Shown in pieces: positions 1 through 64,000 of a stretch of 64,000 nucleotides of DNA (positions are counted from its first letter, which is position 1; every line of letters starts with the position of its first letter). The DNA is taken from the NCBI RefSeq assembly GCF_006345805.1, contig NC_043010.1, positions 59,148,001-59,212,000 of the forward strand, given 5' to 3'. The notes beneath the pieces were generated by a model. It ran no database searches and had not been told where the DNA came from. It saw only the letters and a list, made by a program, of their open reading frames with translations. The stretch is from Octopus sinensis (taxonomy: Eukaryota). The translations under genes and the position numbers were made by a program.

Positions 1-1361
1 GGTTTTTGTCAAAGACAATGGAAGCCCATCTCTGAATGACACAGCGAATGTTGTTGTTGAGATTCTAGATCAAAATGACAATGCTCCATATTTTACATAT
101 CCTAGTAGTGACCCTTACACGCTAAATGTGCAGTACCATCCGCAGAGTAAGAGTGACATCACAGTTTTGAGAGCTTCTGATGGGGACAGTGGAAACAATG
201 CTTTCCTCAGATATGCAATCATACAAGGAAATGATAAACAGTTGTTAGTATGAACTCACACAGTGGTGCTTTATCCTTCTCCAGACAAGTTTATCTAAAT
301 GATGCTGGAAGTTATGAGCTGGTGTTTGTTGTGAAGGACAGTGGTAGTCCAGTTCAGTCGTCAACAACTAGTGTCACTTTGGTATTGGCTGTTAGTAACG
401 AGACATCACCAATGTCGAAGAGTGGACCTTTACAATCTTCAGGTCGGGTCCATATGACATGGGTTATTATCATTGTATCATCAGCAGTAATAATATCAGT
501 GGCTATTGTTGTTTCTATAACGCTGTGTATTATGAAATGTATTAAACACAGAGATAACACAGCTGCTGCCACAAAGAATACAGCCTACCAAGGTAGAGCA
601 GAGATGAAACAATTGTTATACCAGACTAACACTTCTGTTGCTATGTCGAGGAATGCAGAAGAGATGGTGAAGCGGAATATCTATTCTGAGAGATCCAAGA
701 GTGAATGTTATGCAGAAGGTCAGCTACAGAACAAATATGAATCTTCAGTTCAGTCGAGAACTTTACCAAAACCTACCCCAGTAAGTGGAAACATTACATT
801 TTCTCTCTGTAAAAGTGAACAATGAAATCTCTTTGAATATGTTTTAACTTCAATAATACATTCCAATATTAAATTGTTCTCTTTCCATGTTGATTGTAAC
901 TTCCATTGTTTGGTGTCTTCTCACATTTCTTTATCGTTTGTTTGTCAACAGAAATACTGTCAACCTGTTGTAGTGACATCAAGTGATGATGCTGTGGAAG
1001 ATAATGCTACTATGGTTTGTAACTATACATCAGATACAATGTCATCCAAGAGAAGTGGTAGACAAGGAGACTTGAAACATTACGAAGAAATACCAGGAGT
1101 ATCAGGTTAGTAACTACAATGTCTATATTTTGCTTCATCTAGAATGTAGACATCTCATAATTACTATTTGTAAATAGAATTTCTGTTGCAGCTTAAAATA
1201 TTGTGATGTGATTTTGGCTTTGTGTTTATATATAAATATATTTGCTAATATATTTATAAAATCTATATTTTGTCTAAATTCCAGATCAAAGTATATATAA
1301 AAACAATGATACATCAACATCAAAAGATTTCAGTGAAGAAACACCAGTGAAACATGTCTAA
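1..1361 (+). CDS. Protocadherin G0, 3' part only (EC5 end, EC6, TM, cytoplasmic tail), with an apparent 1-bp frameshift at ~245
   Basis: Inferred exons are <1-780, 952-1105 and 1285-1361 (TAA), with splice sites CCA|GTAAGT, CAG|AAA, G|GTTAGT and CCAG|AT. The sequence is near-identical to G1-G5. It has GTTGTTAGT where the other copies have GTTGTTTAGT, shifting the frame between codon phase 2 (window start) and the ATG at 250. Terminal exon gives DQSIYKNNDTSTSKDFSEETPVKHV*. Confidence 0.9.
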
Positions 1362-1816
1362 TTGTACTACTGAAGTAACACAGCTAATTGTATGAATGTA
1401 TAATATCTGTACATACACAATCTCACATACACATTGTATATTTTCTGTACAATATAGCAGTATAGATGTAAAGACGAGGGTGTTAAGTAATGAACAATGC
1501 TTCAGATAACTAAATATTTGAGTTCTATAAATTAGTAGCTTTCTATCAGTTTCTGTACAATAATCATCGTATCTTTGTTTTTCAAAAAGTTTTACAATAA
1601 GCTCTATAAACTATTGTTTTTTGTTTTTACTAAATTATGCAGTTTATGAATCCAAATATTGAGATATGATTGTAATTCTCTGAAGATAATTATCGTGAAT
1701 CTAATGAACTCGAAACTTTGTTTGCAGACCATAAAAACAGTCACTTTAGTGAGATATTCTAGTTGGAAGCTGCCTAAATACTTCACTGTCCTTCATTACT
1801 ATTGAAGTCAATGAAA

Positions 1817-1850
<34 letters not shown>

Positions 1851-2761
1851 TGTTTCTAAGAAAGCACAAAGCCAAAAGTCTGGTAGGGTAAGTTAGGTCA
1901 AATACATCATCTCAAATATTCTGCTGGTATTATATTTTATCAGTCCCAGAAGGATGAAAGGCAGAATTGACCTCTGCAGATTTTGAACTCTGAATGAGCC
2001 ATAAAGAATAATGCAAAGCTTTTCATTCCGATGCATGGCAAAATTAAGGTAATGGGGGAAAAATGCAGTTTTCCTTTCAGCTCTTTACATTCTGAAGTGA
2101 AATCCCATCAATGCTAACCAATTACTGGGGTTGATGATATCAGATATCATCTCCATCTTCTTAAAATTGTTGTACCTAAATCAGAAACCATTATTATGGA
2201 AGGTGGCAAGCTGGCAGAATCTTTAGAGCATTGGGGAAAAAAACCCAATTTTTAGCATCCCCTGGCTCTTTACATACTGGATTCAGTTCCTCTCAGGATC
2301 AAACATTCGCATCAATGGTGTTCACAAAACCATACCTCTCAAAATTGATGGCCTCTATGAAAATGAGAAATCATTATCATCATCATCATCATCATTTATA
2401 ATATTTGTTTTATTGTGTGGTTATCTAGAGATAACCATCTTGTTTAACATTATGACACTTTTAGAAGTATTTGTAATTATAGCTACATTATACCTTTAAT
2501 TCTAAGTGTAAGCAGTATTTCAGAAATGGTAAATCATAAAGTCATATATTCTTGTGACAAAATATAAACATTCTCATTGAAATATAAATTTCCATGGGAA
2601 CACTAGCATTGAATTTAGGAGCAAGGTAATTCAACATAAAGATAGTTATAATGGCCAATAAAGTTTATGAAAAAGAATGAACATCACACAGTCTCGCTTT
2701 TTTTCCATGTACAAATCTAAACTATTTGTCTAATAAAATCAATGTAAAAGAGAAGATTGTC

Positions 2762-2795
2762 ATTGGTCTTCTGTTTAGATCATTCAACCAATCAG
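2762..2795 (+). promoter_or_regulatory. Putative promoter P1: ATTGG-N21-CCAATCAG (paired inverted NF-Y-type boxes)
   Basis: ATTGG at 2762 and CCAATCAG at 2788, about 210 nt upstream of the leader. The same pair occurs before all six leaders. Confidence 0.6.
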
Positions 2796-3000
2796 ATTCT
2801 CACTAAAACACAGAAAGAAATCACTAACAAAGATATGCATTCACGTTTCTGATGTTCTTAAACCAAACAATTATGTATAAATCTTGAATATTACTGCTTT
2901 TGAAATATGTATCTACATAGATAGATATATGTAAATAGTCATTGATAACAGTAAGCAAGCATCATCTTTGAGGATAAATACATACACAGAATATTATCAG

Positions 3001-3204
3001 ATGGACGTACTCCCACAAAACATACAACTTCAGTGACACATGCAACCCTCTCCTAGCAGCAGACTCTCTGCCTGACGTGCTACACTACTCCATCACCATA
3101 ACAGCCATTGTCACACCATTACAGCAGCACTTACAATGGATCTTTCTACAACAATACATCTTTCTCTTTCTCACTGAATAACCAATGATATAATTATTAA
3201 AAAG
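3001..3204 (+). other. Conserved non-coding leader (5'UTR) exon, copy 1, predicted to splice to G1 acceptor 13317/13318
   Basis: 204-nt block repeated six times at near identity. It ends in AAG|GTAAGT (3205-3210), and identity decays soon after the donor. The 5' boundary is uncertain. Confidence 0.75.
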
Positions 3205-5009
3205 GTAAGTTTCTATTTAATCTCTTTTATAATCTCATCTGATATAAGAATCTCTCTGAATATGTATTAAATATTAACAAAAGAACAAAGAGATTGAACA
3301 TTTTCTACATATTTTTCATTAATGTTGTTCAAATTGTTTTATTTCATAATTAATTAAGAGTTGTGGATTGAAATGTTCAACACTCAGTCTTTATTTATTG
3401 AAATTATGTTAAATGTGTTACATATACTGATCGGTAACAACTGAGAACAACCTATGAGATATATTATAAAGTGTGTGTTTGTGTGCGTGTGTGTGTGTGT
3501 TTGTGTGTGCGTGCGTGTGCATATTTGTTTATAAAGTAAGATATATTTCATCTTTATAGTAGATGTTTTATGAAAATTATATTTAGACGTTTTGTGTAGT
3601 AGAAATATGTTTTTTGTATGGTTATTGTATGTGAGTTTAGAACTTATGACACAGGAGTGTGTTATAGATTTTAGTTGGGGATAATGGCGGACATATTATG
3701 ATTGACTGCTGTCAGGGAATGACCAGGTATAGTGTCATGTCGTAGAAGATAAAATAATGAGAAAAAAAACACTTCTGTCTAGAATTGAAGAAATATAGAC
3801 TTATAGCATTTATGTCAAATCATTGCCATCGTCATCATCATTGTCAATGTGGCTTCCATGTTAGCATGGTTTGGACAGAATAATTCATTGTTTTCAAGAA
3901 CATCAACCTATTTCAACTATTTTCATAGTTTATTCATTTCTATGACTTGAGCCTAAATTCCATATTGTAATTTATAATGTATTTTCAAGATTTTGTTATG
4001 AACTTTTGTAATATTTTAATATCATTTAAAGCTTATATTTACAGAAATTAAAATTGAAGTGAACTTTATTATCAATAAACAATGTTTCCCAATTCAAACT
4101 GAAAACAATTCTTCAGCAGGAAAAGCATTGTGTTCAGATATATTCTACAATATTCTGTATCCATGTTCTATATAATTCACGTAAACTGCTACCATCCCTC
4201 TGTAGTTATCAGAATCGGTCGGTGCCCTAAATATCTACTCAAACTCTTTCTTCCTACTCTTTGTTCCTCATAAGATGTTACATTAACTCTCCCATGTCAC
4301 TTATTCTTTTGTTAGTTCTCCTGTCTGAGATTCTTTCATCATTCATGGATTGTTTTACTTCCCAGACAAATGATGCAAGTATATTTTAAACTACATGAAA
4401 CTGTGTTGGATTGCAGAATTTATTTCTTATTTAATTTTTCTGATGATTGTGAGACTGCTTTGCATAAGTTTTATTATACAAAGACTTTAGAAGAATCGTA
4501 CAGAATGTTCCGTATATGTAAAAGTATTTGTTAGAAACCACTGACTATGAAAAATGATAGATTTTGATGATGATAACACTCTTTGCTGAATGTAGCAAGC
4601 ATTCTTAAGTACACCTATTACACATTTGTCTGATTCCTTTAAATATTTACAATAAACAATTTGTGTATCATCAGCCAATATCTCAACTGTAATAAGTCAT
4701 GGAATCATAAATTATTATTCTGCCAAGCACATTTTCCTCTGTTTTCTCTATGTTATATCTTAATATCATCACTGTGGATACTAAAATTCTATGGAATGAA
4801 CATTTCCCATTCTAATTGGACTTTTCAGAACCACTAAACAATGACATATTCAATTTTGTATGTCATTTATTCACATTGTAATATGTCTGTATATTCCAGT
4901 CTGCCCCTTATATATCGTTGATATCACACAAGAACTAAGCAAGTTGTTGCTTATTTATAAGTTTATCATTTAAATATTTAAATTTTAAAGGATTGTATTT
5001 TCTTTGCTT

Positions 5010-6960
5010 TTTTTCCTCTTTCTTTATGATCCTAGAATCAAAAGGGCATGATGGGTCGATATATAAGCAACTTCACTTTTCCTTATCCATGATTGTAATA
5101 TCTGGTCTATTGTTTTCTAATTTCTTGTCTGTTTGAATTGGAAAGTCCCACAAGATCTTACATTTCTCCAACTTTAGTTCTCTTTCGACTCGATGATTGT
5201 ACCATGTTTTTTCCAGTTTCAAATCCCCATTTCTGGCACAGTTTCCAGTGTAAAATGTTTACAACCTGGTCATGCCTCCATTTCTTATATTCTTCCTGAG
5301 CCAACTTGGGGCATTCTGTCACAATGTGTGCCACTGTCTAATTCCAAGTCCCATTCTCTACATTTTTCTGACATATTCTTTCCGTTTATATTTTTCCTCA
5401 AGTTGTTTGTTTTCATTGTTTGATCTTGGGCCACTACAATTAGGCTCTGCTTCTTTTTATAATTGCCCCCTTTTTTAACCAAGTCCAAGATTTTGTTCTA
5501 CATATGTCCTCAGTGGCTCTCCAAAATTAGCCATGCAGAGGTTTCTCTTTGATTGATCTGATGTGCTCTATTTGTATTTCATTCTTACCTTTTTCTCCTA
5601 TTATGCTCTTCGTCACCTGTGCTTTATTAACTGCCTTTAGTCATTTTCCCTGTGCTACTTACTCTGTAAATACTCTGCTAGACTTTTCCTTTCCATTTGT
5701 ATAACTTATTCTACTGCTATTAAGCCTCTTCCACCCTGGTCTCTCCTCAGGTACAGCAGTTGATATCAGCTTTTGGATGGTGGAAAAAGGAACAACTTCC
5801 TAGTTTTTCTGTCAAGTTACTTTCTATCATTTTTGGTCCAGGCTATAATTTCAACTCCATATCTGATTAAGCTAACTGATCTTGAATTTATTGTTTCAAT
5901 AAAAGTTTTGGAATTCACCTTTGACTACAATAATTTTCTCACCCTCCTTGTGTACTCCCAACTGGTAATTTATTTCATTTCTTCATTTTTTAAAATCTCA
6001 TCTGCTTCCAGTATTCCCAAGTACTCGTACCACTGTCCTTTCTCAACCACTCTCATTCTTTGACCATTTGGCATTACAATTCCTTGGCTTCTTTCAAATC
6101 TTCCTTGTTTCATTTTCAGTATTGCCCACTTTTCTATCCCAAATTCCATACCTACATCATTTGAGAAAATGCAAATAGTATGTACAAGACTTTCAGGCTG
6201 TTTCTCATTTATATCATCCGTGAAAAGGAGATGATTTATCTGACCATTCCCTTTTCCCAAATTGTAGGCTATTTTAACATTACATAGTATCCTGGCCAAT
6301 ATGAATAGTAATAGAGATAAGCTATCACCTTGGAATATTCCACATCTGATGTTCACTGTTCCAAGTTTTTGTTTCCCTCTGATCAATTCCAATATTTCAT
6401 CATTATCATCGTTTAGCGTCTGCTTTCCATGCTGGCATTGGTTGGACGGTTCAACTTGGGTCTGGGAAGCCAGAAGGCTGCACCAGGCCCAGTCTGATCT
6501 GGCAATGTTTCTATGGCTGGATGCCCTTCCTAACGCTCCATGTTTTTTGCTATTCCAAACATGCTCATTGCTTCATTTATCCAACTATGTGGTACCATGT
6601 CATATGCGTTTTTGTAATCTAGCCCTGCTACATTCAGTCCCATCAATCTGTGTCTACAATTTTTAATTATCATTTTATCAATTAATGAGTGATCTTTTGT
6701 TGCCCTACTTTGTTTCCTGCATCCTTTCTCCTCTTCTGGAAGTAGATTCTTATTTTCCAGACGGTTGTATAATTCTTCTGCTAAGATACCAGTCATAAGC
6801 TTCCACATTAGTGGTAAATAGGTTATGAGTTGAAAATTTGATGCCAAGTTCCCTTTTATTAGCATCTTCTTTCAATTTTGTTGCCATTTCTTGCCGAGTG
6901 TCTTCCCAACACCTAGGGCAAAGAAACTTACTGTATACATTGGTAGGCCATCAAAATAAA
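5010..6960 (-). mobile_element. Decayed RLE-type non-LTR retrotransposon (R4/Dong-like): RT, zinc knuckle and restriction-like endonuclease; interrupted by an RTE-tail repeat at ~6406-6540
   Basis: Minus-strand peptides include LDYKNAYDMVPHSWI, GIFQGDSLS and INHLLFTDD (RT); LIVVAQDQ...KCR (pre-zinc-knuckle region); and ILWDFPIQTDKKLENNRPDITIMD...IDPSCPF (RLE). Many stops and frameshifts; boundaries approximate. Confidence 0.8.
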
Positions 6961-7089
6961 GATACCAGATTGTTAATTTACAAAGTCATGTGATAGAAAA
7001 AAAGGGCAGAAAAAGGAAAGAAAGAAAGAAAAAAGAAAAATGTAAGAAAGAAAACAAAGAAAATAAGGGGGAAAAGGAAAGAAAATTCC

Positions 7090-7450
7090 CAGTGACATTG
7101 CGCTTCTCCATTTGTGTGACTTTACCAGTTAAGACAATCTTTTGCATTTCCTGCATGGATGGTAAGCCAGGGATCATTCTTAAATAATTTTCTGTTCCTT
7201 TCTTTGATCATTCCAAGTGCTCCTACAATCACTGCTATTGCAACTGTCTTGAGATGCCACATCTTTTCAATTTCAATTAGCAAATCTTTATATTTTCTGA
7301 GCTTATCAAATTCTTTTGCCAAGATATTATGATCACAGGGTGTGCTCATGTCAATTAATAAACAGACTTTATTATTTTGGTCTTTCACAGCAATATTTGG
7401 TTTATTTGCTTTGATGGTCTTGTCTGTACGTACTGGAAAGTTCCAAAGAA
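7090..7450 (-). mobile_element. 3' fragment of a second R4/Dong-like LINE (RLE domain)
   Basis: Minus-strand ILWNFPVRTDKTIKANKPNIAVKD...LIDMSTP...KYKDLLIEIEKMW...IVGALG matches the RLE C-terminal pattern. Confidence 0.75.
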
Positions 7451-9553
7451 TCGTTATATTTTACTATCATTACTTTTGAACAGCTTCTAACGCTGGAGAT
7501 GTACTATGGTGTCAGCTGTTCACTACCAGTGAACTAAGGTAACACCTCTTATTTTTCAACAAAAAACTGAACGCTCATACCTCATCTTCCTCAGGTGAGT
7601 CCATCATTATTATGATGATGATGATGCTGCCAGACAAAGCACTCAATGGAATTTTTTCCCGTCCTCATCTTCTGAGGTTGTCTTTGCCTTTCATTCTTTC
7701 AGAGTCAATAAGATAAGTACCAATGTAACTGGCTTGCCCCTCCTCTCATAATCTGCTGGCCTTGTGCCAAAATTTGGAAGCATTACCATTATTGTAATAA
7801 TGCAAGCTGGCAGAATTGTTAGCACGCTAGACAAAATGCTTAATGGTATTTCATCCGTCTTTATGTTCTGAGTTCAAATTCAGCCATAGTTGACTTTGCC
7901 TTTCATCCTTTCGGGGGTCAATGAAATAAGTACCAGATGAATATTGGGGTTGATGTAACTGACTTACTCCCTCCCCTGAAATTGCTGGCCTCGTGCCAAA
8001 ATTTGAAATCATTATTATCAACATTATTATTCCATCGTAATACAGTCTTTAGTCATCTGTCAAGTCATTATTATTATTATGATGTTGCTCTTCACCCTAC
8101 CCCACCCTTTTCTGCACTGTCTGCTCCTCTATTCTACTCCCCTCCAGTTCATCTATCATTGATCCCTCTACAATCCTACCCAATTTCTACAGCTCTTACC
8201 TACTCTTCCCTGTTCCCTACTTATCATCTCTCATCTTTTGTTCTTTACACTTTTCACCCTCTCACTTGTTCTATATCTCTAACCACCTTTCATCTTCCAT
8301 TCACTCTTATAAATTCTACCTCTCCACACTTCCTCTTCTCTTGTCCCCCATTCTCTTCTGCACATCCCTTATCTTGAAAGTTCACCCTGACACCCCCCCT
8401 TCACCATCTTTATCACTTTCCAGTCATCAGTACCCTCTTCTTTAATATGAGCAACATGTAACTTGTTCTATTCTGAACCCTTCTCTCACCTTTTAAGCCC
8501 TCATTCCATAGCATAAAGCCGCTTCCCTCTCTACTGTTGTCCCACTCAGTCAAAGGGAATCTTAGTCTTGTAGGTTACACGGTACCTTCACAAGGGCTGA
8601 TGCTGCAAAAAAAAAGAAAAAAGTACAAGCTGTAAAGTGGGTAGCATTAGCAAGGGTCAGCCATACAAACTATGCCAAAGCAGACATTAGTGTCCAGTGC
8701 AACCTTCAGAGCCCGTTGGATCCTGTCAAATCATCCAGTCTATGTGATCATGGAAAATGAATGTTAAATGATGATGAGGAGGACAATGATGTGTGTGTGT
8801 TTGTGTGTACCCACCCGTCCCTTCCCTAGCAGCTGCTCATTCTTGATATTACTTATCCAGAACCATATCACTTGTTATCCCCACTTTATCCGTTAAAACT
8901 CTTCTCTCATATTTTTCTATTTTGTAAAACAAAAGTTATTGAAATAATTCGGAGGCACATCGTCTTAAGCATAATTTGTCATGGAATGCATTCTTAATCC
9001 CTGTATTTTCAAATGGCTTTGGCTTCTGATAAGTTTTACATCAAAGGTTGAGAAAATCTTAAACAAATATCAATAGACACATTATATTTCTGTACTAACA
9101 ACTGAATGGGATTTTCACAAATGTTTTCATAATATATAAAAGGAAACTAGCCTGTTTGATAAGCAATGTAAGAGATCACAATAGCATGCCAATTAGTAGT
9201 ATGTTTAGAAAGCCAACAAATGGATTTGTTTGTAATTATTGTTGAATGGAATTTGAATGCTAAATGAAAAATGCTCCAATCTTCAATTAGTCAGAAGGAA
9301 AAGGAAGCTGAAATGTGACATTACTGAAAGCTGAGAAGTAAAAGTGCAGCAATATATTTTGGGAAAATTACACAACTTAATAGCTTATGAAAAGTTGGAA
9401 CAACAGCACATGGAAAAACTTTTAGAAAAAGTCTTCACTATAACCACCACCATTTAATAAACTATATTAAAAAAAGAATCTTGGCAAGCCATCTTTTTGA
9501 GGCACGTGCTGCCTCTTTCAATTATTAAATGGGTCATTTCTTTGAAGGAAAAG

Positions 9554-9696
9554 TATAAGGGGCTGCTGAAAAGTTCCTGGCTTTAGGTAAAAAAAAATAT
9601 AGAAGGATCAGTTAATTGTGAGTTTATTCAACATATTCCCCTCTCAGATTCACACACTCATGGCAACAGTCGTCTCGTCTTTCTAAGCCCTGTAAG
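9554..9696 (-). mobile_element. Mariner (Tc1/mariner) transposon 3' end with terminal inverted repeat
   Basis: TA-AAGGGGCTGCTGAAAAGTTCC is a mariner-type TIR. The minus strand encodes LQGLE...ECVNLRGEYVE*, the typical mariner transposase C-terminus. Confidence 0.7.
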
Positions 9697-10129
9697 AGAT
9701 CTAAATAGTTGTGTTGGACTTGGGTCTCTGGATGACTCAAGGCTGTCATAAAATCGTACCATGTGTTTGAACCAGTCTATTGTGCGAAAGCGGTCAAAAT
9801 GCTAACCTTGTTGATACAATCAGTAGGCTGAAGGTTTGAAGTGAACTAAAAGTTAATGTAGAAAGGAGAAAATAATGACTTTACAGCAAAAAATGTTGTA
9901 TACAAGGACATTGGACTCATTACTGCAATAAAAATATGGCAGAAACTGAAATTAAGGATGATGAAAACTCATTTCATTATTTAACATCCAAGTGATTATT
10001 ATAATGTCATTGCTGAACTGTTTTCTTTCCCTGGATGTTGTTGTAGGATGTAGATGGTATTTTCTTAAAATATAGGCTTTCTTATTACTTATTAAGAAAT
10101 CTTAAATTTTTAAGGCACCATTCAAGCGT

Positions 10130-10415
10130 GATTGTTACCAACGTCGCCTTACTGGCACCTGTGCCAGTGGAATGTGTAAAAAGATTCGAGCAAAGTCGTT
10201 GCCAGTACCGCCTGACTGGCCCCTGTGCTGGTGGCACGTAAAAAGCACCCACTACACTCTCGGAGTGGTTGGCGTTAGGAAGGGCATCCAGCTGTAGAAA
10301 CTCTGCCAGATCAAGATTGGAACCTGGTGCAGCCATCTGGTTCACCAGCCCTCAGTCAAATTGTCCAACCCATGCTAGCATGGAAAGCGGATGTTAAACG
10401 ATGATGATGATGATG
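10130..10415 (+). mobile_element. RTE-3'-tail short interspersed repeat with (GAT)n tail (representative copy)
   Basis: Core GGTTGGCGTTAGGAAGGGCATCCAGCTGTAGAAAC...CATGGAAAGCGGATGTTAAACGATGATGAT. Further copies at ~6406-6540(-), ~22370-22630(+), ~23840-24075(-), ~31815-32091(-), ~32200-32500(-), ~33295-33425(-), ~37110-37392(+), ~44745-45003(+) and ~46195-46350(-). Confidence 0.85.
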
Positions 10416-11619
10416 AAAGTAAGCATTTAAGTCAGCTGGAATATTTTCTATTTGCAGAACTACTGTCTTGATTTAGAAGTGAATTCCTTCATATCCACCT
10501 GACCCCTACCTACCTAGGCAAGGGAAATATATGCAACACTGATCTAGTTTGGTTTCTGGAAGTCTATTTGCAAATTTAAAAAATTTGAATATAAACTTTG
10601 TATATATTGTACTTTTCACAGGGTCTTGGGTTTTGTTAAATATTGTTTTGGGGGTCCAGGAAATTTTCTTCATACTTTGAAAATGGATGTATTTTGTCAT
10701 TGATTAACTACATAATTTCAGCATTGGTTGAATCAATTCAATCGTTTGAAATATTAAATGCCAACTGAAATTTTTTTAAATTCTCCTAGTCTCAAGCTAA
10801 ATTTTCTCACATTTACCTTTATATTTTACCTTATGTCTTTAAAACTGGGAAATTCCCAATGTTAAAACCTGTGGTTTTCTGAAAGCTTTCACTGTAAGTT
10901 TACAGAATAATATATGGTTTAGTGTGGGATTCACCCGGTTTTCAAGTTATTTTTACTTGTGCATTGAAATATCATTCCTAAAAATGCATTATTTTTCTAT
11001 CTTGGCAGATCTCCCCAACAAACCCCTCCTCCAATAAATAAATAAATAAAAGTTTTATAATCTAAAAAAAACCACCACAAACATCAGGTTTTAGACTATG
11101 AAATTTTTAGTAGTTATGGGATTTAATGCAAACTTACATCTTTAAGAATGGCAACTGAATAAGTTTTTCTTGAAGTGTCAATAAATTTTCCTCTTCTACT
11201 TAAATTCAGAAAGATGAAGGATAAGGTTTTTTTCTTTTTTTCTGCTGGGCCAATGGAGAAATCTTTATGTGTTCATTGGACTTACTAGAAACAGTAGTCA
11301 AATCTCCTTTGTATTACAATAAAGTACACTTTGGATAATGTTCTGCATTTTTTAAAGTAAGGCAGGCATTGAGAAAGTTAATATCAGTTGATGTTATTCA
11401 AATAATATATGGAACCAACTAAAATACATTCAGATAAGAGTTGAAATGAAAATAAGAAATAGTCGTCTGTTAGCTCTCATTTCAGTGTGATATATACAGG
11501 TATCTATTGTTTGCTGTTGTTAGAAATCAGGCAAATGTATATATATATAAACTTTATGTCATTGTGTAGGAGCATATTTTTTCTTATGCTTTGTAGGGTA
11601 AATTTTCTTTTTCCTATTA

Positions 11620-13040
11620 AAGATAAATATTCAGCCTTCAATAGAGTACGCTGCTGTGTGATATGGTGGGCTCTGAGGAGGCTAGGAGTAGATGAGTGGC
11701 TTGTGAAAGTTGTACAGGCCATGAACAGGGGTGCTGTCTGTAAGCTGAAAGTTAACCATGAGTATAGTAAAGAATTTGGTGTACAGGTAGTTGTCCATCA
11801 AGGTTCAGCCCTCAGTTCCTCATTGTCCTTCAGGAATTCAAGACTGGCTGCCCCTGCGAACTCCTTTATACTGATAATATCTTGTCCTCAAAGTAGATAC
11901 TGCATCAGAGCTGGAAAAGAAATTCCAGATATAGAAACAAAGCCTGGAATTTAAGGGCCTTATGATCTACTTAGAAGATTAAGGTCTCAGTATGCAAAAG
12001 AAAAAAAAACAGACAGGACCCTACCCTGTTCAGGTTACTGGCCCCGCTCAATTTGTAGGAAAGGCATACGCAGGAATTCCATCTGGTGTACCTAGTGTAA
12101 GCCATGGACACACAAGAGGTGCAGTGAAATAGTAGGAGGGTTATCAGAGAAAAATGTTCATATGTGGAAGATGCATAGAAGCCACAAAAACTACAGATAC
12201 TTGGGAAATCAATTTTCTCAAATGCCCCAGAAGCTCTTTAGAGGTAGTGGATAATTTCTGTTACCTAGGGGACCAAATTAGAAGTGGGGGTGGACATATG
12301 GATAGCATAATAGCTAGAATAAGAATAGGATGGAGAAAATTCAGAGTTTTTACCTCTGTTTGGCAACAAAAGTTTTGTCTCTCTGAGTGAAAGGAAGATT
12401 GTATGATGCATGTATACGAACAGCAATGCTAGATGGAAGCAAGACGTGGGCCTGAATACAGGGGACATGTGAAGGCTAGAGAGGAGTAAGGCCAGTATGC
12501 TCTGTTGGATGTATTATGTAAGTGTACATGTTCGACAGAGTGCTAGTGTTTTGAGAGAGAAGTTGAGCATAAGCGGGATTAGATACTGTGTGCAAGAGAA
12601 AAGACTGTGCTGGTTTGGTCATGTCATGCAGATGGATAATGACAGCTCTATAAAGAAGTGCCATTCATTCAAAATTAATGGAACTTATGGAAGAGAGAGA
12701 CCCAGGAAGCCATGGGGTGAAGGACCACCTCAGAACACTGAACCTTTCACACAATATGCCAAAGGATTGAGATACCTGGCACCTTGTTGTACACAGGAAG
12801 AACCATCCTCCACAGCAGAAGTGTTAAGGCAGCATTCCCTGGTGAAAAGGATTGGTCTGCAAGAGTCCTGTGCTGGTGCCACATTAAAAGGCCCAAGCAC
12901 ACACTGTAAAGTGGTTGGTGTTAGGAAGGGCTTCCATCTGTAGAAACCAAACCAAATCAGACGGTGCAGCTCTCCAGCTTGCCAGCTCTGGTCAAACCAT
13001 CCTGCTCATGCCAGTGTGGAAAATGGATGTTAAAAGATGG
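11620..13040 (+). mobile_element. Decayed RTE-clade LINE (RT to 3'UTR)
   Basis: Peptides AFNRV...WWALRRLGVDEWLV...VHQGSALS, LEVVDNFCYLGD...RIRIGWRKFR and LCWFGHVMQM...GRERPRKPW, followed directly by the GTTAGGAAGGGC...GTTAAA tail family. Confidence 0.8.
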
Positions 13041-13357
13041 CAACTGCTGTTATCATAGTTCTGGTTCTCATTCTTGTTCTTCAGTGTAATTATCCAAAAA
13101 CAATTTAGTGAATTAAATAAAATCTCTTTCATAGGATACATAGCTTTTGCTATTTTTCTCAGTTTTGCAGATTCGTTGAAACAAATTATTGACTTCTTCA
13201 TAAAATCTATAAATGCAGTTTTCTAAAGTAATAGATTCACATTTCTAATGTAACTGATAACTATATTTTAAAATGATTTACTTCTGATAATAAATAGAAA
13301 TGTATTTCTCTTCTTAGGTTAACACATTTGATTTTTTAAACAAGACCAACTATCAAC

Positions 13358-16290
13358 ATGTTCCTGTCGTTGTCCATTGTATTGTCGCTGGTCCACTGTG
13401 TCCTGACCATAGACCTTACCTACCACGTGGAAGAAGAGAGAAGTCCAGGAACATATGTAGCAGACATTGCTGCTGATTCTAAACTTTTAGACAATGTTAA
13501 ACCATCTGACCAACATTTGATAACATTCAGTCAATTCAAACGAAAGGTGGCACAGTTATTTAATATCACCAAAACAGGTAAACTGTACACTGCTCAGACA
13601 CTGGATGCAGAAGATCTCTGCACATTCAACAAAGAATGTTCTAGAATTATGAAGGTTGTTGTCAATAAAGGAACCAGTGTTTCAAAAATATTAAAAATCA
13701 AAATTGTAATAGAAGATATCAATGACCATGAACCTAAGTTTCCAAAAGCTCAAATTTCTTTGAAATTCTACGAGACAGATGGAAAAGGCACTAAACAATC
13801 TCTGCCAAATGCCATAGATAAAGATGTAGGATTCGAAAATTCCTTAATACAATATAAATTGAAATCAAAGAATGGAGAACCATTCTCTCTGTCAGTCTCT
13901 AAAAGAGCTGATGGTATTTCTTCTCTTAAAATAGTTTTAAAAGAATCATTAGACAGAGAAATCAAAGATACATATTTATTACAAGTCATAGCTAAAGATG
14001 GAGGTTCACCAGCAAAACAAGGTATTTTAAATATAAATATTTCAATAATAGATTTGAACGACAACTCACCTGTATTTTCTAAACCTTTATATAATATATC
14101 CTTACAAAGTACACATCATAAAGCCAAACCCATCATTGTTTTATCCGTGACAGATGCTGATTCTGGGGAAAATGGTAAAATTACTTTCCATTTCAGTCCA
14201 AAAACATCAGATTTAGCAAAAAGCTATTTTGAAGTAAATGAAAACAGTGGAAGCATTTTGTTAAGTAAATATACAAGTTTAGGAAAAAAGAAAACTTATG
14301 AACTATTTATAGAGGCCAGAGATGGGGGCAGCCCTCCTCTCAGTTCTATAGCAACAGTCCTCGTAAATGTTATCAACCAACACAATAATCCTCCATCTAT
14401 TGATATTGATTATGTTTCTGCAATCAATGACAACACAGCTACCATCTCTGAAAACATTAAAGTCGGTAGTTTCATTGCTTATGTGATGGTCACTGACAAC
14501 GATGTGGGACAAAATGGAGAGGTCAGCTGTGATATCAAACATGATACATTCAAACTACAGTCAATGGGATCTAAAGAATATAAAATCATTCTAAACAAAC
14601 CAGTGGACAGAGAAACACAAGGACACTATAACATTCCTGTCTCTTGTCAAGATAAAGGATTACCTCCTCTTAAAAGTGTTAAAAGCCTCTCTATCCAAGT
14701 GACTGACATCAACGATGTACAACCACAGTTCACCAAAGATACATTCCAATTCCTCACCTACGAAAACAAAGATAAAGACTTCCCTATTGGTTTTGTCAAT
14801 GCCACTGACCCCGATCTTGGATCTGCTGGACAACTCACGTATTCTCTGCTGCGTAAAGAAAAATCCAATCTCCCATTTCTCATCACCAGTTATGGCTTCA
14901 TTTCAGCGACCATGTCATTGGACAGAGAGAAACAAGATGTGTATAAGTTTGAGGTTTTTGTCAAAGACAATGGAAGCCCATCTCTGAATGACACAGCGAA
15001 TGTTGTTGTTGAGATTCTAGATCAAAATGACAATGCTCCGTATTTTACATATCCTAGTAGTGACCCTTACACGCTAAATGTGCAGTACCATCCGCAGAGT
15101 AAGAGTGACATCACAGTTTTGAGAGCGTCTGATGGGGACAGTGGAAACAATGCTTTCCTCAGATATGCAATCATACGAGGAAATGATAAACAGTTGTTTA
15201 GTATGAACTCACACAGTGGTGCTTTATCCTTCTCCAGACAAGTTTATCTAAATGATGCTGGAAGTTATGAGCTGGTGTTTGTTGTGAAGGACAGTGGTAG
15301 TCCAGTTCAGTCGTCAACAACTAGTGTCACTTTGGTATTGGCTGTTAGTAACGAGACATCACCAATGTCGAAGAGTGGACCTTTACAATCTTCAGGTCGG
15401 GTCCATATGACATGGGTTATTATCATTGTATCATCAGCAGTAATAATATCAGTGGCTATTGTTGTTTCTATAACGCTGTGTATTATGAAATGTATTAAAC
15501 ACAGAGATAACACAGCTGTTGCCACAAAGAATACAGCCTACCAAGGTAGAGCAGAGATGAAACAATTGTTGTACCAGACTAACACTTCTGTTGCTATGTC
15601 GAGGAATGCAGAAGAGATGGTGAAGCGGAATATCTATTCTGAGAGATCCAAGAGTGAATGTTATGCAGAAGGTCAGCTACAGAACAAATATGAATCTTCA
15701 GTTCAGTCGAGAACTTTACCAAAACCTACCCCAGTAAGTGGAAACATTACATTTTCTCTCTGTAAAAGTGAACAATGAAATCTCTTTGAATATGTTTTAA
15801 CTTCAATAATACATTCCAATATTAAATTGTTCTCTATCCATGTTGATTGTAACTTCCATTGTTTGGTGTCTTCTCACATTTCTTTATCGTTTGTTTGTCA
15901 ACAGAAATACTGTCAACCTGTTGTGGTGACATCAAGTGATGATGCTGTGGAAGATAATGCTACTATGGTTTGTAACTATACATCAGATACAATGTCATCC
16001 AAGAGAAGTGGTAGACATGGAGACTTGAAACATTATGAAGAAATACCAGGAGTATCAGGTTAGTAAATAAACTGGTTTTTTTGACTTCATTTATATTTCA
16101 TGCATTGACATTTAATAATTATCCCTAATTCTTCAATGCATATTAAATTGTTGCCTATGTATACCTATGTTTTAGGATATTGTCAGAAATGTCTATTTTC
16201 TTCTAAATTTCAGATCAAAGTATTTATAAGAACAATGACACAGCTACATCAAAAGATTCCAGTGAAGAAACACCAGTGAAACATGTCTAA
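13358..16290 (+). CDS. Protocadherin G1 (signal peptide, 6 cadherin repeats, TM, cytoplasmic tail; ~868 aa after splicing)
   Basis: ORF 13358 has a hydrophobic leader and DINDH/DLNDN/DINDV/DQNDN linkers, LDRE, DxD and DGG-P motifs, and TM WVIIIVSSAVIISVAIVVSITLCIM. Coding exons are 13358-15733, 15905-16058 and 16214-16290. The acceptor TTCTTAG|G (13316-17) lies 40 nt upstream of the ATG. Confidence 0.95.
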
Positions 16291-17130
16291 ATTAATCAGC
16301 TGTTGAAGTAACAACTAACTTCATCTCTAGCTGTACATATGCAATATTCACTTATCAGTTCATAAACGATACCAATAAAAACATTCTTAGTGTTTCCTGT
16401 ATATTAGTCATCTATGTATACAGTTAACAAGTGACTGTATATGACTAAGAGTTCTGAGACAAAAACATAAAGTTAGGTTAAGTTTCGTTTTAGTCAATTT
16501 AAGGCTCTGTACTTTGATAATGACACTTTTATTTTTGAATAACTAATAATATCTTCTGTCTGCAAATAATAAAATCAAGCCTTTTGATAGAAACTGTGAA
16601 AAGCAAAGCCAACACTGATATGTTAAAGTTTCAATCCAACCCAGGTTTACTTAGGTTTTCATTCTGTCAGTTTCCTTGAAACTTTGCTCTGATGTCAAAA
16701 CGCTTGATTACATTTTTGATTCCATTCTCTTGCTAAATCTTTTGCCAATTTTAGAAATTACTTTTATAGTATAGTTATCTAACAATAGCAGTATAAATCA
16801 TCATCATCATCATCATCGTTAACATTTGTAATTATCTCTTCACTATTTTGTTTAAGACTAACTGTAAGCAATATTTTAAACTTAATTAAAAATGTCCATG
16901 TCACATATTCTTGTGACAAAATATAGACATTCTCATTGAAATATAAATTAAAATGAATTTAAATGAGAATACTGACATAGAATTGTTAGCAGTAATGTAA
17001 TTCAGCATAAAGATTGTTATAATGGCAGTGAGGATTGTGAAGAAGGATGAATATCACACAGTCTTGCTTCTTCCTTGTATAAATTTAAGGTATTTTGTCT
17101 AGTAAAATCAATATAAAGGAGATCATCATC

Positions 17131-17164
17131 ATTGGTCTTCTGTTTAGGTCATTCAGCCAATCAG
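17131..17164 (+). promoter_or_regulatory. Putative promoter P2 paired CCAAT boxes
   Basis: ATTGG at 17131 and CCAATCAG at 17157. Confidence 0.6.
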
Positions 17165-17257
17165 ACTCTCACTAAAAACACAGAAGGAAATCACTAACAA
17201 AGCTAAGCCTTCACATTGCTGATATTATTAAACTAAACAATTTTTTTATGTGTAGCT

Positions 17258-17304
<47 letters not shown>

Positions 17305-17356
17305 AATAGCTGACAAATATCATCTTTAAGGATAAATACATGCAGACTTTTATTAG

Positions 17357-17558
17357 ATGGACGTACTCCCACAAAACATACAACTTCAGTGAGACATGCA
17401 ACCCTCTCCTAGCAGCAGACTCTCTGCCTGACGTGCTACACTACTCCATCACCATAACAGCCATTGTCACACCATTACAGCAGCACTTACAATGGATCTT
17501 TCTACAACAATACATCTTTCTTTCTCACTGAATAACCAATGATATAATTATTAAAAAG
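17357..17558 (+). other. Leader exon copy 2 (to G2)
   Basis: Same block with a 2-nt deletion in the TC run. Donor GT at 17559-60. Confidence 0.75.
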
Positions 17559-20463
17559 GTAAGTTTCTATTTAATCTTTTTATAATCTCATTTGATGCAA
17601 TAAATCTCAGTGAATAATGTTTCTGATATTATTGTAACATATTTATTATTAACCTGAGAACAAAGAGACTGAATAATAATTCTCACGTTTTCAGTAACGT
17701 TGTTCAAATTGTTTTATTTCACAATTAGCTAAATGTCGTTGATTGAAATATTTAATGGCTCAGTTTTTATTGAGGGAAACAGTATTGTTGGGGGTCTATA
17801 TTATATTTGTTACTCATTTTCATCAATAACAATAGAAACTATCTACAAAATAGATTGCAAAGTGTATCTTTTGTTTTTTGTTATAAGGAAGATATAATGT
17901 TGTATCTTTGTAGTTGATGTTATATGAAAGATGTATTGAGATGTTTGGTATGGCAGAAACATGTTTAAATATGGTTAGAGCTTGTAAGTCGTTAGAAATA
18001 ATGAGGTAGCAGTTTGTTGTAGATTTTGGTTATGGTGCACATAATATGATTCCCTGCTGCTAGAAAGTTGCCAAAATTAATGTTATGTTGTAAAATACAA
18101 TACAATGAGAAGCACCATCTTTGTTTGGAATTTAGGAATTATAAACAATATCATTTATATTGTGTGTGTGTGTTTACTTGTTAATTATATGTATATGTAT
18201 GTCAAACCATTAGCGTCATCATCGTCATTACCATCGTACTGCATCCAATTACCATGTTGGGGTGGATTGAATAGAATAAAATTAAGTAATTTTAAGGTTA
18301 TCTTGTATTTTGTGCTATTTTTCCCAGTCTTTCGTTATGGTTTTCATGGTGCTTTATATGAAGTTGAAATGTCTTTTATATGCAAACCAGGTTTGTAATT
18401 CAGAGTGAAGACAATCCATCATCATCATCGTCAGCTACATTATGTCACTAGAGTCAGATGTATTTCACAATGTTCTGCATTTATAAATGTTTCCACATAT
18501 TTCACAAAAACTGCTACATTTTAATATTGTTTATTATTTGTGAGTGTCCTGAACCTCTGTTACTTGTTATTCTTTGCTTCTCATAAGATATTTCCATCTT
18601 CACAAATAACCATCCCATGTCACATATTCTTTGCCAGTCCATTGTATCAGATAAAATGATGGAATTACTCATATTCACCACCGAAAACATATTTTAACCT
18701 AACCAAAACTAGGTTATATTCGAGAACTTGTTACTTATTTTTTCTGATGATTTTCGTTCTTAAAGTGATTCTGACTCCAATTTGAGTTAATTACATAAGA
18801 ATTCATCTCAAAATTACGTAAACTTCGTTGATGACAAGAAGCTGAGAGATTAAAGGGATGAGTGACTGAAACTTACATCCAATAGCTTCTTAGAGGTTTT
18901 ATTATACAAAGGCTTTAAATATACCTTACAGAATGCTCCATATGTACAAAACTATGGATTAGAAATCACTGAATGGGAATAAGAAATGTGTAAGAATACT
19001 CCTTGCCAAATGTAGCAAGCATTGCTTCTGTGCACCTGCAACACATTTGTCTGGTTTCTTCAAACATTTACAAGTAATTTGTGTTGATCTAAGTACCTGG
19101 AAACAAGGTATCTACCATAATGTATGACAATATGATAAATTATTTTGCCATGCATTCTTTTCTCTGTTTTATAAATATACCATATCCTAATAGCATTACT
19201 GCAGAAGCTAAAATTGTTACAGAATGAACAATTTTACAGCAATTGTACCATTTATAATCACTAAATAACAACGTACAAAGATATGTCTGTCATTATTTAA
19301 ATTGTAATATGCCTATATATTTCAGTCTGCCCATTATATATCATTGATATCATATAAGAACAAACAAGATTCTGGCTTATTTGTAAGTTTCTCATATAAA
19401 TATACCAATTCTTAAGTGATTGCATTTTATTTGAAGTATATTATATTTAGTAAATATTATTTTAATAAGAAGATTAAGAAGCTTAAGAAGCTCAACTATG
19501 TGGTTTCAAATTCAGTCCTACTGTGTGGCATCTACTATGTGGCTACTGATGTGCCTACTATGTGGCATCTTTGGCAAGTGTCTTCTAAAGCTGACCAAAA
19601 GCCCTGTGAGTGAATTTGGTAGATGGAAACTGAAAGAAACCCATAATGTATGTGTGTATTTGTGTGTTCCCTTGTCTTGACATCATGTGATGATTGTAAA
19701 TGAGCATCACTGATAATGTTGTTTGTCTTCAATCTGCCAGGGGCGAAATATTACCTTAATTGGAAACAGGTGAGGGTTTGGGATGGGAAAAGCATCCTGC
19801 CAAAGGAAACTTGATTGAACACATGGAAAGGTAGATGTTAAATGATGATGAATACCACAATAGAACAAAAATGTTTTCTTCGAACCAAATAGATAAGTGT
19901 AGATTCAACTCTTCGTTAGATATTAGTGGTATTTGTGGTTGACGATGAAGCTATTGACACTTTCAAATGGTTATTGAGATGTTCAAAAAATCAATAGTAA
20001 TAGGAGTCCATGTCCTGTAATAAGGAACATCTGTCAGTCTTCATACCTTTTATAGTTACTTCTTTAGGAAGAGGATATTTCTGGGAAAACACTGAAATGG
20101 GAGCATTAGAGACAATTAAATTTCATTGCCTTGGTTTGGAAGTTGATTGAACCAGGCAGAATAGAAAGAGAAAACAAAAAATGGAGGAGGAAGATGTGGA
20201 AAATAAATGACGCCCACAGTCGGGAATAAGTTTAGATAGATTTTAATTGATGCATAGAAATACAGGGAGAAAGATTTAAACACTTGTAGCCTAGATGACA
20301 ATTGAGAATTCTCACCTGCTAAGGTTACAAGTTGGATGTATGGCTGGGGTAAAGTCCCAGCTGAACTGAAGGTAACATGGTGGTAGAATGTCATGTTTGA
20401 TAGGGCAGTAAAGGCTAAGAGACAGGCTTAGGAGAGAAGAAAGATGGTAGTAGAGAGCATTAA

Positions 20464-20698
20464 GGCGTCGAGCTGGCAGAAACGTTAGCACACCGGGTGA
20501 AATGCGTAGCTGTATTTCGTCTGCTGTTACGTTCTGAGTTCAAATTCTGCCGAGTTTGACTTTACTTTTCATCCTTTCGGAGTCGATAAATTAAATACCT
20601 GTTACGCACCGGGGTCGATATAATCGACTTAATCTGTTTGTCTGTCCTTATTTGTCCCCTCTGTGTTTAGCCCCTTGTGGGTAGTAAAGAAATAGGTA
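20464..20698 (+). mobile_element. tRNA-derived SINE (representative copy)
   Basis: A-box-like TGGCAGAAACGTTAG, B-box GAGTTCAAATTC, and body CTTTCATCCTTTCGG-GTCGATAAATTAA-TACC. Other copies at ~43907-44120(+), ~7800-8010(+) and ~1850-1995(-). Confidence 0.75.
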
Positions 20699-20739
20699 GT
20701 AGAAAGCATTACCAAATAGCTGATAGGAAACCATGGTGA

Positions 20740-21600
20740 CAGCTGTACTTGGTTAAAAGTGTGGCAGAATGAAAGAGATGTGCACATGCCTTGCATCATG
20801 TGGATTGATAGTGTGAATTACTCAGAAGTGTGAGAGAATTGAGACATCGTTGATGAAAAGTGTATTTAGAATGATGAAGGCATACTTGCCATTGATACAG
20901 AAGACAGGAACGTGGCATGGAAGTGTTATGAGAGGCTGCTGAATGTGGAGAATGTATGGGATAAAAAGAGAGTTACCTTATGCTGACCCTCTCAAGGGAC
21001 CAGCAATTTAAGTTGACAGCAGCATGGTGAATAAAACTGTTTAGGACATGAAGACAAAGCTGCAGATGCATCAGGAATCGCTGAGGTTACCAGAGATAGG
21101 AGGTGGTTTCTGTTACCTAAGGGACCTCATTAGCAGTGGGAGAGGATGCCCTGAAAATATAGTTGCTAGAATAAGAATAGGATTGAGAAAGTTCAGAGAG
21201 CTTTGACCTCTGTTGGCAACAAAAACTCTCCGTCTCTCTCTCTCCAAGAGAAAAACAGATTGTAAGGTGCCTGTGTATGAACTCCAATGCTACAGTGTAG
21301 TGAAAGATGGGCACCGAATGCAAAGGACATGTGAAGGCTAGAAAGGAATAAAAGCTAATACACTGCAATGGATGTGCAATGTTAGTGTGCATGTATGACA
21401 AAATGCAAATGGTCTGAGAGTAAGAAATTAGGCATTTGCGGAACCAGATGCACAAGAGAGAAAACTGCATGTTTAGACATGTGATGCTTATGGATGAGGA
21501 TGCTTAAAGTGGATGGGACTTGTGGAAGAAGAGATGGGATGAAGTGGTGAGAGCTAATCTCAAGGAGATGACAAAGGACCAAGATAATTGGTGATATTCT
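20740..21600 (+). mobile_element. Decayed RTE LINE fragments
   Basis: TTCTGTTACCTAAGGGAC...AGAATAAGAATAGGATTGAGAAAGTTCAG is homologous to 12255-12360. Heavily mutated; boundaries approximate. Confidence 0.6.
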
Positions 21601-22739
21601 ATGCCTGAGATCCTAAAATTCTGGTTATGCTTCATTATGCTGGGCCCTGTCCCTCTGCCCTCCACCCATCCATCCCTCCTCAGTACATATTACATCCCCT
21701 AATCCTTTGTGTTTACCAGTTACTTGCCACCATTCCCAATTTCCACCCCACATTTTCATTATCATCCTTTCCCACACTATGCTCCCTGATCCCTTCCTTT
21801 CTGCTCTTCTGTTATCTGCCCTCCTCCCCTATTGTACTTGATCTTAACACTTCTCATATCTGCCATCACTCTTAACACCCTCTCATATCTGTTACCATGG
21901 TCACTTAGAGTAGCCATCCTTACGTACTTCTAGATCTCCTCCTCTCTGCTCCTGCTCCTTATCTCTTACTTCCTGATCCATCCCTGAGACACCTCTATCT
22001 CGACCAATACCCATACTTCCTTACCCCAACCAATACCCATACTTTCCAAACGGCATACCTCCATCCCTGTTCAGCACTTACTAAACTCACCTGTACCCCA
22101 CTTTCTAATTACCTCCTGATCCACTGCCCATACTGACTAGATCCACTTCTTTCTGGTTATTCCTATTCACCCTTATACAATGTGAGGTAGCCTTATATAT
22201 TCACTATAGTAAGGCACCTGTGCTGGTCCCTCTTCTTTAACTTCTCAACAATTGGCATAAATCCATCTCTCCCCACTGTCAAATACCCCCCCCCCCCACA
22301 CACACACACACATGTAGCCAAGGTGACTTTTTTCCTATTCCTTTTCTTGTTATTTTCCTGTCTTGCAACCTCATTAGTGTCAGTGGCACAAAAAATGCAC
22401 CCAGTACAGTAGTACTAACACCAACTACTCTGTAAAGTAACTACTAGCACTAACACTAGCAGTAATACTAACACCAACTACTCTGTAAAGTAGCTGGTGT
22501 TAGGAAGGACATCTAGCTGTAGAAACTAGATCAAAGCCGACACTGGAGTGTTATGCAGCCCCATCACTTATCAGATCCTGTTGAACCACCCAACGTGTGC
22601 TGGCATAGAAAATAGTGATGATGATGAGAATGAGAATGGTCAAAATATCTAGTAAGTATAGTTAATTAAGATATAGAGGAAGGTGTGTCATACCCAATGA
22701 TTGATGTAGCAGTGTCATTGTAAACTGCTTTAAAGGCAA

Positions 22740-23830
22740 ATGAGATGGCTTTGAGCAAAGAAACTCTAGAGAAATCAGACAATTGAATCAGCTCAAGAAA
22801 GTCACAGAGAAAATGATAGCATGATTAATCCCAGACCTAGATGAGACACACTTTGGTTTGTGCCCAGAAAAAGCACCACTGATTTATTCTTCCTAATGAG
22901 CCAACTGTAGGACAAATACATAGCTAAGATTGAACCATCTTTCATGGTTTTCATTGACTTGGGAGGTAGCATCGTATATTCAATAATTTGGAGGTCACTA
23001 AAGGAACTTGGCATAAATGAATGGCTGATGAAAGCTCTACAGGTTTTATACAAAGATGCTGTAAGTGGGAATCAACAACAATTGAAATTATGAATTTAGC
23101 ATGGAGGCAGGAGCTCTTCATTATCAGTCCTTATCCCCCTCCAATTCATCATTGTCCTGTTGGCCATCACAGAAAAATTTTAGACTGGCTCCCCATAAGA
23201 ACTCCTTTATGATGATCCAGTTCTCATTGTTGAATTTACAGTGTAATTAGAAAGAAATTCTAGGCATGGAAGTTAAATCTAGAATTAAGAGGCTACAAAG
23301 TAAATTTTAACAAAGACTAAAGTGGTTCTAGTAAATAGGAAAGAAGACAGGACCCAGGTACCTTCAAATAAAATTTCTTTACTTGACATACAGAAAAAGT
23401 GTTGATATAAACTTGAAATGCTGTAACCTGTGTAAGATATAGGCACACAAAAAGTATAGTGGAATCATAGGCACTCTAACAGAGAAAGTGAGTTTCATGA
23501 GCACATCAGAAATAGATTCTTTTAAATGTTCAGATGGGTCACTAGAAGCAGCCACAAGCTTTTGTCACCTTTGAGACATAATTAGCAGGGAAGGTAGTTA
23601 CTCTGAAAGAATAGTAACCATGTTAAGAGTGGGTAGGAAAAAGTTCAGGTAACTAATATTACTGCTGGCAACAAAGGTGTTTTCCCTCAGAGTGAAGGGT
23701 AGATTGCATTACGCTACTGTTAGAGCTACGATACCCTATGGCAGTGAGACAAGGGCTTTCAGAACTTGAGAAGACTGGAAAGAAATGAAACCAGTTTGCT
23801 CCATTGAATGTGCAAAGTCAGTGTACACAA
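22740..23830 (+). mobile_element. Decayed RTE LINE fragments
   Basis: Homologous to 11620-12560 (RT region and the RVGRKKF-like block). Boundaries approximate. Confidence 0.55.
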
Positions 23831-25044
23831 TGACAGAATACAGGTGTCATCATCATCATCATCATCAGTGTTTAATGTCCACTTTTCATGCTGGCATGGG
23901 TTGGACAGTTTGGCTGAGGACTGGCAGGCCGGGAGGCTGCACCAGGCTCCAATCTGATCTGGCAAAGTTACTACAGCTGGATGGTCTATCTAATGCCAAC
24001 CACTCCGAGAGTGTAGAGGGTGCTTTTTACGTGCCAGTCAGACAGCACTGGCAGTGACCATGCTCAAATGGTGCTTTTTATAGATACACACACACATATA
24101 CACATACATATGCATACATATATATATATATATCTACACATATACATATATATATATACACACACACATATATATGTATATGTGCATATATATATGTGTG
24201 TGTGTGTGTGTTGAAAGAAAAATTGGAAATTAGAGGAATGAGATGTAGTGCACAAGTAAAATGGACTGCACTGGTACAGATATATGATGCATATGGATGA
24301 GGACATCCGAAAAAGAAGTGCCAATGTCTTAAGAGGAATGGAGCTTGCTACAAGGGGACAGGGAACAGGCTTATCTCAGAATCCTGAACCTCTTGAAGCA
24401 CAATGTGCATCATACACAAGTGGCCCCCACTCATCCCCATCACCCAACATCTTTTTCACTTCTGTGTTCTGCTGCTGTAAATAATTCTGAGCAGAACTGC
24501 TTACTCCACCAACTTTCCCCTGATACCACTTATGTTCTTCTCTACCTGGAATCATTTCACATGATATCCACCATTCATTCTTGACACTGTCCTCTCCACC
24601 CACATTTCACACTGATCACTCACCCAAGTCACCATTTTATCTCTCTTTTCATTGTCCCCATGCAATATGCTTGCCTCTTGCAACCTGCCCAACCACACAT
24701 CATCATCTCTCTCTCTCTCTCTCTCTCGTTCACTCTCTCATTCTCTCACATCCTTCTGTCAACTGTATTATTTTTATTATACTACTCCCTATCCTGACTT
24801 ATTCTGCACTGTCTCCATGGGCTATGCTTAAGTCTTGTTAGTGGCATGAGAAAACACACCCAGTGCATTTCTATAAGTGGTTAGTGAGAGGAACACATTC
24901 AACCTTGGTAACCAGGCCAAATGGCTTACATCAGGATCACCCATACCAGAATGGAGGACAAATGTAAAAGGAGGATGGTGATGATGATGATACTAGTGGC
25001 AGTGTCTGTGCTACAGGGGAATTATTAGCCACTCTAATAGGATC

Positions 25045-25091
<47 letters not shown>

Positions 25092-26628
25092 TCCTGGGAC
25101 CTTGAAGACTGCTTTAATGCAAGAAAGTATACTAGTCCCTTAATATTTGATATTCAGTATTTCATCTATTCAATAAGACAATCAATACTTCATTTCATTT
25201 TACTATATATACTATTTATACTATATATTCTATGTTCTACATTAATATTATAAAGAATATAAATAAAATTGGAATTTCTTTGACTAATATATATCCCTCT
25301 ATACACAATCATACAAACCCCTTATATATATATAGACATTGCAGGGAAACAACTTTAATGAATCCACTAAAACATGCCCATTACTTTTCTCTGTGAAATG
25401 AACCAAAAAAAGTTTTGTTTTTAATAACATAAACTAACACTTCTACTTTTTCAAGTATTTCATGTTTCACAGATTGTTCGTCCACCACTCAACCTACAGT
25501 AGACATAATAAGTTATCATTCTTCAATTAAATGTAGTTTTTGATCTTCTGAATGGCTTCTCAGAGTCTCTGTAATTAAAGTAAGCCAGTTATATGTAAGC
25601 TGCTGACCTGGCGACCTGGCCTGAATGTTTGCAATTAAGGTAACTCTTGTTGTGACAGACAATTAAGAGCAAGGTAGTTAAACCAAGTGGGAATTAAGCC
25701 TACTTGGAAATATTTGGTTGTTAATGAAGTAGAATAGCTGAGCAGTCTCCTTAAAGGTATAAAACTGTCATTTGGAACTTTGGAGAATAGCTGAAACTTT
25801 GGGTAAAGCAACTATTGATTTGGAATTCAGTATAGATTCTTTCTTCTTAGTGATTCCTTTTTCTCCTTTTAATAAGAATCAGAAAGTATATTAGGGGACA
25901 GAAGGATCTCCGGTATGCAGGTAATGCATTATGTATTGTATAGCCTTCCAGAGTGTGAAAGTGGAAGAGCAATGGAACTGAATGTAAATATAATCAGCTA
26001 TTGATATTTGTAGGAACCTTTAGAATATAATTACTTCAATCTTTATGCTGATTATGAAGAAAGCAGGTAACAACAATTTATCATTGCATTGGTGGTATGA
26101 CAGAGTGATGTAAACAATCTGATAGAGTATTTTGACAGTTGTGTTGGTTAGGGTAACAGATTTGAAAAATTACACGACAACAGATCACTCATAGTCACAT
26201 GTATAAAAGTAATAATAACGAGAATCTGTTTAACTCTTACTAATCAGAATTCAGCATAAAAATTACATCATCTTGGAAAATTACATTATCTTGTTACAGT
26301 TTTATAGGTGAATCTTTTGTATGAGTCCTAATAATTCTGCTCTAAAAATATTTAATCCTAGCTTTGGTGATTCAGATGTTACGGAGTACATAATGGTTTT
26401 GTCTTACAGTTTTAAAGAAACATTGACAATTACATTATTCATACATGCTTTGCTATTCATATATGAAATAATACATTCATATAATTCTAATTTTATAATA
26501 ATTTCATTTTTCAAACTGTGGTTAATTTACGATAATATCTAACCAAGTAAATGTGCTTCTGGTTTTAGGTTCAATCCACCAAAACATCTGATATATTTAA
26601 AAAGTAACAACAGGCAGCAGCAACCAAA

Positions 26629-29600
26629 ATGTTCCTGTCATTGTCCATTGTACTGTCAATGGTCCACTGTGTGCTGACCATAGACCTTACCTACCATGTG
26701 GAAGAAGAGAGAAGTCCAGGAACATATGTAGCAGACATTGCTGCCGATTCTAAACTTTTAGACAATGTTAAACCATCTGACCAACATTTGATAACATTCA
26801 GTCAATTCAAACGAAAGGTGGCACAGTTATTTAACATCACCAAAACAGGTAAACTGTACACTGCTCAGACACTGGATGCAGAAGATCTCTGCACATTCAA
26901 CAAAGAATGTTCCAGAACTGTTAAAGTTATTATAAAGAAAGTGGATAGTTTCACAAAAATATTAAAAGTCAAAATAGTAATAGAAGACATTAATGACCAT
27001 GAACCGGAATTTCCAGAAAAACAAATCACTCTACAATTTAGGGAAGGTGATGGGAGAGGAAGGAAAAAGTCGATTCCAAATGCCATAGACAAAGATGTGA
27101 GTTATCAAAATTCTTTCATTGAATACAAACTTAAAAAATCTGATGACTCATTTTCCCTGTCAGTGTCTAAAAGAGCTGATGGTATTTCCTCGTTAAATAT
27201 TGTTTTGAAAGAAAAATTAGACCGAGAGATGAAAGCGAAATACAATTTAGAAGTTATTGCTAAAGATGGAGGTTCTCCATCTAAACAGAGTGTGTTAAAT
27301 GTTGAGATTGTTGTCGAAGATGAGAATGATAATCCACCTGTATTTTCAAAACCCCTTTATAATATTTCAATTAGAACCACACACGACAAGACAAAACCTA
27401 TTCTTACTTTGTCAGTGACAGACAAAGATATTGGATCCAACAGTAAAATTACTTTCCATTTCAGCCCCAAAACTTCTGATTTGGCAAAGAAATATTTCGA
27501 ATTGGATAAAAAGACTGGCAAAGTATTTTTATCTAGAATTTCTAGTTTGAATGAAAAAAATACTTTTGAATTATTTATAGAAGCCAGAGATGGAGGCAAT
27601 CCCCCAATCAGTTCTATTGCAACAGTTTTAGTAAATGTTATCAATCAACACAACAATCCTCCATCTATTGATATTGATTATGTTTCTGCGATCAGTGACA
27701 ATACAGGTACCATCTCTGAAAAGATCAAAGTCGGTAGTTTCATTGCTTATGTGATGGTCACTGACAATGATGTGGGACAAAATGGAGAGGTCAGCTGTGA
27801 TATCAAACATGATACATTCAAACTACAGTCAATGGGATCTAAAGAATATAAAATCATTCTAAACAAACCAGTGGACAGAGAAACACAAGGACACTATAAC
27901 ATTCCTGTCTCCTGTCAAGATAAAGGATTACCTCCTCTCAAAAGTGTTAAAAGCCTCTCTATCCAAGTGACTGACATCAACGATGTACAACCACAGTTTA
28001 CCAAAGATACATTCCAATTCCTCACCTACGAAAACAAAGATAAAGACTTCCCTATTGGTTTTGTCAATGCCACTGACCCTGATCTTGGATCTGCTGGACA
28101 ACTCACATATTCTCTGCTGCGTAAAGAAAAATCCAATCTCCATTTCTCATCACCAGTTATGGCTTCATTTCAGCGACCATGTCATTGGACAGAGAGAAAC
28201 AAGATGTGTATAAGTTTGAGGTTTTTGTCAAAGACAATGGAAGCCCATCTCTGAATGACACAGCGAATGTTGTTGTTGAGATTCTAGATCAAAATGACAA
28301 TGCTCCGTATTTTACATATCCTAGTAGTGACCCTTACACGCTAAATGTGCAGTACCATCCGCAGAGTAAGAGTGACATCACAGTTTTGAGAGCGTCTGAT
28401 GGGGACAGTGGAAACAATGCTTTCCTCAGATATGCAATCGTACAAGGAAATGATAAACAGTTGTTTAGTATGAACTCACACAGTGGTGCTTTATCCTTCT
28501 CCAGACAAGTTTATCTAAATGATGCTGGAAGTTATGAGCTGGTGTTTGTTGTTAAGGACAGTGGTAGTCCAGTTCAGTCGTCAACAACTAGTGTCACTTT
28601 GGTATTGGCTGTTAGTAACGAGACATCACCAATGTCGAAGAGTGGACCTTTACAATCTTCAGGTCGGGTCCATATGACATGGGTTATTATCATTGTATCA
28701 TCAGCAGTAATAATATCAGTGGCTATTGTTGTTTCTATAACGCTGTGTATTATGAAATGTATTAAACACAGAGATAACACAGCTGCTACCACAAAGAATA
28801 CAGCCTACCAAGGTAGAGCAGAGATGAAACAATTGTTGTATCAGACTAACACTTCTGTTGCTATGTCGAGGAATGCAGAAGAGATGGTGAAGCGGAATAT
28901 CTATTCTGAGAGATCCAAGAGTGAATGTTATGCAGAAGGTCAGCTACAGAACAAATATGAATCTTCAGTTCAGTCGAGAACTTTACCAAAACCTACCCCA
29001 GTAAGTGGAAACATTACATTTTCTCTCTGTAAAAGTGAACAATGAAATCTCTTTGAATATGTTTTAACTCAATAATACATTCCAATATTAAATTGTTCTC
29101 TTTCCATGTTGATTGTAACTTCCATTGTTTGGTGTCTTCTCACATTTCTTTCTTGTTTGTTTGTCAACAGAAATACTGTCAACCTGTTGTGGTGACATCA
29201 AGTGATGATGCTGTGGAAGATAATGCTACTATGGTTTGTAACTATACATCAGATACAATGTCATCCAAGAGAAGTGGTAGACAAGGAGACCTGAAACATT
29301 ATGAAGAAATACCAGGAGTGTCAGGTTAGTAACTATTAAATATACTGTCAGTTGTGAAGAATTCATTTCAACAGTTTACCCTCAAGTTTCTGGGGAATAT
29401 TTTGTGTCAACAATTTCTGGAATAAATCTGTTTTATTTATTATTTATCTATTCTTAACTAATGAGATAACAAGTTGCTCAAATTTTCAGTTCATAAACTC
29501 CAGAATATATGTTTTATTATAATATATTATTTGTTACTTTCTCATTAAGCAATTAATTAATGAAATCTGCAAGTCTGTGATTTTGTAATGCATGTTTCCA

Positions 29601-29690
29601 ATCTAAATTCCAGATCAAAATTTATATAAGAATAATGATGCAACTACGTCGAAAGAGTCCAGTGAAGAAACTCCAGTCAAACATGTATAA
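26629..29690 (+). CDS. Protocadherin G2 (most divergent EC2-EC3), with a 1-bp frameshift at ~28140: pseudogene or consensus error
   Basis: Exons are 26629-29000, 29171-29324 and 29614-29690, with the acceptor at 26567-68. AATCTCCATTT replaces the AATCTCCCATTT seen in the other copies, which splits the ORF into 26629..28254 and 28179..29045. The rest of the frame is intact. Confidence 0.85.
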
Positions 29691-30184
29691 TACTTTACTT
29701 TGTGTAAATACAACACATAGACTCTTCAGTACACACACACACACACACACATTTTGCTATATACTCTATAAGAATATACATTAAGTAATATTTTCTTTTT
29801 TCAAATTATCCCTGGATTATAAAATAATGTTTTTATATACAATTTAAGAATCATCGTCATCATCATCATCATCAAACATCTGTTCTCCATACTGGCACTC
29901 AAAATTTAGTATTTGTTATTAAGTTTAATAGTTTTGGACATTTTACATGGTTTATCATATTTATTATGTCCATTAAAAAATTTATGTACTTCTAATCAAG
30001 ATGGTATAAATATACACAAAGGAGATTTTTATATGTTAGTGGCAAAGTTTTGTTGCATCTTTGGAGTAATATCGAGTAGAAAAGTTACAACTTATGCTCG
30101 GAATGACTGTAGGAAAGCACGATCATCGCAGCCTATGTGATCATGTTTTTCATAAAAAGGAATCAATGTCAAGAGAACATCTTC

Positions 30185-30218
30185 ATTGGTCTTCTGTCAC
30201 GATCATTCAACCAATCAG
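30185..30218 (+). promoter_or_regulatory. Putative promoter P3 paired CCAAT boxes
   Basis: ATTGG at 30185 and CCAATCAG at 30211. Confidence 0.6.
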
Positions 30219-30411
30219 ATTCTCACTGAAACATAGAAAGAAATTACTGACTAAGACTACCATCCACATTACTGATGTTATTAAACCAGACACTTATGTT
30301 TAACAATAGAATATTACAGTTATATAAATTTATATCTATATATTTAAATAGTCATTGATACCAGCAAACAAACATCATCTTTAAGGATAAGTACATGTAG
30401 AATATTATCAG

Positions 30412-30615
30412 ATGGACGTACTCCCACAAAACATACAACTTCAGTGACACATGCAACCCTCTCCTAGCAGCAGACTCTCTGCCTGACGTGCTACACTACT
30501 CCATCACCATAACAGCCATTGTCACACCATTACAGCAGCACTTACAATGGATCTTTCTACAACAATACATCTTTCTCTTTCTCACTGAATAACCAATGAT
30601 ATAATTATTAAAAAG
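30412..30615 (+). other. Leader exon copy 3 (to G3)
   Basis: Same 204-nt block. Donor GTAAGT at 30616. Confidence 0.75.
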
Positions 30616-31579
30616 GTAAGTTTCTATTTAACTTTTTTATAATCTCATTTGATGCAATAAATCTCATGCATGCTTAAGATAGTATCCTAACATATTTAAT
30701 ATGAACAAGAGAACAAAGAGATTGAACAATAATTCATCCATATTTTTCAGTAGTTTTGTCCGTGTCATTTTATCTCAGAAATAATTGAAAGCTATCTTGT
30801 TGAAAATGTTTCATAGACTTTACTTTGCATGGCCAAATATATCTAATGTATTTATAAGGTAGGTACTGTGTAAATGATGGATTAGGATGTCTGGTGTGTA
30901 ATATTAAGAAATACATGACTGTTTATGATGGGTAGATTGTCAGTAGTGATGTCTTGATCTAAAATACATGCAAAACGTTGGCTGGTGTAGGTTTGAAAGA
31001 TTTTTGTTTTCACAAACTTAGATTATTATTTAACTACAGGGATAAAATTTATTTTAAATATATTTATTACTTAATTATCTTAAATTATAATGTCAAGGGT
31101 TAATGGCAGACAAAGTATGTTTTAGAGCTCATAAGAAGCTGTTTGTTATTTTGCCCCAGGTCAGCCTTACTTTAGTAAGTGGAGGAAACTGAGAAAATCT
31201 GAAGAAAATCTGAAGCAATTTGCTACAGTGTGTTTAATGTGTTTATTAGTGTGCAGGTTGTTAGCATTGATGTAGTAGATTTGTGTTAAGGATGGTAGCA
31301 GACATGAAATATTCAGAAAGGACTCGTAATGGTGAAGGTGACGATACAGTGAAACAGACCAGCTCCATTTGGAGTTGATGAAATAAAGACAATATCAGTT
31401 ATAAGCTTTATGTTTCTTTTAAAGTTGATATGTATAGAAGCTTTTGTGAAATATAATTATTTCAATCAGTCTTCCCACTTTGATTTTTTTAATGTAATTT
31501 TCTATATAATTTCATTCCTATATTTTGTTTTTGGATTTGGTTTGCAAGATTCTTTATATGAGTTCGTGTGTTGAAGCAT

Positions 31580-31781
31580 ATTCTGTTGTGTCTGGGGAGA
31601 GTCATTTTCTCTTTGTGCCTTATAATATAACACACTCAGCGGTAAAATTTCCACTTTTTTATTATTTCTATTTATTTATTTTTTTATTATTATTTTTTAG
31701 AAAAAAGTGGAAATTTTACTGCTGAGTGTGTTATATTATAAGGCACAAAGAGAAAATGACTCTCCCCAGACACAACAGAAT
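31580..31781. repeat. 81-bp near-perfect inverted repeat with 40-nt AT-rich spacer
   Basis: Arm 31580-31660 is the reverse complement of 31701-31781 except at one position, which is a G:U pair in the + strand RNA. Confidence 0.95.
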
Positions 31782-32573
31782 TCACTCCTATATTTTTCAA
31801 TCATATTTTATTCTATCATCATCATCATCGTTTAACGTCCGCTTTCCATGCTAGCATGGGTTGGACGGTTCGACTGGGGTCTGGCTAGCCCGAAGGCTGC
31901 ACCAGGCCAGTCAGATCTGGCAGTGTTTCTACAGCTGGATGCCCTTCCTAACGCCAACCACTCCGAGAGTGTAGTGGGTGATTTTATGTGCCACCGACAC
32001 AGGTGCCAGACGAGGCTGGCAGACGGCCACGCTCGGATGGTGTTTTTTATGTGCCACCGACACAGGTGCCAGACGAGGCTGGCAGACGGCCAAATCTATA
32101 TTTACCAATATTCTGTTGTAAATTTATATTTCAATTATTTTGTGAACCGTTATTACTTTGTCAGTATATATACATTGTATGTATAAAGTTACGTTGAATA
32201 TCATCATCATCATCATCTAGTGTCTGTTTTCCATACTGGCATCAGTAAGATGGTTTAATTGGAGCTGGTAAGCCAGGGAGCTGCACCAGGTTCCTGTTTG
32301 TTTTAGCGTGGTTTCTACAGCCAGATGCTCTTCCAAATGCCAGCCATTCCACAGAGTGAACTGGGTGTCTTTTACATATTACCAGCACGGGTGTCTTTTA
32401 CATGTCACAAACATGGGTACTTTTTATGTGTCAATGGGTGCCTTTTATGTATCACTGAAATGGGTGCTTTGCACGTGTCACTGGCACTGCACACAACTAC
32501 AATTTCATTTAGCTTCATACGTCTTCTCAAGCACAGCAAATCACCAAAAATTTTGGTCTTTTATACATTTTTT

Positions 32574-32706
32574 ACATTATTTACATTTGACGGATATTTG
32601 TCCTCATCTTGTTTGTTGTTAACACAACGTTTTGGCTGACATACCCAAAACATTGTGTTAGCAACTGACAAGATGAGGATAAATATCCATCAAATGTAAA
32701 TAATGT
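32574..32706. repeat. 62-bp imperfect inverted repeat with 9-nt loop
   Basis: Arms 32574-32635 and 32645-32706 with about 6 mismatches. The ORF track shows the same peptide (TLFTFDGYLSSSC) on both strands. Confidence 0.9.
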
Positions 32707-32769
32707 ACATAATTCCTCACCTCTTAAATGCAGAACGGTATTGTTTCGGTCTTTTGTCATCACCTCCAT

Positions 32770-33290
32770 GAGACTCTACATCCAAAGATCGTATTTCACC
32801 ACCTCATCCCACAGGTTCCCTCCACACTTCTTTGTGCAGCTGTCCTCATCCCTACACATCACATGACCATACCAGCAGTTTTCTCTCGTGCACACTACAT
32901 CTGATGCCTCTTCTACCCAACGTCTCTCTTAAGACACTTACAGTCTGTTGTACGTCCACACTGACAATGCACATCCAGCAGAGCATACTTGCTTCATTGC
33001 TTTCAAGCCACACTGACCATAGCTGCAGGCTGGTGAGTTTGTGGATGCTGCTAGTGAATTGTGTGCATCAATTGGTGCCTTTTGATTGATTTTCCTCCAA
33101 TCAAACAGTCCCTACCTTACTCTGGCTGAGTTTGCTGGAGATGTCCACTACTGCCTCTCTCTCTCCTGGCTCATCTTGCAAGACAAAATATCATACCACA
33201 GCAGCAGTTTTGAGCCATATCTTCCCGAACATAGATCGCCACTGACCAGACATGATTTTAAAATTTGCAGTATGAAGGACTTATTCCTTT
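32770..33290 (-). mobile_element. Decayed RTE LINE C-terminal fragment
   Basis: The reverse complement gives GAAGCAAGTATGCTCTGCTGGATGTG..., homologous to 12490-12560. Confidence 0.6.
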
Positions 33291-34082
33291 GTATCAACAT
33301 CATCATCATTTAACCTCCCTCCATCTTATCATGGGGTGGATGGTTTGGCAGGAGCTGGCCAGGCTGGAGCCTGTGCCATGCTTCTGAGTGTGTTTTGGCA
33401 TGGTTTTTACAGCTGGATGCATTTTATATTAATACTTGCCTCCACAGACCATCTTTAATTTCCTCAAGCAATACTGTTTCACTTTACATGCTACAGATTG
33501 GCATGTTATCCAAAGGAAGAAACCTCTCTGATATCTTAATCTATAATATAAATTGGACATGGGCGATCATTGTATTCTTTCTTGTCTTGAGGTTCAAATC
33601 CAAACGGCTGGGTGGATTCGCGTGAAAAATGGCATACATATGGAGATGGGTGTATAGATTGGAATGCAGTTTGTATTTTTTACACAGCCCCCATACTTAC
33701 CGAGAAAATCGATTAAAACTTTTCTAATGGAATTTCCCTCTTTCTTCTGCCATTAAAACAACCAGTTGCTTAGAAGCTGTTTTCTGACAGGATGGGGTCA
33801 GGAAATTTTCATACAGCTGGAAGCTCCAATCAAAACAAGGGACCCAAAATAATAAGGTTGAGAAACGCTGTTATAGATTATGCCTAGTCGAAAACGATCG
33901 TAGCCACATCATCGAAACAGACTGGGTGAAACCGGGCTCAGCTGTTAGTGCCATATAAACTGGGATAATTCGCAATATACAATGATATGTCCCAATAATG
34001 GACATGGATTAAAAGATAAAAAAGAAATTATTGTATAACCTCACTGTCAGTATCAACTAGTAAGTCTACCAATTATATTATA

Positions 34083-35589
34083 CTAGCAATGCACCACACA
34101 CACTCCGGTGTTGCTTAAGTCATTGATAATAATAACAGCACAACCAACTGGTATTGCAGTACATGTGTGTAATAAGGAAAAATTGATTTGAAGTTGTACT
34201 AATCAGTGAACACGGTGTGCATCCTGACCAATGAAAGGACACGGACCATGGGCAGACTCGTGTGTATGTGACCCCTTGATTTGCCCTCACACAGATACGC
34301 AGTGTTGTTGTTGTCTTGACTGAGGTTATCAGGTCAGGCATCTGTTTTTCATCGCACCACCTGTGTGGTAGTATGCACTCAACCACTGTGAAAAATAGGG
34401 AGATTGTAGCAAAACCCTTACGAACTTTGTGGCTTATAAAATGAATAATAGGCATCACAGGAGTGATGGTTCCGGGTACAGTGCCTCTGCATGGCACCTT
34501 GGGCAAGTGCCTTCTACTATAGCTTGAGGCTGATCTAAGCCTTGTGAGTGGATTTGGTAGACGGAAACTGAAAGAAGCCCGTCGTATATATATATGCGTG
34601 TGTGTGTGTCTGTTTGTCCCCCCACCATCGCTTGACAACTGATGTTGGTGTGTTTACATCCACGTAACTTAGTGATTCAGCAAAAGAGACTGATAGAATA
34701 AGTACTGGGCTTACAAAGAATAAGTCCTGGTGTTGATTTCTTCGACTAAAGGCAGTGCTCCAGCATGGCTGCAGTCAAATGACTGAAACAAATAAAAGAA
34801 TAATATATACTAAAAACGATAAGCAACTTTGCATAAATTGGGTTGAATAAAGAGAGCAAATGTTAAAGGCAAAAAAGGTCGAAAGGCTTTAGTCATTGCT
34901 TCACATCTTTACCACACTTGAATGAATATAGTCTCTTATTGTGCTTAGTCCTCAGGGAAATTTTATTGAATTTAAACCCGAGAATGCTCCTTTGGCATTC
35001 CTGAGTTGTTTACTACCAAGAAAATCTACATGGACAAATTCTTTTTGGTAGTAATGCCAGAAACATGGTTCATTAGTCAATCTTCTGTTGAAAAATGGAG
35101 CTTTGTGCAAAGAAATGGCATCACAATACTTCAAAGACATTGTTTTATCATGGAATACTGAAGACGTTCACATTGGCAGTTGTGGCACAAAGGCCATTAT
35201 TGACAGAAAATGTGCCAATAATTGTTCCAAAAAAAAGCATGTTTTTTGGTCATATTCCATTTACAAATAGGGTTTTGTGCATCATAAATGCACTCATAAC
35301 ACTTCTTGTACATTGCTGCATTTTTGACACCAAAAACATTAAAATTGGCAAAGTAGATTAGAAGCAAATCCAAATATTGTTCAAAAATGGCCTCAAAATT
35401 GTGCGACCCAGCTTTGTTTCTGAGGTTATTTTTGTAGTATAAAAGAGTTGTTGTGCAAAAAACGTACTTTATTTGGTAGCCAAAGGATTATTGAATCTTT
35501 TGATACTTGATACATCAAAATCAGCAGCACAGTTTTCGAATCCTTAAGGAACATACACACACACAAAAATTCTGTTTTATATATATAGA
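34083..35589 (-). mobile_element. Non-autonomous Helitron-like element
   Basis: On the minus strand it starts A|TCTATATATATAAAA and ends with an imperfect GCAACACC...GGTGCATTGC hairpin followed by CTAG|T. These are the 5'-TC, 3'-hairpin-CTRR and A^T target hallmarks. No Rep/helicase ORF was recognised. Confidence 0.55.
34478..34805 (+). mobile_element. Second SINE family with CORE-like GGCACCTTGGGCAAGTG motif, nested in the Helitron-like element
   Basis: GCACCTTGGGCAAGTGCCTTCTACTATAG...GGATTTGGTAGACGGAAACTGAAAGAAGCCC. Related copies at ~19480-19850, ~35665-35840 and ~43030-43200. Confidence 0.65.
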
Positions 35590-35927
35590 TTACATTATAT
35601 ATTTCCTGTATAATGAATGACACTCAGGAAGATAATGAAAAAATTTACAATGGACAGCTTCTAGTGACATGTGGCTATGTGCTTAAGGAGTTTTCTTCTT
35701 AACCATGTGGCTTCAGGTTCAGTTCCACTGTGTGACACCCTGGGCAAGTGCCTTCTATAATCTCTAGCAAAGCATTTAGAGTGGATTTAGCAAATAGGAA
35801 TTGAAAAAAGTTCATTTCATATATATATATATATATATATATTTTCTACAGAAAATAAAGGAATTCTTAAATGTAGGATGGCTATGAAGACAGCTTAGAA
35901 AATTGGGTAAATACTCTTTAGAAGGAC

Positions 35928-35928
<1 letters not shown>

Positions 35929-36022
<94 letters not shown>
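35929..36022. repeat. (TA)n microsatellite (representative)
   Basis: Long TA run. Others: (TAA)n ~1820-1850, (GT)n ~3472-3520, (TA)n ~17260-17301 and ~25048-25083, TA/CA mix ~24085-24210, (CA)n in the 3'UTRs of G2, G4 and G5. Confidence 0.95.
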
Positions 36023-36025
<3 letters not shown>

Positions 36026-37551
36026 TGAGAATTTACAAAAAAGCAAAAGACGAAGATGGGTGTGTAAACAACAAACATGTATTAGTTTAACACTCAGGAA
36101 GTGAGAAAGTCTTTTACGCTCTTTGACAGGAAGGAACACAGAAACAAACAGGGAGAGAAAATAGAAACGGGTTTAGCGATATATATATATATACATGCAC
36201 ACACACATACGTTTTATATACAGACACACTGAGATAGATATGGGTATGTGTATCGGTGTCACTTTGTCTTGACATCATATGATTGTAGTGATTGTTTAAA
36301 TTATGCAAGCATAGAAGGACAGATGTTAAAACAACAATGTCAAAGATGGAGTATCATTGTCATTGAAGAGGTTTGTCAATTAAAAAAAAAAGCATTAGCA
36401 AGGTCTTTAATGTAGATTAAAAATTATTGAAAATATCTATTGAACAATTATTGAAGCTAGAAAATCATTTGAACATTTCTCCGTCACAAATTTGGGAAAC
36501 AGTATGAATTGTTGAGTCCATAGGGGATCAAAAAAGTCAGCACTTCATACCTTGTCATCAGGATTTTGCTTTGTTATTTTTCTGGTCATGTCATGTAAGT
36601 CAACAAAAAATAAATCCCTCTACATGGGCTCTTGATTTACTAGAATTAGCAGCCAAATCATCTTAAAATTATATCTTACTCTCTTACAAAAACAGAAAGG
36701 TCACATTGCATGATATACTTGTAAATGCACTGTATGGAAAAAAAGATAGATATATATAAGATGAGTGCAACTTAAATGCCTTTTATCATAGATCTTCTCA
36801 GTCAGGACTGACCCAAGGCTACGTAACAACAACAGGCCACAAGGCTTGGCTGACAGCTTGTGTTTTGTCAGCCACATGCCACATGGTCACAGCAAATGAG
36901 GAAGTATCTCACAGAGATGGGGATTGACTGGGGCACTGCTCAGACTGTTGCCCAGGATGACCTTGGCAAATACAGATAAATAGTGGATGCAGCAATGCAC
37001 TGCCCCCTTCTCTCATACCACTTTAATGGAGTACCTAGTTGTTGATGTTTTTTTTTTTCAATTCTGTACTTACACTGGAACAAATCACTTCATATGCTCT
37101 TTAATCTATCACCTGACTGGCTCCCATGCAAGTGACATGTAAAAAGCACCATTGGAGTGTGGTTGATGCCAGTAACGCCTGACTGGCTCTTGCGCTGGTG
37201 GCACATAAAAAGCACCCACTACACTCTTGGAGTGGTTGGCATTAGGAAGGGCAGGCATCCAGCTGTAGAATCCTTGCCAGATCAGATTGGAGCCTGGTGC
37301 AGCCTCCTGGCTTGCCAGACACCAGTCAAACCATCCAACACAGGCCAGCATGGAAAACAGACATTAAATGATGAAGAGGATGATGATGATGACATGAAGT
37401 GATAGATTTATATATTCCTATTATTTCAAAGATATCTGTGTAATTTAAACTGTTATTTATTTCTCATTACAATTCTTTAATGAATTTGTATTTCTGTTTT
37501 AGGTCCCATCAACATATTCAAACGTTTTTAAGTATCCATCATTCTACAATA

Positions 37552-40469
37552 ATGTTATTGGCATTGTCCATTGTATTATCAGTGGTCCACTGTGTCCTGA
37601 CCATAGACCTTACCTACCACGTGGAAGAAGAGAGAAGTCCAGGAACATATGTAGCAGACATTGCTGCCGATTCTAAACTTTTAGACAATGTTAAACCATC
37701 TGACCAACATTTGATAACATTCAGTCAATTCAAACGAAAGGTGGCACAGTTATTTAATATCACCAAAACAGGTAAACTGTACACTGCTCAGACACTGGAT
37801 GCAGAAGATCTCTGCACATTCAACAAAGAATGTTCCAGAACTGTGAAGGTTGTTGTCAATAAAGGAACGAGTGTTTCAAAAATATTAAAAATCAAAATAG
37901 TAATAGAAGATATCAATGACCATCAACCAAAGTTTCCTATAAAGAATATCAACATACAGTTTTCTGAGAATATAGCTAAAGGTGCAAAACAATCAATACC
38001 CAATGCTATGGACAAAGATGTAGGATTTCAGAACTCATTAATACAATATAAATTAAAATCAAAGAATGGAGAACCATTCTCTCTGTCAGTGTCTAAAAGA
38101 GCTGACGGTATTTCTTCGCTTAACATAGTTTTGAAAGAATCATTAGACAGGGAAATAAAAGATAGTTATTTATTACAGGTCATAGCTAAAGATGGAGGTT
38201 CACCAGCAAAACAAGGGATTTTAAACATAAATATTTCCATAATAGATATAAATGATAACCCACCAGAGTTTTCTAAACCTTTATATAATATATCCATACA
38301 AAGCACACATCACAAATCTAAACCCATCATTGTTTTGTCTGTGAGTGATGCTGATTCTGGTGAAAATGGTAAAATTACTTTCCATTTCAGTCCAAAAACA
38401 TCAGATATTGCAAAAAGCTATTTTCTGTTAAATGAAACCAGTGGAAGCATTTTATTAAGGGAATATTCAAGTCTGAGAAAAAAGAAAACCTACGAATTGT
38501 TTATAGAAGCCAGAGATGGAGGCAGTCCACCATTCAGTTCCATAGCAACAGTTCTAGTAAATGTTATCAATCAACACAACAATCCTCCATCTATTGATAT
38601 TGATTATGTTTCTGCAATCAATGACAACACAGCTACCATCTCTGAAAACATCAAAGTTGGTAGTTTCATTGCTTATGTGATGGTCACTGACAATGATGTG
38701 GGACAAAATGGAGAGGTCAGCTGTGATATCAAACATGATACGTTCAAACTACAGTCAATGGGATCTAAAGAATATAAAATCATTCTAAACAAACCAGTGG
38801 ACAGAGAAACACAAGGACACTATAACATTCCTGTCTCCTGTCAAGATAAAGGATTACCTCCTCTCAAAAGTGTTAAAAGCCTCTCTATCCAAGTGACTGA
38901 CATCAACGATGTACAACCACAGTTTACCAAAGATACATTCCAATTCCTCACCTACGAAAACAAAGATAAAGACTTCCCTATTGGTTTTGTCAATGCCACT
39001 GACCCTGATCTTGGATCTGCTGGACAACTCACATATTCTCTGCTGCGTAAAGAAAAATCCAATCTCCCATTTCTCATCACCAGTTATGGCTTCATTTCAG
39101 CGACCATGTCATTGGACAGAGAGAAACAAGATGTGTATAAGTTTGAGGTTTTTGTCAAAGATAATGGAAGCCCATCTCTGAATGACACAGCGAATGTTGT
39201 TGTTGAGATTCTAGATCAAAATGACAATGCTCCGTATTTTACATATCCTAGTAGTGACCCTTACACGCTAAATGTGCAGTACCATCCGCAGAGTAAGAGT
39301 GACATCACAGTTTTGAGAGCGTCTGATGGGGACAGTGGAAACAATGCTTTCCTCAGATATGCAATCATACAAGGAAATGATAAACAGTTGTTTAGTATGA
39401 ACTCACACAGTGGTGCTTTATCCTTCTCCAGACAAGTTTATCTAAATGATGCTGGAAGTTATGAGCTGGTGTTTGTTGTGAAGGACAGTGGTAGTCCAGT
39501 TCAGTCGTCAACAACTAGTGTCACTTTGGTATTGGCTGTTAGTAACGAGACGTCACCAATGTCGAAGAGTGGACCTTTACAATCTTCAGGTCGGGTCCAT
39601 ATGACATGGGTTATTATCATTGTATCATCAGCAGTAATAATATCAGTGGCTATTGTTGTTTCTATAACGCTGTGTATTATGAAATGTATTAAACACAGAG
39701 ATAACACAGCTGCTGCCACAAAGAATACAGCCTACCAAGGTAGAGCAGAGATGAAACAATTGTTGTACCAGACTAACACTTCTGTTGCTATGTCGAGGAA
39801 TGCAGAAGAGATGGTGAAGCGGAATATCTATTCTGAGAGATCCAAGAGTGAATGTTATGCAGAAGGTCAGCTACAGAACAAATATGAATCTTCAGTTCAG
39901 TCGAGAACTTTACCAAAACCTACCCCAGTAAGTGGAAACATTACATTTTCTCTCTGTAAAAGTGAACAATGAAATCTCTTTGAATATGTTTTAACTTCAA
40001 TAATACATTCCAATATTAAATTGTTCTCTTTCCATGTTGATTGTAACTTCCATTGTTTGGTGTCTTCTCACATTTCTTTATTGTTTGTTTGTCAACAGAA
40101 ATACTGTCAACCTGTTGTGGTGACATCAAGTGATGATGCTGTGGAAGATAATGCTACTATGGTTTGTAACTATACATCAGATACAATGTCATCCAAGAGA
40201 AGTGGTAGACACGGAGACTTGAAACATTACGAAGAAATACCAGGAGTATCAGGTTAATAACTGCATTAGCAATACTTTGCAAATAATTTTAACAAGTACA
40301 AATTGCTGTACACTGTAAAAATAATGTCACCATTCTTTCCATCTATTAACGTATTGATATCCTGGCAAAATCTATTTTCATTTGAATTTCAGAGCAAAGT
40401 TTATATAAAAACAACGATGCATCTGCTTCGAAAGATTCCAGTGAAGAAACACCAGTGAAACATGTCTAA
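37552..40469 (+). CDS. Protocadherin G3 (~868 aa)
   Basis: The true ATG is 37552 (MLLALSIVLSVVHCVLT); the ORF-track start at 37480 lies upstream of the acceptor TTTTAG|G (37501-02). Exons are 37552-39927, 40099-40252 and 40393-40469 (EQSLYKNNDASASKDSSEETPVKHV*). Confidence 0.95.
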
Positions 40470-41081
40470 TCCAAATACTGAACTCATCTGACTACAACAT
40501 ATTCCAATCATTACACATGCAATCTCAAAATGAACACTCATTATTATACATACTGAATAGTGCTATATAAATGTAATGACAGGGTTGTCAACAATTAAGC
40601 TGTTATTCTGATAAGTAAACAGAAGTTACGTAAAAGAATAGATTTCCTTTTAGTCAATAAGTTCCTATATTCTTTGTTATGTTTATTTTCCATGGAAGTA
40701 TACATTTACACTTTATCAAAAAAATAGTTATTTTATACATCAAAATTTGTTCTTTTCTGAATATTACTTTTGAATTCTAGCATCAATATCAGGCTAAAGT
40801 CTCTTAGAGTGGGTTCCTGTATATCTGATCAACCCTAGTACTAATATGGGCTTCTTGCACAGACCATAAAAATCAATGTATATCCTGATATATTTTAGTT
40901 CAATTTCTTCCACAATTTAGGTTTTCTTTCATTCTTTTGCAGTCATTAAAATAATGACGTTATAACTGGCATCAAGTTAAATTACTACACTTTTATCACA
41001 AATTCTTTTAGCTATCTGCCTATTTACTGAATTATTATCATCAGCAACATTATTATTATTATTATTATTATCCTCATCATC

Positions 41082-41112
<31 letters not shown>

Positions 41113-41446
41113 TGAAGGTATTTTGTTATGGCTCTGTAAGACTAAATATTAGTAATTATAGCTACTTTATTTCATGAAATTCAACTACAAAAAATATTTC
41201 TGATTTAATCAAAGATTACCATGACACATATTCTTGTGACAATATGGAAACATTCTTATTGGAATGTTTCTGTTCTTAGTGATAATCCTAACATTGTATT
41301 TGGGATGTATGACGATTTAACATACAGATAACTATTTTCATAGTAGTAAGGCTTATGAAAATGGATGACCATCACACAGTCTCACTTTCTTCCTTGTATA
41401 AATTTAAGGTATTTTGTCTTGTAAAATCAATATGAAGATGATCGTC

Positions 41447-41480
41447 ATTGGTCTTCTGTTTAGGTCATTCAGCCAATCAG
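41447..41480 (+). promoter_or_regulatory. Putative promoter P4 paired CCAAT boxes
   Basis: ATTGG at 41447 and CCAATCAG at 41473. Confidence 0.6.
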
Positions 41481-41682
41481 ATTCTCACTAAAAAATAGAA
41501 AGAAATTTCTAACAAAGCTAAGCCTTTACATTACTGATGTTATTAAACAAATGATTATATTTTCCTTTATTATCAAATATTGTAGCTATTAAAATATATG
41601 TATAATAGATGTATGTAAATTGTTATTGATAGGAGTAAACAAACATTATCTTTAAGGATAAATACATACAGAATATTATTAG

Positions 41683-41886
41683 ATGGACGTACTCCCACAA
41701 AACGTACAACTTCAGTGACACATGCAACCCTCTCCTAGCAGCAGACTCTCTGCCTGACGTGCTACACTACTCCATCACCATAACAGCCATTGTCACACCA
41801 TTACAGCAGCACTTACAATGGATCTTTCTACAACAATACATCTTTCTCTTTCTCACTGAATAACCAATGATATAATTACTAAAAAG
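41683..41886 (+). other. Leader exon copy 4 (to G4)
   Basis: Same 204-nt block. Donor GTAAGT at 41887. Confidence 0.75.
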
Positions 41887-44800
41887 GTAAGTTTCCATTT
41901 AATCTCTTTTATAATTTTGTTTTATGTATCTCATTGAATCAGTTAGAGATTGTTGTAACAAGATGTTAGAATCTTACATATTTAATATTAACAGGAGAAC
42001 AAAGAGATTCACCAATAATTTACACATCATTTTCATACATATAACCCATACTATTTTCTTTTCATACTTCATTTAATGATGTTGATTGAGATGTTTCATA
42101 TTTAGACTTTATTTCATTGCAACAGTATGTGTCTGTGTAACATTTGTTACAGATATTGATCACTAACAATAGAGAACAATCTCTGCAGTATATAGCAGTA
42201 ATGCGTGCATTTGCTTTTGTTGTAAGGAAGATGTGATGTTGTGTCTATTTAGCTGATGCTGTAAGAAAGTTATGTGAAGATTTTCATATAAAAATATACT
42301 GAAGGATATTTTCTTTAAAGTTGTGTATAATGTGTCAAGTATTAGCAGTGATAAGCTAATGGTATGTTAAGGATTATGGTTGGGTATAATGGAGGACAGT
42401 AAGACTGACAGCTATCAAGAAGTGAATAGAAATATTAGCATGTTGTAGACTACGTCAATGTAGAAAATGTTTATATTGCATATGTTTGCTTCTAAAGCAT
42501 ATTTGTAAGTCATAGTAATATGTTATTTCTTTTTGAACATTCTCTCCTATTTCCCTCTATGATTTATTTATAGTCACAATTTTTTATCTCCTTTTTACAC
42601 TGTCCCTTCAATTTAATTATAGATTTTTGAATTTTTATAACATCAGAGCTTTAAATTTACGGAAATTATGTTTATCTCAATTATTAATCATGTTTACAAT
42701 TCAAAGTGAAACTTCTTCATCATCATCTCATTGTCAAATATATTTCTCAATATTCTGTATCCACAAAGATTTCTGTTTGAATATCTAAACATTTAGTCAC
42801 CAAAATTTGATGCCTGCCCTGAACGTCTTAAACTGTTACACTTTACTCTTTGTTCTTGTAAAACATTCACTTTTCATATTAAACAGCTTTTGTCATTTAT
42901 TCAGTTGTCAGATTTCTGACTTGAATCTCTCATCATTATTTGAGTCCTATTTCTCAAAAACAATAACATAAATGCTTACATTGAAAATAGCCATTGTGAA
43001 TCAGTTTTAAACTACATGACAAGCATGGTAGTGTGTATAAGACATCCACTTTTGAACCATGTGGTTAGGGCTTTAGTCCTGTAGTATGGATGTTGTTAGC
43101 TGACGTCCTGTATGACAGCCACAGATCAACCGATATCTTGTGAGTGAAATTGGTAACTGGAAACTGAAGAAACTCACAGTGTGAGTGGGTTTGTATTTCC
43201 CTTCCTCTTCATGTGTTCTTACTAAATGTAAACAAAGGCCTCACTCTGTCCTCAGCTTGCAGTCCATCATGAAAGCATAGCCAGGCGTCTTGATATGCCT
43301 TCACATGTTCTATAATCTTCATAAACGAAAGGCTCATTCAAACAGTGTCGTTATCTTAATTGCTTCATATAACCATACTCAGGCTGTTTGTTGTATGATA
43401 GACTGGGGTGAGGGTTGTGGGGGTCATTATCTTGCGTGGAAACAAAGAGAGGCATCAAGAAGGGCATCTGGCCATAGAAACTCTGCTCCAACATAGTCTC
43501 ATCTGCTCGTCTGACTCATTACCAAATTTTCACGAGGCATCTCTGTTTATTCACTAGAAACATGTTATAAAGAGGTGATTTTTACAAACCTTTTAGCTCT
43601 AATGATATGAAGTTGCAAATATTTAAAACAATATCCAATGCCATGTGCTAACCTTTTAACTACTGGGCTTCCATTGGACCCTCTCTTGAAACTTAACTGA
43701 GAAGGGCATATTTTTACTTTTCCTCTTCCATATTGGGACACTATTCTCTGCATTGAAGGGAGGTTGTCTGTTAACTTACTCTTCAGAGAGAGGGTTCTTA
43801 AGGAATTAGCACATGATGTTAGATTTAGCTTTAAATATTTCATCTTTATATTATTATAGTTAAGTGTAGGGAGAGCATTTCAGCTTTCATTATATGTTAC
43901 TAGTAAGGCGGCAAGCTGGCAGAATGGTTAGCATGCCAGGCGAAATGCTTAGCAGTATTTTGTCTGCTTTTATGTTCTGAGTTTAAATTCTGCCAAGGTC
44001 AACTTTGCCTTTCATTCTTTCGGGGTTGATAAATTAAGTACCAGTTGAGTACTGGGGTCGATATAATTGACTGGTCCCCTTCCCCCAAATTTTCAGGGCC
44101 TTGTGCCTAGAGTAGAAATAATTATATGCTACTAGTGAGTAAAAAATGTGTGTCTTGAAGGTCTGGCAGTATAAAAGTTATAGCAGTGACAGGAAGTTTA
44201 AGGACTTCACATAAATATATCTGGAATATAAAAGATTCCTGGTTATTAATTACCAAAAAATCAGTCCTGAAAACTGAGACACTGAGTCAATGTGAGTGAA
44301 ATGTTATCCAGGCAGTCATTTTGTGAAAATATAAATTATTTGTCCACAGGATAAGTAAGCACTCCTGGTCTCCATAAGTGAGAATTTGGATTTTGTATGG
44401 TTAATATTTTCATTGAAGTGCAAATGCCCAATAAAAGCCATGCATAAAGCATGATTTGTGGATCAGTTTAGTTCTGCTGCAGATACGACGATTGATATTG
44501 AAAGGAAAGCATTATAGTGGTGGTAGTGGTAGTGGTAAGGAAACTAGAGGATCATTAAAAGCTTTTACATCCTCCTAATGAGTAAATCCAATATTAGATC
44601 ATCTGCTCTCTAATAAAAAAAAAGTCTCTTTTAATTCTTTATAAATTGAAATAATTCCCATTATCTTAATTATGTATCCAAATAATAGCGATGGATTAAA
44701 AAATAAAAGAAGTTATTGTTGGATTACTTCATTGTCAGTATAAGCTGGTGCCTGTGCCGGTGGCATGTGTAAAAAGATTCGAGCGAGGTCATTGCCAGTA

Positions 44801-45379
44801 ACGCCTGACTGGCCCCCATGCCCGTGGCACATAAAAGCACCCACTACACTCTCAGAGTGGTTGGCGTTAGGAAGGGCATTCAGCTGTAGAAACTTTGCCT
44901 GATCAGATTGGAGTCTGGTGCAGCCATCTGGTTTGCCAGCCCTCAGTCAAAATCGTGCAACCCATGCTAGCATGGAAAGCGGACATTAAACGACGATAAA
45001 GATGTAAAACTTGTGGAAAATAATATTTCCATTACGAGTCCATTTAATATCCGCTTTAAAAATCACTCTAGATTAATAGTTGCTGAATATTTGTTGTTCA
45101 GATTGTTAACAAAGATGTACCAATTTCAAAACCTTCTTCCAGTAGAGAAGATGCTTTCATACATAAACGTGCAAGAGGCATACGGTTTGGCTAACCCGTA
45201 TTCCTCTTAGTATTTGCATCAGGAAATTCTTTTGAATGAGTGATGCCACTGGAGTTGATGGAATTGGCATGTTCTGGGCAGAAAATGTGTGTAGATTAAG
45301 TAATGGAGGGAGTTAGAGAATGTGGTAGATGAGTTTAGCATAGGTTAATCATAGGCAACAAGATAGCAATATTGATTTG

Positions 45380-45830
45380 TGTATATACGCTACATTGAGG
45401 TTTGACAGGTAGATGTAAAAAAAAAGGGCCATTTGAAAGAGATCCTCTTGCAGTCATGATGGCAGATGACAGTGACCTTGTTATCAGGACTGGTGACTTT
45501 AATGAACATGGTAAGCAACCACCTCGATAATATTCCAATGTAGATAAAGGCTCTGATTATGTTACACTGACTGAACAGGGATCGTAGAAATGGGATAGGT
45601 AGCTAGTTGTGAATACTAAGAATACATCACTCAGCCTAGACAAGGGATTGGTGACATCAGAGTATTTAATACTGAGGAATGCTAAGTTCTTAGTTCTGAA
45701 TGAACAACATGTGTATTGAGAGATGTTGAGACTACATGATGTGGATAATACCTGAGTGAGACAGAAGTGAAAGGAACACATTGGCTATCAGCTGCACAGA
45801 GCAATAGGAAGTTATGGATGAGTCATAATA
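45380..45830 (+). mobile_element. LINE AP-endonuclease relic (probably RTE)
   Basis: GGTGACTTTAATGAACAT encodes GDFNEH, the GDFN catalytic motif. The surrounding frame is broken. Confidence 0.5.
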
Positions 45831-47039
45831 AAAGGAGAGAGACAGACAGACAGACAGTAAGTGAATAAGAGAACCAGCTTAGCTTGACATACAGTCTATT
45901 CTGAGGATGGTGTGTGAATTGAAGAGCAGACTCCTCTGAAATACACAATTGCTGAAGAGTAAAAACAGCCTGCCCTCAAGAACTAGGGATATGGGGAATT
46001 CTTAGGTGGTGGTCAGCATTGCATCTAGTTATGCCAGATGCTTTGAAAGTTTTGTTCATTTCAAAAAATTGCAAATGTCTACTTCTGATATGTGATGTAG
46101 AAAGCAATTGGTCAGGGAGCTTGGAGAGAAGTGTTAGTTTGTAAAGAAGTTAATCAGGCATAATTATTTTAATTATAGTAGACATGTTAGAGATCATCAT
46201 CATCATCATCACTTAACATCCATGTACCATGCTGGCATGGGTTAGACACTTCGACAGGATTGGATGAGCCAGACAACTGCATGGAACTCCAATGTCTAAT
46301 TTGGCTTGGTTTGTATGGCTGGATACCTTTTCTAATTCCAACCATTTTACAAAGTATACTGTTAGAGATGCAAATAATAATTATAAATTATGGACGAAAC
46401 TAGAGAAATTTCCTACATTATCTACGGAACCCACTCTGTCATGATTCTATATGTTGTTCCATATACTTAGATATTAATCAGTCAGAGTAACTGAGCATTT
46501 AGCATTATCTAGCTGGGGTAGGTATTGAGAAACTATAATATAACATTTATATAAAATAATAAATGATAATTGCTGAATTACATTGAGATAATAGTCTGAA
46601 GTTTAATATTAATAAGATAATAGATGTCCTGAGTATCTCTCAGTTTTCGTTTCTTTAGACTGATGCAGAGATCTAGAAACTGGTACCAACTAAAAACAAC
46701 CTCTTCATCATTCTTGGAATGTATTCTTTGTTATAACTTTAAACAAAACCTTTTTGATATTCAGGATAAATATTGAATGTAGATATCCAGAACCAGTTTA
46801 GTGAATCAAATAAAATTTCACAATACACAGTGGTTACTATTCTTTAATGGCTGGGTTGTTTCTGAATCAATGTGGTTTTGTAAAACAGACGGTTTGTACA
46901 TTTCTCATGTTACACTGATAAATATGTATATTTCAAACAGTGATTTATTTCTGATAATAACTGGAAATATATTTCTCTTTTAGGTTCAATATTTAGTACA
47001 CTTGGATATCTTTAACCATACCTGCATAGAAAGAGCAAT

Positions 47040-50000
47040 ATGTTCCTGTCATTGTCTATTGTATTGTCACTGGTCCACTGTGTCTTGACCATAGACCTTA
47101 CCTACCATGTGGAAGAAGAGAGAAGTCCAGGAACATATGTAGCAGACATTGCTGCCGATTCTAAACTTTTAGACAATGTTAAACCATCTGACCAACATTT
47201 GATAACATTCAGTCAATTCAAACGAAAGGTGGCACAGTTATTTAACATCACCAAAACAGGTAAATTGTACACTGCTCAGACACTGGATGCAGAAGATCTC
47301 TGCACATTCAACAAAGAATGTTCTAGAACTGTGAAGGTTGTTGTCAATAAAGGAAGAAGTATTACAAAAATATTAAAAATCAAAATAATCATAGAAGACA
47401 TTAATGACCATCAACCAAACTTTCCTATAAAGAATATCAACATAGAGTTTTATGAAGACATTGGTAAAGGTGCAAAAAGATCAATACCCAATGCTATGGA
47501 CAAAGATGTAGGATTTCAAAACTCATTAATACAATATAAATTAAGATCAAAGAATGGAGAACCATTCTCTCTGTCAGTGTCTAAAAGAGCTGATGGCATT
47601 TCTTCTCTGAAAATAGTTTTGAAAGAATCATTAGACAGAGAAATGAAAGATACATATTTATTACAAGTAATAGCTAAAGATGGAGGGTCACCAGCAAAAC
47701 AAGGAATTTTGAATATAAATATTTCTGTAATAGATGTTAATGATAACCCACCAGAGTTTTCTAAACCTCTCTATAATATATCCATACAAAGTACACATCA
47801 CAAATCTAAACCCATCATTGTTTTGTCTGTAACAGATGCTGATTCTGGTGAAAATGGTAAAATTTCTTTCCATTTCAGTCCAAAAACATCAGATCTAGCA
47901 GAAAGCTATTTTCAGTTGAATGAAACAAGTGGGGAAATTTTCGTGAGTAAATATTCAAATTTAGGAAAAAAGAAAACTTACGAATTGTTCATAGAGGCCA
48001 GAGATGGAGGCAGCCCTCCTCTCAGTTCCATAGCAACAGTCCTCGTGAATGTTATCAACCAACACAACAATCCTCCATCTATTGATATTGATTATGTTTC
48101 TGCAATCAATGACAACACAGCTACCCTTTCGGAAGACACCAGAGTTGGTAGCTTCATTGCTTACGTGATGGTCACTGACAATGATGTGGGACAAAATGGA
48201 GAGGTCAGCTGTGATATCAAACATGATACATTCAAACTACAGTCAATGGGATCTAAAGAATATAAAATCATTCTAAACAAACCAGTAGACAGAGAAACAC
48301 AAGGACACTATAACATTCCTGTCTCCTGTCAAGATAAAGGATTACCTCCTCTCAAAAGTGTTAAAAGCCTCTCTATCCAAGTGACTGACATCAACGATGT
48401 ACAACCACAGTTTACCAAAGATACATTCCAATTCCTCACCTACGAAAACAAAGATAAAGACTTCCCTATTGGTTTTGTCAATGCCACTGACCCTGATCTT
48501 GGATCTGCTGGACAACTCACATATTCTCTGCTGCGTAAAGAAAAATCCAATCTCCCATTTCTCATCACCAGTTATGGCTTCATTTCAGCGACCATGTCAT
48601 TGGACAGAGAGAAACAAGATGTGTATAAGTTTGAGGTTTTTGTCAAAGACAATGGAAGCCCATCTCTGAATGACACAGCGAATGTTGTTGTTGAGATTCT
48701 AGATCAAAATGACAATGCTCCGTATTTTACATATCCTAGTAGTGACCCTTACACGCTAAATGTGCAGTACCATCCGCAGAGTAAGAGTGACATCACAGTT
48801 TTGAGAGCGTCTGATGGGGACAGTGGAAACAATGCTTTCCTCAGATATGCAATCAAACAAGGAAATGATAAACAGTTGTTTAGTATGAACTCACACAGTG
48901 GTGCTTTATCCTTCTCCAGACAAGTTTATCTAAACGATGCTGGAAGTTATGAGCTGGTGTTTGTTGTGAAGGACAGTGGTAGTCCAGTTCAGTCGTCAAC
49001 AACTAGTGTCACTTTGGTGTTGGCTGTTAGTAACGAGACATCACCAATGTCGAAGAGTGGACCTTTACAATCTTCAGGTCGGGTCCATATGACATGGGTT
49101 ATTATCATTGTATCATCAGCAGTAATAATATCAGTGGCTATTGTTGTTTCTATAACGCTGTGTATTATGAAATGTATTAAACACAGAGATAACACAGCTG
49201 CTGCCACAAAGAATACAGCCTACCAAGGTAGAGCAGAGATGAAACAATTGTTGTACCAGACTAACACTTCTGTTGCTATGTCGAGGAATGCAGAAGAGAT
49301 GGTGAAGCGGAATATCTATTCTGAGAGATCCAAGAGTGAATGTTATGCAGAAGGTCAGCTACAGAACAAATATGAATCTTCAGTTCAGTCGAGAACTTTA
49401 CCAAAACCTACCCCAGTAAGTGGAAACATTACATTTTCTCTCTGTAAAAGTGAACAATGAAATCTCTTTGAATATGCTTTAACTTCTATAATACATTCCA
49501 ATATTAAATTGTTCTCTATCCATGTTGATTGTCACTTCCATTGTTTGGTGTCTTCTCACATTTCTTTATCGTTTGTTTGTCAACAGAAATACTGTCAACC
49601 TGTTGTGGTGACATCAAGTGATGATGCTGTGGAAGATAATGCTACTATGGTTTGTAACTATACATCAGATACAATGTCATCCAAGAGAAGTGGTAGACAT
49701 GGAGACTTGAAACATTACGAAGAAATACCAGGAATATCAGGTACATTAGCTATTATGTTGATGTTGTTTTTTCATCTCAAGTGTGGATTTTTGGTAACAG
49801 CCGTTTCTAACAGTTATATTGTCAGTTGTAAAGAATTCATTTCTACATTTTACCCTCATGTTTTTGGGGTATATTTTGTATCAACAATTTTTGGAATACA
49901 TCTGTTTTATTAAGTATTTATCTATTTTTGTGTAATTAAATCATAAGTTGCTCAAATTTTCAGTTTATTAACTCCAGAATATATATTTTATTATAATACG

Positions 50001-50161
50001 TTTTTTTTTTATTTTTTCATTAATCAATTAATGAAATCTGCAAGTCTGTGATTCTGTTATGCCTGTTTCCGATCTAAATTCCAGATCAAAATTTATATAA
50101 GAATAATGATGCAACTACATCGAAAGATTCCAGTGAAGAAACTCCAGTCAAACATGTATAA
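47040..50161 (+). CDS. Protocadherin G4 (~868 aa)
   Basis: Acceptor at 46982-83. Exons are 47040-49415, 49587-49740 (donor GTACAT) and 50085-50161 (DQNLYKNNDATTSKDSSEETPVKHV*). Confidence 0.95.
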
Positions 50162-50692
50162 TACTTTGCATTATGTAAATACAAGATATAGACTGTTCAG
50201 TACACACACACACACAGACACACACACACACACACACACACATTTGCTATAGACTCTATATAAGAATACAGATTATCAAAGGCAAAAAGATTTTGTAGAT
50301 AAGTCATTATTTTTTTTAATTATCCCTTGATTGCAAAATAGGTGGGGTTTTTAATATAATGAAAGAATGTTTATTACACTCCATAGTACACCAAATTTTC
50401 TATGTGTTGTTGATAACAATAACCAGAGATTATATTCTCTATGGTTTGCCATGTTTACTCTGTCCTTTGCGGGGCTTGTGTAATTCTCCTTCTGATGGTG
50501 TAAAAGTACATAAGGGAGATTTTTTATTTATCCATGAGATGAAGTTAGCTGACATCTTTGGAGTATTATTATTAACTATAAATGCTTTATAACTTAAGCT
50601 GGCAGCCACTGTGGGAAAGCATGATCATCACAACCTCTAAATATATGACCATGTTCATCAGGGAAAGAAATCAATATGAAGGGAGCAGCTTC

Positions 50693-50726
50693 ATTGGTCT
50701 CCTGTTTCGATCACTCGACCAATCAG
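50693..50726 (+). promoter_or_regulatory. Putative promoter P5 paired CCAAT boxes
   Basis: ATTGG at 50693 and CCAATCAG at 50719. Confidence 0.6.
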
Positions 50727-50906
50727 ATTCGGGATAAAACACACAACAATTCACTAACAAAGCCAAGCATTCACATCACTAATGTTATTATCCCAAACAG
50801 TTATGTTCTGTTTCAGTATAAACATAATTCTAGCTATTTAAATATATATCCATGTAAATAGTAAACATCTTCTTTGAGGACAAATACATGCACAGAATAC
50901 TATTAG

Positions 50907-51109
50907 GTGGATGTACTCTTACAAACATTCAACTTCAGTGACACATGCAACCCTCTCCTAGCAGCAGACTCTCTGCCTGACGTGCTACACTACTCCATCA
51001 CCATAACAGCCATTGTCACACCATTACAGCAGCACTTACAGTGGATCTTTCTACAACAATACATCTTTCTCTTTCTCACTGAATAACCAATGATATAATT
51101 ATTAAAAAG
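50907..51109 (+). other. Leader exon copy 5 (to G5)
   Basis: Same block with a variant first ~20 nt (GTGGATGTACTCTTACAAAC). Donor at 51110. Confidence 0.75.
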
Positions 51110-54100
51110 GTAAGTTTCCATTTAATCTCTTATAATCTCATTTTAATTTATTATCACTCACCAAATCTGTGAGATATTACTCCACAAACAATAACTAATA
51201 CAGACAATATAATAGCATCCATATTGTTTTATATGAAAATTAATTGGAAAATGCTGTTTGAAATGATTAATATTTAGACTTTACTTCATTGAAACAATAT
51301 TATTTGTTCCTAAATAATATTTGTTTTATATATTGGTCAGTAACAATAAGCAACTGTGTATATAATGTAGTGATGGAGTGTGTCTTTTTGTTGTGAATAT
51401 ATAGCAAATAGTATGCGAAAGAGATGTGAAGATATTAAATAAAAAGATATTTAGCAATATTTTGCCAAGAGTTTGAAATGGCTGTAAGTGTGTAGATTAT
51501 TAGAAATGATGAAGTGATGTTGTGTTACAAATTTTGTTTAGGGATAATGGCAGACATATTAAGATTAAAATGTGTGACGAGTGAACAACAATGGTGTCGT
51601 GCTGCAGAAGACAATAAAAGGACTAGCTATGTTTGTAACTGAATATATATATATATTTATGTATGTATATAGACAATACCATTATATGTTGCATATCTTT
51701 CATTATTATTTGTATTTGTGTTTGTCAGAAAATTGGAATTTCAAACATGTCATCTTAATTCAGCTGCTTTTTAAAATTTTTTTTTGTGTATAATTTCCGT
51801 CTAAATTTTCTAACATATTCTATACTGCATCCTTAGTATTTATCAGATATTTTGATAATGTTATAAATATGTGACTTTAATTAAAAGTAGAGTGTATTTA
51901 ATTTATAAATTCGGTTTACATATCAAATTAAAAGCAACCTATCAACATCATCATCATCAACACTGTATTGTCTGATATCTTTCATAATAATATTTAAACA
52001 CATAGCTTCTTGTATGAATTACTTAAACTCTAACTATTAATAATTTCTAGTCATAGAAATCTTAAACTAATTCACTTTAGCCTTGATTCTCATAAGATAT
52101 TTAATTCACGTCTTAACCAGCTTTTGTTACTTATTTTCTTGTCATTCAATTGCAATCAGAGTTGCTCGTTATCATTCAGCAGCCCTAATTGTAAACATTG
52201 GTTTAAATTGTTTGTAATTAAGTTAGATTCTACAGTTTAATTCCTTTAATATATTCTCTGAATACTTTTACTTTGTCTGTGATTCTTAAAGCAAATGTGA
52301 CTCCAATTTATGATTAGGATCAGTCATATCTTCATTAGTGACTTTGCTTTCTAAACATAATCACAAGTAGTTTCGGAACAAAGAGATAATCTCTAATCTC
52401 ACATTATGTGGAAACTGAAAGCTTGACTGAGATTTGTGTCTGACAATGGATTAAAGGAGATGGCATAAATTTCTTCATTTAAAATGGTTTTGAAGGAAGA
52501 AAAGAAAAGAAATGCTCTAGATGTGTAAAATAATGTGTTAGAAGTCACGAAATATGGAGAAAGTTTGTCTTACTGGTTGAGAAAAATCCCTGCAAGATGC
52601 CAGGCGCCTATTTAGGTGCACAAATGTGCCATAAGTACAAACAATTACACAAACCCAATCATCCAAGCATTTATACAAATATTTTGCCCAGCCCTGGTAG
52701 CTTCTCCACCACTTCAACACCCTCTCTCTGGTCCCTCTTCATTTCCATGACACCCCTCACCTCTCTTTATTTCACTGATACTGTCCATCTCAAGCTATTT
52801 CTCCTTCACCCATTCTCCACCCTGTTTATCTGGCCGTATGCACCCTTGTAACATGAGACAGTACTGAGTCCTTCCTGTTCAACCCACCCCATCATCCTTA
52901 CCACTCTAATATTAATTAATGGTAATAAATGGTAAGAAATATGAATGGATCAATTTGATCCTTCTTTGAATTGAACAGATGAGAATCAAGACAGCTATAG
53001 AAGTAAGGTATATATAGGTAGTCTATGGTTAAGGACGATGCTGTGGAACCTTTTGGAATGGTTCCTGAAGTATTGAAAATATTAATATTGTTAAGGATAA
53101 CATTTCCTGTGATAAAGAACATACCTCTGACTTCATCTCTGTTAAAGCAGTTTCACCAAGATGTTTCAAGGAAAAACTATGAAATGAGAATGTCAGACTA
53201 AACTGAAGTTTATTTCTCTTTTACTAAAGATAAAAGTTATAAAAATAAATCTTTGATTCAAATGTTTTGCTTAAATTAGTGGTGGTGATCATAATGTGTT
53301 TTGATTACTGTTGCTTAAATCATCAGACACCGTGTGAGGTTTGAGAGTGGAGGAGTTCAGTGTAGTGTTTGAAATGCATGTTGTAAGTTTGAAAGAAAAA
53401 TGTTTCAGTAGAGACAATAAGGAATCTGTTTGTTTTTAGGTTTGCATCTGAGAAGAGTAAATCTGTGTAATGTTGATTCTGTTAGATTGGATTATAATTC
53501 TACCCAGTCTCTACATGCTGGAGTATTAGTAGTGTTGGTATAAATAGTTGAAGATGCTGGAGATGGCAACCACCTCTTCTGGCCATTTATGATTCAAATA
53601 CATATTTGTAATTTTGTCAGGCTCTGAGGATTTTGAAGTCGTATAAAATATATATTCATAGTATTCTAGAAAGATGCACATTTAATTTAAGAACTTTTCA
53701 TTTGTAGAAAATAACGGATGAAATACATTTTCTCCTTGATCACCGGCCACTAATTATTACCATTGTGAACAGTAAAAGAATATTATATTTGGTAAAAAGC
53801 CCTAGCATAGATGGTGGGCAGATGGGGTGGGCAACCCCAGGTGACACTTTTATGGCGGCCCACGGGTGGAAAACTGAAGGGGTGCCCCAGGCAGCACACA
53901 CTCCAGCTAAGCTAGTGGTAAAAAGGCCTTTATGTTGGTGTTACAAAATGTTAGCTCTGGTTAAGTAAGCCATATAATCTGAAAAGATTATTTCCTCGAA
54001 TAATAAGTAATAGGCGCTCATGGACTTGGTATTTTCGTATGACTTTTGTGACAGAAAATCCAGTTAGGAAGGCTTTGCCTGTGCACACATGTATAAGTGT

Positions 54101-55268
54101 GTGTATGTGCGCAGAAGAATATATCCGTATGAGTGTGTATAGCTGTACACATGCTTGTGCATGTGCACATATGTATGCATGGTTATGCATACCAGTGAGT
54201 ACGTATATGTCTTAATAAACGATTGAATTCATCTCTGATATAAGAGTGCATTTGTTTAAGTTGTTCCATCTTGAAAGCCCATGAGAAAGCAAAGTTATGC
54301 TCCTCTGTTTATGAACTCCAAAGTAAGTTATGCACTGCTAATCCCTCATTGGTTGGTGAACAAAATACATGGCAGCCGGCCAGTGAAATGTAGTGTAACC
54401 AAATTGCAGTCTGATATAATTTGCAATGGAATTAGATATTCAGTCCTTTAAGTGATAGAACACCAACCATGGAACATTCTCTACCACTTAAAGTAGCCAT
54501 TACAAGTCTTTTGATGACCCATTTGTACTTCTTTTGTATAATGAAAATAATGGTTCATATTTCATGGTCTTGGTAGGTGTGCATCTTGCTGTTTTCAGTT
54601 GACACATGAATTCATAGCTTTGTATGCATCCATTTTTGGAACATATACTTTCTTATGCAATTGCAGCATGGAAGACAAGTTAGTTACTAAGAAACACTCA
54701 GGCTAAGAAACTTCACTTAAATCCCTATTTTAATATGCTGTCAAAATTTCCATTACTCACAACTGCATCATGTTGCAATTCTAACAGACATTTCTTTTTC
54801 ATTTTTCCCTCTGCATCTCACTGAACAGCTATCAAATAAATGTTTAAATGAAGCATGCATTTGTAGTTTACTTTTGAGTCAACAAATGTCTTTGACACTG
54901 CAATCATTTTAGTTACAGAACATGATCTCAGATCAAAACCCTTCATGTGTATATACATCTCTGAAATTCTTCTTATGGAAAATGTTTTTGGTATTGAAGA
55001 ACCTTATCTAATACCACTTTCCCTGACAAGTAGTTTTTGATTTTTTTTCAGTCATGTTGAGTACATTGAAGCCATTTTATATATGTTTCAATCTATAAGT
55101 AAACTGCCATAAAGGATGAGTCTCATATCCTCTTATTATTTCGATGTTACCTGTGGATTTTAAGTTGTAGTTTATTTTTGATAAAAATTGTTTAATGAAC
55201 TATATTTCTGTTTTAGGTTCAAACAACATATCTTGATAGCCTGAAGTGTACCATCACTCCAGAACAAT

Positions 55269-58200
55269 ATGTTCCTGTCATTGTCCATTGTATTGTCACT
55301 GGTCCACTGTGTCCTGACCATAGACCTTACCTACCACGTGGAAGAAGAGAGAAGTCCAGGAACATATGTAGCAGACATTGCTGCCGATTCTAAACTTTTA
55401 GACAATGTTAAACCATCTGACCAACATTTGATAACATTCAGTCAATTCAAACGAAAGGTGGCACAGTTATTTAACATCACCAAAACAGGTAAACTGTACA
55501 CTGCTCAGACACTGGATGCAGAAGATCTCTGTACATTTAACAAAGAATGTTCCAGAACTATGAAAGTTGTTGTCAATAAAGGAACCAGTGTTTCAAAAAT
55601 ATTAAAAATCAAAATAATCATAGAAGACATCAATGATCATCAACCAGAGTTTCCTATGAGGGTAGTTAATATACAGTTTGGTGAACATGATCGTGATGGA
55701 GCCAAAGTGTCACTACCAAACGCAATGGACAAGGATATAGGATTTCAAAACTCATTAATACAATATAAATTAAAATCAAAGAATGGAGAACCATTCTCTT
55801 TGTCAGTGTCTAAAAGAGCTGATGGTATTTCTTCTCTTAAAATAGTTTTAAAAGAATCATTGGACAGAGAAATCAAAGATACATATTTATTACAGGTCAT
55901 AGCTAAAGATGGAGGGTCACCAGCAAAACAAGGGATTTTGAATATAAATATTTCTGTAACAGATGAAAATGACAACCCACCTGTATTTTCTAAACCTCTG
56001 TATAATATATCCATACAAAGTAAACATCACAGGTCTAAACCCATCATTGTTTTATCTGTGACTGATGCTGATGCTGGTGAAAATGGTAAAATTACTTTCC
56101 ATTTTAGTCCAAAGACATCAGATATAGCAAAAAGCTATTTTCAATTGAACGAAACCAGTGGAAATATTCTGTTAAGGGAATATTCAAATCTGGGTAAAAA
56201 GAAAACCTATGAATTGTTTATTGAAGCCAGAGACGGGGGCAGCCCTCCTCTCATTTCTATAGCAACTGTTTTGGTAAATGTCATCAACCAACACAACAAT
56301 CCTCCATCTATTGATATTGATTATGTTAATGCAATCAATGACAACACAGCTACTATTTCTGAAAACATCAAAGTTGGTAGTTTCATTGCTTATGTGATGG
56401 TCACTGACAATGATGTGGGACAAAATGGAGAGGTCAGCTGTGATATCAAACATGATACATTCAAACTACAGTCAATGGGATCTAAAGAATATAAAATCAT
56501 TCTAAACAAACCAGTGGACAGAGAAACACAAGGACACTATAACATTCCTGTCTCCTGTCAAGATAAAGGATTACCTCCTCTCAAAAGTGTTAAAAGCCTC
56601 TCTATCCAAGTGACTGACATCAACGATGTACAACCACAGTTTACCAAAGATACATTCCAATTCCTCACCTACGAAAACAAAGATAAAGACTTCCCTATTG
56701 GTTTTGTCAATGCCACTGACCCCGATCTTGGATCTGCTGGACAACTCACATATTCTCTGCTGCGTAAAGAAAAATCCAATCTCCCATTTCTCATCACCAG
56801 TTATGGCTTCATTTCAGCGACCATGTCATTGGACAGAGAGAAACAAGATGTGTATAAGTTTGAGGTTTTTGTCAAAGATAATGGAAGCCCATCTCTGAAT
56901 GACACAGCGAATGTTGTTGTTGAGATTCTAGATCAAAATGACAATGCTCCGTATTTTACATATCCTAGTAGTGACCCTTACACGCTAAATGTGCAGTACC
57001 ATCCGCAGAGTAAGAGTGACATCACAGTTTTGAGAGCGTCTGATGGGGACAGTGGAAACAATGCTTTCCTCAGATATGCAATCATACAAGGAAATGATAA
57101 ACAGTTGTTTAGTATGAACTCACACAGTGGTGCTTTATCCTTCTCCAGACAAGTTTATCTAAATGATGCTGGAAGTTATGAGCTGGTGTTTGTTGTGAAG
57201 GACAGTGGTAGTCCAGTTCAGTCGTCAACAACTAGTGTCACTTTGGTATTGGCTGTTAGTAACGAGACATCACCAATGTCGAAGAGTGGACCATTACAAT
57301 CTTCAGGTCGGGTCCATATGACATGGGTTATTATCATTGTATCATCAGCAGTAATAATATCAGTGGCTATTGTTGTTTCTATAACGCTGTGTATTATGAA
57401 ATGTATTAAACACAGAGATAACACAGCTGCTGCCACAAAGAATACAGCCTACCAAGGTAGAGCAGAGATGAAACAATTGTTGTACCAGACTAACACTTCT
57501 GTTGCTATGTCGAGGAATGCAGAAGAGATGGTGAAGCGGAACATCTATTCTGAGAGATCCAAGAGTGAATGTTATGCAGAAGGTCAGCTACAGAACAAAT
57601 ATGAATCTTCAGTTCAGTCGAGAACTTTACCAAAACCTACCCCAGTAAGTGGAAACATTACATTTTCTCTCTGTAAAAGTGAACAATGAAATCTCTTTGA
57701 ATATGTTTTAACTTCAATAATACATTCCAATATTAAATTGTTCTCTATCCATGTTGATTGTAACTTCCGTTGTTTGGTGTCTTCTCACATTTCTTTATCG
57801 TTTGTTTGTCAACAGAAATACTGTCAACCTGTTGTGGTGACATCAAGTGATGATGCTGTGGAAGATAATGCTACTATGGTTTGTAACTATACATCAGATA
57901 CAATGTCATCCAAGAGAAGTGGTAGACATGGAGACTTGAAACATTATGAAGAAATACCAGGAGTATCAGGTTAGTAACTATTAAATATACTGTCGGTTGT
58001 GAAGAATTCATTTCAACAGTTTTCCCTCATACTTTTGGGGGAATATTTTGTGTCAACAATTTCTGGAATAAATCTGTTTTATTTATTATTTATCTATTCT
58101 TAACTAATGAGATAACAAGTTGCTCAAATTTTCTGTTTATGAACTCCAGAATATATGTTTTGTTATAGCATATTTTTTTCTTTTTCATTAAGCAGTTAAT

Positions 58201-58333
58201 TAATGAAATCTGCAAGTCTGTGATTTTGTAATGCATGTTTCCAATCTAAATTCCAGATCAAAATTTATATAAGAATAATGATGCAACTACGTCGAAAGAT
58301 TCCAGTGAAGAAACTCCAGTCAAACATGTATAA
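55269..58333 (+). CDS. Protocadherin G5 (~868 aa)
   Basis: Acceptor at 55215-16. Exons are 55269-57644, 57816-57969 and 58257-58333. Confidence 0.95.
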
Positions 58334-58854
58334 TACTTTGCATTATGTAAATACAAGATATAGACTCTTCAGTACACACACACACACACACACACACACA
58401 TTTTGCTATATACTCTATATAAGAATACAGATTATCAAAGGCAAAAAGATAATATAGATAAGTTATTATTTTTTTCTTTTTTAATTATCCCTTGATTGCA
58501 AAATAGGTGGGGTTTTTAATATAATGAAAGAATGTTTATTACACTCAATAGTACACCAAATTTTCTATGTTTTATTGATAATAATAACCAGAGATTATAT
58601 TGTATATGGTTTGCCATGTTTACTCTGTCCTTTGCAGGGCTTGTGTAATTCTCCTTCTGATGGTGTAAAAGTACATAAGGGAGATTTTTATTTATCCATG
58701 AGATGAAGTTACCTGACATCTTTGGAGTATTATTATTAACTATAAATGCTATAACTTAAGCTGGCAGCCACTGTGGGAAAGCATGATCATCACAACCTCT
58801 AAATATATGACCATGTTCATCAGGGAAAGAAATCAATATGAAGGGAGCAGCTTC

Positions 58855-58888
58855 ATTGGTCTCCTGTTTCGATCACTCGACCAATCAG
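58855..58888 (+). promoter_or_regulatory. Putative promoter P6 paired CCAAT boxes
   Basis: ATTGG at 58855 and CCAATCAG at 58881. Confidence 0.6.
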
Positions 58889-59068
58889 ATTCGGGATAAA
58901 ACACACAACAATTCACTAACAAAGCCAAGCCTTCACATCACTAATGTTATTATCCCAAACAGTTATGTTCTGTTTCAGTATAAACATAATTCTAGCTATT
59001 TAAATATATATCCATGTAAATAGTAAACATCTTCTTTGAGGACAAATACATGCACAGAATACTATTAG

Positions 59069-59271
59069 GTGGATGTACTCTTACAAACATACAACTTCAG
59101 TGACACATGCAACCCTCTCCTAGCAGCAGACTCTCTGCCTGACGTGCTACACTACTCCATCACCATAACAGCCATTGTCACACCATTACAGCAGCACTTA
59201 CAATGGATCTTTCTACAACAATACATCTTTCTCTTTCTCACTGAATAACCAATGATATAATTATTAAAAAG
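59069..59271 (+). other. Leader exon copy 6 (to G6)
   Basis: Same variant as copy 5. Donor at 59272. Confidence 0.75.
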
Positions 59272-61641
59272 GTAAGTTTCCATTTAATCTCTTATAATCT
59301 CATTTTAATTTATTATCACTCACCAAATCTGTGAGATATTACTCCACAAACAATAACTAATACAGACAATATAATAGCGTCCATATTGTTTTATATGAAA
59401 ATTAATTGGAAAATGCTGTTTGAAATGATTAATATTTAGACTTTACTTCATTGAAACAATATTATGCGTTCCTAAATAATATTTGTTTTATATATTGGTC
59501 AGTAACAATAAGCAACTGTGTATATAATGTAGTGATGGAGTGTGTCTTTTTGTTGTGAATATATAGCAAATAGTATGAGAAAGAGATGTGGAGATATTAA
59601 ATAAAAAGATATTTAGCAATATTTTGCCAAGAGTTTGAAATGGCTGTAAGTGTGTAGATTATTAGAAATGATGAAGTGATGTTGTGTTACAAATTTTGTT
59701 TAGGGATAATGGCAGACATATTAAGATTAAAATGTGTGACGAGTGAACAACAATGGTGTCGTGCTGCAGAAGACAATAAAAGGACTAGCTATGTTTTTAA
59801 CTGAATATATATATATATATCTATGTATGTATATAGACAATACCATTATATGTTGCATATCTTTCATTATTATTTGTATTTGTGTTTGTCAGAAAATTGG
59901 AATTTCAAACATGTCATCTTAATTCAGCTGCTTTTTCTTATTTTTTTCTGTATAATTTCTGTCCAAATTTTCTAACATATTCTATACTGCATCCTTAGTA
60001 TTTATCAGATATTTTGATAATGTTATAAATATGTGACTTTAATTAAAAGTAGGGTGTATTTAATTTATAAATTCGATTTACATATCAAATTAAAAGCAAC
60101 CTATCAACATCATCATCATCATCATCATCACTGTATTGTCTGATATCTTTCGTAATAATATTTAAACATATAGCTTCTTGTATGAATTACTTAAACTCTA
60201 ACTATTAATAATTTCTAGTCATGGAAATCTTAAACTAATTCACTTTAGCCTTGATTCTCATAAGATATTTAATTCACGTCTTAACCATCTTTTGTTACTT
60301 ATTTTCTTGTCATTCAATTGCAATCAGAGTTGCTCGTTATCATTCGGCAGCCCTAATTGTAAACATTGGTTTAAATTGTTTGTTATTAAGTTAGATTCTA
60401 CAACTTAATTCTTTAATATATTCTCTGAAGACATTTACTTTGTCTGTGATTCTTAAAGCAAATGTGACTCCAGTTTATGATTGGGATCAGTCATATCTTC
60501 ATTAGTGACTTTGCTTTCTAAACATAATCACAAGTAGTTTCGGAACAAAGAGATAATCTCTAATCTCACATTATGTGGAAACTGAAAGCTTGACTGAGAT
60601 TTGTGTTTGACAATGGATTAAAGGAGATGGCATAAATTTCTTCATTTAAAATGGTTTTGAAGGAAGAAAAGAAAAGAAATGCTCTAGATGTGTAAAATAA
60701 TGTGTTAGAAGTCACGAAACATGGAGAAAGTTTGTCTTACTGGTTGAGAAAAATCCCTGCAAGATGCCAGGCGCCTATTTAGGTGCACAAATGTGCCATA
60801 AATACAAACAATTACACAAACCCAATCATCCAAGCATTTATACAAATATTTTGCCCGGCCCTGGTAGCTTCTTCACCACTTCAATACCCTCTCTCTGGTC
60901 CCTCTTCATTTCCATGACACCTCTCACCTCTCTTTATTTCACGGACACTCTCCATGCAGCTACTTTAATACCTTTTCCACCTCAAGCTATTTCTATTTCA
61001 CCCACTCTCCACCCTATTTACCTGGCTATATGCACCCTTATAACTTGGGACAGTACTGAGTCCTTCATGTTCAACCCACCCCATCATCCTTACCAGGCTC
61101 TCTATCTCTCTTCTCTCATTAAATTCCAACACTACACTTTCCTTTCCCTTAACTCGGGTACCTTCCATTATTCACCCCTGTAACCTCGTCTCCTCTCCTA
61201 CTCTCTCCATTACCATCCTCACACAGCAATAAATATAAATCTAATCTTTTCCATTATAATTTAGCTTCTCAATACTTTGCCTAAAATCTTTGCCTTGTCT
61301 GCTCTTCTCTACTTTCAATTGTGAGAGCACTTTAGTCTTAGGAGTTGCAAGGCAACCTCACTAGTGCAGGTGCTTCAATAAAAGCAGCTACTACATTTGG
61401 TAAGATGGTTTGAGGAATTGAATAGAGGTAATGCAGAGTTTTGTCTTGGCAAGGGCCCTGGCAACACTCTTGCAAAGTTTTTAGTCATGAAGGAAATACA
61501 TGTCTGCTTAGAAATTTTGTGGCTGCTTATGGATTATGCCTAAGTGGAGTATGAGTATGATGAACAATTTGATATCAGCTGTAGAGGACTGTGTAAAGTT
61601 ATAGATGGTTCATAATGAGAGACAGGGAGAGAGAGAGATTG

Positions 61642-61836
61642 TTGGTTCCAGATCTGGAACCCAACTTAGGCCCCTATATTTACGGTGTTCGCCGCTGGAA
61701 TAAGGAGTGGTTGGAGATCACACGGTCGTTAGCCTCAAATTGCCATGTCTAGTCGGTGTTTGTGAGAGAAGCAGCATTGAGGAGGAATGAAGCCAGCTCA
61801 ACCCACCCTGGGTGAATGCTGTCTCAAGACAAGACA
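61642..61836 (+). mobile_element. Short retro-insertion flanked by a 12-bp direct repeat (likely 5'-truncated LINE 3' end)
   Basis: AGAGAGAGATTG at 61630-41 and 61837-48, a (CAAGA)n-like tail, and a more CpG-rich interior than the flanks. Confidence 0.5.
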
Positions 61837-62432
61837 AGAGAGAGATTGGATGATGTTGTGTATTCCAAAGTAGGATACTTTGCTTTTATTACCGTATCAA
61901 TCAAAAATTGTGTATGTCAGAGTAGTCTGCTCTCCAGTCCTCTCACCGTTAAATTTCATGGGACTCAGAACAAACAGTAATACAACATTGACATCAAAAT
62001 AAGACATGTTCTAATCTCATATCAGCTTTTGCTTCTTTATTCAGTTGCAGAAATCCAAGCGCAAAATACCTACTGTGTACAGATCAGACCTAAATATAAG
62101 CTCTACATTTTTGGAGCATATTCCTTTTTAAGGTTTTATAGATAATTGTTTTCATATTAAAGAATGTAGTTATCTCATCCCAGCTTCATGGATTACCTAG
62201 CTGCTAATGTGTTTTTCAGTCTTGTAAATACATTGAAACAAGTTATTTGATTTATGCTTTCAGTATACCATCATGAAGTAATACATTCTTATTTCCTATT
62301 ATTTCAATGATAACTGTATATTTTAATCTGTAGTTCATTTCATGTTACAATTGTTCAATGAATTTGTATTTCTATTTTAGGTTCAAACAACATATCTTGA
62401 TAGCCTGAAGTGTACTATCACTCCAGAACAGC

Positions 62433-64000
62433 ATGTTCCTGTCGTTGTCCATTGTATTATCAATGGTCCAGTGTGTGCTGACCATAGACCTTACCTACCA
62501 TGTGGAAGAAGAAAGAAGTCCAGGAACATATGTAGCAGACATTGCTGCCGATTCTAAACTTTTAGACAATGTTAAACCATCTGACCAACATTTGATAACA
62601 TTCAGTCAATTCAAACGAAAGGTGGCACAGTTATTTAACATCACCAAAACAGGTAAACTGTACACTGCTCAGACACTGGATGCAGAAGATCTCTGCACAT
62701 TCAACAAAGAATGTTCCAGAACTATGAAGGTTGTTGTCAATAAAGGAACCAGTGTTTCAAAAATATTAAAAATCAAGATAGTAATAGAAGATATCAATGA
62801 CCATGAACCAAAATTTCCTATGAGAAATGTCAATATGCTGTTCAGTGAAGACATTGGTAAAGGTGCAAAAAGATCAATACCCAATGCTATGGACAAAGAT
62901 GTAGGATTTCAAAATTCCTTAATACAATATAAATTAAAATCAAAGAATGGAGAACCATTCTCTCTATCAGTGTCTAAAAGAGCTGATGGTATTTCTTCGC
63001 TTAATATAGTTTTAAAAGAATCATTAGACAGAGAAATCAAAGATACGTATTTATTACAGGTCATAGCTAAAGATGGAGGTTCACCAGCAAAACAAGGGAT
63101 TTTGAATATAAATATTTCTGTAATAGATGTTAATGATAACCCACCAGAGTTTTCTAAACCTCTATACAATATATCCATACAAAGTACACATCATAAGTCT
63201 AAACCCATCATTGTTTTGTCTGTAACAGATGCTGATTCTGGTGAAAATGGTAAAATTTTTTTTCATTTCAGTCCCAAGACATCAGATCTAGCAAAAAGCT
63301 ATTTTCAGTTAAATGAAACCAACGGGAATATTTTATTAAGCAAATATACTAGTCTGAGTAAAAAAAAAACCTACGAATTGTTTATAGAAGCCAGAGATGG
63401 GGGCACTCCACCCTTTAGTTCCATAGCAACAGTTCTGGTAAATGTTATCAACCAACACAATAATCCTCCATCTATTGATATTGATTATGTTTCTGCAATC
63501 AATGACAACACAGCTACCATTTCTGAAAACATCAAAGTCGGTAGTTTCATTGCTTATGTGATGGTCACTGACAATGATGTGGGACAAAATGGAGAGGTCA
63601 GCTGTGATATCAAACATGATACGTTCAAACTACAGTCAATGGGATCTAAAGAATATAAAATCATTCTAAACAAACCAGTGGACAGAGAAACACAAGGACA
63701 CTATAACATTCCTGTCTCTTGTCAAGATAAAGGATTACCTCCTCTTAAAAGTGTTAAAAGCCTCTCTATCCAAGTGACTGACATCAACGATGTACAACCA
63801 CAGTTTACCAAAGATACATTCCAATTCCTCACCTACGAAAACAAAGATAAAGACTTCCCTATTGGTTTTGTCAATGCCACTGACCCTGATCTTGGATCTG
63901 CTGGACAACTCACATATTCTCTGCTGCGTAAAGAAAAATCCAATCTCCCATTTCTCATCACCAGTTATGGCTTCATTTCAGCGACCATGTCATTGGACAG
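62433..64000 (+). CDS. Protocadherin G6, 5' part (signal peptide, EC1-EC4, part of EC5), running off the window end
   Basis: Acceptor TTTTAG|G at 62379-80 and ATG at 62433 (MFLSLSIVLSMVQCVLTIDLTYHV...). The frame was hand-checked through the T8 and A10 runs in EC3 and stays open. It is absent from the ORF track because it has no stop inside the window. Confidence 0.92.
   Translation, partial: MFLSLSIVLSMVQCVLTIDLTYHVEEERSPGTYVADIAADSKLLDNVKPSDQHLITFSQFKRKVAQLFNITKTGKLYTAQTLDAEDLCTFNKECSRTMKVVVNKGTSVSKILKIKIVIEDINDHEPKFPMRNVNMLFSEDIGKGAKRSIPNAMDKDVGFQNSLIQYKLKSKNGEPFSLSVSKRADGISSLNIVLKESLDREIKDTYLLQVIAKDGGSPAKQGILNINISVIDVNDNPPEFSKPLYNISIQSTHHKSKPIIVLSVTDADSGENGKIFFHFSPKTSDLAKSYFQLNETNGNILLSKYTSLSKKKTYELFIEARDGGTPPFSSIATVLVNVINQHNNPPSIDIDYVSAINDNTATISENIKVGSFIAYVMVTDNDVGQNGEVSCDIKHDTFKLQSMGSKEYKIILNKPVDRETQGHYNIPVSCQDKGLPPLKSVKSLSIQVTDINDVQPQFTKDTFQFLTYENKDKDFPIGFVNATDPDLGSAGQLTYSLLRKEKSNLPFLITSYGFISATMSLD

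Follow-up and report, generated by a model that had tools for sequence, protein, structure and literature searches.

Six near-identical blocks in the window (the whole 64,000-nucleotide stretch of Octopus sinensis DNA analyzed here) are best explained as non-coding first exons of the protocadherin (Pcdh) genes that follow them, with their near-identity maintained mainly by gene conversion. Taken as a whole, this explanation is likely to be correct, and the assignment of the block as exon 1 is, from comparative sequence, probably right. The blocks share a sequence anatomy that is conserved, and each is associated with the gene downstream of it. The transcription start, the use of the splice junctions and any regulatory role are proposed from this anatomy.

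Leader blocks and gene units

Alignment confirms six leader blocks of 202–204 nt at the positions given in a preliminary description of this DNA, each ending in AAG|GTAAGT.

3001–3204, + strand: leader block 1, presumed non-coding exon 1 of gene B (from alignment; 3' end AAG|GTAAGT)
17357–17558, + strand: leader block 2, upstream of gene C
30412–30615, + strand: leader block 3, upstream of gene D
41683–41886, + strand: leader block 4, upstream of gene E
50907–51109, + strand: leader block 5, upstream of gene F
59069–59271, + strand: leader block 6, upstream of gene G
3202, 17556, 30613, 41884, 51107 and 59269, + strand: copies of the nonamer AAGGTAAGT

The six-block alignment contains a handful of single-copy differences between approximately 3001 and 3204, and mean pairwise identity in successive 50-nt windows across 2999–3198 is 0.93, 1.00, 0.99, and 0.98. 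On the same 50-nt scale, identity is 0.78 immediately upstream of the block, 0.83 immediately after the donor, and 0.35–0.65 in the remaining flanks, except for a second island at 2754–2852 (0.78–0.81). Across the 64 kb the nonamer AAGGTAAGT has six exact matches, each on the + strand and at the end of a block, compared with 0.66 expected by chance; none of 100 shuffles reached six.

Stop codons interrupt the block in all frames, and with both strands checked its ORFs do not exceed 34 amino acids. Upstream ORFs within the leader span 2–16 codons, and their frame is not kept in Argonauta. A strong-context upstream AUG (ACAAUGG) is present in five of the six window copies and in Argonauta, but absent from copy 5 and from the homologs found in a second O. 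sinensis subcluster (L008) and in O. bimaculoides. As the strongest upstream AUG has been lost in these three, upstream ORFs are not the conserved feature.

The coding parts of the units are as follows.

3205–13317, + strand: presumed intron 1 of gene B (10,113 nt)
13318–15733, + strand: exon 2 of gene B (acceptor tcttag|G at 13318, ATG at 13358, donor CCA|GTAAGT after residue 792)
15905–16058, + strand: exon 3 of gene B (154 nt)
16214–16290, + strand: exon 4 of gene B (77 nt, stop codon at its end)
26569, + strand: start of exon 2 of gene C (ATG at 26629)
37503, + strand: start of exon 2 of gene D (ATG at 37552)
46984, + strand: start of exon 2 of gene E (ATG at 47040)
55217, + strand: start of exon 2 of gene F (ATG at 55269)
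62381, + strand: start of exon 2 of gene G (ATG at 62433; the gene extends beyond the window)

The six acceptors named previously (13318, 26569, 37503, 46984, 55217, and 62381) are exact, each being a tttag|G that follows a pyrimidine tract and lies 40–60 nt before the ATG. Each unit comprises a leader, an intron of 3.1–10.1 kb (9010, 6887, 5097, 4107, and 3109 nt as presumed for genes C to G), a 2.4 kb coding exon ending in CCA|GTAAGT, and two further exons of 154 and 77 nt, the latter being the last. For genes E and F, the spliced products exactly match database proteins P0134 and P0125, both encoded on the O. sinensis chromosome record CM016872.1; from their offsets, the window spans 59,148,001–59,212,000 of this record. 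The plain 806-residue ORF was rejected as the gene product, since it has no exact database counterpart and the true product is spliced. Exons 3 and 4 are present separately in each gene, and constant exons shared between genes are absent, as already stated for cephalopod Pcdh genes (PMC9068888).

Within intron 1, the six units have nothing in common beyond the approximately 40 nt that follow the donor; where some of them do share further sequence ahead of the coding exon, it consists of scattered repeats in either orientation, none of which occurs in all six. Database gene ranges for annotated assemblies cover coding sequence only, and are hence silent on UTR exons. Splicing between genes, as implied by database models that join neighbors, was also rejected: P0132 begins as gene D and changes to gene E within exon 2, and this chimera is most probably an artefact caused by paralogs that are nearly identical.

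Promoter-type elements, homologous leaders and the downstream gene

Two elements upstream of the blocks are presumed, from consensus matches, to belong to promoters.

2761–2794, + strand: double CCAAT island of unit 1 (CATTGG-N21-RCCAATCA)
17130–17163, 30184–30217, 41446–41479, 50692–50725 and 58854–58887: double CCAAT islands of the other units
2974–2981, + strand: TATA-like element ATAAATAC of unit 1 (by consensus resemblance)
17332, 30387, 41658, 50880 and 59042: starts of the TATA-like elements of the other units

The double CCAAT island is matched in all six copies (none expected by chance), is invariant in Argonauta copies B and C, and lies within the upstream identity island at 2754–2852. 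It is positioned approximately 240 nt upstream of the block, from which it is separated by a TA microsatellite of variable length. The TATA-like element is 25–27 nt ahead of the start of near-identity in every copy, and Argonauta B and C contain ATATAAATACAA at the equivalent position; in the O. bimaculoides locus (L005) and in L008 the element is absent or unclear. This arrangement resembles NF-Y-type double CCAAT promoters with a TATA box. As in such promoters, two opposite CCAAT pentamers stand 21 nt apart, without change between Octopus and Argonauta, and a TATA-like element follows them; in contrast to such promoters, the octopus island lies further than usual from the presumed start, at approximately 240 nt.

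Homologous leaders were found in several further loci. The O. vulgaris locus L001 is syntenic with the window and approximately 96% identical to it. Argonauta hians has three homologous leaders, approximately 78% identical to that of O. sinensis and with an invariant AG|GTAAG, located approximately 0.95 kb after one gene and 2.5–4 kb before the next, that is, in the same relative position. When an O. sinensis unit is compared with an Argonauta unit, the alignable parts are limited to the leader, the CCAAT island and exons 2–4. R1, a leader model built from sequence only, has 258 positions; searched over approximately 230 kb, it yielded a single strong match per intergenic interval, always on the gene strand, with E values of 2e-9 to 1e-73 (window, six; L001, one; L003, three; L005, one; L006, one; L008, two). 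Matches in the genomic contig L010 are weak (E approximately 0.01).

R1 also picks out diverged homologs, again on the gene strand, in three further places. In O. bimaculoides, a diverged leader with a weaker donor (GCG|GTATTT) is found 8.1 kb upstream of P0014 (67% protein identity), and in O. vulgaris L006 a diverged leader with a GTAAG donor lies 3.9 kb upstream of P0006. The O. sinensis subcluster L008 (59% identity) contains two leaders upstream of two genes, both with the GTAAG donor, approximately 0.8 kb after one gene and 2.5–3.4 kb before the next. A pyrimidine tract and AG acceptor are present 40–97 nt before the ATG in every genomic Pcdh locus examined (six window loci, two Argonauta loci, L005, L006, L008, and L010). 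The two L008 units are 93% identical over 1.3 kb; the duplication is too recent for a conservation island to be visible there.

Could the block be a dispersed repeat or transposon fragment that lies between genes by chance? Repeats with several copies in both orientations clearly do occur elsewhere in the introns of the window. Each unit, however, has exactly one leader, which always lies on the strand of the gene and keeps its relative position in Argonauta and in three octopus species, O. bimaculoides being represented by a homolog that is diverged and has a weak donor. The strong copies of the leader are accompanied by flanking homology and a conserved donor. The preliminary description had named occurrence as a dispersed repeat unrelated to Pcdh genes as an outcome that would speak against a leader exon; stray copies outside Pcdh intergenic intervals were sought with R1 across the approximately 230 kb and none was found. 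The probability of this explanation is close to negligible.

Two loci separate the leader from the gene that precedes it. Pcdh coding sequence is absent from the 5.8 kb upstream of Argonauta leader A, and in L006 the sole leader sits between a decayed gene remnant and the intact P0006, with none past the 3' end of P0006. On account of these arrangements the leader is assigned to the downstream gene.

The same loci bear on a second possibility, namely that the block forms the far end of the 3' UTR of the preceding gene, or serves as an internal exon in read-through transcripts. The block lies just 0.7–1.6 kb past the preceding stop codon, includes an ATTAAA hexamer at 3194–3199, within its last 11 nt, and in most copies has an AG at its 5' edge (TTATYAG|ATGG). 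Furthermore, the stretches that separate the stops of genes E and F from the leaders that follow contain neither of the canonical poly(A) hexamers, AATAAA and ATTAAA, so transcripts of the preceding gene may continue into the leader. Against this, Argonauta, L005 and L008 do not retain the hexamer of the block, and Argonauta A lacks the 5' AG, whereas Argonauta and L008 do retain the GTAAG donor (weaker GTATTT in L005). With Argonauta leader A lacking a Pcdh gene upstream and P0006 lacking a leader after its 3' end, a 3' UTR or read-through exon is very unlikely.

The claim of the preliminary description that each Pcdh gene has one non-coding leader exon, spliced to its coding exon, is thus supported by comparative sequence: donor and acceptor are conserved among the six paralogs of the window as well as in Argonauta hians and three other Pcdh subfamilies; motifs of promoter type are found immediately upstream; and the leader stays with the downstream gene where the upstream neighbor is absent or decayed. 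As a first exon, the block would be transcribed from near its first base, with the TATA-like element 25–27 nt and the double CCAAT approximately 240 nt upstream of the start. The leader would be spliced from AAG|GTAAGT across an intron of 3–10 kb to the tttag|G acceptor 40–60 nt before the ATG, giving a G-poor 5' UTR of 244–262 nt with three or four short upstream ORFs. Each gene would then be a complete unit of promoter, leader, 2.4 kb coding exon, and two small 3' coding exons.

Trans-splicing from a spliced-leader RNA gene, for which a small separate gene with a leader of 15–50 nt and then an Sm site would be expected, was considered and rejected, the block being 204 nt long and every unit having a cis acceptor. 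By eye, no Sm-like AAUUUUGG follows the donor, and there is no match to an Rfam SL family.

Near-identity of the leaders

From the constancy of the six leaders it had been proposed that all isoforms share one cis-regulatory RNA module. In its strongest form, every base of the leader would be held by selection for a role in translation, localization or promoter choice. Identity of 99–100% in the block versus 35–80% in its flanks is consistent with such a module, as is the youngest pair of copies (5 and 6), which differ at 2 of 203 positions in the block compared with 5.4% over 3.1 kb of flank. The strong-context upstream AUG shared by five of the six copies and Argonauta also fits.

Several observations argue against it. 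An intron in the same array is equally identical: gene body identity is 0.99–1.00 over the 1.5 kb from 14520 to 16019, including all of intron 2 (15734–15904) and exon 3. In the single ortholog pair available (n = 1), the block differs by 6 substitutions in 202 sites and one indel, compared with 2.35% over 13 kb and 1.3–1.6% in the immediate flanks, and there is no sign in this pair that leader evolution has slowed. The Argonauta copies diverge by 5–30% (B and C are 95% identical, A and B 70%), and one window copy has lost the strong upstream AUG. RNA structure in the block was sought with negative results: the folding energy z score is -0.93 and the covariation term -0.05, two small predicted stems are invariant, not covarying, and no Rfam family reaches its gathering score. 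The shared-module explanation is therefore unsupported, and we judge it highly unlikely.

The near-identity of the six leaders is best explained by lineage-specific homogenization, mainly gene conversion between tandem paralogs. Gene conversion is inferred from the 1.5 kb tract, which is 99–100% identical including its intron, together with a raised GC3 (0.364 in the homogenized part vs. 0.21–0.24 in the variable part). Paralog identity in the region coding for the N-terminal cadherin repeats is just 0.67–0.90. The leader also has a higher GC content than its flanks (0.40–0.42 vs. 0.25–0.35), which for the leader is inseparable from an exon effect. The same process would keep the 3' half of the coding exon, intron 2, and exon 3 at 99–100% identity, and would act on top of moderate long-term purifying selection. 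Homogenization of the leaders probably persists because this moderate selection keeps them sufficiently alike for further conversion. As gene conversion homogenizes introns too, near-identity within the octopus array alone is no evidence of function.

Gene conversion has already been suggested for cephalopod Pcdhs (PMC9068888), and in fugu Pcdh clusters the same regional pattern of identity and GC3 has been ascribed to regional gene conversion (PMC1852091). In common with teleost clustered Pcdh arrays, where homogenization by regional gene conversion is described for the 3' parts of variable exons (PMC1852091), the octopus array has head-to-tail paralogs with sharply bounded tracts of >99% identity beside a divergent recognition-domain region, a raised GC3 in the converted part, and homogenization that is lineage-specific. 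Unlike the teleost arrays, it has a separate small conversion island of approximately 250 nt on the 5' non-coding exon, which several kb separate from the coding exon, and its gene-body converted tract includes an intron.

The 47-nt core and vertebrate promoters

Within the leader, a 47-nt core is conserved beyond the array, across octopod Pcdh subfamilies.

3082–3128, + strand: 47-nt core ACACTACTCCATCACCATAACAGCCATTGTCACACCATTACAGCAGC, identical in six of six copies and conserved across octopod Pcdh subfamilies
3101–3128, 17457–17484, 30512–30539, 41783–41810, 51006–51033 and 59168–59195, + strand: 3' 28 nt of the core (exact match)

Between the window and the L008 subfamily the core is 83% identical, compared with 68% (nucleotide) for the coding exons; it is 74–77% identical in two further subfamilies and 83–89% identical in Argonauta, and is found upstream of genes with 54–67% protein identity to the window genes. 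From this pattern the core looks selected over the long term, either as a DNA site past the start or as a 5' UTR element. A 7-bp inverted repeat in the block (CCATTGT...ACAATGG) was rejected as an RNA stem, showing no compensatory change and being broken in two distant homologs. Its sequence resembles SOX-type sites.

Conservation of the core also bears on the position of the transcription start. The block could be mostly promoter, with the core upstream of the true start and the last 50–80 nt before the donor transcribed; this would come closer to the vertebrate layout, in which the conserved element is just upstream of the start. R1 matches in distant subfamilies begin at model positions 99–104 of 258, such that conservation there is confined to the core and the part near the donor, and neither L005 nor L008 has a clear TATA-like element; both observations point in this direction. 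The position of the TATA-like element 25–27 nt before the start of near-identity, in all six copies and in Argonauta B and C, points instead to a start at the block's 5' edge.

Two contigs from public runs, L007 and L009, contain the core and, if they represent RNA, also argue against a start downstream of it. In these contigs, which belong to another Pcdh subfamily, a leader-like core lies 143–150 nt before the Pcdh ATG with no acceptor signal between, and the two are alike up to ...CAG and different beyond. This pattern resembles spliced mRNA and is suggestive, although the contigs could also be unspliced or genomic. Both continue for hundreds of bases past the 5' side of the core, across sequence that looks like a promoter, and so do not fix the transcription start. 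A search for their genomic counterpart with P0151, the protein encoded on L009, returned just 62–71% relatives. A further contig from another subfamily, L004, has a 5' UTR unrelated to the leader, and none of the public-run contigs carries the N-terminus of the Pcdh subfamily in the window. On balance, a block that is mostly promoter is unlikely, and a first exon that includes the core is the preferred reading.

The block had also been put forward as a candidate counterpart of the vertebrate promoter conserved sequence element (CSE). The CSE is approximately 22 bp long, is present in every clustered-Pcdh promoter, one per variable exon, and is bound by CTCF (PMC3333863). As a statement of homology the comparison is unsupported: the CTCF-type consensus CCASYAGRKGGCRS, allowing up to two mismatches, has no match in the 64 kb compared with 3.5 expected, and the core lies inside the presumed transcript. 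It holds as a loose analogy, in that a family-wide non-coding core exists: like the CSE, this is a short non-coding motif found once before every gene of a large tandem Pcdh family, across subfamilies. Unlike the CSE, the octopus core is 47 nt long, lies approximately 80–130 nt inside the presumed transcript, and has no sequence resemblance to its vertebrate analog. The genes themselves differ as well, since each octopus gene owns its exons 3 and 4, whereas vertebrate variable exons are joined to shared constant exons.

It is tempting to speculate that the core ACACTACTCCATCACCATAACAGCCATTGTCACACCATTACAGCAGC is the octopod functional counterpart of the CSE, a convergent and CTCF-independent docking site inside each leader that selects which promoters fire in each neuron. 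We consider this rather unlikely; if true, a single factor or chromatin mechanism would choose among more than 100 tandem Pcdh promoters via the core.

The searchable literature on cephalopod Pcdhs describes whole-gene duplication and possible gene conversion, and contains no mention of promoters or leader exons; the promoter anatomy proposed for each gene and the 47-nt core shared across the family appear to be new with respect to it. They touch on the question of which of its approximately 170 protocadherin genes an octopus neuron expresses. Each gene now has a testable putative promoter anatomy, consisting of a double CCAAT island, a TATA-like element, a leader exon, and the family-wide core, and the leader model finds leaders in other subfamilies and species. 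Together, the promoter anatomy and the leader model make promoter-choice experiments and 5'-end single-cell analyses designable.

Database gene models and broken frames

Database models for genes D and E (37552-50161) and for gene F cross the boundaries between paralogs:

P0132: begins as gene D and continues as gene E from about residue 305
P0128: gene F with a last exon of foreign origin
P0135: a fusion of 5410 aa

These three models are probably artefacts of near-identical paralogs and therefore provide no evidence for inter-gene splicing, a reading that was considered on their basis and rejected. At the gene D acceptor (37480-37502), the pyrimidine tract contains an in-frame ATG, and intron retention would lengthen the gene D product by 24 residues. 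The start of P0132 lies at the downstream ATG (37552), consistent with the acceptor being used.

In gene C (26629-29000), exon 2 is 4 nt shorter than exon 2 of the other genes in the window, and is divided into two overlapping open reading frames (26629-28254 and 28179-29045). The database model of this gene, P0012 (823 aa), preserves the frame by leaving out a segment. A pseudogene is one explanation of the broken frame, and an assembly indel is the other.

Transcript ends and intronic repeats

Neither AATAAA nor ATTAAA occurs between the stop codon of gene E and the next leader (50161-50907), or between that of gene F and the next leader (58333-59069). The leader itself contains an ATTAAA within its final 11 nt (3194-3199). 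The 3′ UTRs of upstream genes may extend into the promoter and leader of the following gene.

Several first introns carry a repeat of approximately 200 nt, probably a transposon fragment, and the window also contains TA-rich microsatellites.

Repeat copies, both orientations:
6395-6536
10152-10416
23853-24036
31811-32016
37167-37386
44745-45004
46194-46273

TA-rich microsatellites:
17260-17308
25044-25088
35926-36025

At leader 2, a TA-rich microsatellite separates the CCAAT island from the TATA-like element, and differs in length between O. sinensis and O. vulgaris.

Related loci

A conserved stretch containing an inverted CCAAT (GTGATTGGC / GTGACTGGC) is common to two contigs from unrelated public runs, L007 (296-410) and L009 (50-130). 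It precedes the leader-like core by approximately 200-300 nt and is reminiscent of the CCAAT island of the window. In the O. vulgaris locus L006 (2699-3746 and 19967-22310), the Pcdh gene P0006 is preceded by a truncated Pcdh remnant and followed by a gene whose N-terminal part is degenerate and which has no detectable leader. Both are likely to be pseudogenes inside the array.

Homogenised gene bodies

Paralogs are 99-100% identical over 14520-16019, which takes in the 3′ half of the coding exon along with the complete intron 2 and exon 3, and each unit has a counterpart of this region (for example, 1-1105 and 27790-29324). Identity is 67-90% in the segment coding for the N-terminal cadherin repeats. 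GC3 is 0.364 in the 99-100% identical part, compared with 0.21-0.24 in the N-terminal-repeat part. This pattern of identity and GC3 in 14520-16019 and its counterparts is that of regional gene conversion. Teleost clustered Pcdhs likewise undergo regional gene conversion, and the octopus array is convergent with them.

Follow-up and report, generated by a model that had tools for sequence, protein, structure and literature searches.

Clustered protocadherins in vertebrates and cephalopods

Regional gene conversion in the variable exons of clustered protocadherins was reportedly described by Noonan in 2004 and Wu in 2005, and Albertin in 2015 is said to have found a cephalopod protocadherin expansion in which clustered copies are very alike. 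Expansions of this kind in cephalopods are frequently presented as a convergent path to large brains, although how the encoded proteins recognise each other is, to our knowledge, not known. Vertebrate clusters are tandem arrays of six-EC protocadherin units in which silent-site homogenisation peaks from EC5-EC6 onward, while EC2-EC3 are spared and hold the phylogenetic signal. Mouse Pcdh-alpha paralogs are 96/69/59/85/98/84% identical from EC1 to EC6, a profile of constant EC1, variable EC2-3 and constant EC4-6, and regional conversion has been reported for the mammalian Pcdh-alpha cluster and for clustered Pcdh variable exons of teleosts, coelacanth and lizard (PMC4978886). Cephalopods use full gene duplication (PMC9068888), and their clustered copies have been called "extremely similar", with recent duplication or gene conversion suggested as the cause (PMC6339937, PMC9068888). 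The cephalopod literature that we searched contains no account of which domains are homogenised, of a cross-genus test or of a mosaic variable block.

The array analysed here shares its gene family and chromosomal super-cluster with the published cephalopod expansions. It is an independent expansion that is not orthologous to the vertebrate clusters (PMC9068888, PMC4978886), but it has in common with them the tandem six-EC units, the silent-site homogenisation strongest from EC5-EC6 onward, the sparing of EC2-EC3 with their phylogenetic signal, and the constant, variable and constant profile. The pattern matches vertebrate regional gene conversion, with mouse Pcdh-alpha as the closest case, and that identity profile makes the parallel with vertebrate clusters drawn in a first-pass annotation of this DNA a real one. 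Unlike vertebrate clusters, the octopus array consists of complete genes without shared constant exons, includes an intron and the second exon in its homogenised tract, and shows no diversifying selection in Nei-Gojobori dN/dS comparisons. A k-mer search of 0.8–1 kb upstream of its genes brought up no CSE-type promoter element.

A tandem array of complete protocadherin genes

The window is a 64,000-nt stretch of Octopus sinensis chromosome CM016872.1, approximately 59.148–59.212 Mb. Searches with blastn and tblastn located seven tandem protocadherin copies (G0 to G6) in it, all on the forward strand; the copy named G1 was further delimited by splice sites, spliced translation and Pfam matches.

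1..1361, forward strand: G0, 3′ part (5′ end cut by the window edge), with the homogenised 3′ block from EC5 on, intron 1, exon 2 and exon 3
13358..16290, forward strand: G1, complete gene of 868 aa
26629..29690, forward strand: G2, with the most divergent variable block ("G2 type")
37552..40469, forward strand: G3, complete copy
47040..50161, forward strand: G4, complete copy
55269..58333, forward strand: G5, complete copy
62433..64000, forward strand: G6, 5′ part only, aa 1–522 (3′ end cut by the window edge)

The array extends past the window to at least 10 genes over approximately 107 kb. Every unit has an intron 1, exon 2 and exon 3 of its own immediately downstream, with no splicing of variable exons to shared constant exons, and G4 has a 49-nt insertion directly 3′ of the exon 2 donor site. 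Pfam searches of nine intergenic ORFs of the window gave no match, nor did Rfam and tRNA scans of the window. A search for shared 8- to 12-mers over the 0.8–1 kb in front of copies from O. sinensis (six) and Argonauta hians (five) uncovered no promoter element; the sole shared motif resembles a splice acceptor (TTTTAG|GTTCAA, −55 to −66), and the true promoters probably lie further upstream than the interval searched. Several database gene models of these arrays are fused, and the O. bimaculoides assembly is gapped over the homogenised 3′ block. One protein model, P0132, was considered as a natural G3/G4 chimera and dropped, having no gene on record and probably being a fused annotation model.

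Sequence and spliced translation confirm the exon and intron structure previously proposed for G1:

13358..15733, forward strand: coding exon 1
15734..15904, forward strand: intron 1 (171 nt)
15905..16058, forward strand: exon 2 (154 nt)
16214..16287, forward strand, followed by the stop codon to 16290: last coding exon (25 aa)

The predicted protein begins with a signal peptide, continues through six EC repeats and ends in a transmembrane segment and tail. Pfam recovers Cadherin_2 (aa 20–103) and five Cadherin matches (E = 1.8e-73), so that a protocadherin-type EC1 is followed by tandem cadherin repeats, and the translation holds calcium linkers (DINDHEP, DLNDNSP, NQHNNPP, DINDVQP and DQNDNAP, where the DxNDN type is expected). 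A hydrophobic segment, WVIIIVSSAVIISVAIVVSITLCI, directly follows EC6 and indicates a single-pass membrane protein. Pfam searches of the transmembrane segment and tail found no match and no recognisable signalling domain, which leaves the "signalling tail" of the first-pass annotation without homology support.

Constant, variable and constant blocks

Sliding identity and variable-site counts divide each copy into a constant block A, a variable block V and a constant block C, a layout that had been proposed earlier and is real. Strands within V were assigned from an AF2 model. In G1 the blocks are as follows:

13409..13642, forward strand: block A, aa 18–95, EC1 strands A to E, homogenised among paralogs
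13643..14461, forward strand: block V, aa 96–368, from the EC1 F-G hairpin through EC2 and EC3 to the initial strands of EC4
13730..13807, forward strand: hot spot within V, aa 125–150 (26 codons), running in EC2 from strand A over the A-B loop into the beginning of strand B
14462..16058, forward strand: block C, from aa 369 through exon 2, homogenised; it spans EC4 from strand B on, EC5 and EC6, the transmembrane segment and the proximal tail, with intron 1 (171 nt) and exon 2 (154 nt)

Among G1–G5, variable sites number 7 of 234 in A, 303 of 816 in V and 36 of 1595 in C, intron included (V vs. C, Fisher's test p = 2e-118); 29 of the 36 in C are copy-specific singletons. Sliding identity is 0.66–0.70 upstream of the ATG, 0.95–0.996 over 13380–13650, 0.67–0.88 over 13650–14460 and 0.97–0.996 over 14460–16060, intron included, and falls to approximately 0.7 past 16060. 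Residues 18–95 are the same in all six copies with 5′ ends (dN = 0), as first reported, and the four peptides quoted then from V are correct. Constancy from EC4 to the tail holds through exon 2 but not for the last coding exon of 25 aa; this exon varies at 17 of 77 sites, is 84–87% identical in blastn and is not homogenised. The 0.5–1.3 kb downstream of the repeat units is 74–85% identical and, with the last exon at roughly 85%, gives an unhomogenised baseline; from these flanks it follows that the units are old. Across nine O. sinensis copies, every pair differs by at least 9% in V and by at most 1.2% in C.

Blocks A and C evolve in concert within each genome

Ten A. hians paralogs and the O. 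vulgaris copies have the same block boundaries as O. sinensis. Block C carries genus-specific substitutions that are fixed and common to all paralogs of one genus, and many of those in A and C change amino acids. Difference in C is 0.4–2.4% within a genus vs. 8–12% between genera, with a dS of 0.02–0.06 within a genome vs. 0.31 between genera; in A, dS is 0.02–0.11 within O. sinensis vs. 0.25 between O. sinensis and A. hians, and the comparison by genome gives 0.05–0.10 within vs. 0.25 between genera. Neighbor-joining trees of C group the copies by genus, whereas those of V conflict with them and group copies by type across genera, in both cases with 100% bootstrap support. These comparisons strongly support concerted evolution of A and C within each genome, with copying between copies that would still be ongoing, and by the same sequence evidence the V types predate the Octopus–Argonauta split. 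The "selective homogenisation" of the original proposal is strongly supported in this respect, A and C behaving in concert per genome while V lineages are older than the split.

The near-identity of A and C might instead reflect purifying selection alone, extending to silent sites, for instance through RNA editing structures, with no conversion. A dN of approximately zero in both blocks would fit, as would the A. hians exons being more uniform than intron 1. The same blocks nevertheless differ between genera, with dS of 0.25–0.32 and many fixed amino-acid changes, and this divergence contradicts selection without conversion. In Octopus, moreover, intron 1 varies at 7 of 171 positions (4.1%) vs. 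approximately 4.5% of third codon positions in block C, and this equal uniformity of intron and silent coding sites argues that the homogenising process acts on DNA. We regard selection alone as exceedingly improbable. Homogenisation of silent and non-coding sequence is only partly seen in A. hians, where intron 1 varies more than the exons do and one copy (Ah_e) combines an unrelated intron with a near-identical exon 2; a contribution from coding-sequence selection, or from separate short tracts, is therefore required. One distant copy, in O. vulgaris, has block C in common with the others only over exon 1, which indicates that tracts are not uniform across the array.

Constant blocks that had been collapsed or cross-polished in the PacBio assembly could also give this appearance. 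Residual long-read errors are suggested by two 1-nt deletions in three-base runs of block C, one in G0 (TTT to TT, matching G1 position 15197) and one in G2 (CCC to CC, matching G1 14872 and disrupting the reading frame in the present assembly), and N gaps fall exactly on block C in the O. bimaculoides assembly, which is based on Illumina reads. An artefact of this kind is very unlikely, and assembly collapse is rejected: the layout recurs in three independent assemblies of three species with genus-specific constant sequences, the boundaries in A. hians are identical, and the singletons in block C distinguish individual copies.

Block V is old, constrained and mosaic

Divergence in V had been described as mostly non-synonymous, which is wrong: per site, Nei-Gojobori dN/dS between paralogs is 0.12–0.20. 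Of 15 pairs among the five G1-type copies, 14 have more synonymous than non-synonymous differences (64.5 vs. 43.5 for G1–G3), while pairs with G2 have slightly higher non-synonymous counts (112.8 vs. 100.2 for G1–G2). No sliding window has omega above 1. Strong divergence, also claimed previously, applies to G2 (26–28% nucleotide difference) and to the hot spot but not to G1 and G3–G6, which differ by 9–15% across V. The G2 type also occurs among O. bimaculoides, O. vulgaris and A. hians copies.

The hot spot is the exception in raw counts, with more non-synonymous than synonymous differences, yet its omega is 0.3–0.8, the upper value in one close pair. Identity between copies there is 0.54–0.67, and variability alternates along strand A. 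It exists in few discrete sequence types, each kept across genera, with dN of 0.34–0.55 between types and omega of 0.04–0.08 within a type between genera. A scenario near that first proposed, in which recent duplicates diverged rapidly in EC2-EC3 through adaptation or hypermutation, could draw on the raw counts of the hot spot and on its single high omega. It is contradicted by silent divergence in V (dS of 0.31–1.35 among paralogs) at 5- to 20-fold the level in A and C, by the cross-genus clades of V types, and by the age of the units as judged from their flanks; it is scarcely credible. No positive selection was detected to account for the diversity of V; its divergence is ancient, is kept under purifying selection and has been reshuffled by conversion in patches.

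This reshuffling appears in several measures. The PHI test identifies V as recombinant (p < 0.0005), 52–58% of site pairs are incompatible, and the nearest relative changes along V; recombination of this kind would mislead codon-site models. Between G1 and its positional O. vulgaris orthologue, the hot spot is 33–51% different while its flanks differ by 4.2%; a conversion patch brought the most divergent segment into G1, so that divergence is no bar to transfer where flanks match. The best donor candidate for the new 5′ V patch of G1 is Os_H2 (P0133), approximately 30 kb past the window end, but it is still 9% off in the hot spot and was set aside, the true donor lying outside the sample.

The same concerted evolution could have spared V for a mechanical reason, in that mismatches, after V had diverged, blocked conversion tracts, in which case the pattern would hold no recognition code. 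Consistent with this, the tracts stop on their outer sides where homology stops (before the ATG, and in intron 2, which carries indels), omega stays under 1 throughout, and the shared boundaries could be simple inheritance from a common ancestor. Against it stand the entry of so divergent a patch into G1, heavy recombination that has still left no pair closer than 9%, the conservation of hot-spot types across genera at very low omega, and the correspondence of the spared region to that spared in vertebrates. We consider purely mechanical sparing rather unlikely, on the understanding that the present data do not distinguish a selective sparing of V from a divergence barrier.

Predicted fold and putative recognition surface

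The AF2 monomer model (pLDDT 86.3) has the straight EC1-4 fold of solved protocadherins, and its best Foldseek matches are EC1-4 of Pcdh18, 17, 10, 19, gammaC4, alpha4 and gammaA1. The best solved relatives in phmmer are 6vg4, 6vg1 and 5dzv, with delta-2 and clustered types about equally distant (26–33% identity). Delta-2 and clustered EC1-4 dimers (6vfr, 6vft, 6vg1, 5dzv, 5szl and 7jgz) match the four-repeat fold at E ~1e-45, the octopus side of the comparison being a monomer model. The EC3 Phe-X-Phe loop is predicted to be helical, as in alpha and gamma isoforms; unlike vertebrate EC1-4, the octopus protein carries six extra residues behind EC4 strand A, and its EC1 F-G loop is longer by three.

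Interface mapping relied on a few vertebrate residue numbers quoted in two eLife papers. Most named EC2/EC3 contact positions are invariant in octopus: among the mappable vertebrate interface positions, 125, 155 and 253 (EC2/EC3) are invariant or conservative, and variation is limited to 206 and the EC1 F-G hairpin. V begins at the EC1 beta6-beta7 loop and stops at the loop that follows EC4 beta1a, two loops whose vertebrate counterparts touch in dimers; the EC1 F-G hairpin and first EC4 strands are reported to be in contact there (PMC5001838). A fixed EC1:EC4 scaffold, as once suggested, is therefore correct only in part, since V takes in both of these elements. By analogy with vertebrate precedent (PMC4978886, PMC5001838, PMC5106212) and from the modelled fold, homophilic barcoding by EC2-EC3 is plausible, and we infer from the same analogy, which also underlies the interface mapping, that the proteins may bind homophilically and serve neuronal self/non-self recognition.

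Discussion

We propose that non-allelic gene conversion, possibly together with unequal crossing-over, keeps A (~250 bp) and C (~1.6 kb) near-identical in every copy, that V (~820 bp) escapes homogenisation with each sequence type under purifying selection, and that conversion occasionally shifts V patches between genes to give new combinations. The fold and vertebrate precedent suggest that the proteins could form antiparallel EC1-4 trans dimers in which V would decide which copy binds which, and that C may act as a shared module providing cis contacts via EC5-6, the membrane anchor and the proximal tail. Selection would then purge conversions that make two copies alike in V. What the sequences show is the layout, the concerted change of A and of C in both lineages, and the age, constraint and mosaic structure of V. 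We put the probability of the whole model, a tandem array with A and C homogenised by conversion and V spared as a recognition segment, at roughly 60%.

Outside V, gene trees, orthology calls and short-read assemblies of such arrays are unreliable. Natural paralogs that are identical outside a defined 273-residue segment come close to a ready-made domain-swap set for aggregation or biophysical assays, and the few discrete, long-conserved hot-spot types offer a testable handle on recognition. More tentatively, octopods may have independently evolved a vertebrate-like protocadherin recognition system in which continual conversion, instead of splicing to common exons, would maintain a constant module and EC2-EC3 would be ancient cassettes occasionally moved between genes, creating new specificities in the germline. 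A layout of constant EC1, variable EC2-3 and constant EC4-6 can arise and persist without shared constant exons, which argues that it reflects protocadherin function and not the way the vertebrate locus is built.

Organization of the array

Positions 16629-39690 match a 23-kb locus of Octopus sinensis GCA_006345805.1 at 100%, which places the window at about 59,148,001-59,212,000 of CM016872.1. Protein searches matched octopod protocadherins only. Seven tandem copies (G0–G6) are encoded on the + strand with a spacing of 8–13 kb, and a dispersed repeat lies between them:

1-1361, + strand: G0, 5′ end cut by the window edge
start 13358, + strand: G1
13358-15733, + strand: G1 coding exon
171 nt, + strand: G1 intron 1, with a GTAAGT donor
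15905-16058, + strand: G1 second exon, 154 nt
16214-16287, + strand: G1 last exon
start 26629, + strand: G2
start 37552, + strand: G3
start 47040, + strand: G4
start 55269, + strand: G5
start 62433, + strand: G6, 3′ end cut by the window edge
6397-6536, 10152-10414, 23855-24081, 31815-32072, 37138-37384, 44745-45004, both strands: copies of the dispersed repeat

The array far exceeds the window: three further O. sinensis copies are found 20–43 kb past its end, and in O. vulgaris a related copy sits about 200 kb away from the orthologue of G1. The exons of G1 together encode 868 aa, with Pfam hits to Cadherin_2 and five Cadherin repeats and a transmembrane segment C-terminal to EC6, while the tail matched no Pfam family. 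A splice-acceptor-like TTTTAG|GTTCAA with a polypyrimidine tract is present at −55 to −66 nt from the ATG in G2–G6, and G1 has a similar site at about 13310–13320. These sites point to at least one 5′ exon further upstream, and the large coding exon is probably not the first of the gene.

The 3.1 kb downstream of G4 (49815-52903) and G5 (57986-61095) are 94.5% identical, compared with 74–85% for other unit flanks, which suggests that these two units were duplicated recently or were covered by a long conversion event. The intergenic repeat (140–260 bp, both orientations, copies 77–89% identical) had no Rfam or tRNA match and is probably a mobile element of the short, non-autonomous kind. G3 has an additional ATG in frame, 72 nt before the conserved start (37480-37551); with it the ORF reaches 830 aa. 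None of the other copies has an equivalent.

One-base deletions break the frame within the conserved 3′ part of two copies: CCC to CC in G2 at 28142 (G1 14872), and TTT to TT in G0 at ~245 (G1 15197). The two genes may be real pseudogenes, or the deletions may stem from errors in the long-read assembly. The G2 database model (P0012, 823 aa) omits 44 aa around the deletion, and the O. vulgaris relative (P0123) is intact. In O. bimaculoides, N makes up 14.4 kb of the 64.5 kb locus (L002; CM046614.1, 2.29–2.35 Mb), with gaps over the same 3′ gene parts, and the 1504 aa model P0001 joins parts of several tandem genes into one. In O. sinensis, P0135 is likewise a fused model, of 5410 aa. Database annotations of this protocadherin array are unreliable.

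Constant and variable blocks

Sliding identity and variable-site counts confirmed the constant/variable/constant layout proposed in the first-pass annotation. Block A (aa 18–95) has 7 variable sites of 234, block V (aa 96–368) 303 of 816, and block C (aa 369 to the end of exon 2, intron 1 included) 36 of 1595. Identity drops sharply within a few bases 5′ of the ATG and directly after the exon 2 donor. Neither exon 3 (17 of 77 sites variable) nor the 0.5–1.3 kb downstream stretch of each unit (74–85% identical) is homogenised, and they set a baseline for how old the repeat unit is. In a separate alignment of 73 octopod protocadherins with 50–93% identity to G1, consensus is weak in EC2–EC3 and strong in the transmembrane segment as well as in EC1 and EC4–EC6; at the protein level, the profile may extend to the whole octopod expansion.

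Concerted evolution across species

The comparison covered the O. vulgaris G1 orthologue and distant copy, five A. hians copies, and partial O. bimaculoides copies. Ten A. hians paralogs have the same layout, with boundaries identical to those in O. sinensis. Many substitutions in their constant blocks occur in every A. hians copy and in no Octopus copy, including SDQQ for SDQH, NGQV for NGEV, TYGIISGNA for RYAIIRGND, and LLHPQKSTLPFV in place of Octopus LLRKEKSNLPFL. Nucleotide difference in C is 0.4–2.4% within a genus and 8–12% between genera; dS is 0.02–0.06 within a genome and 0.31 between genera in C, and 0.05–0.10 and 0.25, respectively, in A. The G2-type V, by comparison, is common to several species: measured from O. 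sinensis G2, its neighbour G1 stands at 26% difference, an A. hians copy at 18.5% and an O. bimaculoides copy at 8%. In neighbour-joining trees, the copies group by genus in C and the G2 type groups across genera in V, each with 100% bootstrap.

This is the classical signature of blocks A and C evolving in concert while V escapes, and the selective homogenisation suspected earlier is thereby demonstrated as region-restricted. The signature rules out recent duplication followed by fast evolution of V. It likewise rules out selection alone as the source of uniformity, and Octopus intron 1 is about as variable (4.1%) as third codon positions (4.5%). Collapse of the constant blocks during assembly is excluded by the same cross-species data, and block C holds 29 copy-specific singletons.

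Membership of the homogenised tract varies, as seen from one O. vulgaris copy and from A. hians introns. The O. vulgaris copy P0008 (L005 10001-13964), ~200 kb from the G1 orthologue, differs by 0.5–1% in the exon-1 part of C, by 19% in block A and by 29% in exon 2, and its intron 1 is unrelated. In the A. hians copies at loci L003 and L006, intron 1 is about 95–110 nt and clearly more divergent than the adjoining exons; one copy (Ah_e, L006 17062-21128) has an unrelated intron of ~180 nt and an exon 2 within 4–5% of other copies. The uniformity of exon 2 would thus be helped by short tracts acting separately or by selection on the coding sequence; the Ah_e contrast also raises the option of conversion via a spliced-copy template.

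Exchange and constraint within the variable block

The nearest relative of a copy switches repeatedly along V, and a PHI/four-gamete test on V of nine O. sinensis copies gave p < 0.0005, with 52–58% of informative site pairs incompatible. G1 and its positional O. vulgaris orthologue are 95.8% identical in the flanks and 33–51% different at a hot spot (aa 125–150) where the O. vulgaris copy is only 0–3% different from the positional O. bimaculoides orthologue, so it is O. sinensis G1 whose V acquired a foreign patch at the 5′ end. The closest sampled relative of this patch is Os_H2, an O. sinensis copy ~30 kb past the window (4–9% different). Despite exchange, no V pair among the nine copies is closer than 9%; in C, all are within 1.2%.

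Nei-Gojobori dS in V is 0.31–0.57 among G1 and G3–G6 and 1.0–1.3 against G2, with dN/dS of 0.12–0.20. These values contradict the initial description of V differences as mostly non-synonymous; in all other respects that observation is real. Blocks A and C have dN of ~0 and dS of 0.02–0.12. Only the hot spot has more nonsynonymous than synonymous differences, and omega there is still 0.3–0.8. Between hot-spot types dN is 0.34–0.55. Within a type, substitutions between genera indicate strong constraint: O. sinensis G2 and A. hians copy Ah_c differ by 8 synonymous and 3 non-synonymous changes (omega 0.06), and omega is 0.05 for G1 and Ah_d. In vertebrates, conservation within types combined with difference between types has been used to nominate specificity residues (PMC5001838, PMC5106212). 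The hot-spot pattern argues against mere relaxed constraint. There is indirect support for selection towards distinct V types.

Predicted structure and putative interface

Delta protocadherins bind through antiparallel EC1–4 dimers in their structures. An AF2 model of EC1–4 (mean pLDDT 86.3) matches crystal structures of delta-2 and clustered protocadherin EC1–4 (E about 1e-45, 26–33% identity), and antiparallel EC1–4 dimers are the binding mode of clustered protocadherins (PMC5001838, PMC5106212). In the modelled strand map, V begins at EC1 strand F (aa 95–104) and ends past EC4 strand A′ (aa 360–364). It thus contains the F-G hairpin of EC1 together with the loop that follows strand A of EC4; the equivalents of these two elements touch in vertebrate dimers (PMC5001838). 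At its midpoint (aa ~232), V lies on the EC2-EC3 linker, which would be the expected position of the dimer dyad. The hot spot comprises EC2 strand A, the A-B loop and the start of strand B, with the loop at the EC3-proximal end of EC2; variability along strand A alternates, as expected with one exposed face.

The few published contact positions that were mapped gave a mixed outcome. Position 41 in EC1 and positions 320, 321, 338, 340, 369, 371 and 373 in EC4 do not vary, and EC2/EC3 positions 125, 155 and 253 are invariant or conservative. EC1 varies at positions 77 and 79 and in the loop around 86, and position 206 (G1 L233) is L, E, I or V among copies. Because of this mixed mapping, a location of V residues at the predicted dimer interface is plausible only.

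Comparison with known protocadherin clusters

The cephalopod papers searched describe clustered copies only as extremely similar and name recent duplication or gene conversion as possible causes (PMC6339937, PMC9068888); no domain-resolved account of homogenisation was found in them. In vertebrate clustered protocadherins, regional gene conversion sparing EC2-EC3 is established (Noonan 2004 and Wu 2005, via PMC4978886). Mouse Pcdh-alpha paralog identities from EC1 to EC6 (96, 69, 59, 85, 98 and 84%; PMC4978886) follow the profile of the octopus array. Unlike the alpha and gamma clusters, the octopus locus lacks shared constant exons, and its C-terminal module is instead kept uniform by conversion. 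By analogy with these clusters, V may serve as a recognition code.

Follow-up and report, generated by a model that had tools for sequence, protein, structure and literature searches.

Six tandem paralogues for protocadherins, which are neuronal adhesion proteins, in Octopus sinensis carry an old variable block, running from the end of EC1 through EC2 and EC3 to the start of EC4, which is a mosaic of short tracts shared between different gene pairs and lies between flanks that are nearly identical among the genes. The comparisons reported here argue strongly that the mosaic arose by germline short-tract, non-reciprocal exchange between paralogues, that is, by interlocus gene conversion, and we hold this explanation with high confidence. 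The window analysed, 64,000 nucleotides of O. sinensis (CM016872.1:59148001-59212000), contains a head-to-tail array of six genes (G1 to G6). Each encodes six cadherin repeats and a transmembrane segment, and consists of a single large exon followed by two small 3' exons of its own.

13358..15733, + strand: G1 exon 1, 792 codons, with the donor CCA|GTAAGT at its end; variable block 13643-14497
26629..29000, + strand: G2 exon 1, with a divergent 'G2-type' variable block at 26914-27765
After 28139, + strand: G2 frameshift, a 1-nt deletion in a C run
37552..39927, + strand: G3 exon 1; variable block 37837-38691
47040..49415, + strand: G4 exon 1; variable block 47325-48179; corresponds to annotated protein P0134
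49587-49739 and 50078-50158, + strand: G4 exons 2 and 3; every gene has its own pair
55269..57644, + strand: G5 exon 1; variable block 55554-56408; corresponds to P0125/P0128 and has a clean O. vulgaris orthologue, Vd
62433..64000, + strand: G6 exon 1, cut by the window end; variable block 62718-63572

Pfam identifies a Cadherin_2 domain and five Cadherin stretches, which classes the products as protocadherins, and over 640 residues they align with three protocadherin structures that cover EC1-6 (6vg1, 6vg4, and 6e6b; E values 1e-86 to 1e-92); among solved structures, the ectodomains of delta-2 and clustered protocadherins come closest. In the translation, EC6 is succeeded by a hydrophobic segment, and exact matches to annotated O. 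sinensis proteins were found. Each unit also contains one copy of a conserved element of ~310 nt. An Rfam scan of the conserved downstream element returned no match.

A sequence-only reading of this DNA had described the variable block as a patchwork, built around a 69-nt identity between G4 and G6 that is indeed present (exon-1 alignment columns 414-482).

47453..47521, + strand: the tract in G4, in the N-terminal part of EC2, EDIGKGAKRSIPNAMDKDVGFQ; identical in the O. vulgaris orthologue Vb
62846..62914, + strand: the tract in G6; Ve, its O. vulgaris orthologue, and Ob1, a copy from O. bimaculoides, differ from it at column 469 only

The changes of partner that it reported on both sides hold as well: on the 5' side, G4 equals G3 over 24 nt (columns 382-405) and TTTCCTATGAG is common to G6 and G5, and on the 3' side, at columns 483 and 486, G6 takes the G1 form and G3, G4, and G5 share the other. 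The tract lies where the gene varies most: here 111 within-species paralogue pairs have a median of 14 differences in 69 nt and G4 and G6 have 0/69; directly 5' of it, these two genes differ at 14/53 sites. The identity covers 32-38 polymorphic sites, compared with a longest run of 8-15 expected when sites are permuted (p<0.0002), and among 10 O. sinensis paralogues it retains p=0.009 after Bonferroni correction. It is common to G4, G6, Vb, Ve, and Ob1. Since both O. vulgaris orthologues and a copy from O. bimaculoides also have the tract, it must be germline and older than the species splits, and it is not an assembly artefact. As part of the explanation favoured above, and sharing its high confidence, the identity would represent one conversion patch that predates the split of O. 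sinensis and O. vulgaris and was then passed on by descent. A further O. sinensis gene, P0121, is of the same tract type.

The assertion that no single tree fits the variable block was borne out by PHI, partition-incongruence, and GENECONV-like tests, all run as our own permutation implementations and not with the published GENECONV or RDP programs. The rejection of a single tree is weak with the six window genes (PHI, p=0.005-0.035; five-partition incongruence test, p=0.009) and strong with the 9-14 paralogues per species (PHI, z=-8 to -12). In the GENECONV-like test, Bonferroni correction left 3 and 5 significant pairs, and a nominal p<0.01 was reached by 14 and 11 pairs, against 0.5-0.7 expected, with shared tracts of 26-130 nt. 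Within the six window genes alone, G4-G6 is the only pair that is significant after multiple-test correction and the trees of the segments differ by single steps; taken from these genes only, the general patchwork claim is a modest one. The spread of pairwise distances in two of the three hypervariable segments does not exceed that of a star-like radiation, so the lack of between-segment distance correlation among the non-G2 genes is not by itself evidence of shuffling; the correlation is strong once the G2-type genes are included.

All protein motifs quoted in the sequence-only reading are present: LLREYS in G3 and G5, LLSKYTSL in G1 and G6, PVFSKP in G1 and G5 (and also in G2), and PEFSKP in G3, G4, and G6. 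The PVF/PEF alternative is a polymorphism of 1-2 nt. LLSKYTSL is shared at the protein level, but its 24 nt contain five synonymous differences between G1 and G6, so the sharing does not extend to the DNA. The suggestion that tracts pass among neighbours was not upheld: similarity in the variable block is independent of physical distance (Mantel p=0.19-0.42), and U1-Va, among the best tracts, links genes ~110 kb apart. We therefore rejected neighbour-limited exchange.

Comparison of positional orthologues revealed 10 (G5/Vd), 37 (G4/Vb), 52 (G6/Ve), and 88 (G3/Va) differences in the variable block. The divergence is uneven and falls into clusters, which show that further change in patches took place once O. 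sinensis and O. vulgaris had split. The sub-cluster lies at ~59.1-59.3 Mb of CM016872.1 and at 80.5-80.7 Mb of OX597827.1.

62811..62845, + strand: recent patch in G6 (columns 379-413), adjoining the 5' edge of the 69-nt tract; compared with Ve and Ob1, G6 has nine derived changes in these 35 nt
47356..47364, + strand: cluster of G4 versus Vb differences (columns 317-325); G4 has the Va/Vc state
48126..48164, + strand: second G4 versus Vb cluster (columns 1087-1125, LSEDTR motif); G4 is mostly Va-like, with a unique state at 1113 and 1125
13643..13837, + strand: G1 segment that differs from its positional orthologue U8 at 27% of sites (52/195); flanks differ at 2-9%

The excess of differences in the G1 segment over its flanks indicates that, since the species separated, one lineage has had this segment replaced. 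For the recent patch in G6, none of the 25 sampled paralogues is a perfect donor, and the best type, U4, matches six of the nine changes. Positional orthology is complicated by a difference in copy number: the DNA upstream of G4 is collinear with Vb and the DNA downstream with Vc, giving O. vulgaris one unit more. U7 sits in DNA that is extra relative to O. sinensis, and in the G3/Va pair the upstream region is more diverged (5-7.5%). One assembly per species was used (O. sinensis, PacBio; O. vulgaris, ONT), and both may hold errors in such arrays.

Synonymous divergence between paralogues separates the block from its surroundings. In the variable block, dS is 0.31-1.24 (0.31-0.53 among the window paralogues and 1.0-1.2 against G2), compared with 0.01-0.11 in the flanks, where the means are 0.07 and 0.04; the contrast in mean dS is ~17-fold. 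The constant parts have thus been homogenised, and the variable block is old. Three islands of high dS occupy codons 101-160, 221-240, and 281-340. On the 3' side, the homogenised stretch extends beyond the coding sequence, as in G4.

48180..49739, + strand: homogenised 3' block, covering EC4 through the cytoplasmic part, intron 1, and exon 2; 98-99.8% identity among paralogues

Intron 1 is ~98% identical among five units, and as non-coding DNA is included, constraint at the protein level cannot explain the identity. In a multiple alignment of the five units, most upstream and intergenic DNA is unaligned, and downstream DNA retains ~95% identity in some unit pairs. The homogenised region is also specific to lineages: over amino acids 381-790, the differences among paralogues amount to 0.3% in Octopus and 0.7% in Argonauta hians, compared with 10.6% between them (minimum 9.8%). 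Argonauta genes are nearest to the G2-type variable block, and in an Argonauta pair, dS falls from 0.60 in the variable block to 0.04 in the constant part. Segmental dS contrast, non-coding homogenisation, species-specific constant regions, and significant shared tracts are thus all found, as concerted evolution predicts. Two other accounts of the block were rejected. Hypermutation is at odds with the G5/Vd pair, which differs about equally in the block (10/855) and elsewhere (11/1566), and overall positive selection with a dN/dS that is ~0.15 in the variable block and stays below 1 in every 20-codon window up to codon 520.

In the mechanism that we propose, germline interlocus (non-allelic) conversion between the paralogous exons would keep the N-terminal two-thirds of EC1 nearly identical and would likewise homogenise EC4 through exon 2, with intron 1, and the variable block between them, made up of EC2 and EC3 with the end of EC1 and the start of EC4, would escape. 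Within this block, conversion patches of tens to ~130 nt would still be copied between members of the non-G2 group, which would make each gene a mosaic, with a nearest relative that differs from one part of the gene to another. The route would presumably be the repair of meiotic breaks from a paralogue template, with the identical flanks as an anchor, and selection on homophilic recognition, for which EC1-EC4 form the trans interface in other protocadherins, may keep the block diverse.

The same process could have left the patchwork as a by-product, and we give this version only slightly less than an even chance. Conversion would then be mainly homogenising, selection would purge most tracts from the block, and those that survive would be neutral leakage. 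The overwhelming signal is the homogenisation of the flanks around a protected, old EC2-EC3, and the patchwork may therefore be leakage and not a dedicated generator of diversity; many significant tracts do lie at the ragged edges of the block (columns 268-350 and 1000-1100), dS troughs within it coincide with the conserved codons 161-220, and the low dN/dS throughout the windows examined points the same way. However, the strongest tracts, G4-G6 (columns 414-482) and U1-Va (columns 382-470), are both located in the most variable segment, carry amino-acid differences, and give new combinations of that segment's two halves. Unequal crossing-over between tandem units, with the mosaic as the sum of many single-breakpoint chimeras, would suit the species differences in copy number seen around G4 and U7, but patches of 26-130 nt that are flanked on either side by divergent sequence would each need two very close crossovers, and the largely unaligned intergenic DNA fits old duplicates with local copying of sequence; we consider this origin improbable, while noting that closely spaced double crossovers are indistinguishable from gene conversion when judged by sequence alone.

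The remaining accounts fare worse. Descent along one gene tree, with the motifs produced by homoplasy or by selection that converged on identical residues, could draw on the protein-only sharing of LLSKYTSL and on the star-like distances in two segments; it is very unlikely, given that the 69-nt identity takes in all synonymous sites in a region where paralogues typically differ at 14, and that the three recombination tests reject it. A chimeric or collapsed consensus is conceivable in an array whose units each contain ~1.5 kb of near-identical sequence, and the 1-nt deletion in G2 and 1-nt indels in the O. vulgaris copies might be read that way. Such an error is hardly credible as the source of the tract, which is found in both orthologues in an independent O. 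vulgaris assembly (ONT, 10x, Omni-C; PMC10700109) and also on an O. bimaculoides scaffold; moreover, 69-nt patches bounded by 20-26% divergence are not what consensus errors are expected to yield. Least probable of all, to a degree that we regard as negligible, is programmed somatic exchange, for example in neurons (a possible somatic process had been raised in the earlier reading): the flagged tract is fixed in germline-derived assemblies of O. sinensis, O. vulgaris, and O. bimaculoides, and neither a dedicated donor pseudogene array nor any other special feature was seen.

Returning to germline conversion, a stronger version of it can be offered tentatively, and we think it more doubtful than the by-product version. 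Octopods may have convergently evolved a conversion-homogenised scaffold with a protected EC2-EC3, in which micro-conversion among at least 25 paralogues creates new homophilic specificities that are then selected. By analogy with motif shuffling in the MHC, old trans-specific hypervariable 'types', such as the EDIGKG[A/T]KRS type shared with Argonauta, might on this version, and with the same reserve, be what is recombined. The protocadherin expansions of cephalopods and vertebrates are independent, and both groups have large nervous systems. That octopus genes follow the same regime as those of vertebrates, with uniform constant parts and a diverse, partly reshuffled EC2-EC3, is indirect evidence that these proteins, too, act as a homophilic recognition code with its specificity in EC2-EC3. 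A practical consequence is that cephalopod protocadherin trees built from whole sequences reflect conversion and not duplication history.

Germline conversion in clustered protocadherins is already known for vertebrates, and the octopod array is a convergent cephalopod example of that pattern, apparently undescribed. For cephalopod arrays, recent duplication or gene conversion has been suggested for very similar clustered genes that form species-specific clades (PMC9068888), and PMC6339937 attributes the same suggestion, duplication or conversion, to Albertin et al. 2015; the literature searched contained no domain-resolved cephalopod analysis with a constant/variable contrast, tract statistics, or orthologue dating. 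According to PMC4978886, vertebrate clustered protocadherins undergo conversion and concerted evolution (Noonan et al. 2004, as cited there), with dS lowest in the membrane-proximal ectodomains and highest in the specificity-setting EC2-EC3. The two systems are alike in having tandem paralogous ectodomain exons whose EC2-EC3 is spared from homogenisation, and they differ in the size of the dS contrast, which is ~17-fold in the octopod genes and, in PMC4978886, 2-5-fold in Xenopus groups and 'comparable' in mouse. In contrast to the vertebrate clusters, the octopod array expanded independently and as complete genes (PMC9068888). The shared constant exons of the vertebrate clustered locus are absent, each gene having exons 2 and 3 to itself, in agreement with the lack of constant exons spliced to variable ones in PMC9068888. 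The octopod genes differ further in that most of EC1 is homogenised too and in that short mosaic patches are documented within the protected block.

Short-tract interlocus conversion is well known from the MHC, KIR, and immunoglobulin V families. The octopus array resembles them in its patchwork of short polymorphic motifs shared among paralogues, in old sequence types that persist across species, and in tracts of tens to a few hundred nucleotides; they differ in being immune genes. Conversion in chicken and rabbit immunoglobulin genes is somatic and AID-dependent, whereas everything seen in the octopus is germline and evolutionary, and the flagged tract is not of the chicken type, in which tracts are somatic and absent from the germline. 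Arthropod Dscam1 is alike in function, with many homophilic isoforms in which a few recognition domains vary on a constant scaffold. Its diversity, however, arises inside a single gene, by the mutually exclusive splicing of arrayed exons, whereas in the octopus it is separate genes that exchange tracts.

The large reading frames of the window (O. sinensis CM016872.1:59148001-59212000) all lie on the + strand, and six of them are protocadherin paralogues, G1 to G6. G4 encodes a protocadherin-type first cadherin domain and five more cadherin repeats, and aligns over 640 residues with solved delta-2 and clustered protocadherin ectodomains; the database matches are octopod protocadherins. Annotated O. 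sinensis proteins reproduce G4 and G5 exactly as far as a splice donor, which lies 45 nt short of where the open frame ends, and each gene of the array is followed by two private exons, 2 and 3. At its start the window cuts exon 1 of an additional paralogue, G0, collinear with the O. vulgaris copy U6. Each gene unit also carries one ~310-nt element, 0.7-1.6 kb 3' of exon 3 and on the + strand throughout.

Paralogues and ~310-nt elements of the array (window positions)
1-1358: G0; open frame ends at 825, exon 2 ~952-1104, exon 3 ~1278-1358
13358, +: start of G1 reading frame
26629, +: start of G2 reading frame
37552, +: start of G3 reading frame
47040, +: start of G4 reading frame
55269, +: start of G5 reading frame
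62433, +: start of G6 reading frame, truncated by the window end
2954-3238, +: element
17284-17593, +: element
30370-30650, +: element
41641-41924, +: element
50836-51145, +: element
58998-59307, +: element

Within the window, the element copies share 90-99% identity and end in the splice-donor-like AAG|GTAAGT; Rfam gave zero matches. A 20-nt core occurs about once per unit in all sampled O. sinensis and O. vulgaris loci and is missing from the sampled Argonauta locus. The element could be a non-coding exon or promoter-associated.

At 28139-28140, G2 has one C fewer in a CCC run that every other copy keeps, and beyond codon 505 its frame is shifted. This region is passed over by the annotated model P0012, and U9 (P0137), the O. 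vulgaris counterpart of G2, is intact. Either G2 became a pseudogene recently, or the missing C is an error in the long-read assembly. The annotated isoform P0132 (37552-49415) follows G3 as far as LLREYS and is G4-like thereafter, and the annotated gene of P0134 (G4) covers the first exons of both G3 and G4; these models may be artefacts of the near-identical constant parts. In G3, an in-frame ATG 72 nt 5' of the start common to the other copies (37480-37551) extends the open frame to 830 codons. Beyond the exon-1 donor, at 49416-49460 in G4 and at the same place in G1, G2, G3 and G5, the frame stays open for 14 codons (VSGNITFSLCKSEQ) before a stop; since this stretch is identical in 5/5 complete copies, a transcript left unspliced would give the protein a short alternative tail.

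Variable sites are limited to columns ~286-1140 of the exon-1 alignment, covering the end of EC1, EC2, EC3 and the start of EC4. In this variable block the genes diverge by 9-14% (G2 by 25%), in the flanks by <1%, G2 included. Block dS is 0.31-0.53, or 1.0-1.2 against G2, with flank means of 0.07 and 0.04, and block dN/dS is ~0.15. The high-identity zone extends past exon 1 to take in intron 1 and exon 2. When five units are aligned together, most of the intergenic DNA and of the DNA preceding the start codon fails to align, although some unit pairs retain ~95% identity downstream. The contrast in dS together with the high-identity intron therefore indicates that the copies are old and their constant parts homogenised; given the identical intron, protein constraint does not explain the identity of the constant parts. 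Faster mutation of the variable block is ruled out, the clean orthologues G5 and Vd (O. vulgaris) differing at 10/855 positions in the block and 11/1566 elsewhere. Three high-dS islands within the block (codons 101-160, 221-240 and 281-340) have partly homogenised stretches between them.

The sequence-only reading had described this block as a patchwork of shared short tracts, citing a 69-nt identity between G4 (47453-47521) and G6 (62846-62914). The identity is exact (columns 414-482), and the reported switches at its edges are present: on the 5' side G4 equals G3 over columns 382-405 and G6 has 11 nt in common with G5 directly adjoining the tract, and at columns 483 and 486, on the 3' side, G6 reads as G1. 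The quoted protein motifs were all found, but LLSKYTSL of G1 and G6 is not a shared DNA tract, because it contains five synonymous differences in 24 nt; beneath LLREYS of G3 and G5 lie 16 identical nucleotides. In a GENECONV-style permutation test on polymorphic sites of the six window genes, the G4-G6 run spans 32-38 polymorphic sites versus 8-15 expected (p<0.0002), and after correction no other pair was significant. The tract segment is the most variable one, within-species paralogue pairs differing there at a median of 14/69 sites; directly 5' of it, G4 and G6 differ at 14/53.

The claim that no single tree fits was borne out weakly for the six window genes by incompatibility, PHI and partition incongruence, and strongly with more paralogues. 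Among the six, incompatibility affects 54-55% of informative site pairs, PHI gives p=0.005-0.035 by window size, and five-partition incongruence, scored across all 105 trees, has p=0.009, every segment tree being ahead by one step only. With more paralogues, PHI reaches z=-8 to -12. A GENECONV-like test on the larger set, with genes of the divergent G2 type left out, found 3/45 O. sinensis and 5/66 O. vulgaris pairs Bonferroni-significant, and 14 and 11 pairs at nominal p<0.01 versus 0.5 and 0.7 expected. Significant shared tracts are 26-130 nt long; many lie in the ragged edges of the block, and the hypervariable segment holds the strongest ones, G4-G6 and the 89-nt U1-Va, which joins genes ~110 kb apart. 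The further proposal of exchange among neighbours found no support, similarity being independent of distance along the array.

We sampled 14 exon-1 copies of the orthologous O. vulgaris array (U1-U9 and Va-Ve), five further O. sinensis copies (S1-S5), two from Argonauta hians and one from O. bimaculoides. Positional pairs, assigned from collinear DNA on either side, are G1/U8, G2/U9, G3/Va, G5/Vd and G6/Ve. Around G4 (47032-61092 versus loci L001/L002), the 5' flank is collinear with Vb and the 3' flank with Vc, which gives O. vulgaris one extra unit at this place. U7 sits in DNA that O. sinensis lacks in the G0-G1 interval. The extra O. vulgaris DNA (Vb/Vc unit, U7) suggests either unequal crossing-over or a collapsed assembly. 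Several O. vulgaris copies (L001, L002, L006) have 1-2 nt frame indels, for example Va at column 85, Vb at column 674, U5, U6 and Vc, and may be pseudogenes or hold residual ONT errors.

G4 and Vb show zero differences in columns 414-514, and G6 and Ve one within the tract, at column 469; the Ve-like O. bimaculoides copy has the tract with the column-469 difference alone. Two adjacent Argonauta genes carry the same tract type with 8-9 differences. The O. vulgaris assembly is independent (ONT, 10x and Omni-C data; PMC10700109), and the same paper quotes 2.5 My for the sinensis/vulgaris divergence and ~34 My for that of O. bimaculoides. The occurrence of the tract in Vb and Ve of that assembly and in O. 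bimaculoides shows that it is germline and older than the sinensis/vulgaris split in both G4 and G6, and excludes an assembly artefact; for the G6 lineage, the tract is also older than the O. bimaculoides split. Nothing was found in favour of the suggested somatic exchange, the tract being present across species assemblies.

Positional orthologues differ in the variable block at 10 (G5/Vd), 37 (G4/Vb), 52 (G6/Ve) and 88 (G3/Va) sites. Between G1 and U8, columns 285-480 hold 52/195 differing sites, and the remainder of the block differs by just 4-9%. Differences between G4 and Vb cluster in columns 317-325 and 1087-1125, with G4 mostly in the Va state, and copying-model painting recovered the same G4 switches. 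G6 has nine derived changes (outgroup O. bimaculoides) in columns 379-413, adjoining the 5' edge of the tract; they partially match U4-type genes, and none of the sampled genes is a donor for all nine. The otherwise near-identical G5 and Vd differ at 55751 and 55754 (columns 483 and 486), 3 nt apart, each bearing one of two forms found in other paralogues, which could be a very short conversion patch.

Over aa 381-790, paralogues of Octopus diverge by 0.3% and those of Argonauta by 0.7%, versus 10.6% between the genera; constant-region dS between Octopus and Argonauta is ~0.33-0.36. An Argonauta pair has a dS of 0.60 in the variable block versus 0.04 in the constant part. Three Argonauta genes are nearer to the G2-type variable block than any other Octopus paralogue, and the identity of this type, unlike that of other genes, is preserved through all block segments. 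This persistence across segments fits a lineage whose divergence has become too great for recombination within the block and whose flanks are still homogenised.

Germline interlocus gene conversion best explains these patterns; it would be anchored by the identical flanks, while selection would maintain EC2-EC3 diversity and short patches would leak into the variable block or swap within it. Vertebrate work reviewed in PMC4978886 describes EC2-EC3 as the determinant of binding specificity, and by analogy the octopus EC2-EC3 may set it too. Judged from the sequences, it is roughly an even call whether such patches would create new specificities or reflect neutral leakage.

For cephalopods, gene conversion has been proposed in general terms only (PMC9068888; PMC6339937), and the literature searched yielded no domain-resolved account for cephalopod protocadherins. 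In vertebrate clustered protocadherins, according to PMC4978886, dS peaks in EC2-EC3 and is lowest in EC5-EC6, and the octopus array is under the same regime. In contrast to the vertebrate clustered locus, the octopus genes each have private 3' exons (also PMC9068888), and the locus is for this reason not of the vertebrate type. The octopus array is a convergent case of the vertebrate clustered-protocadherin regime.
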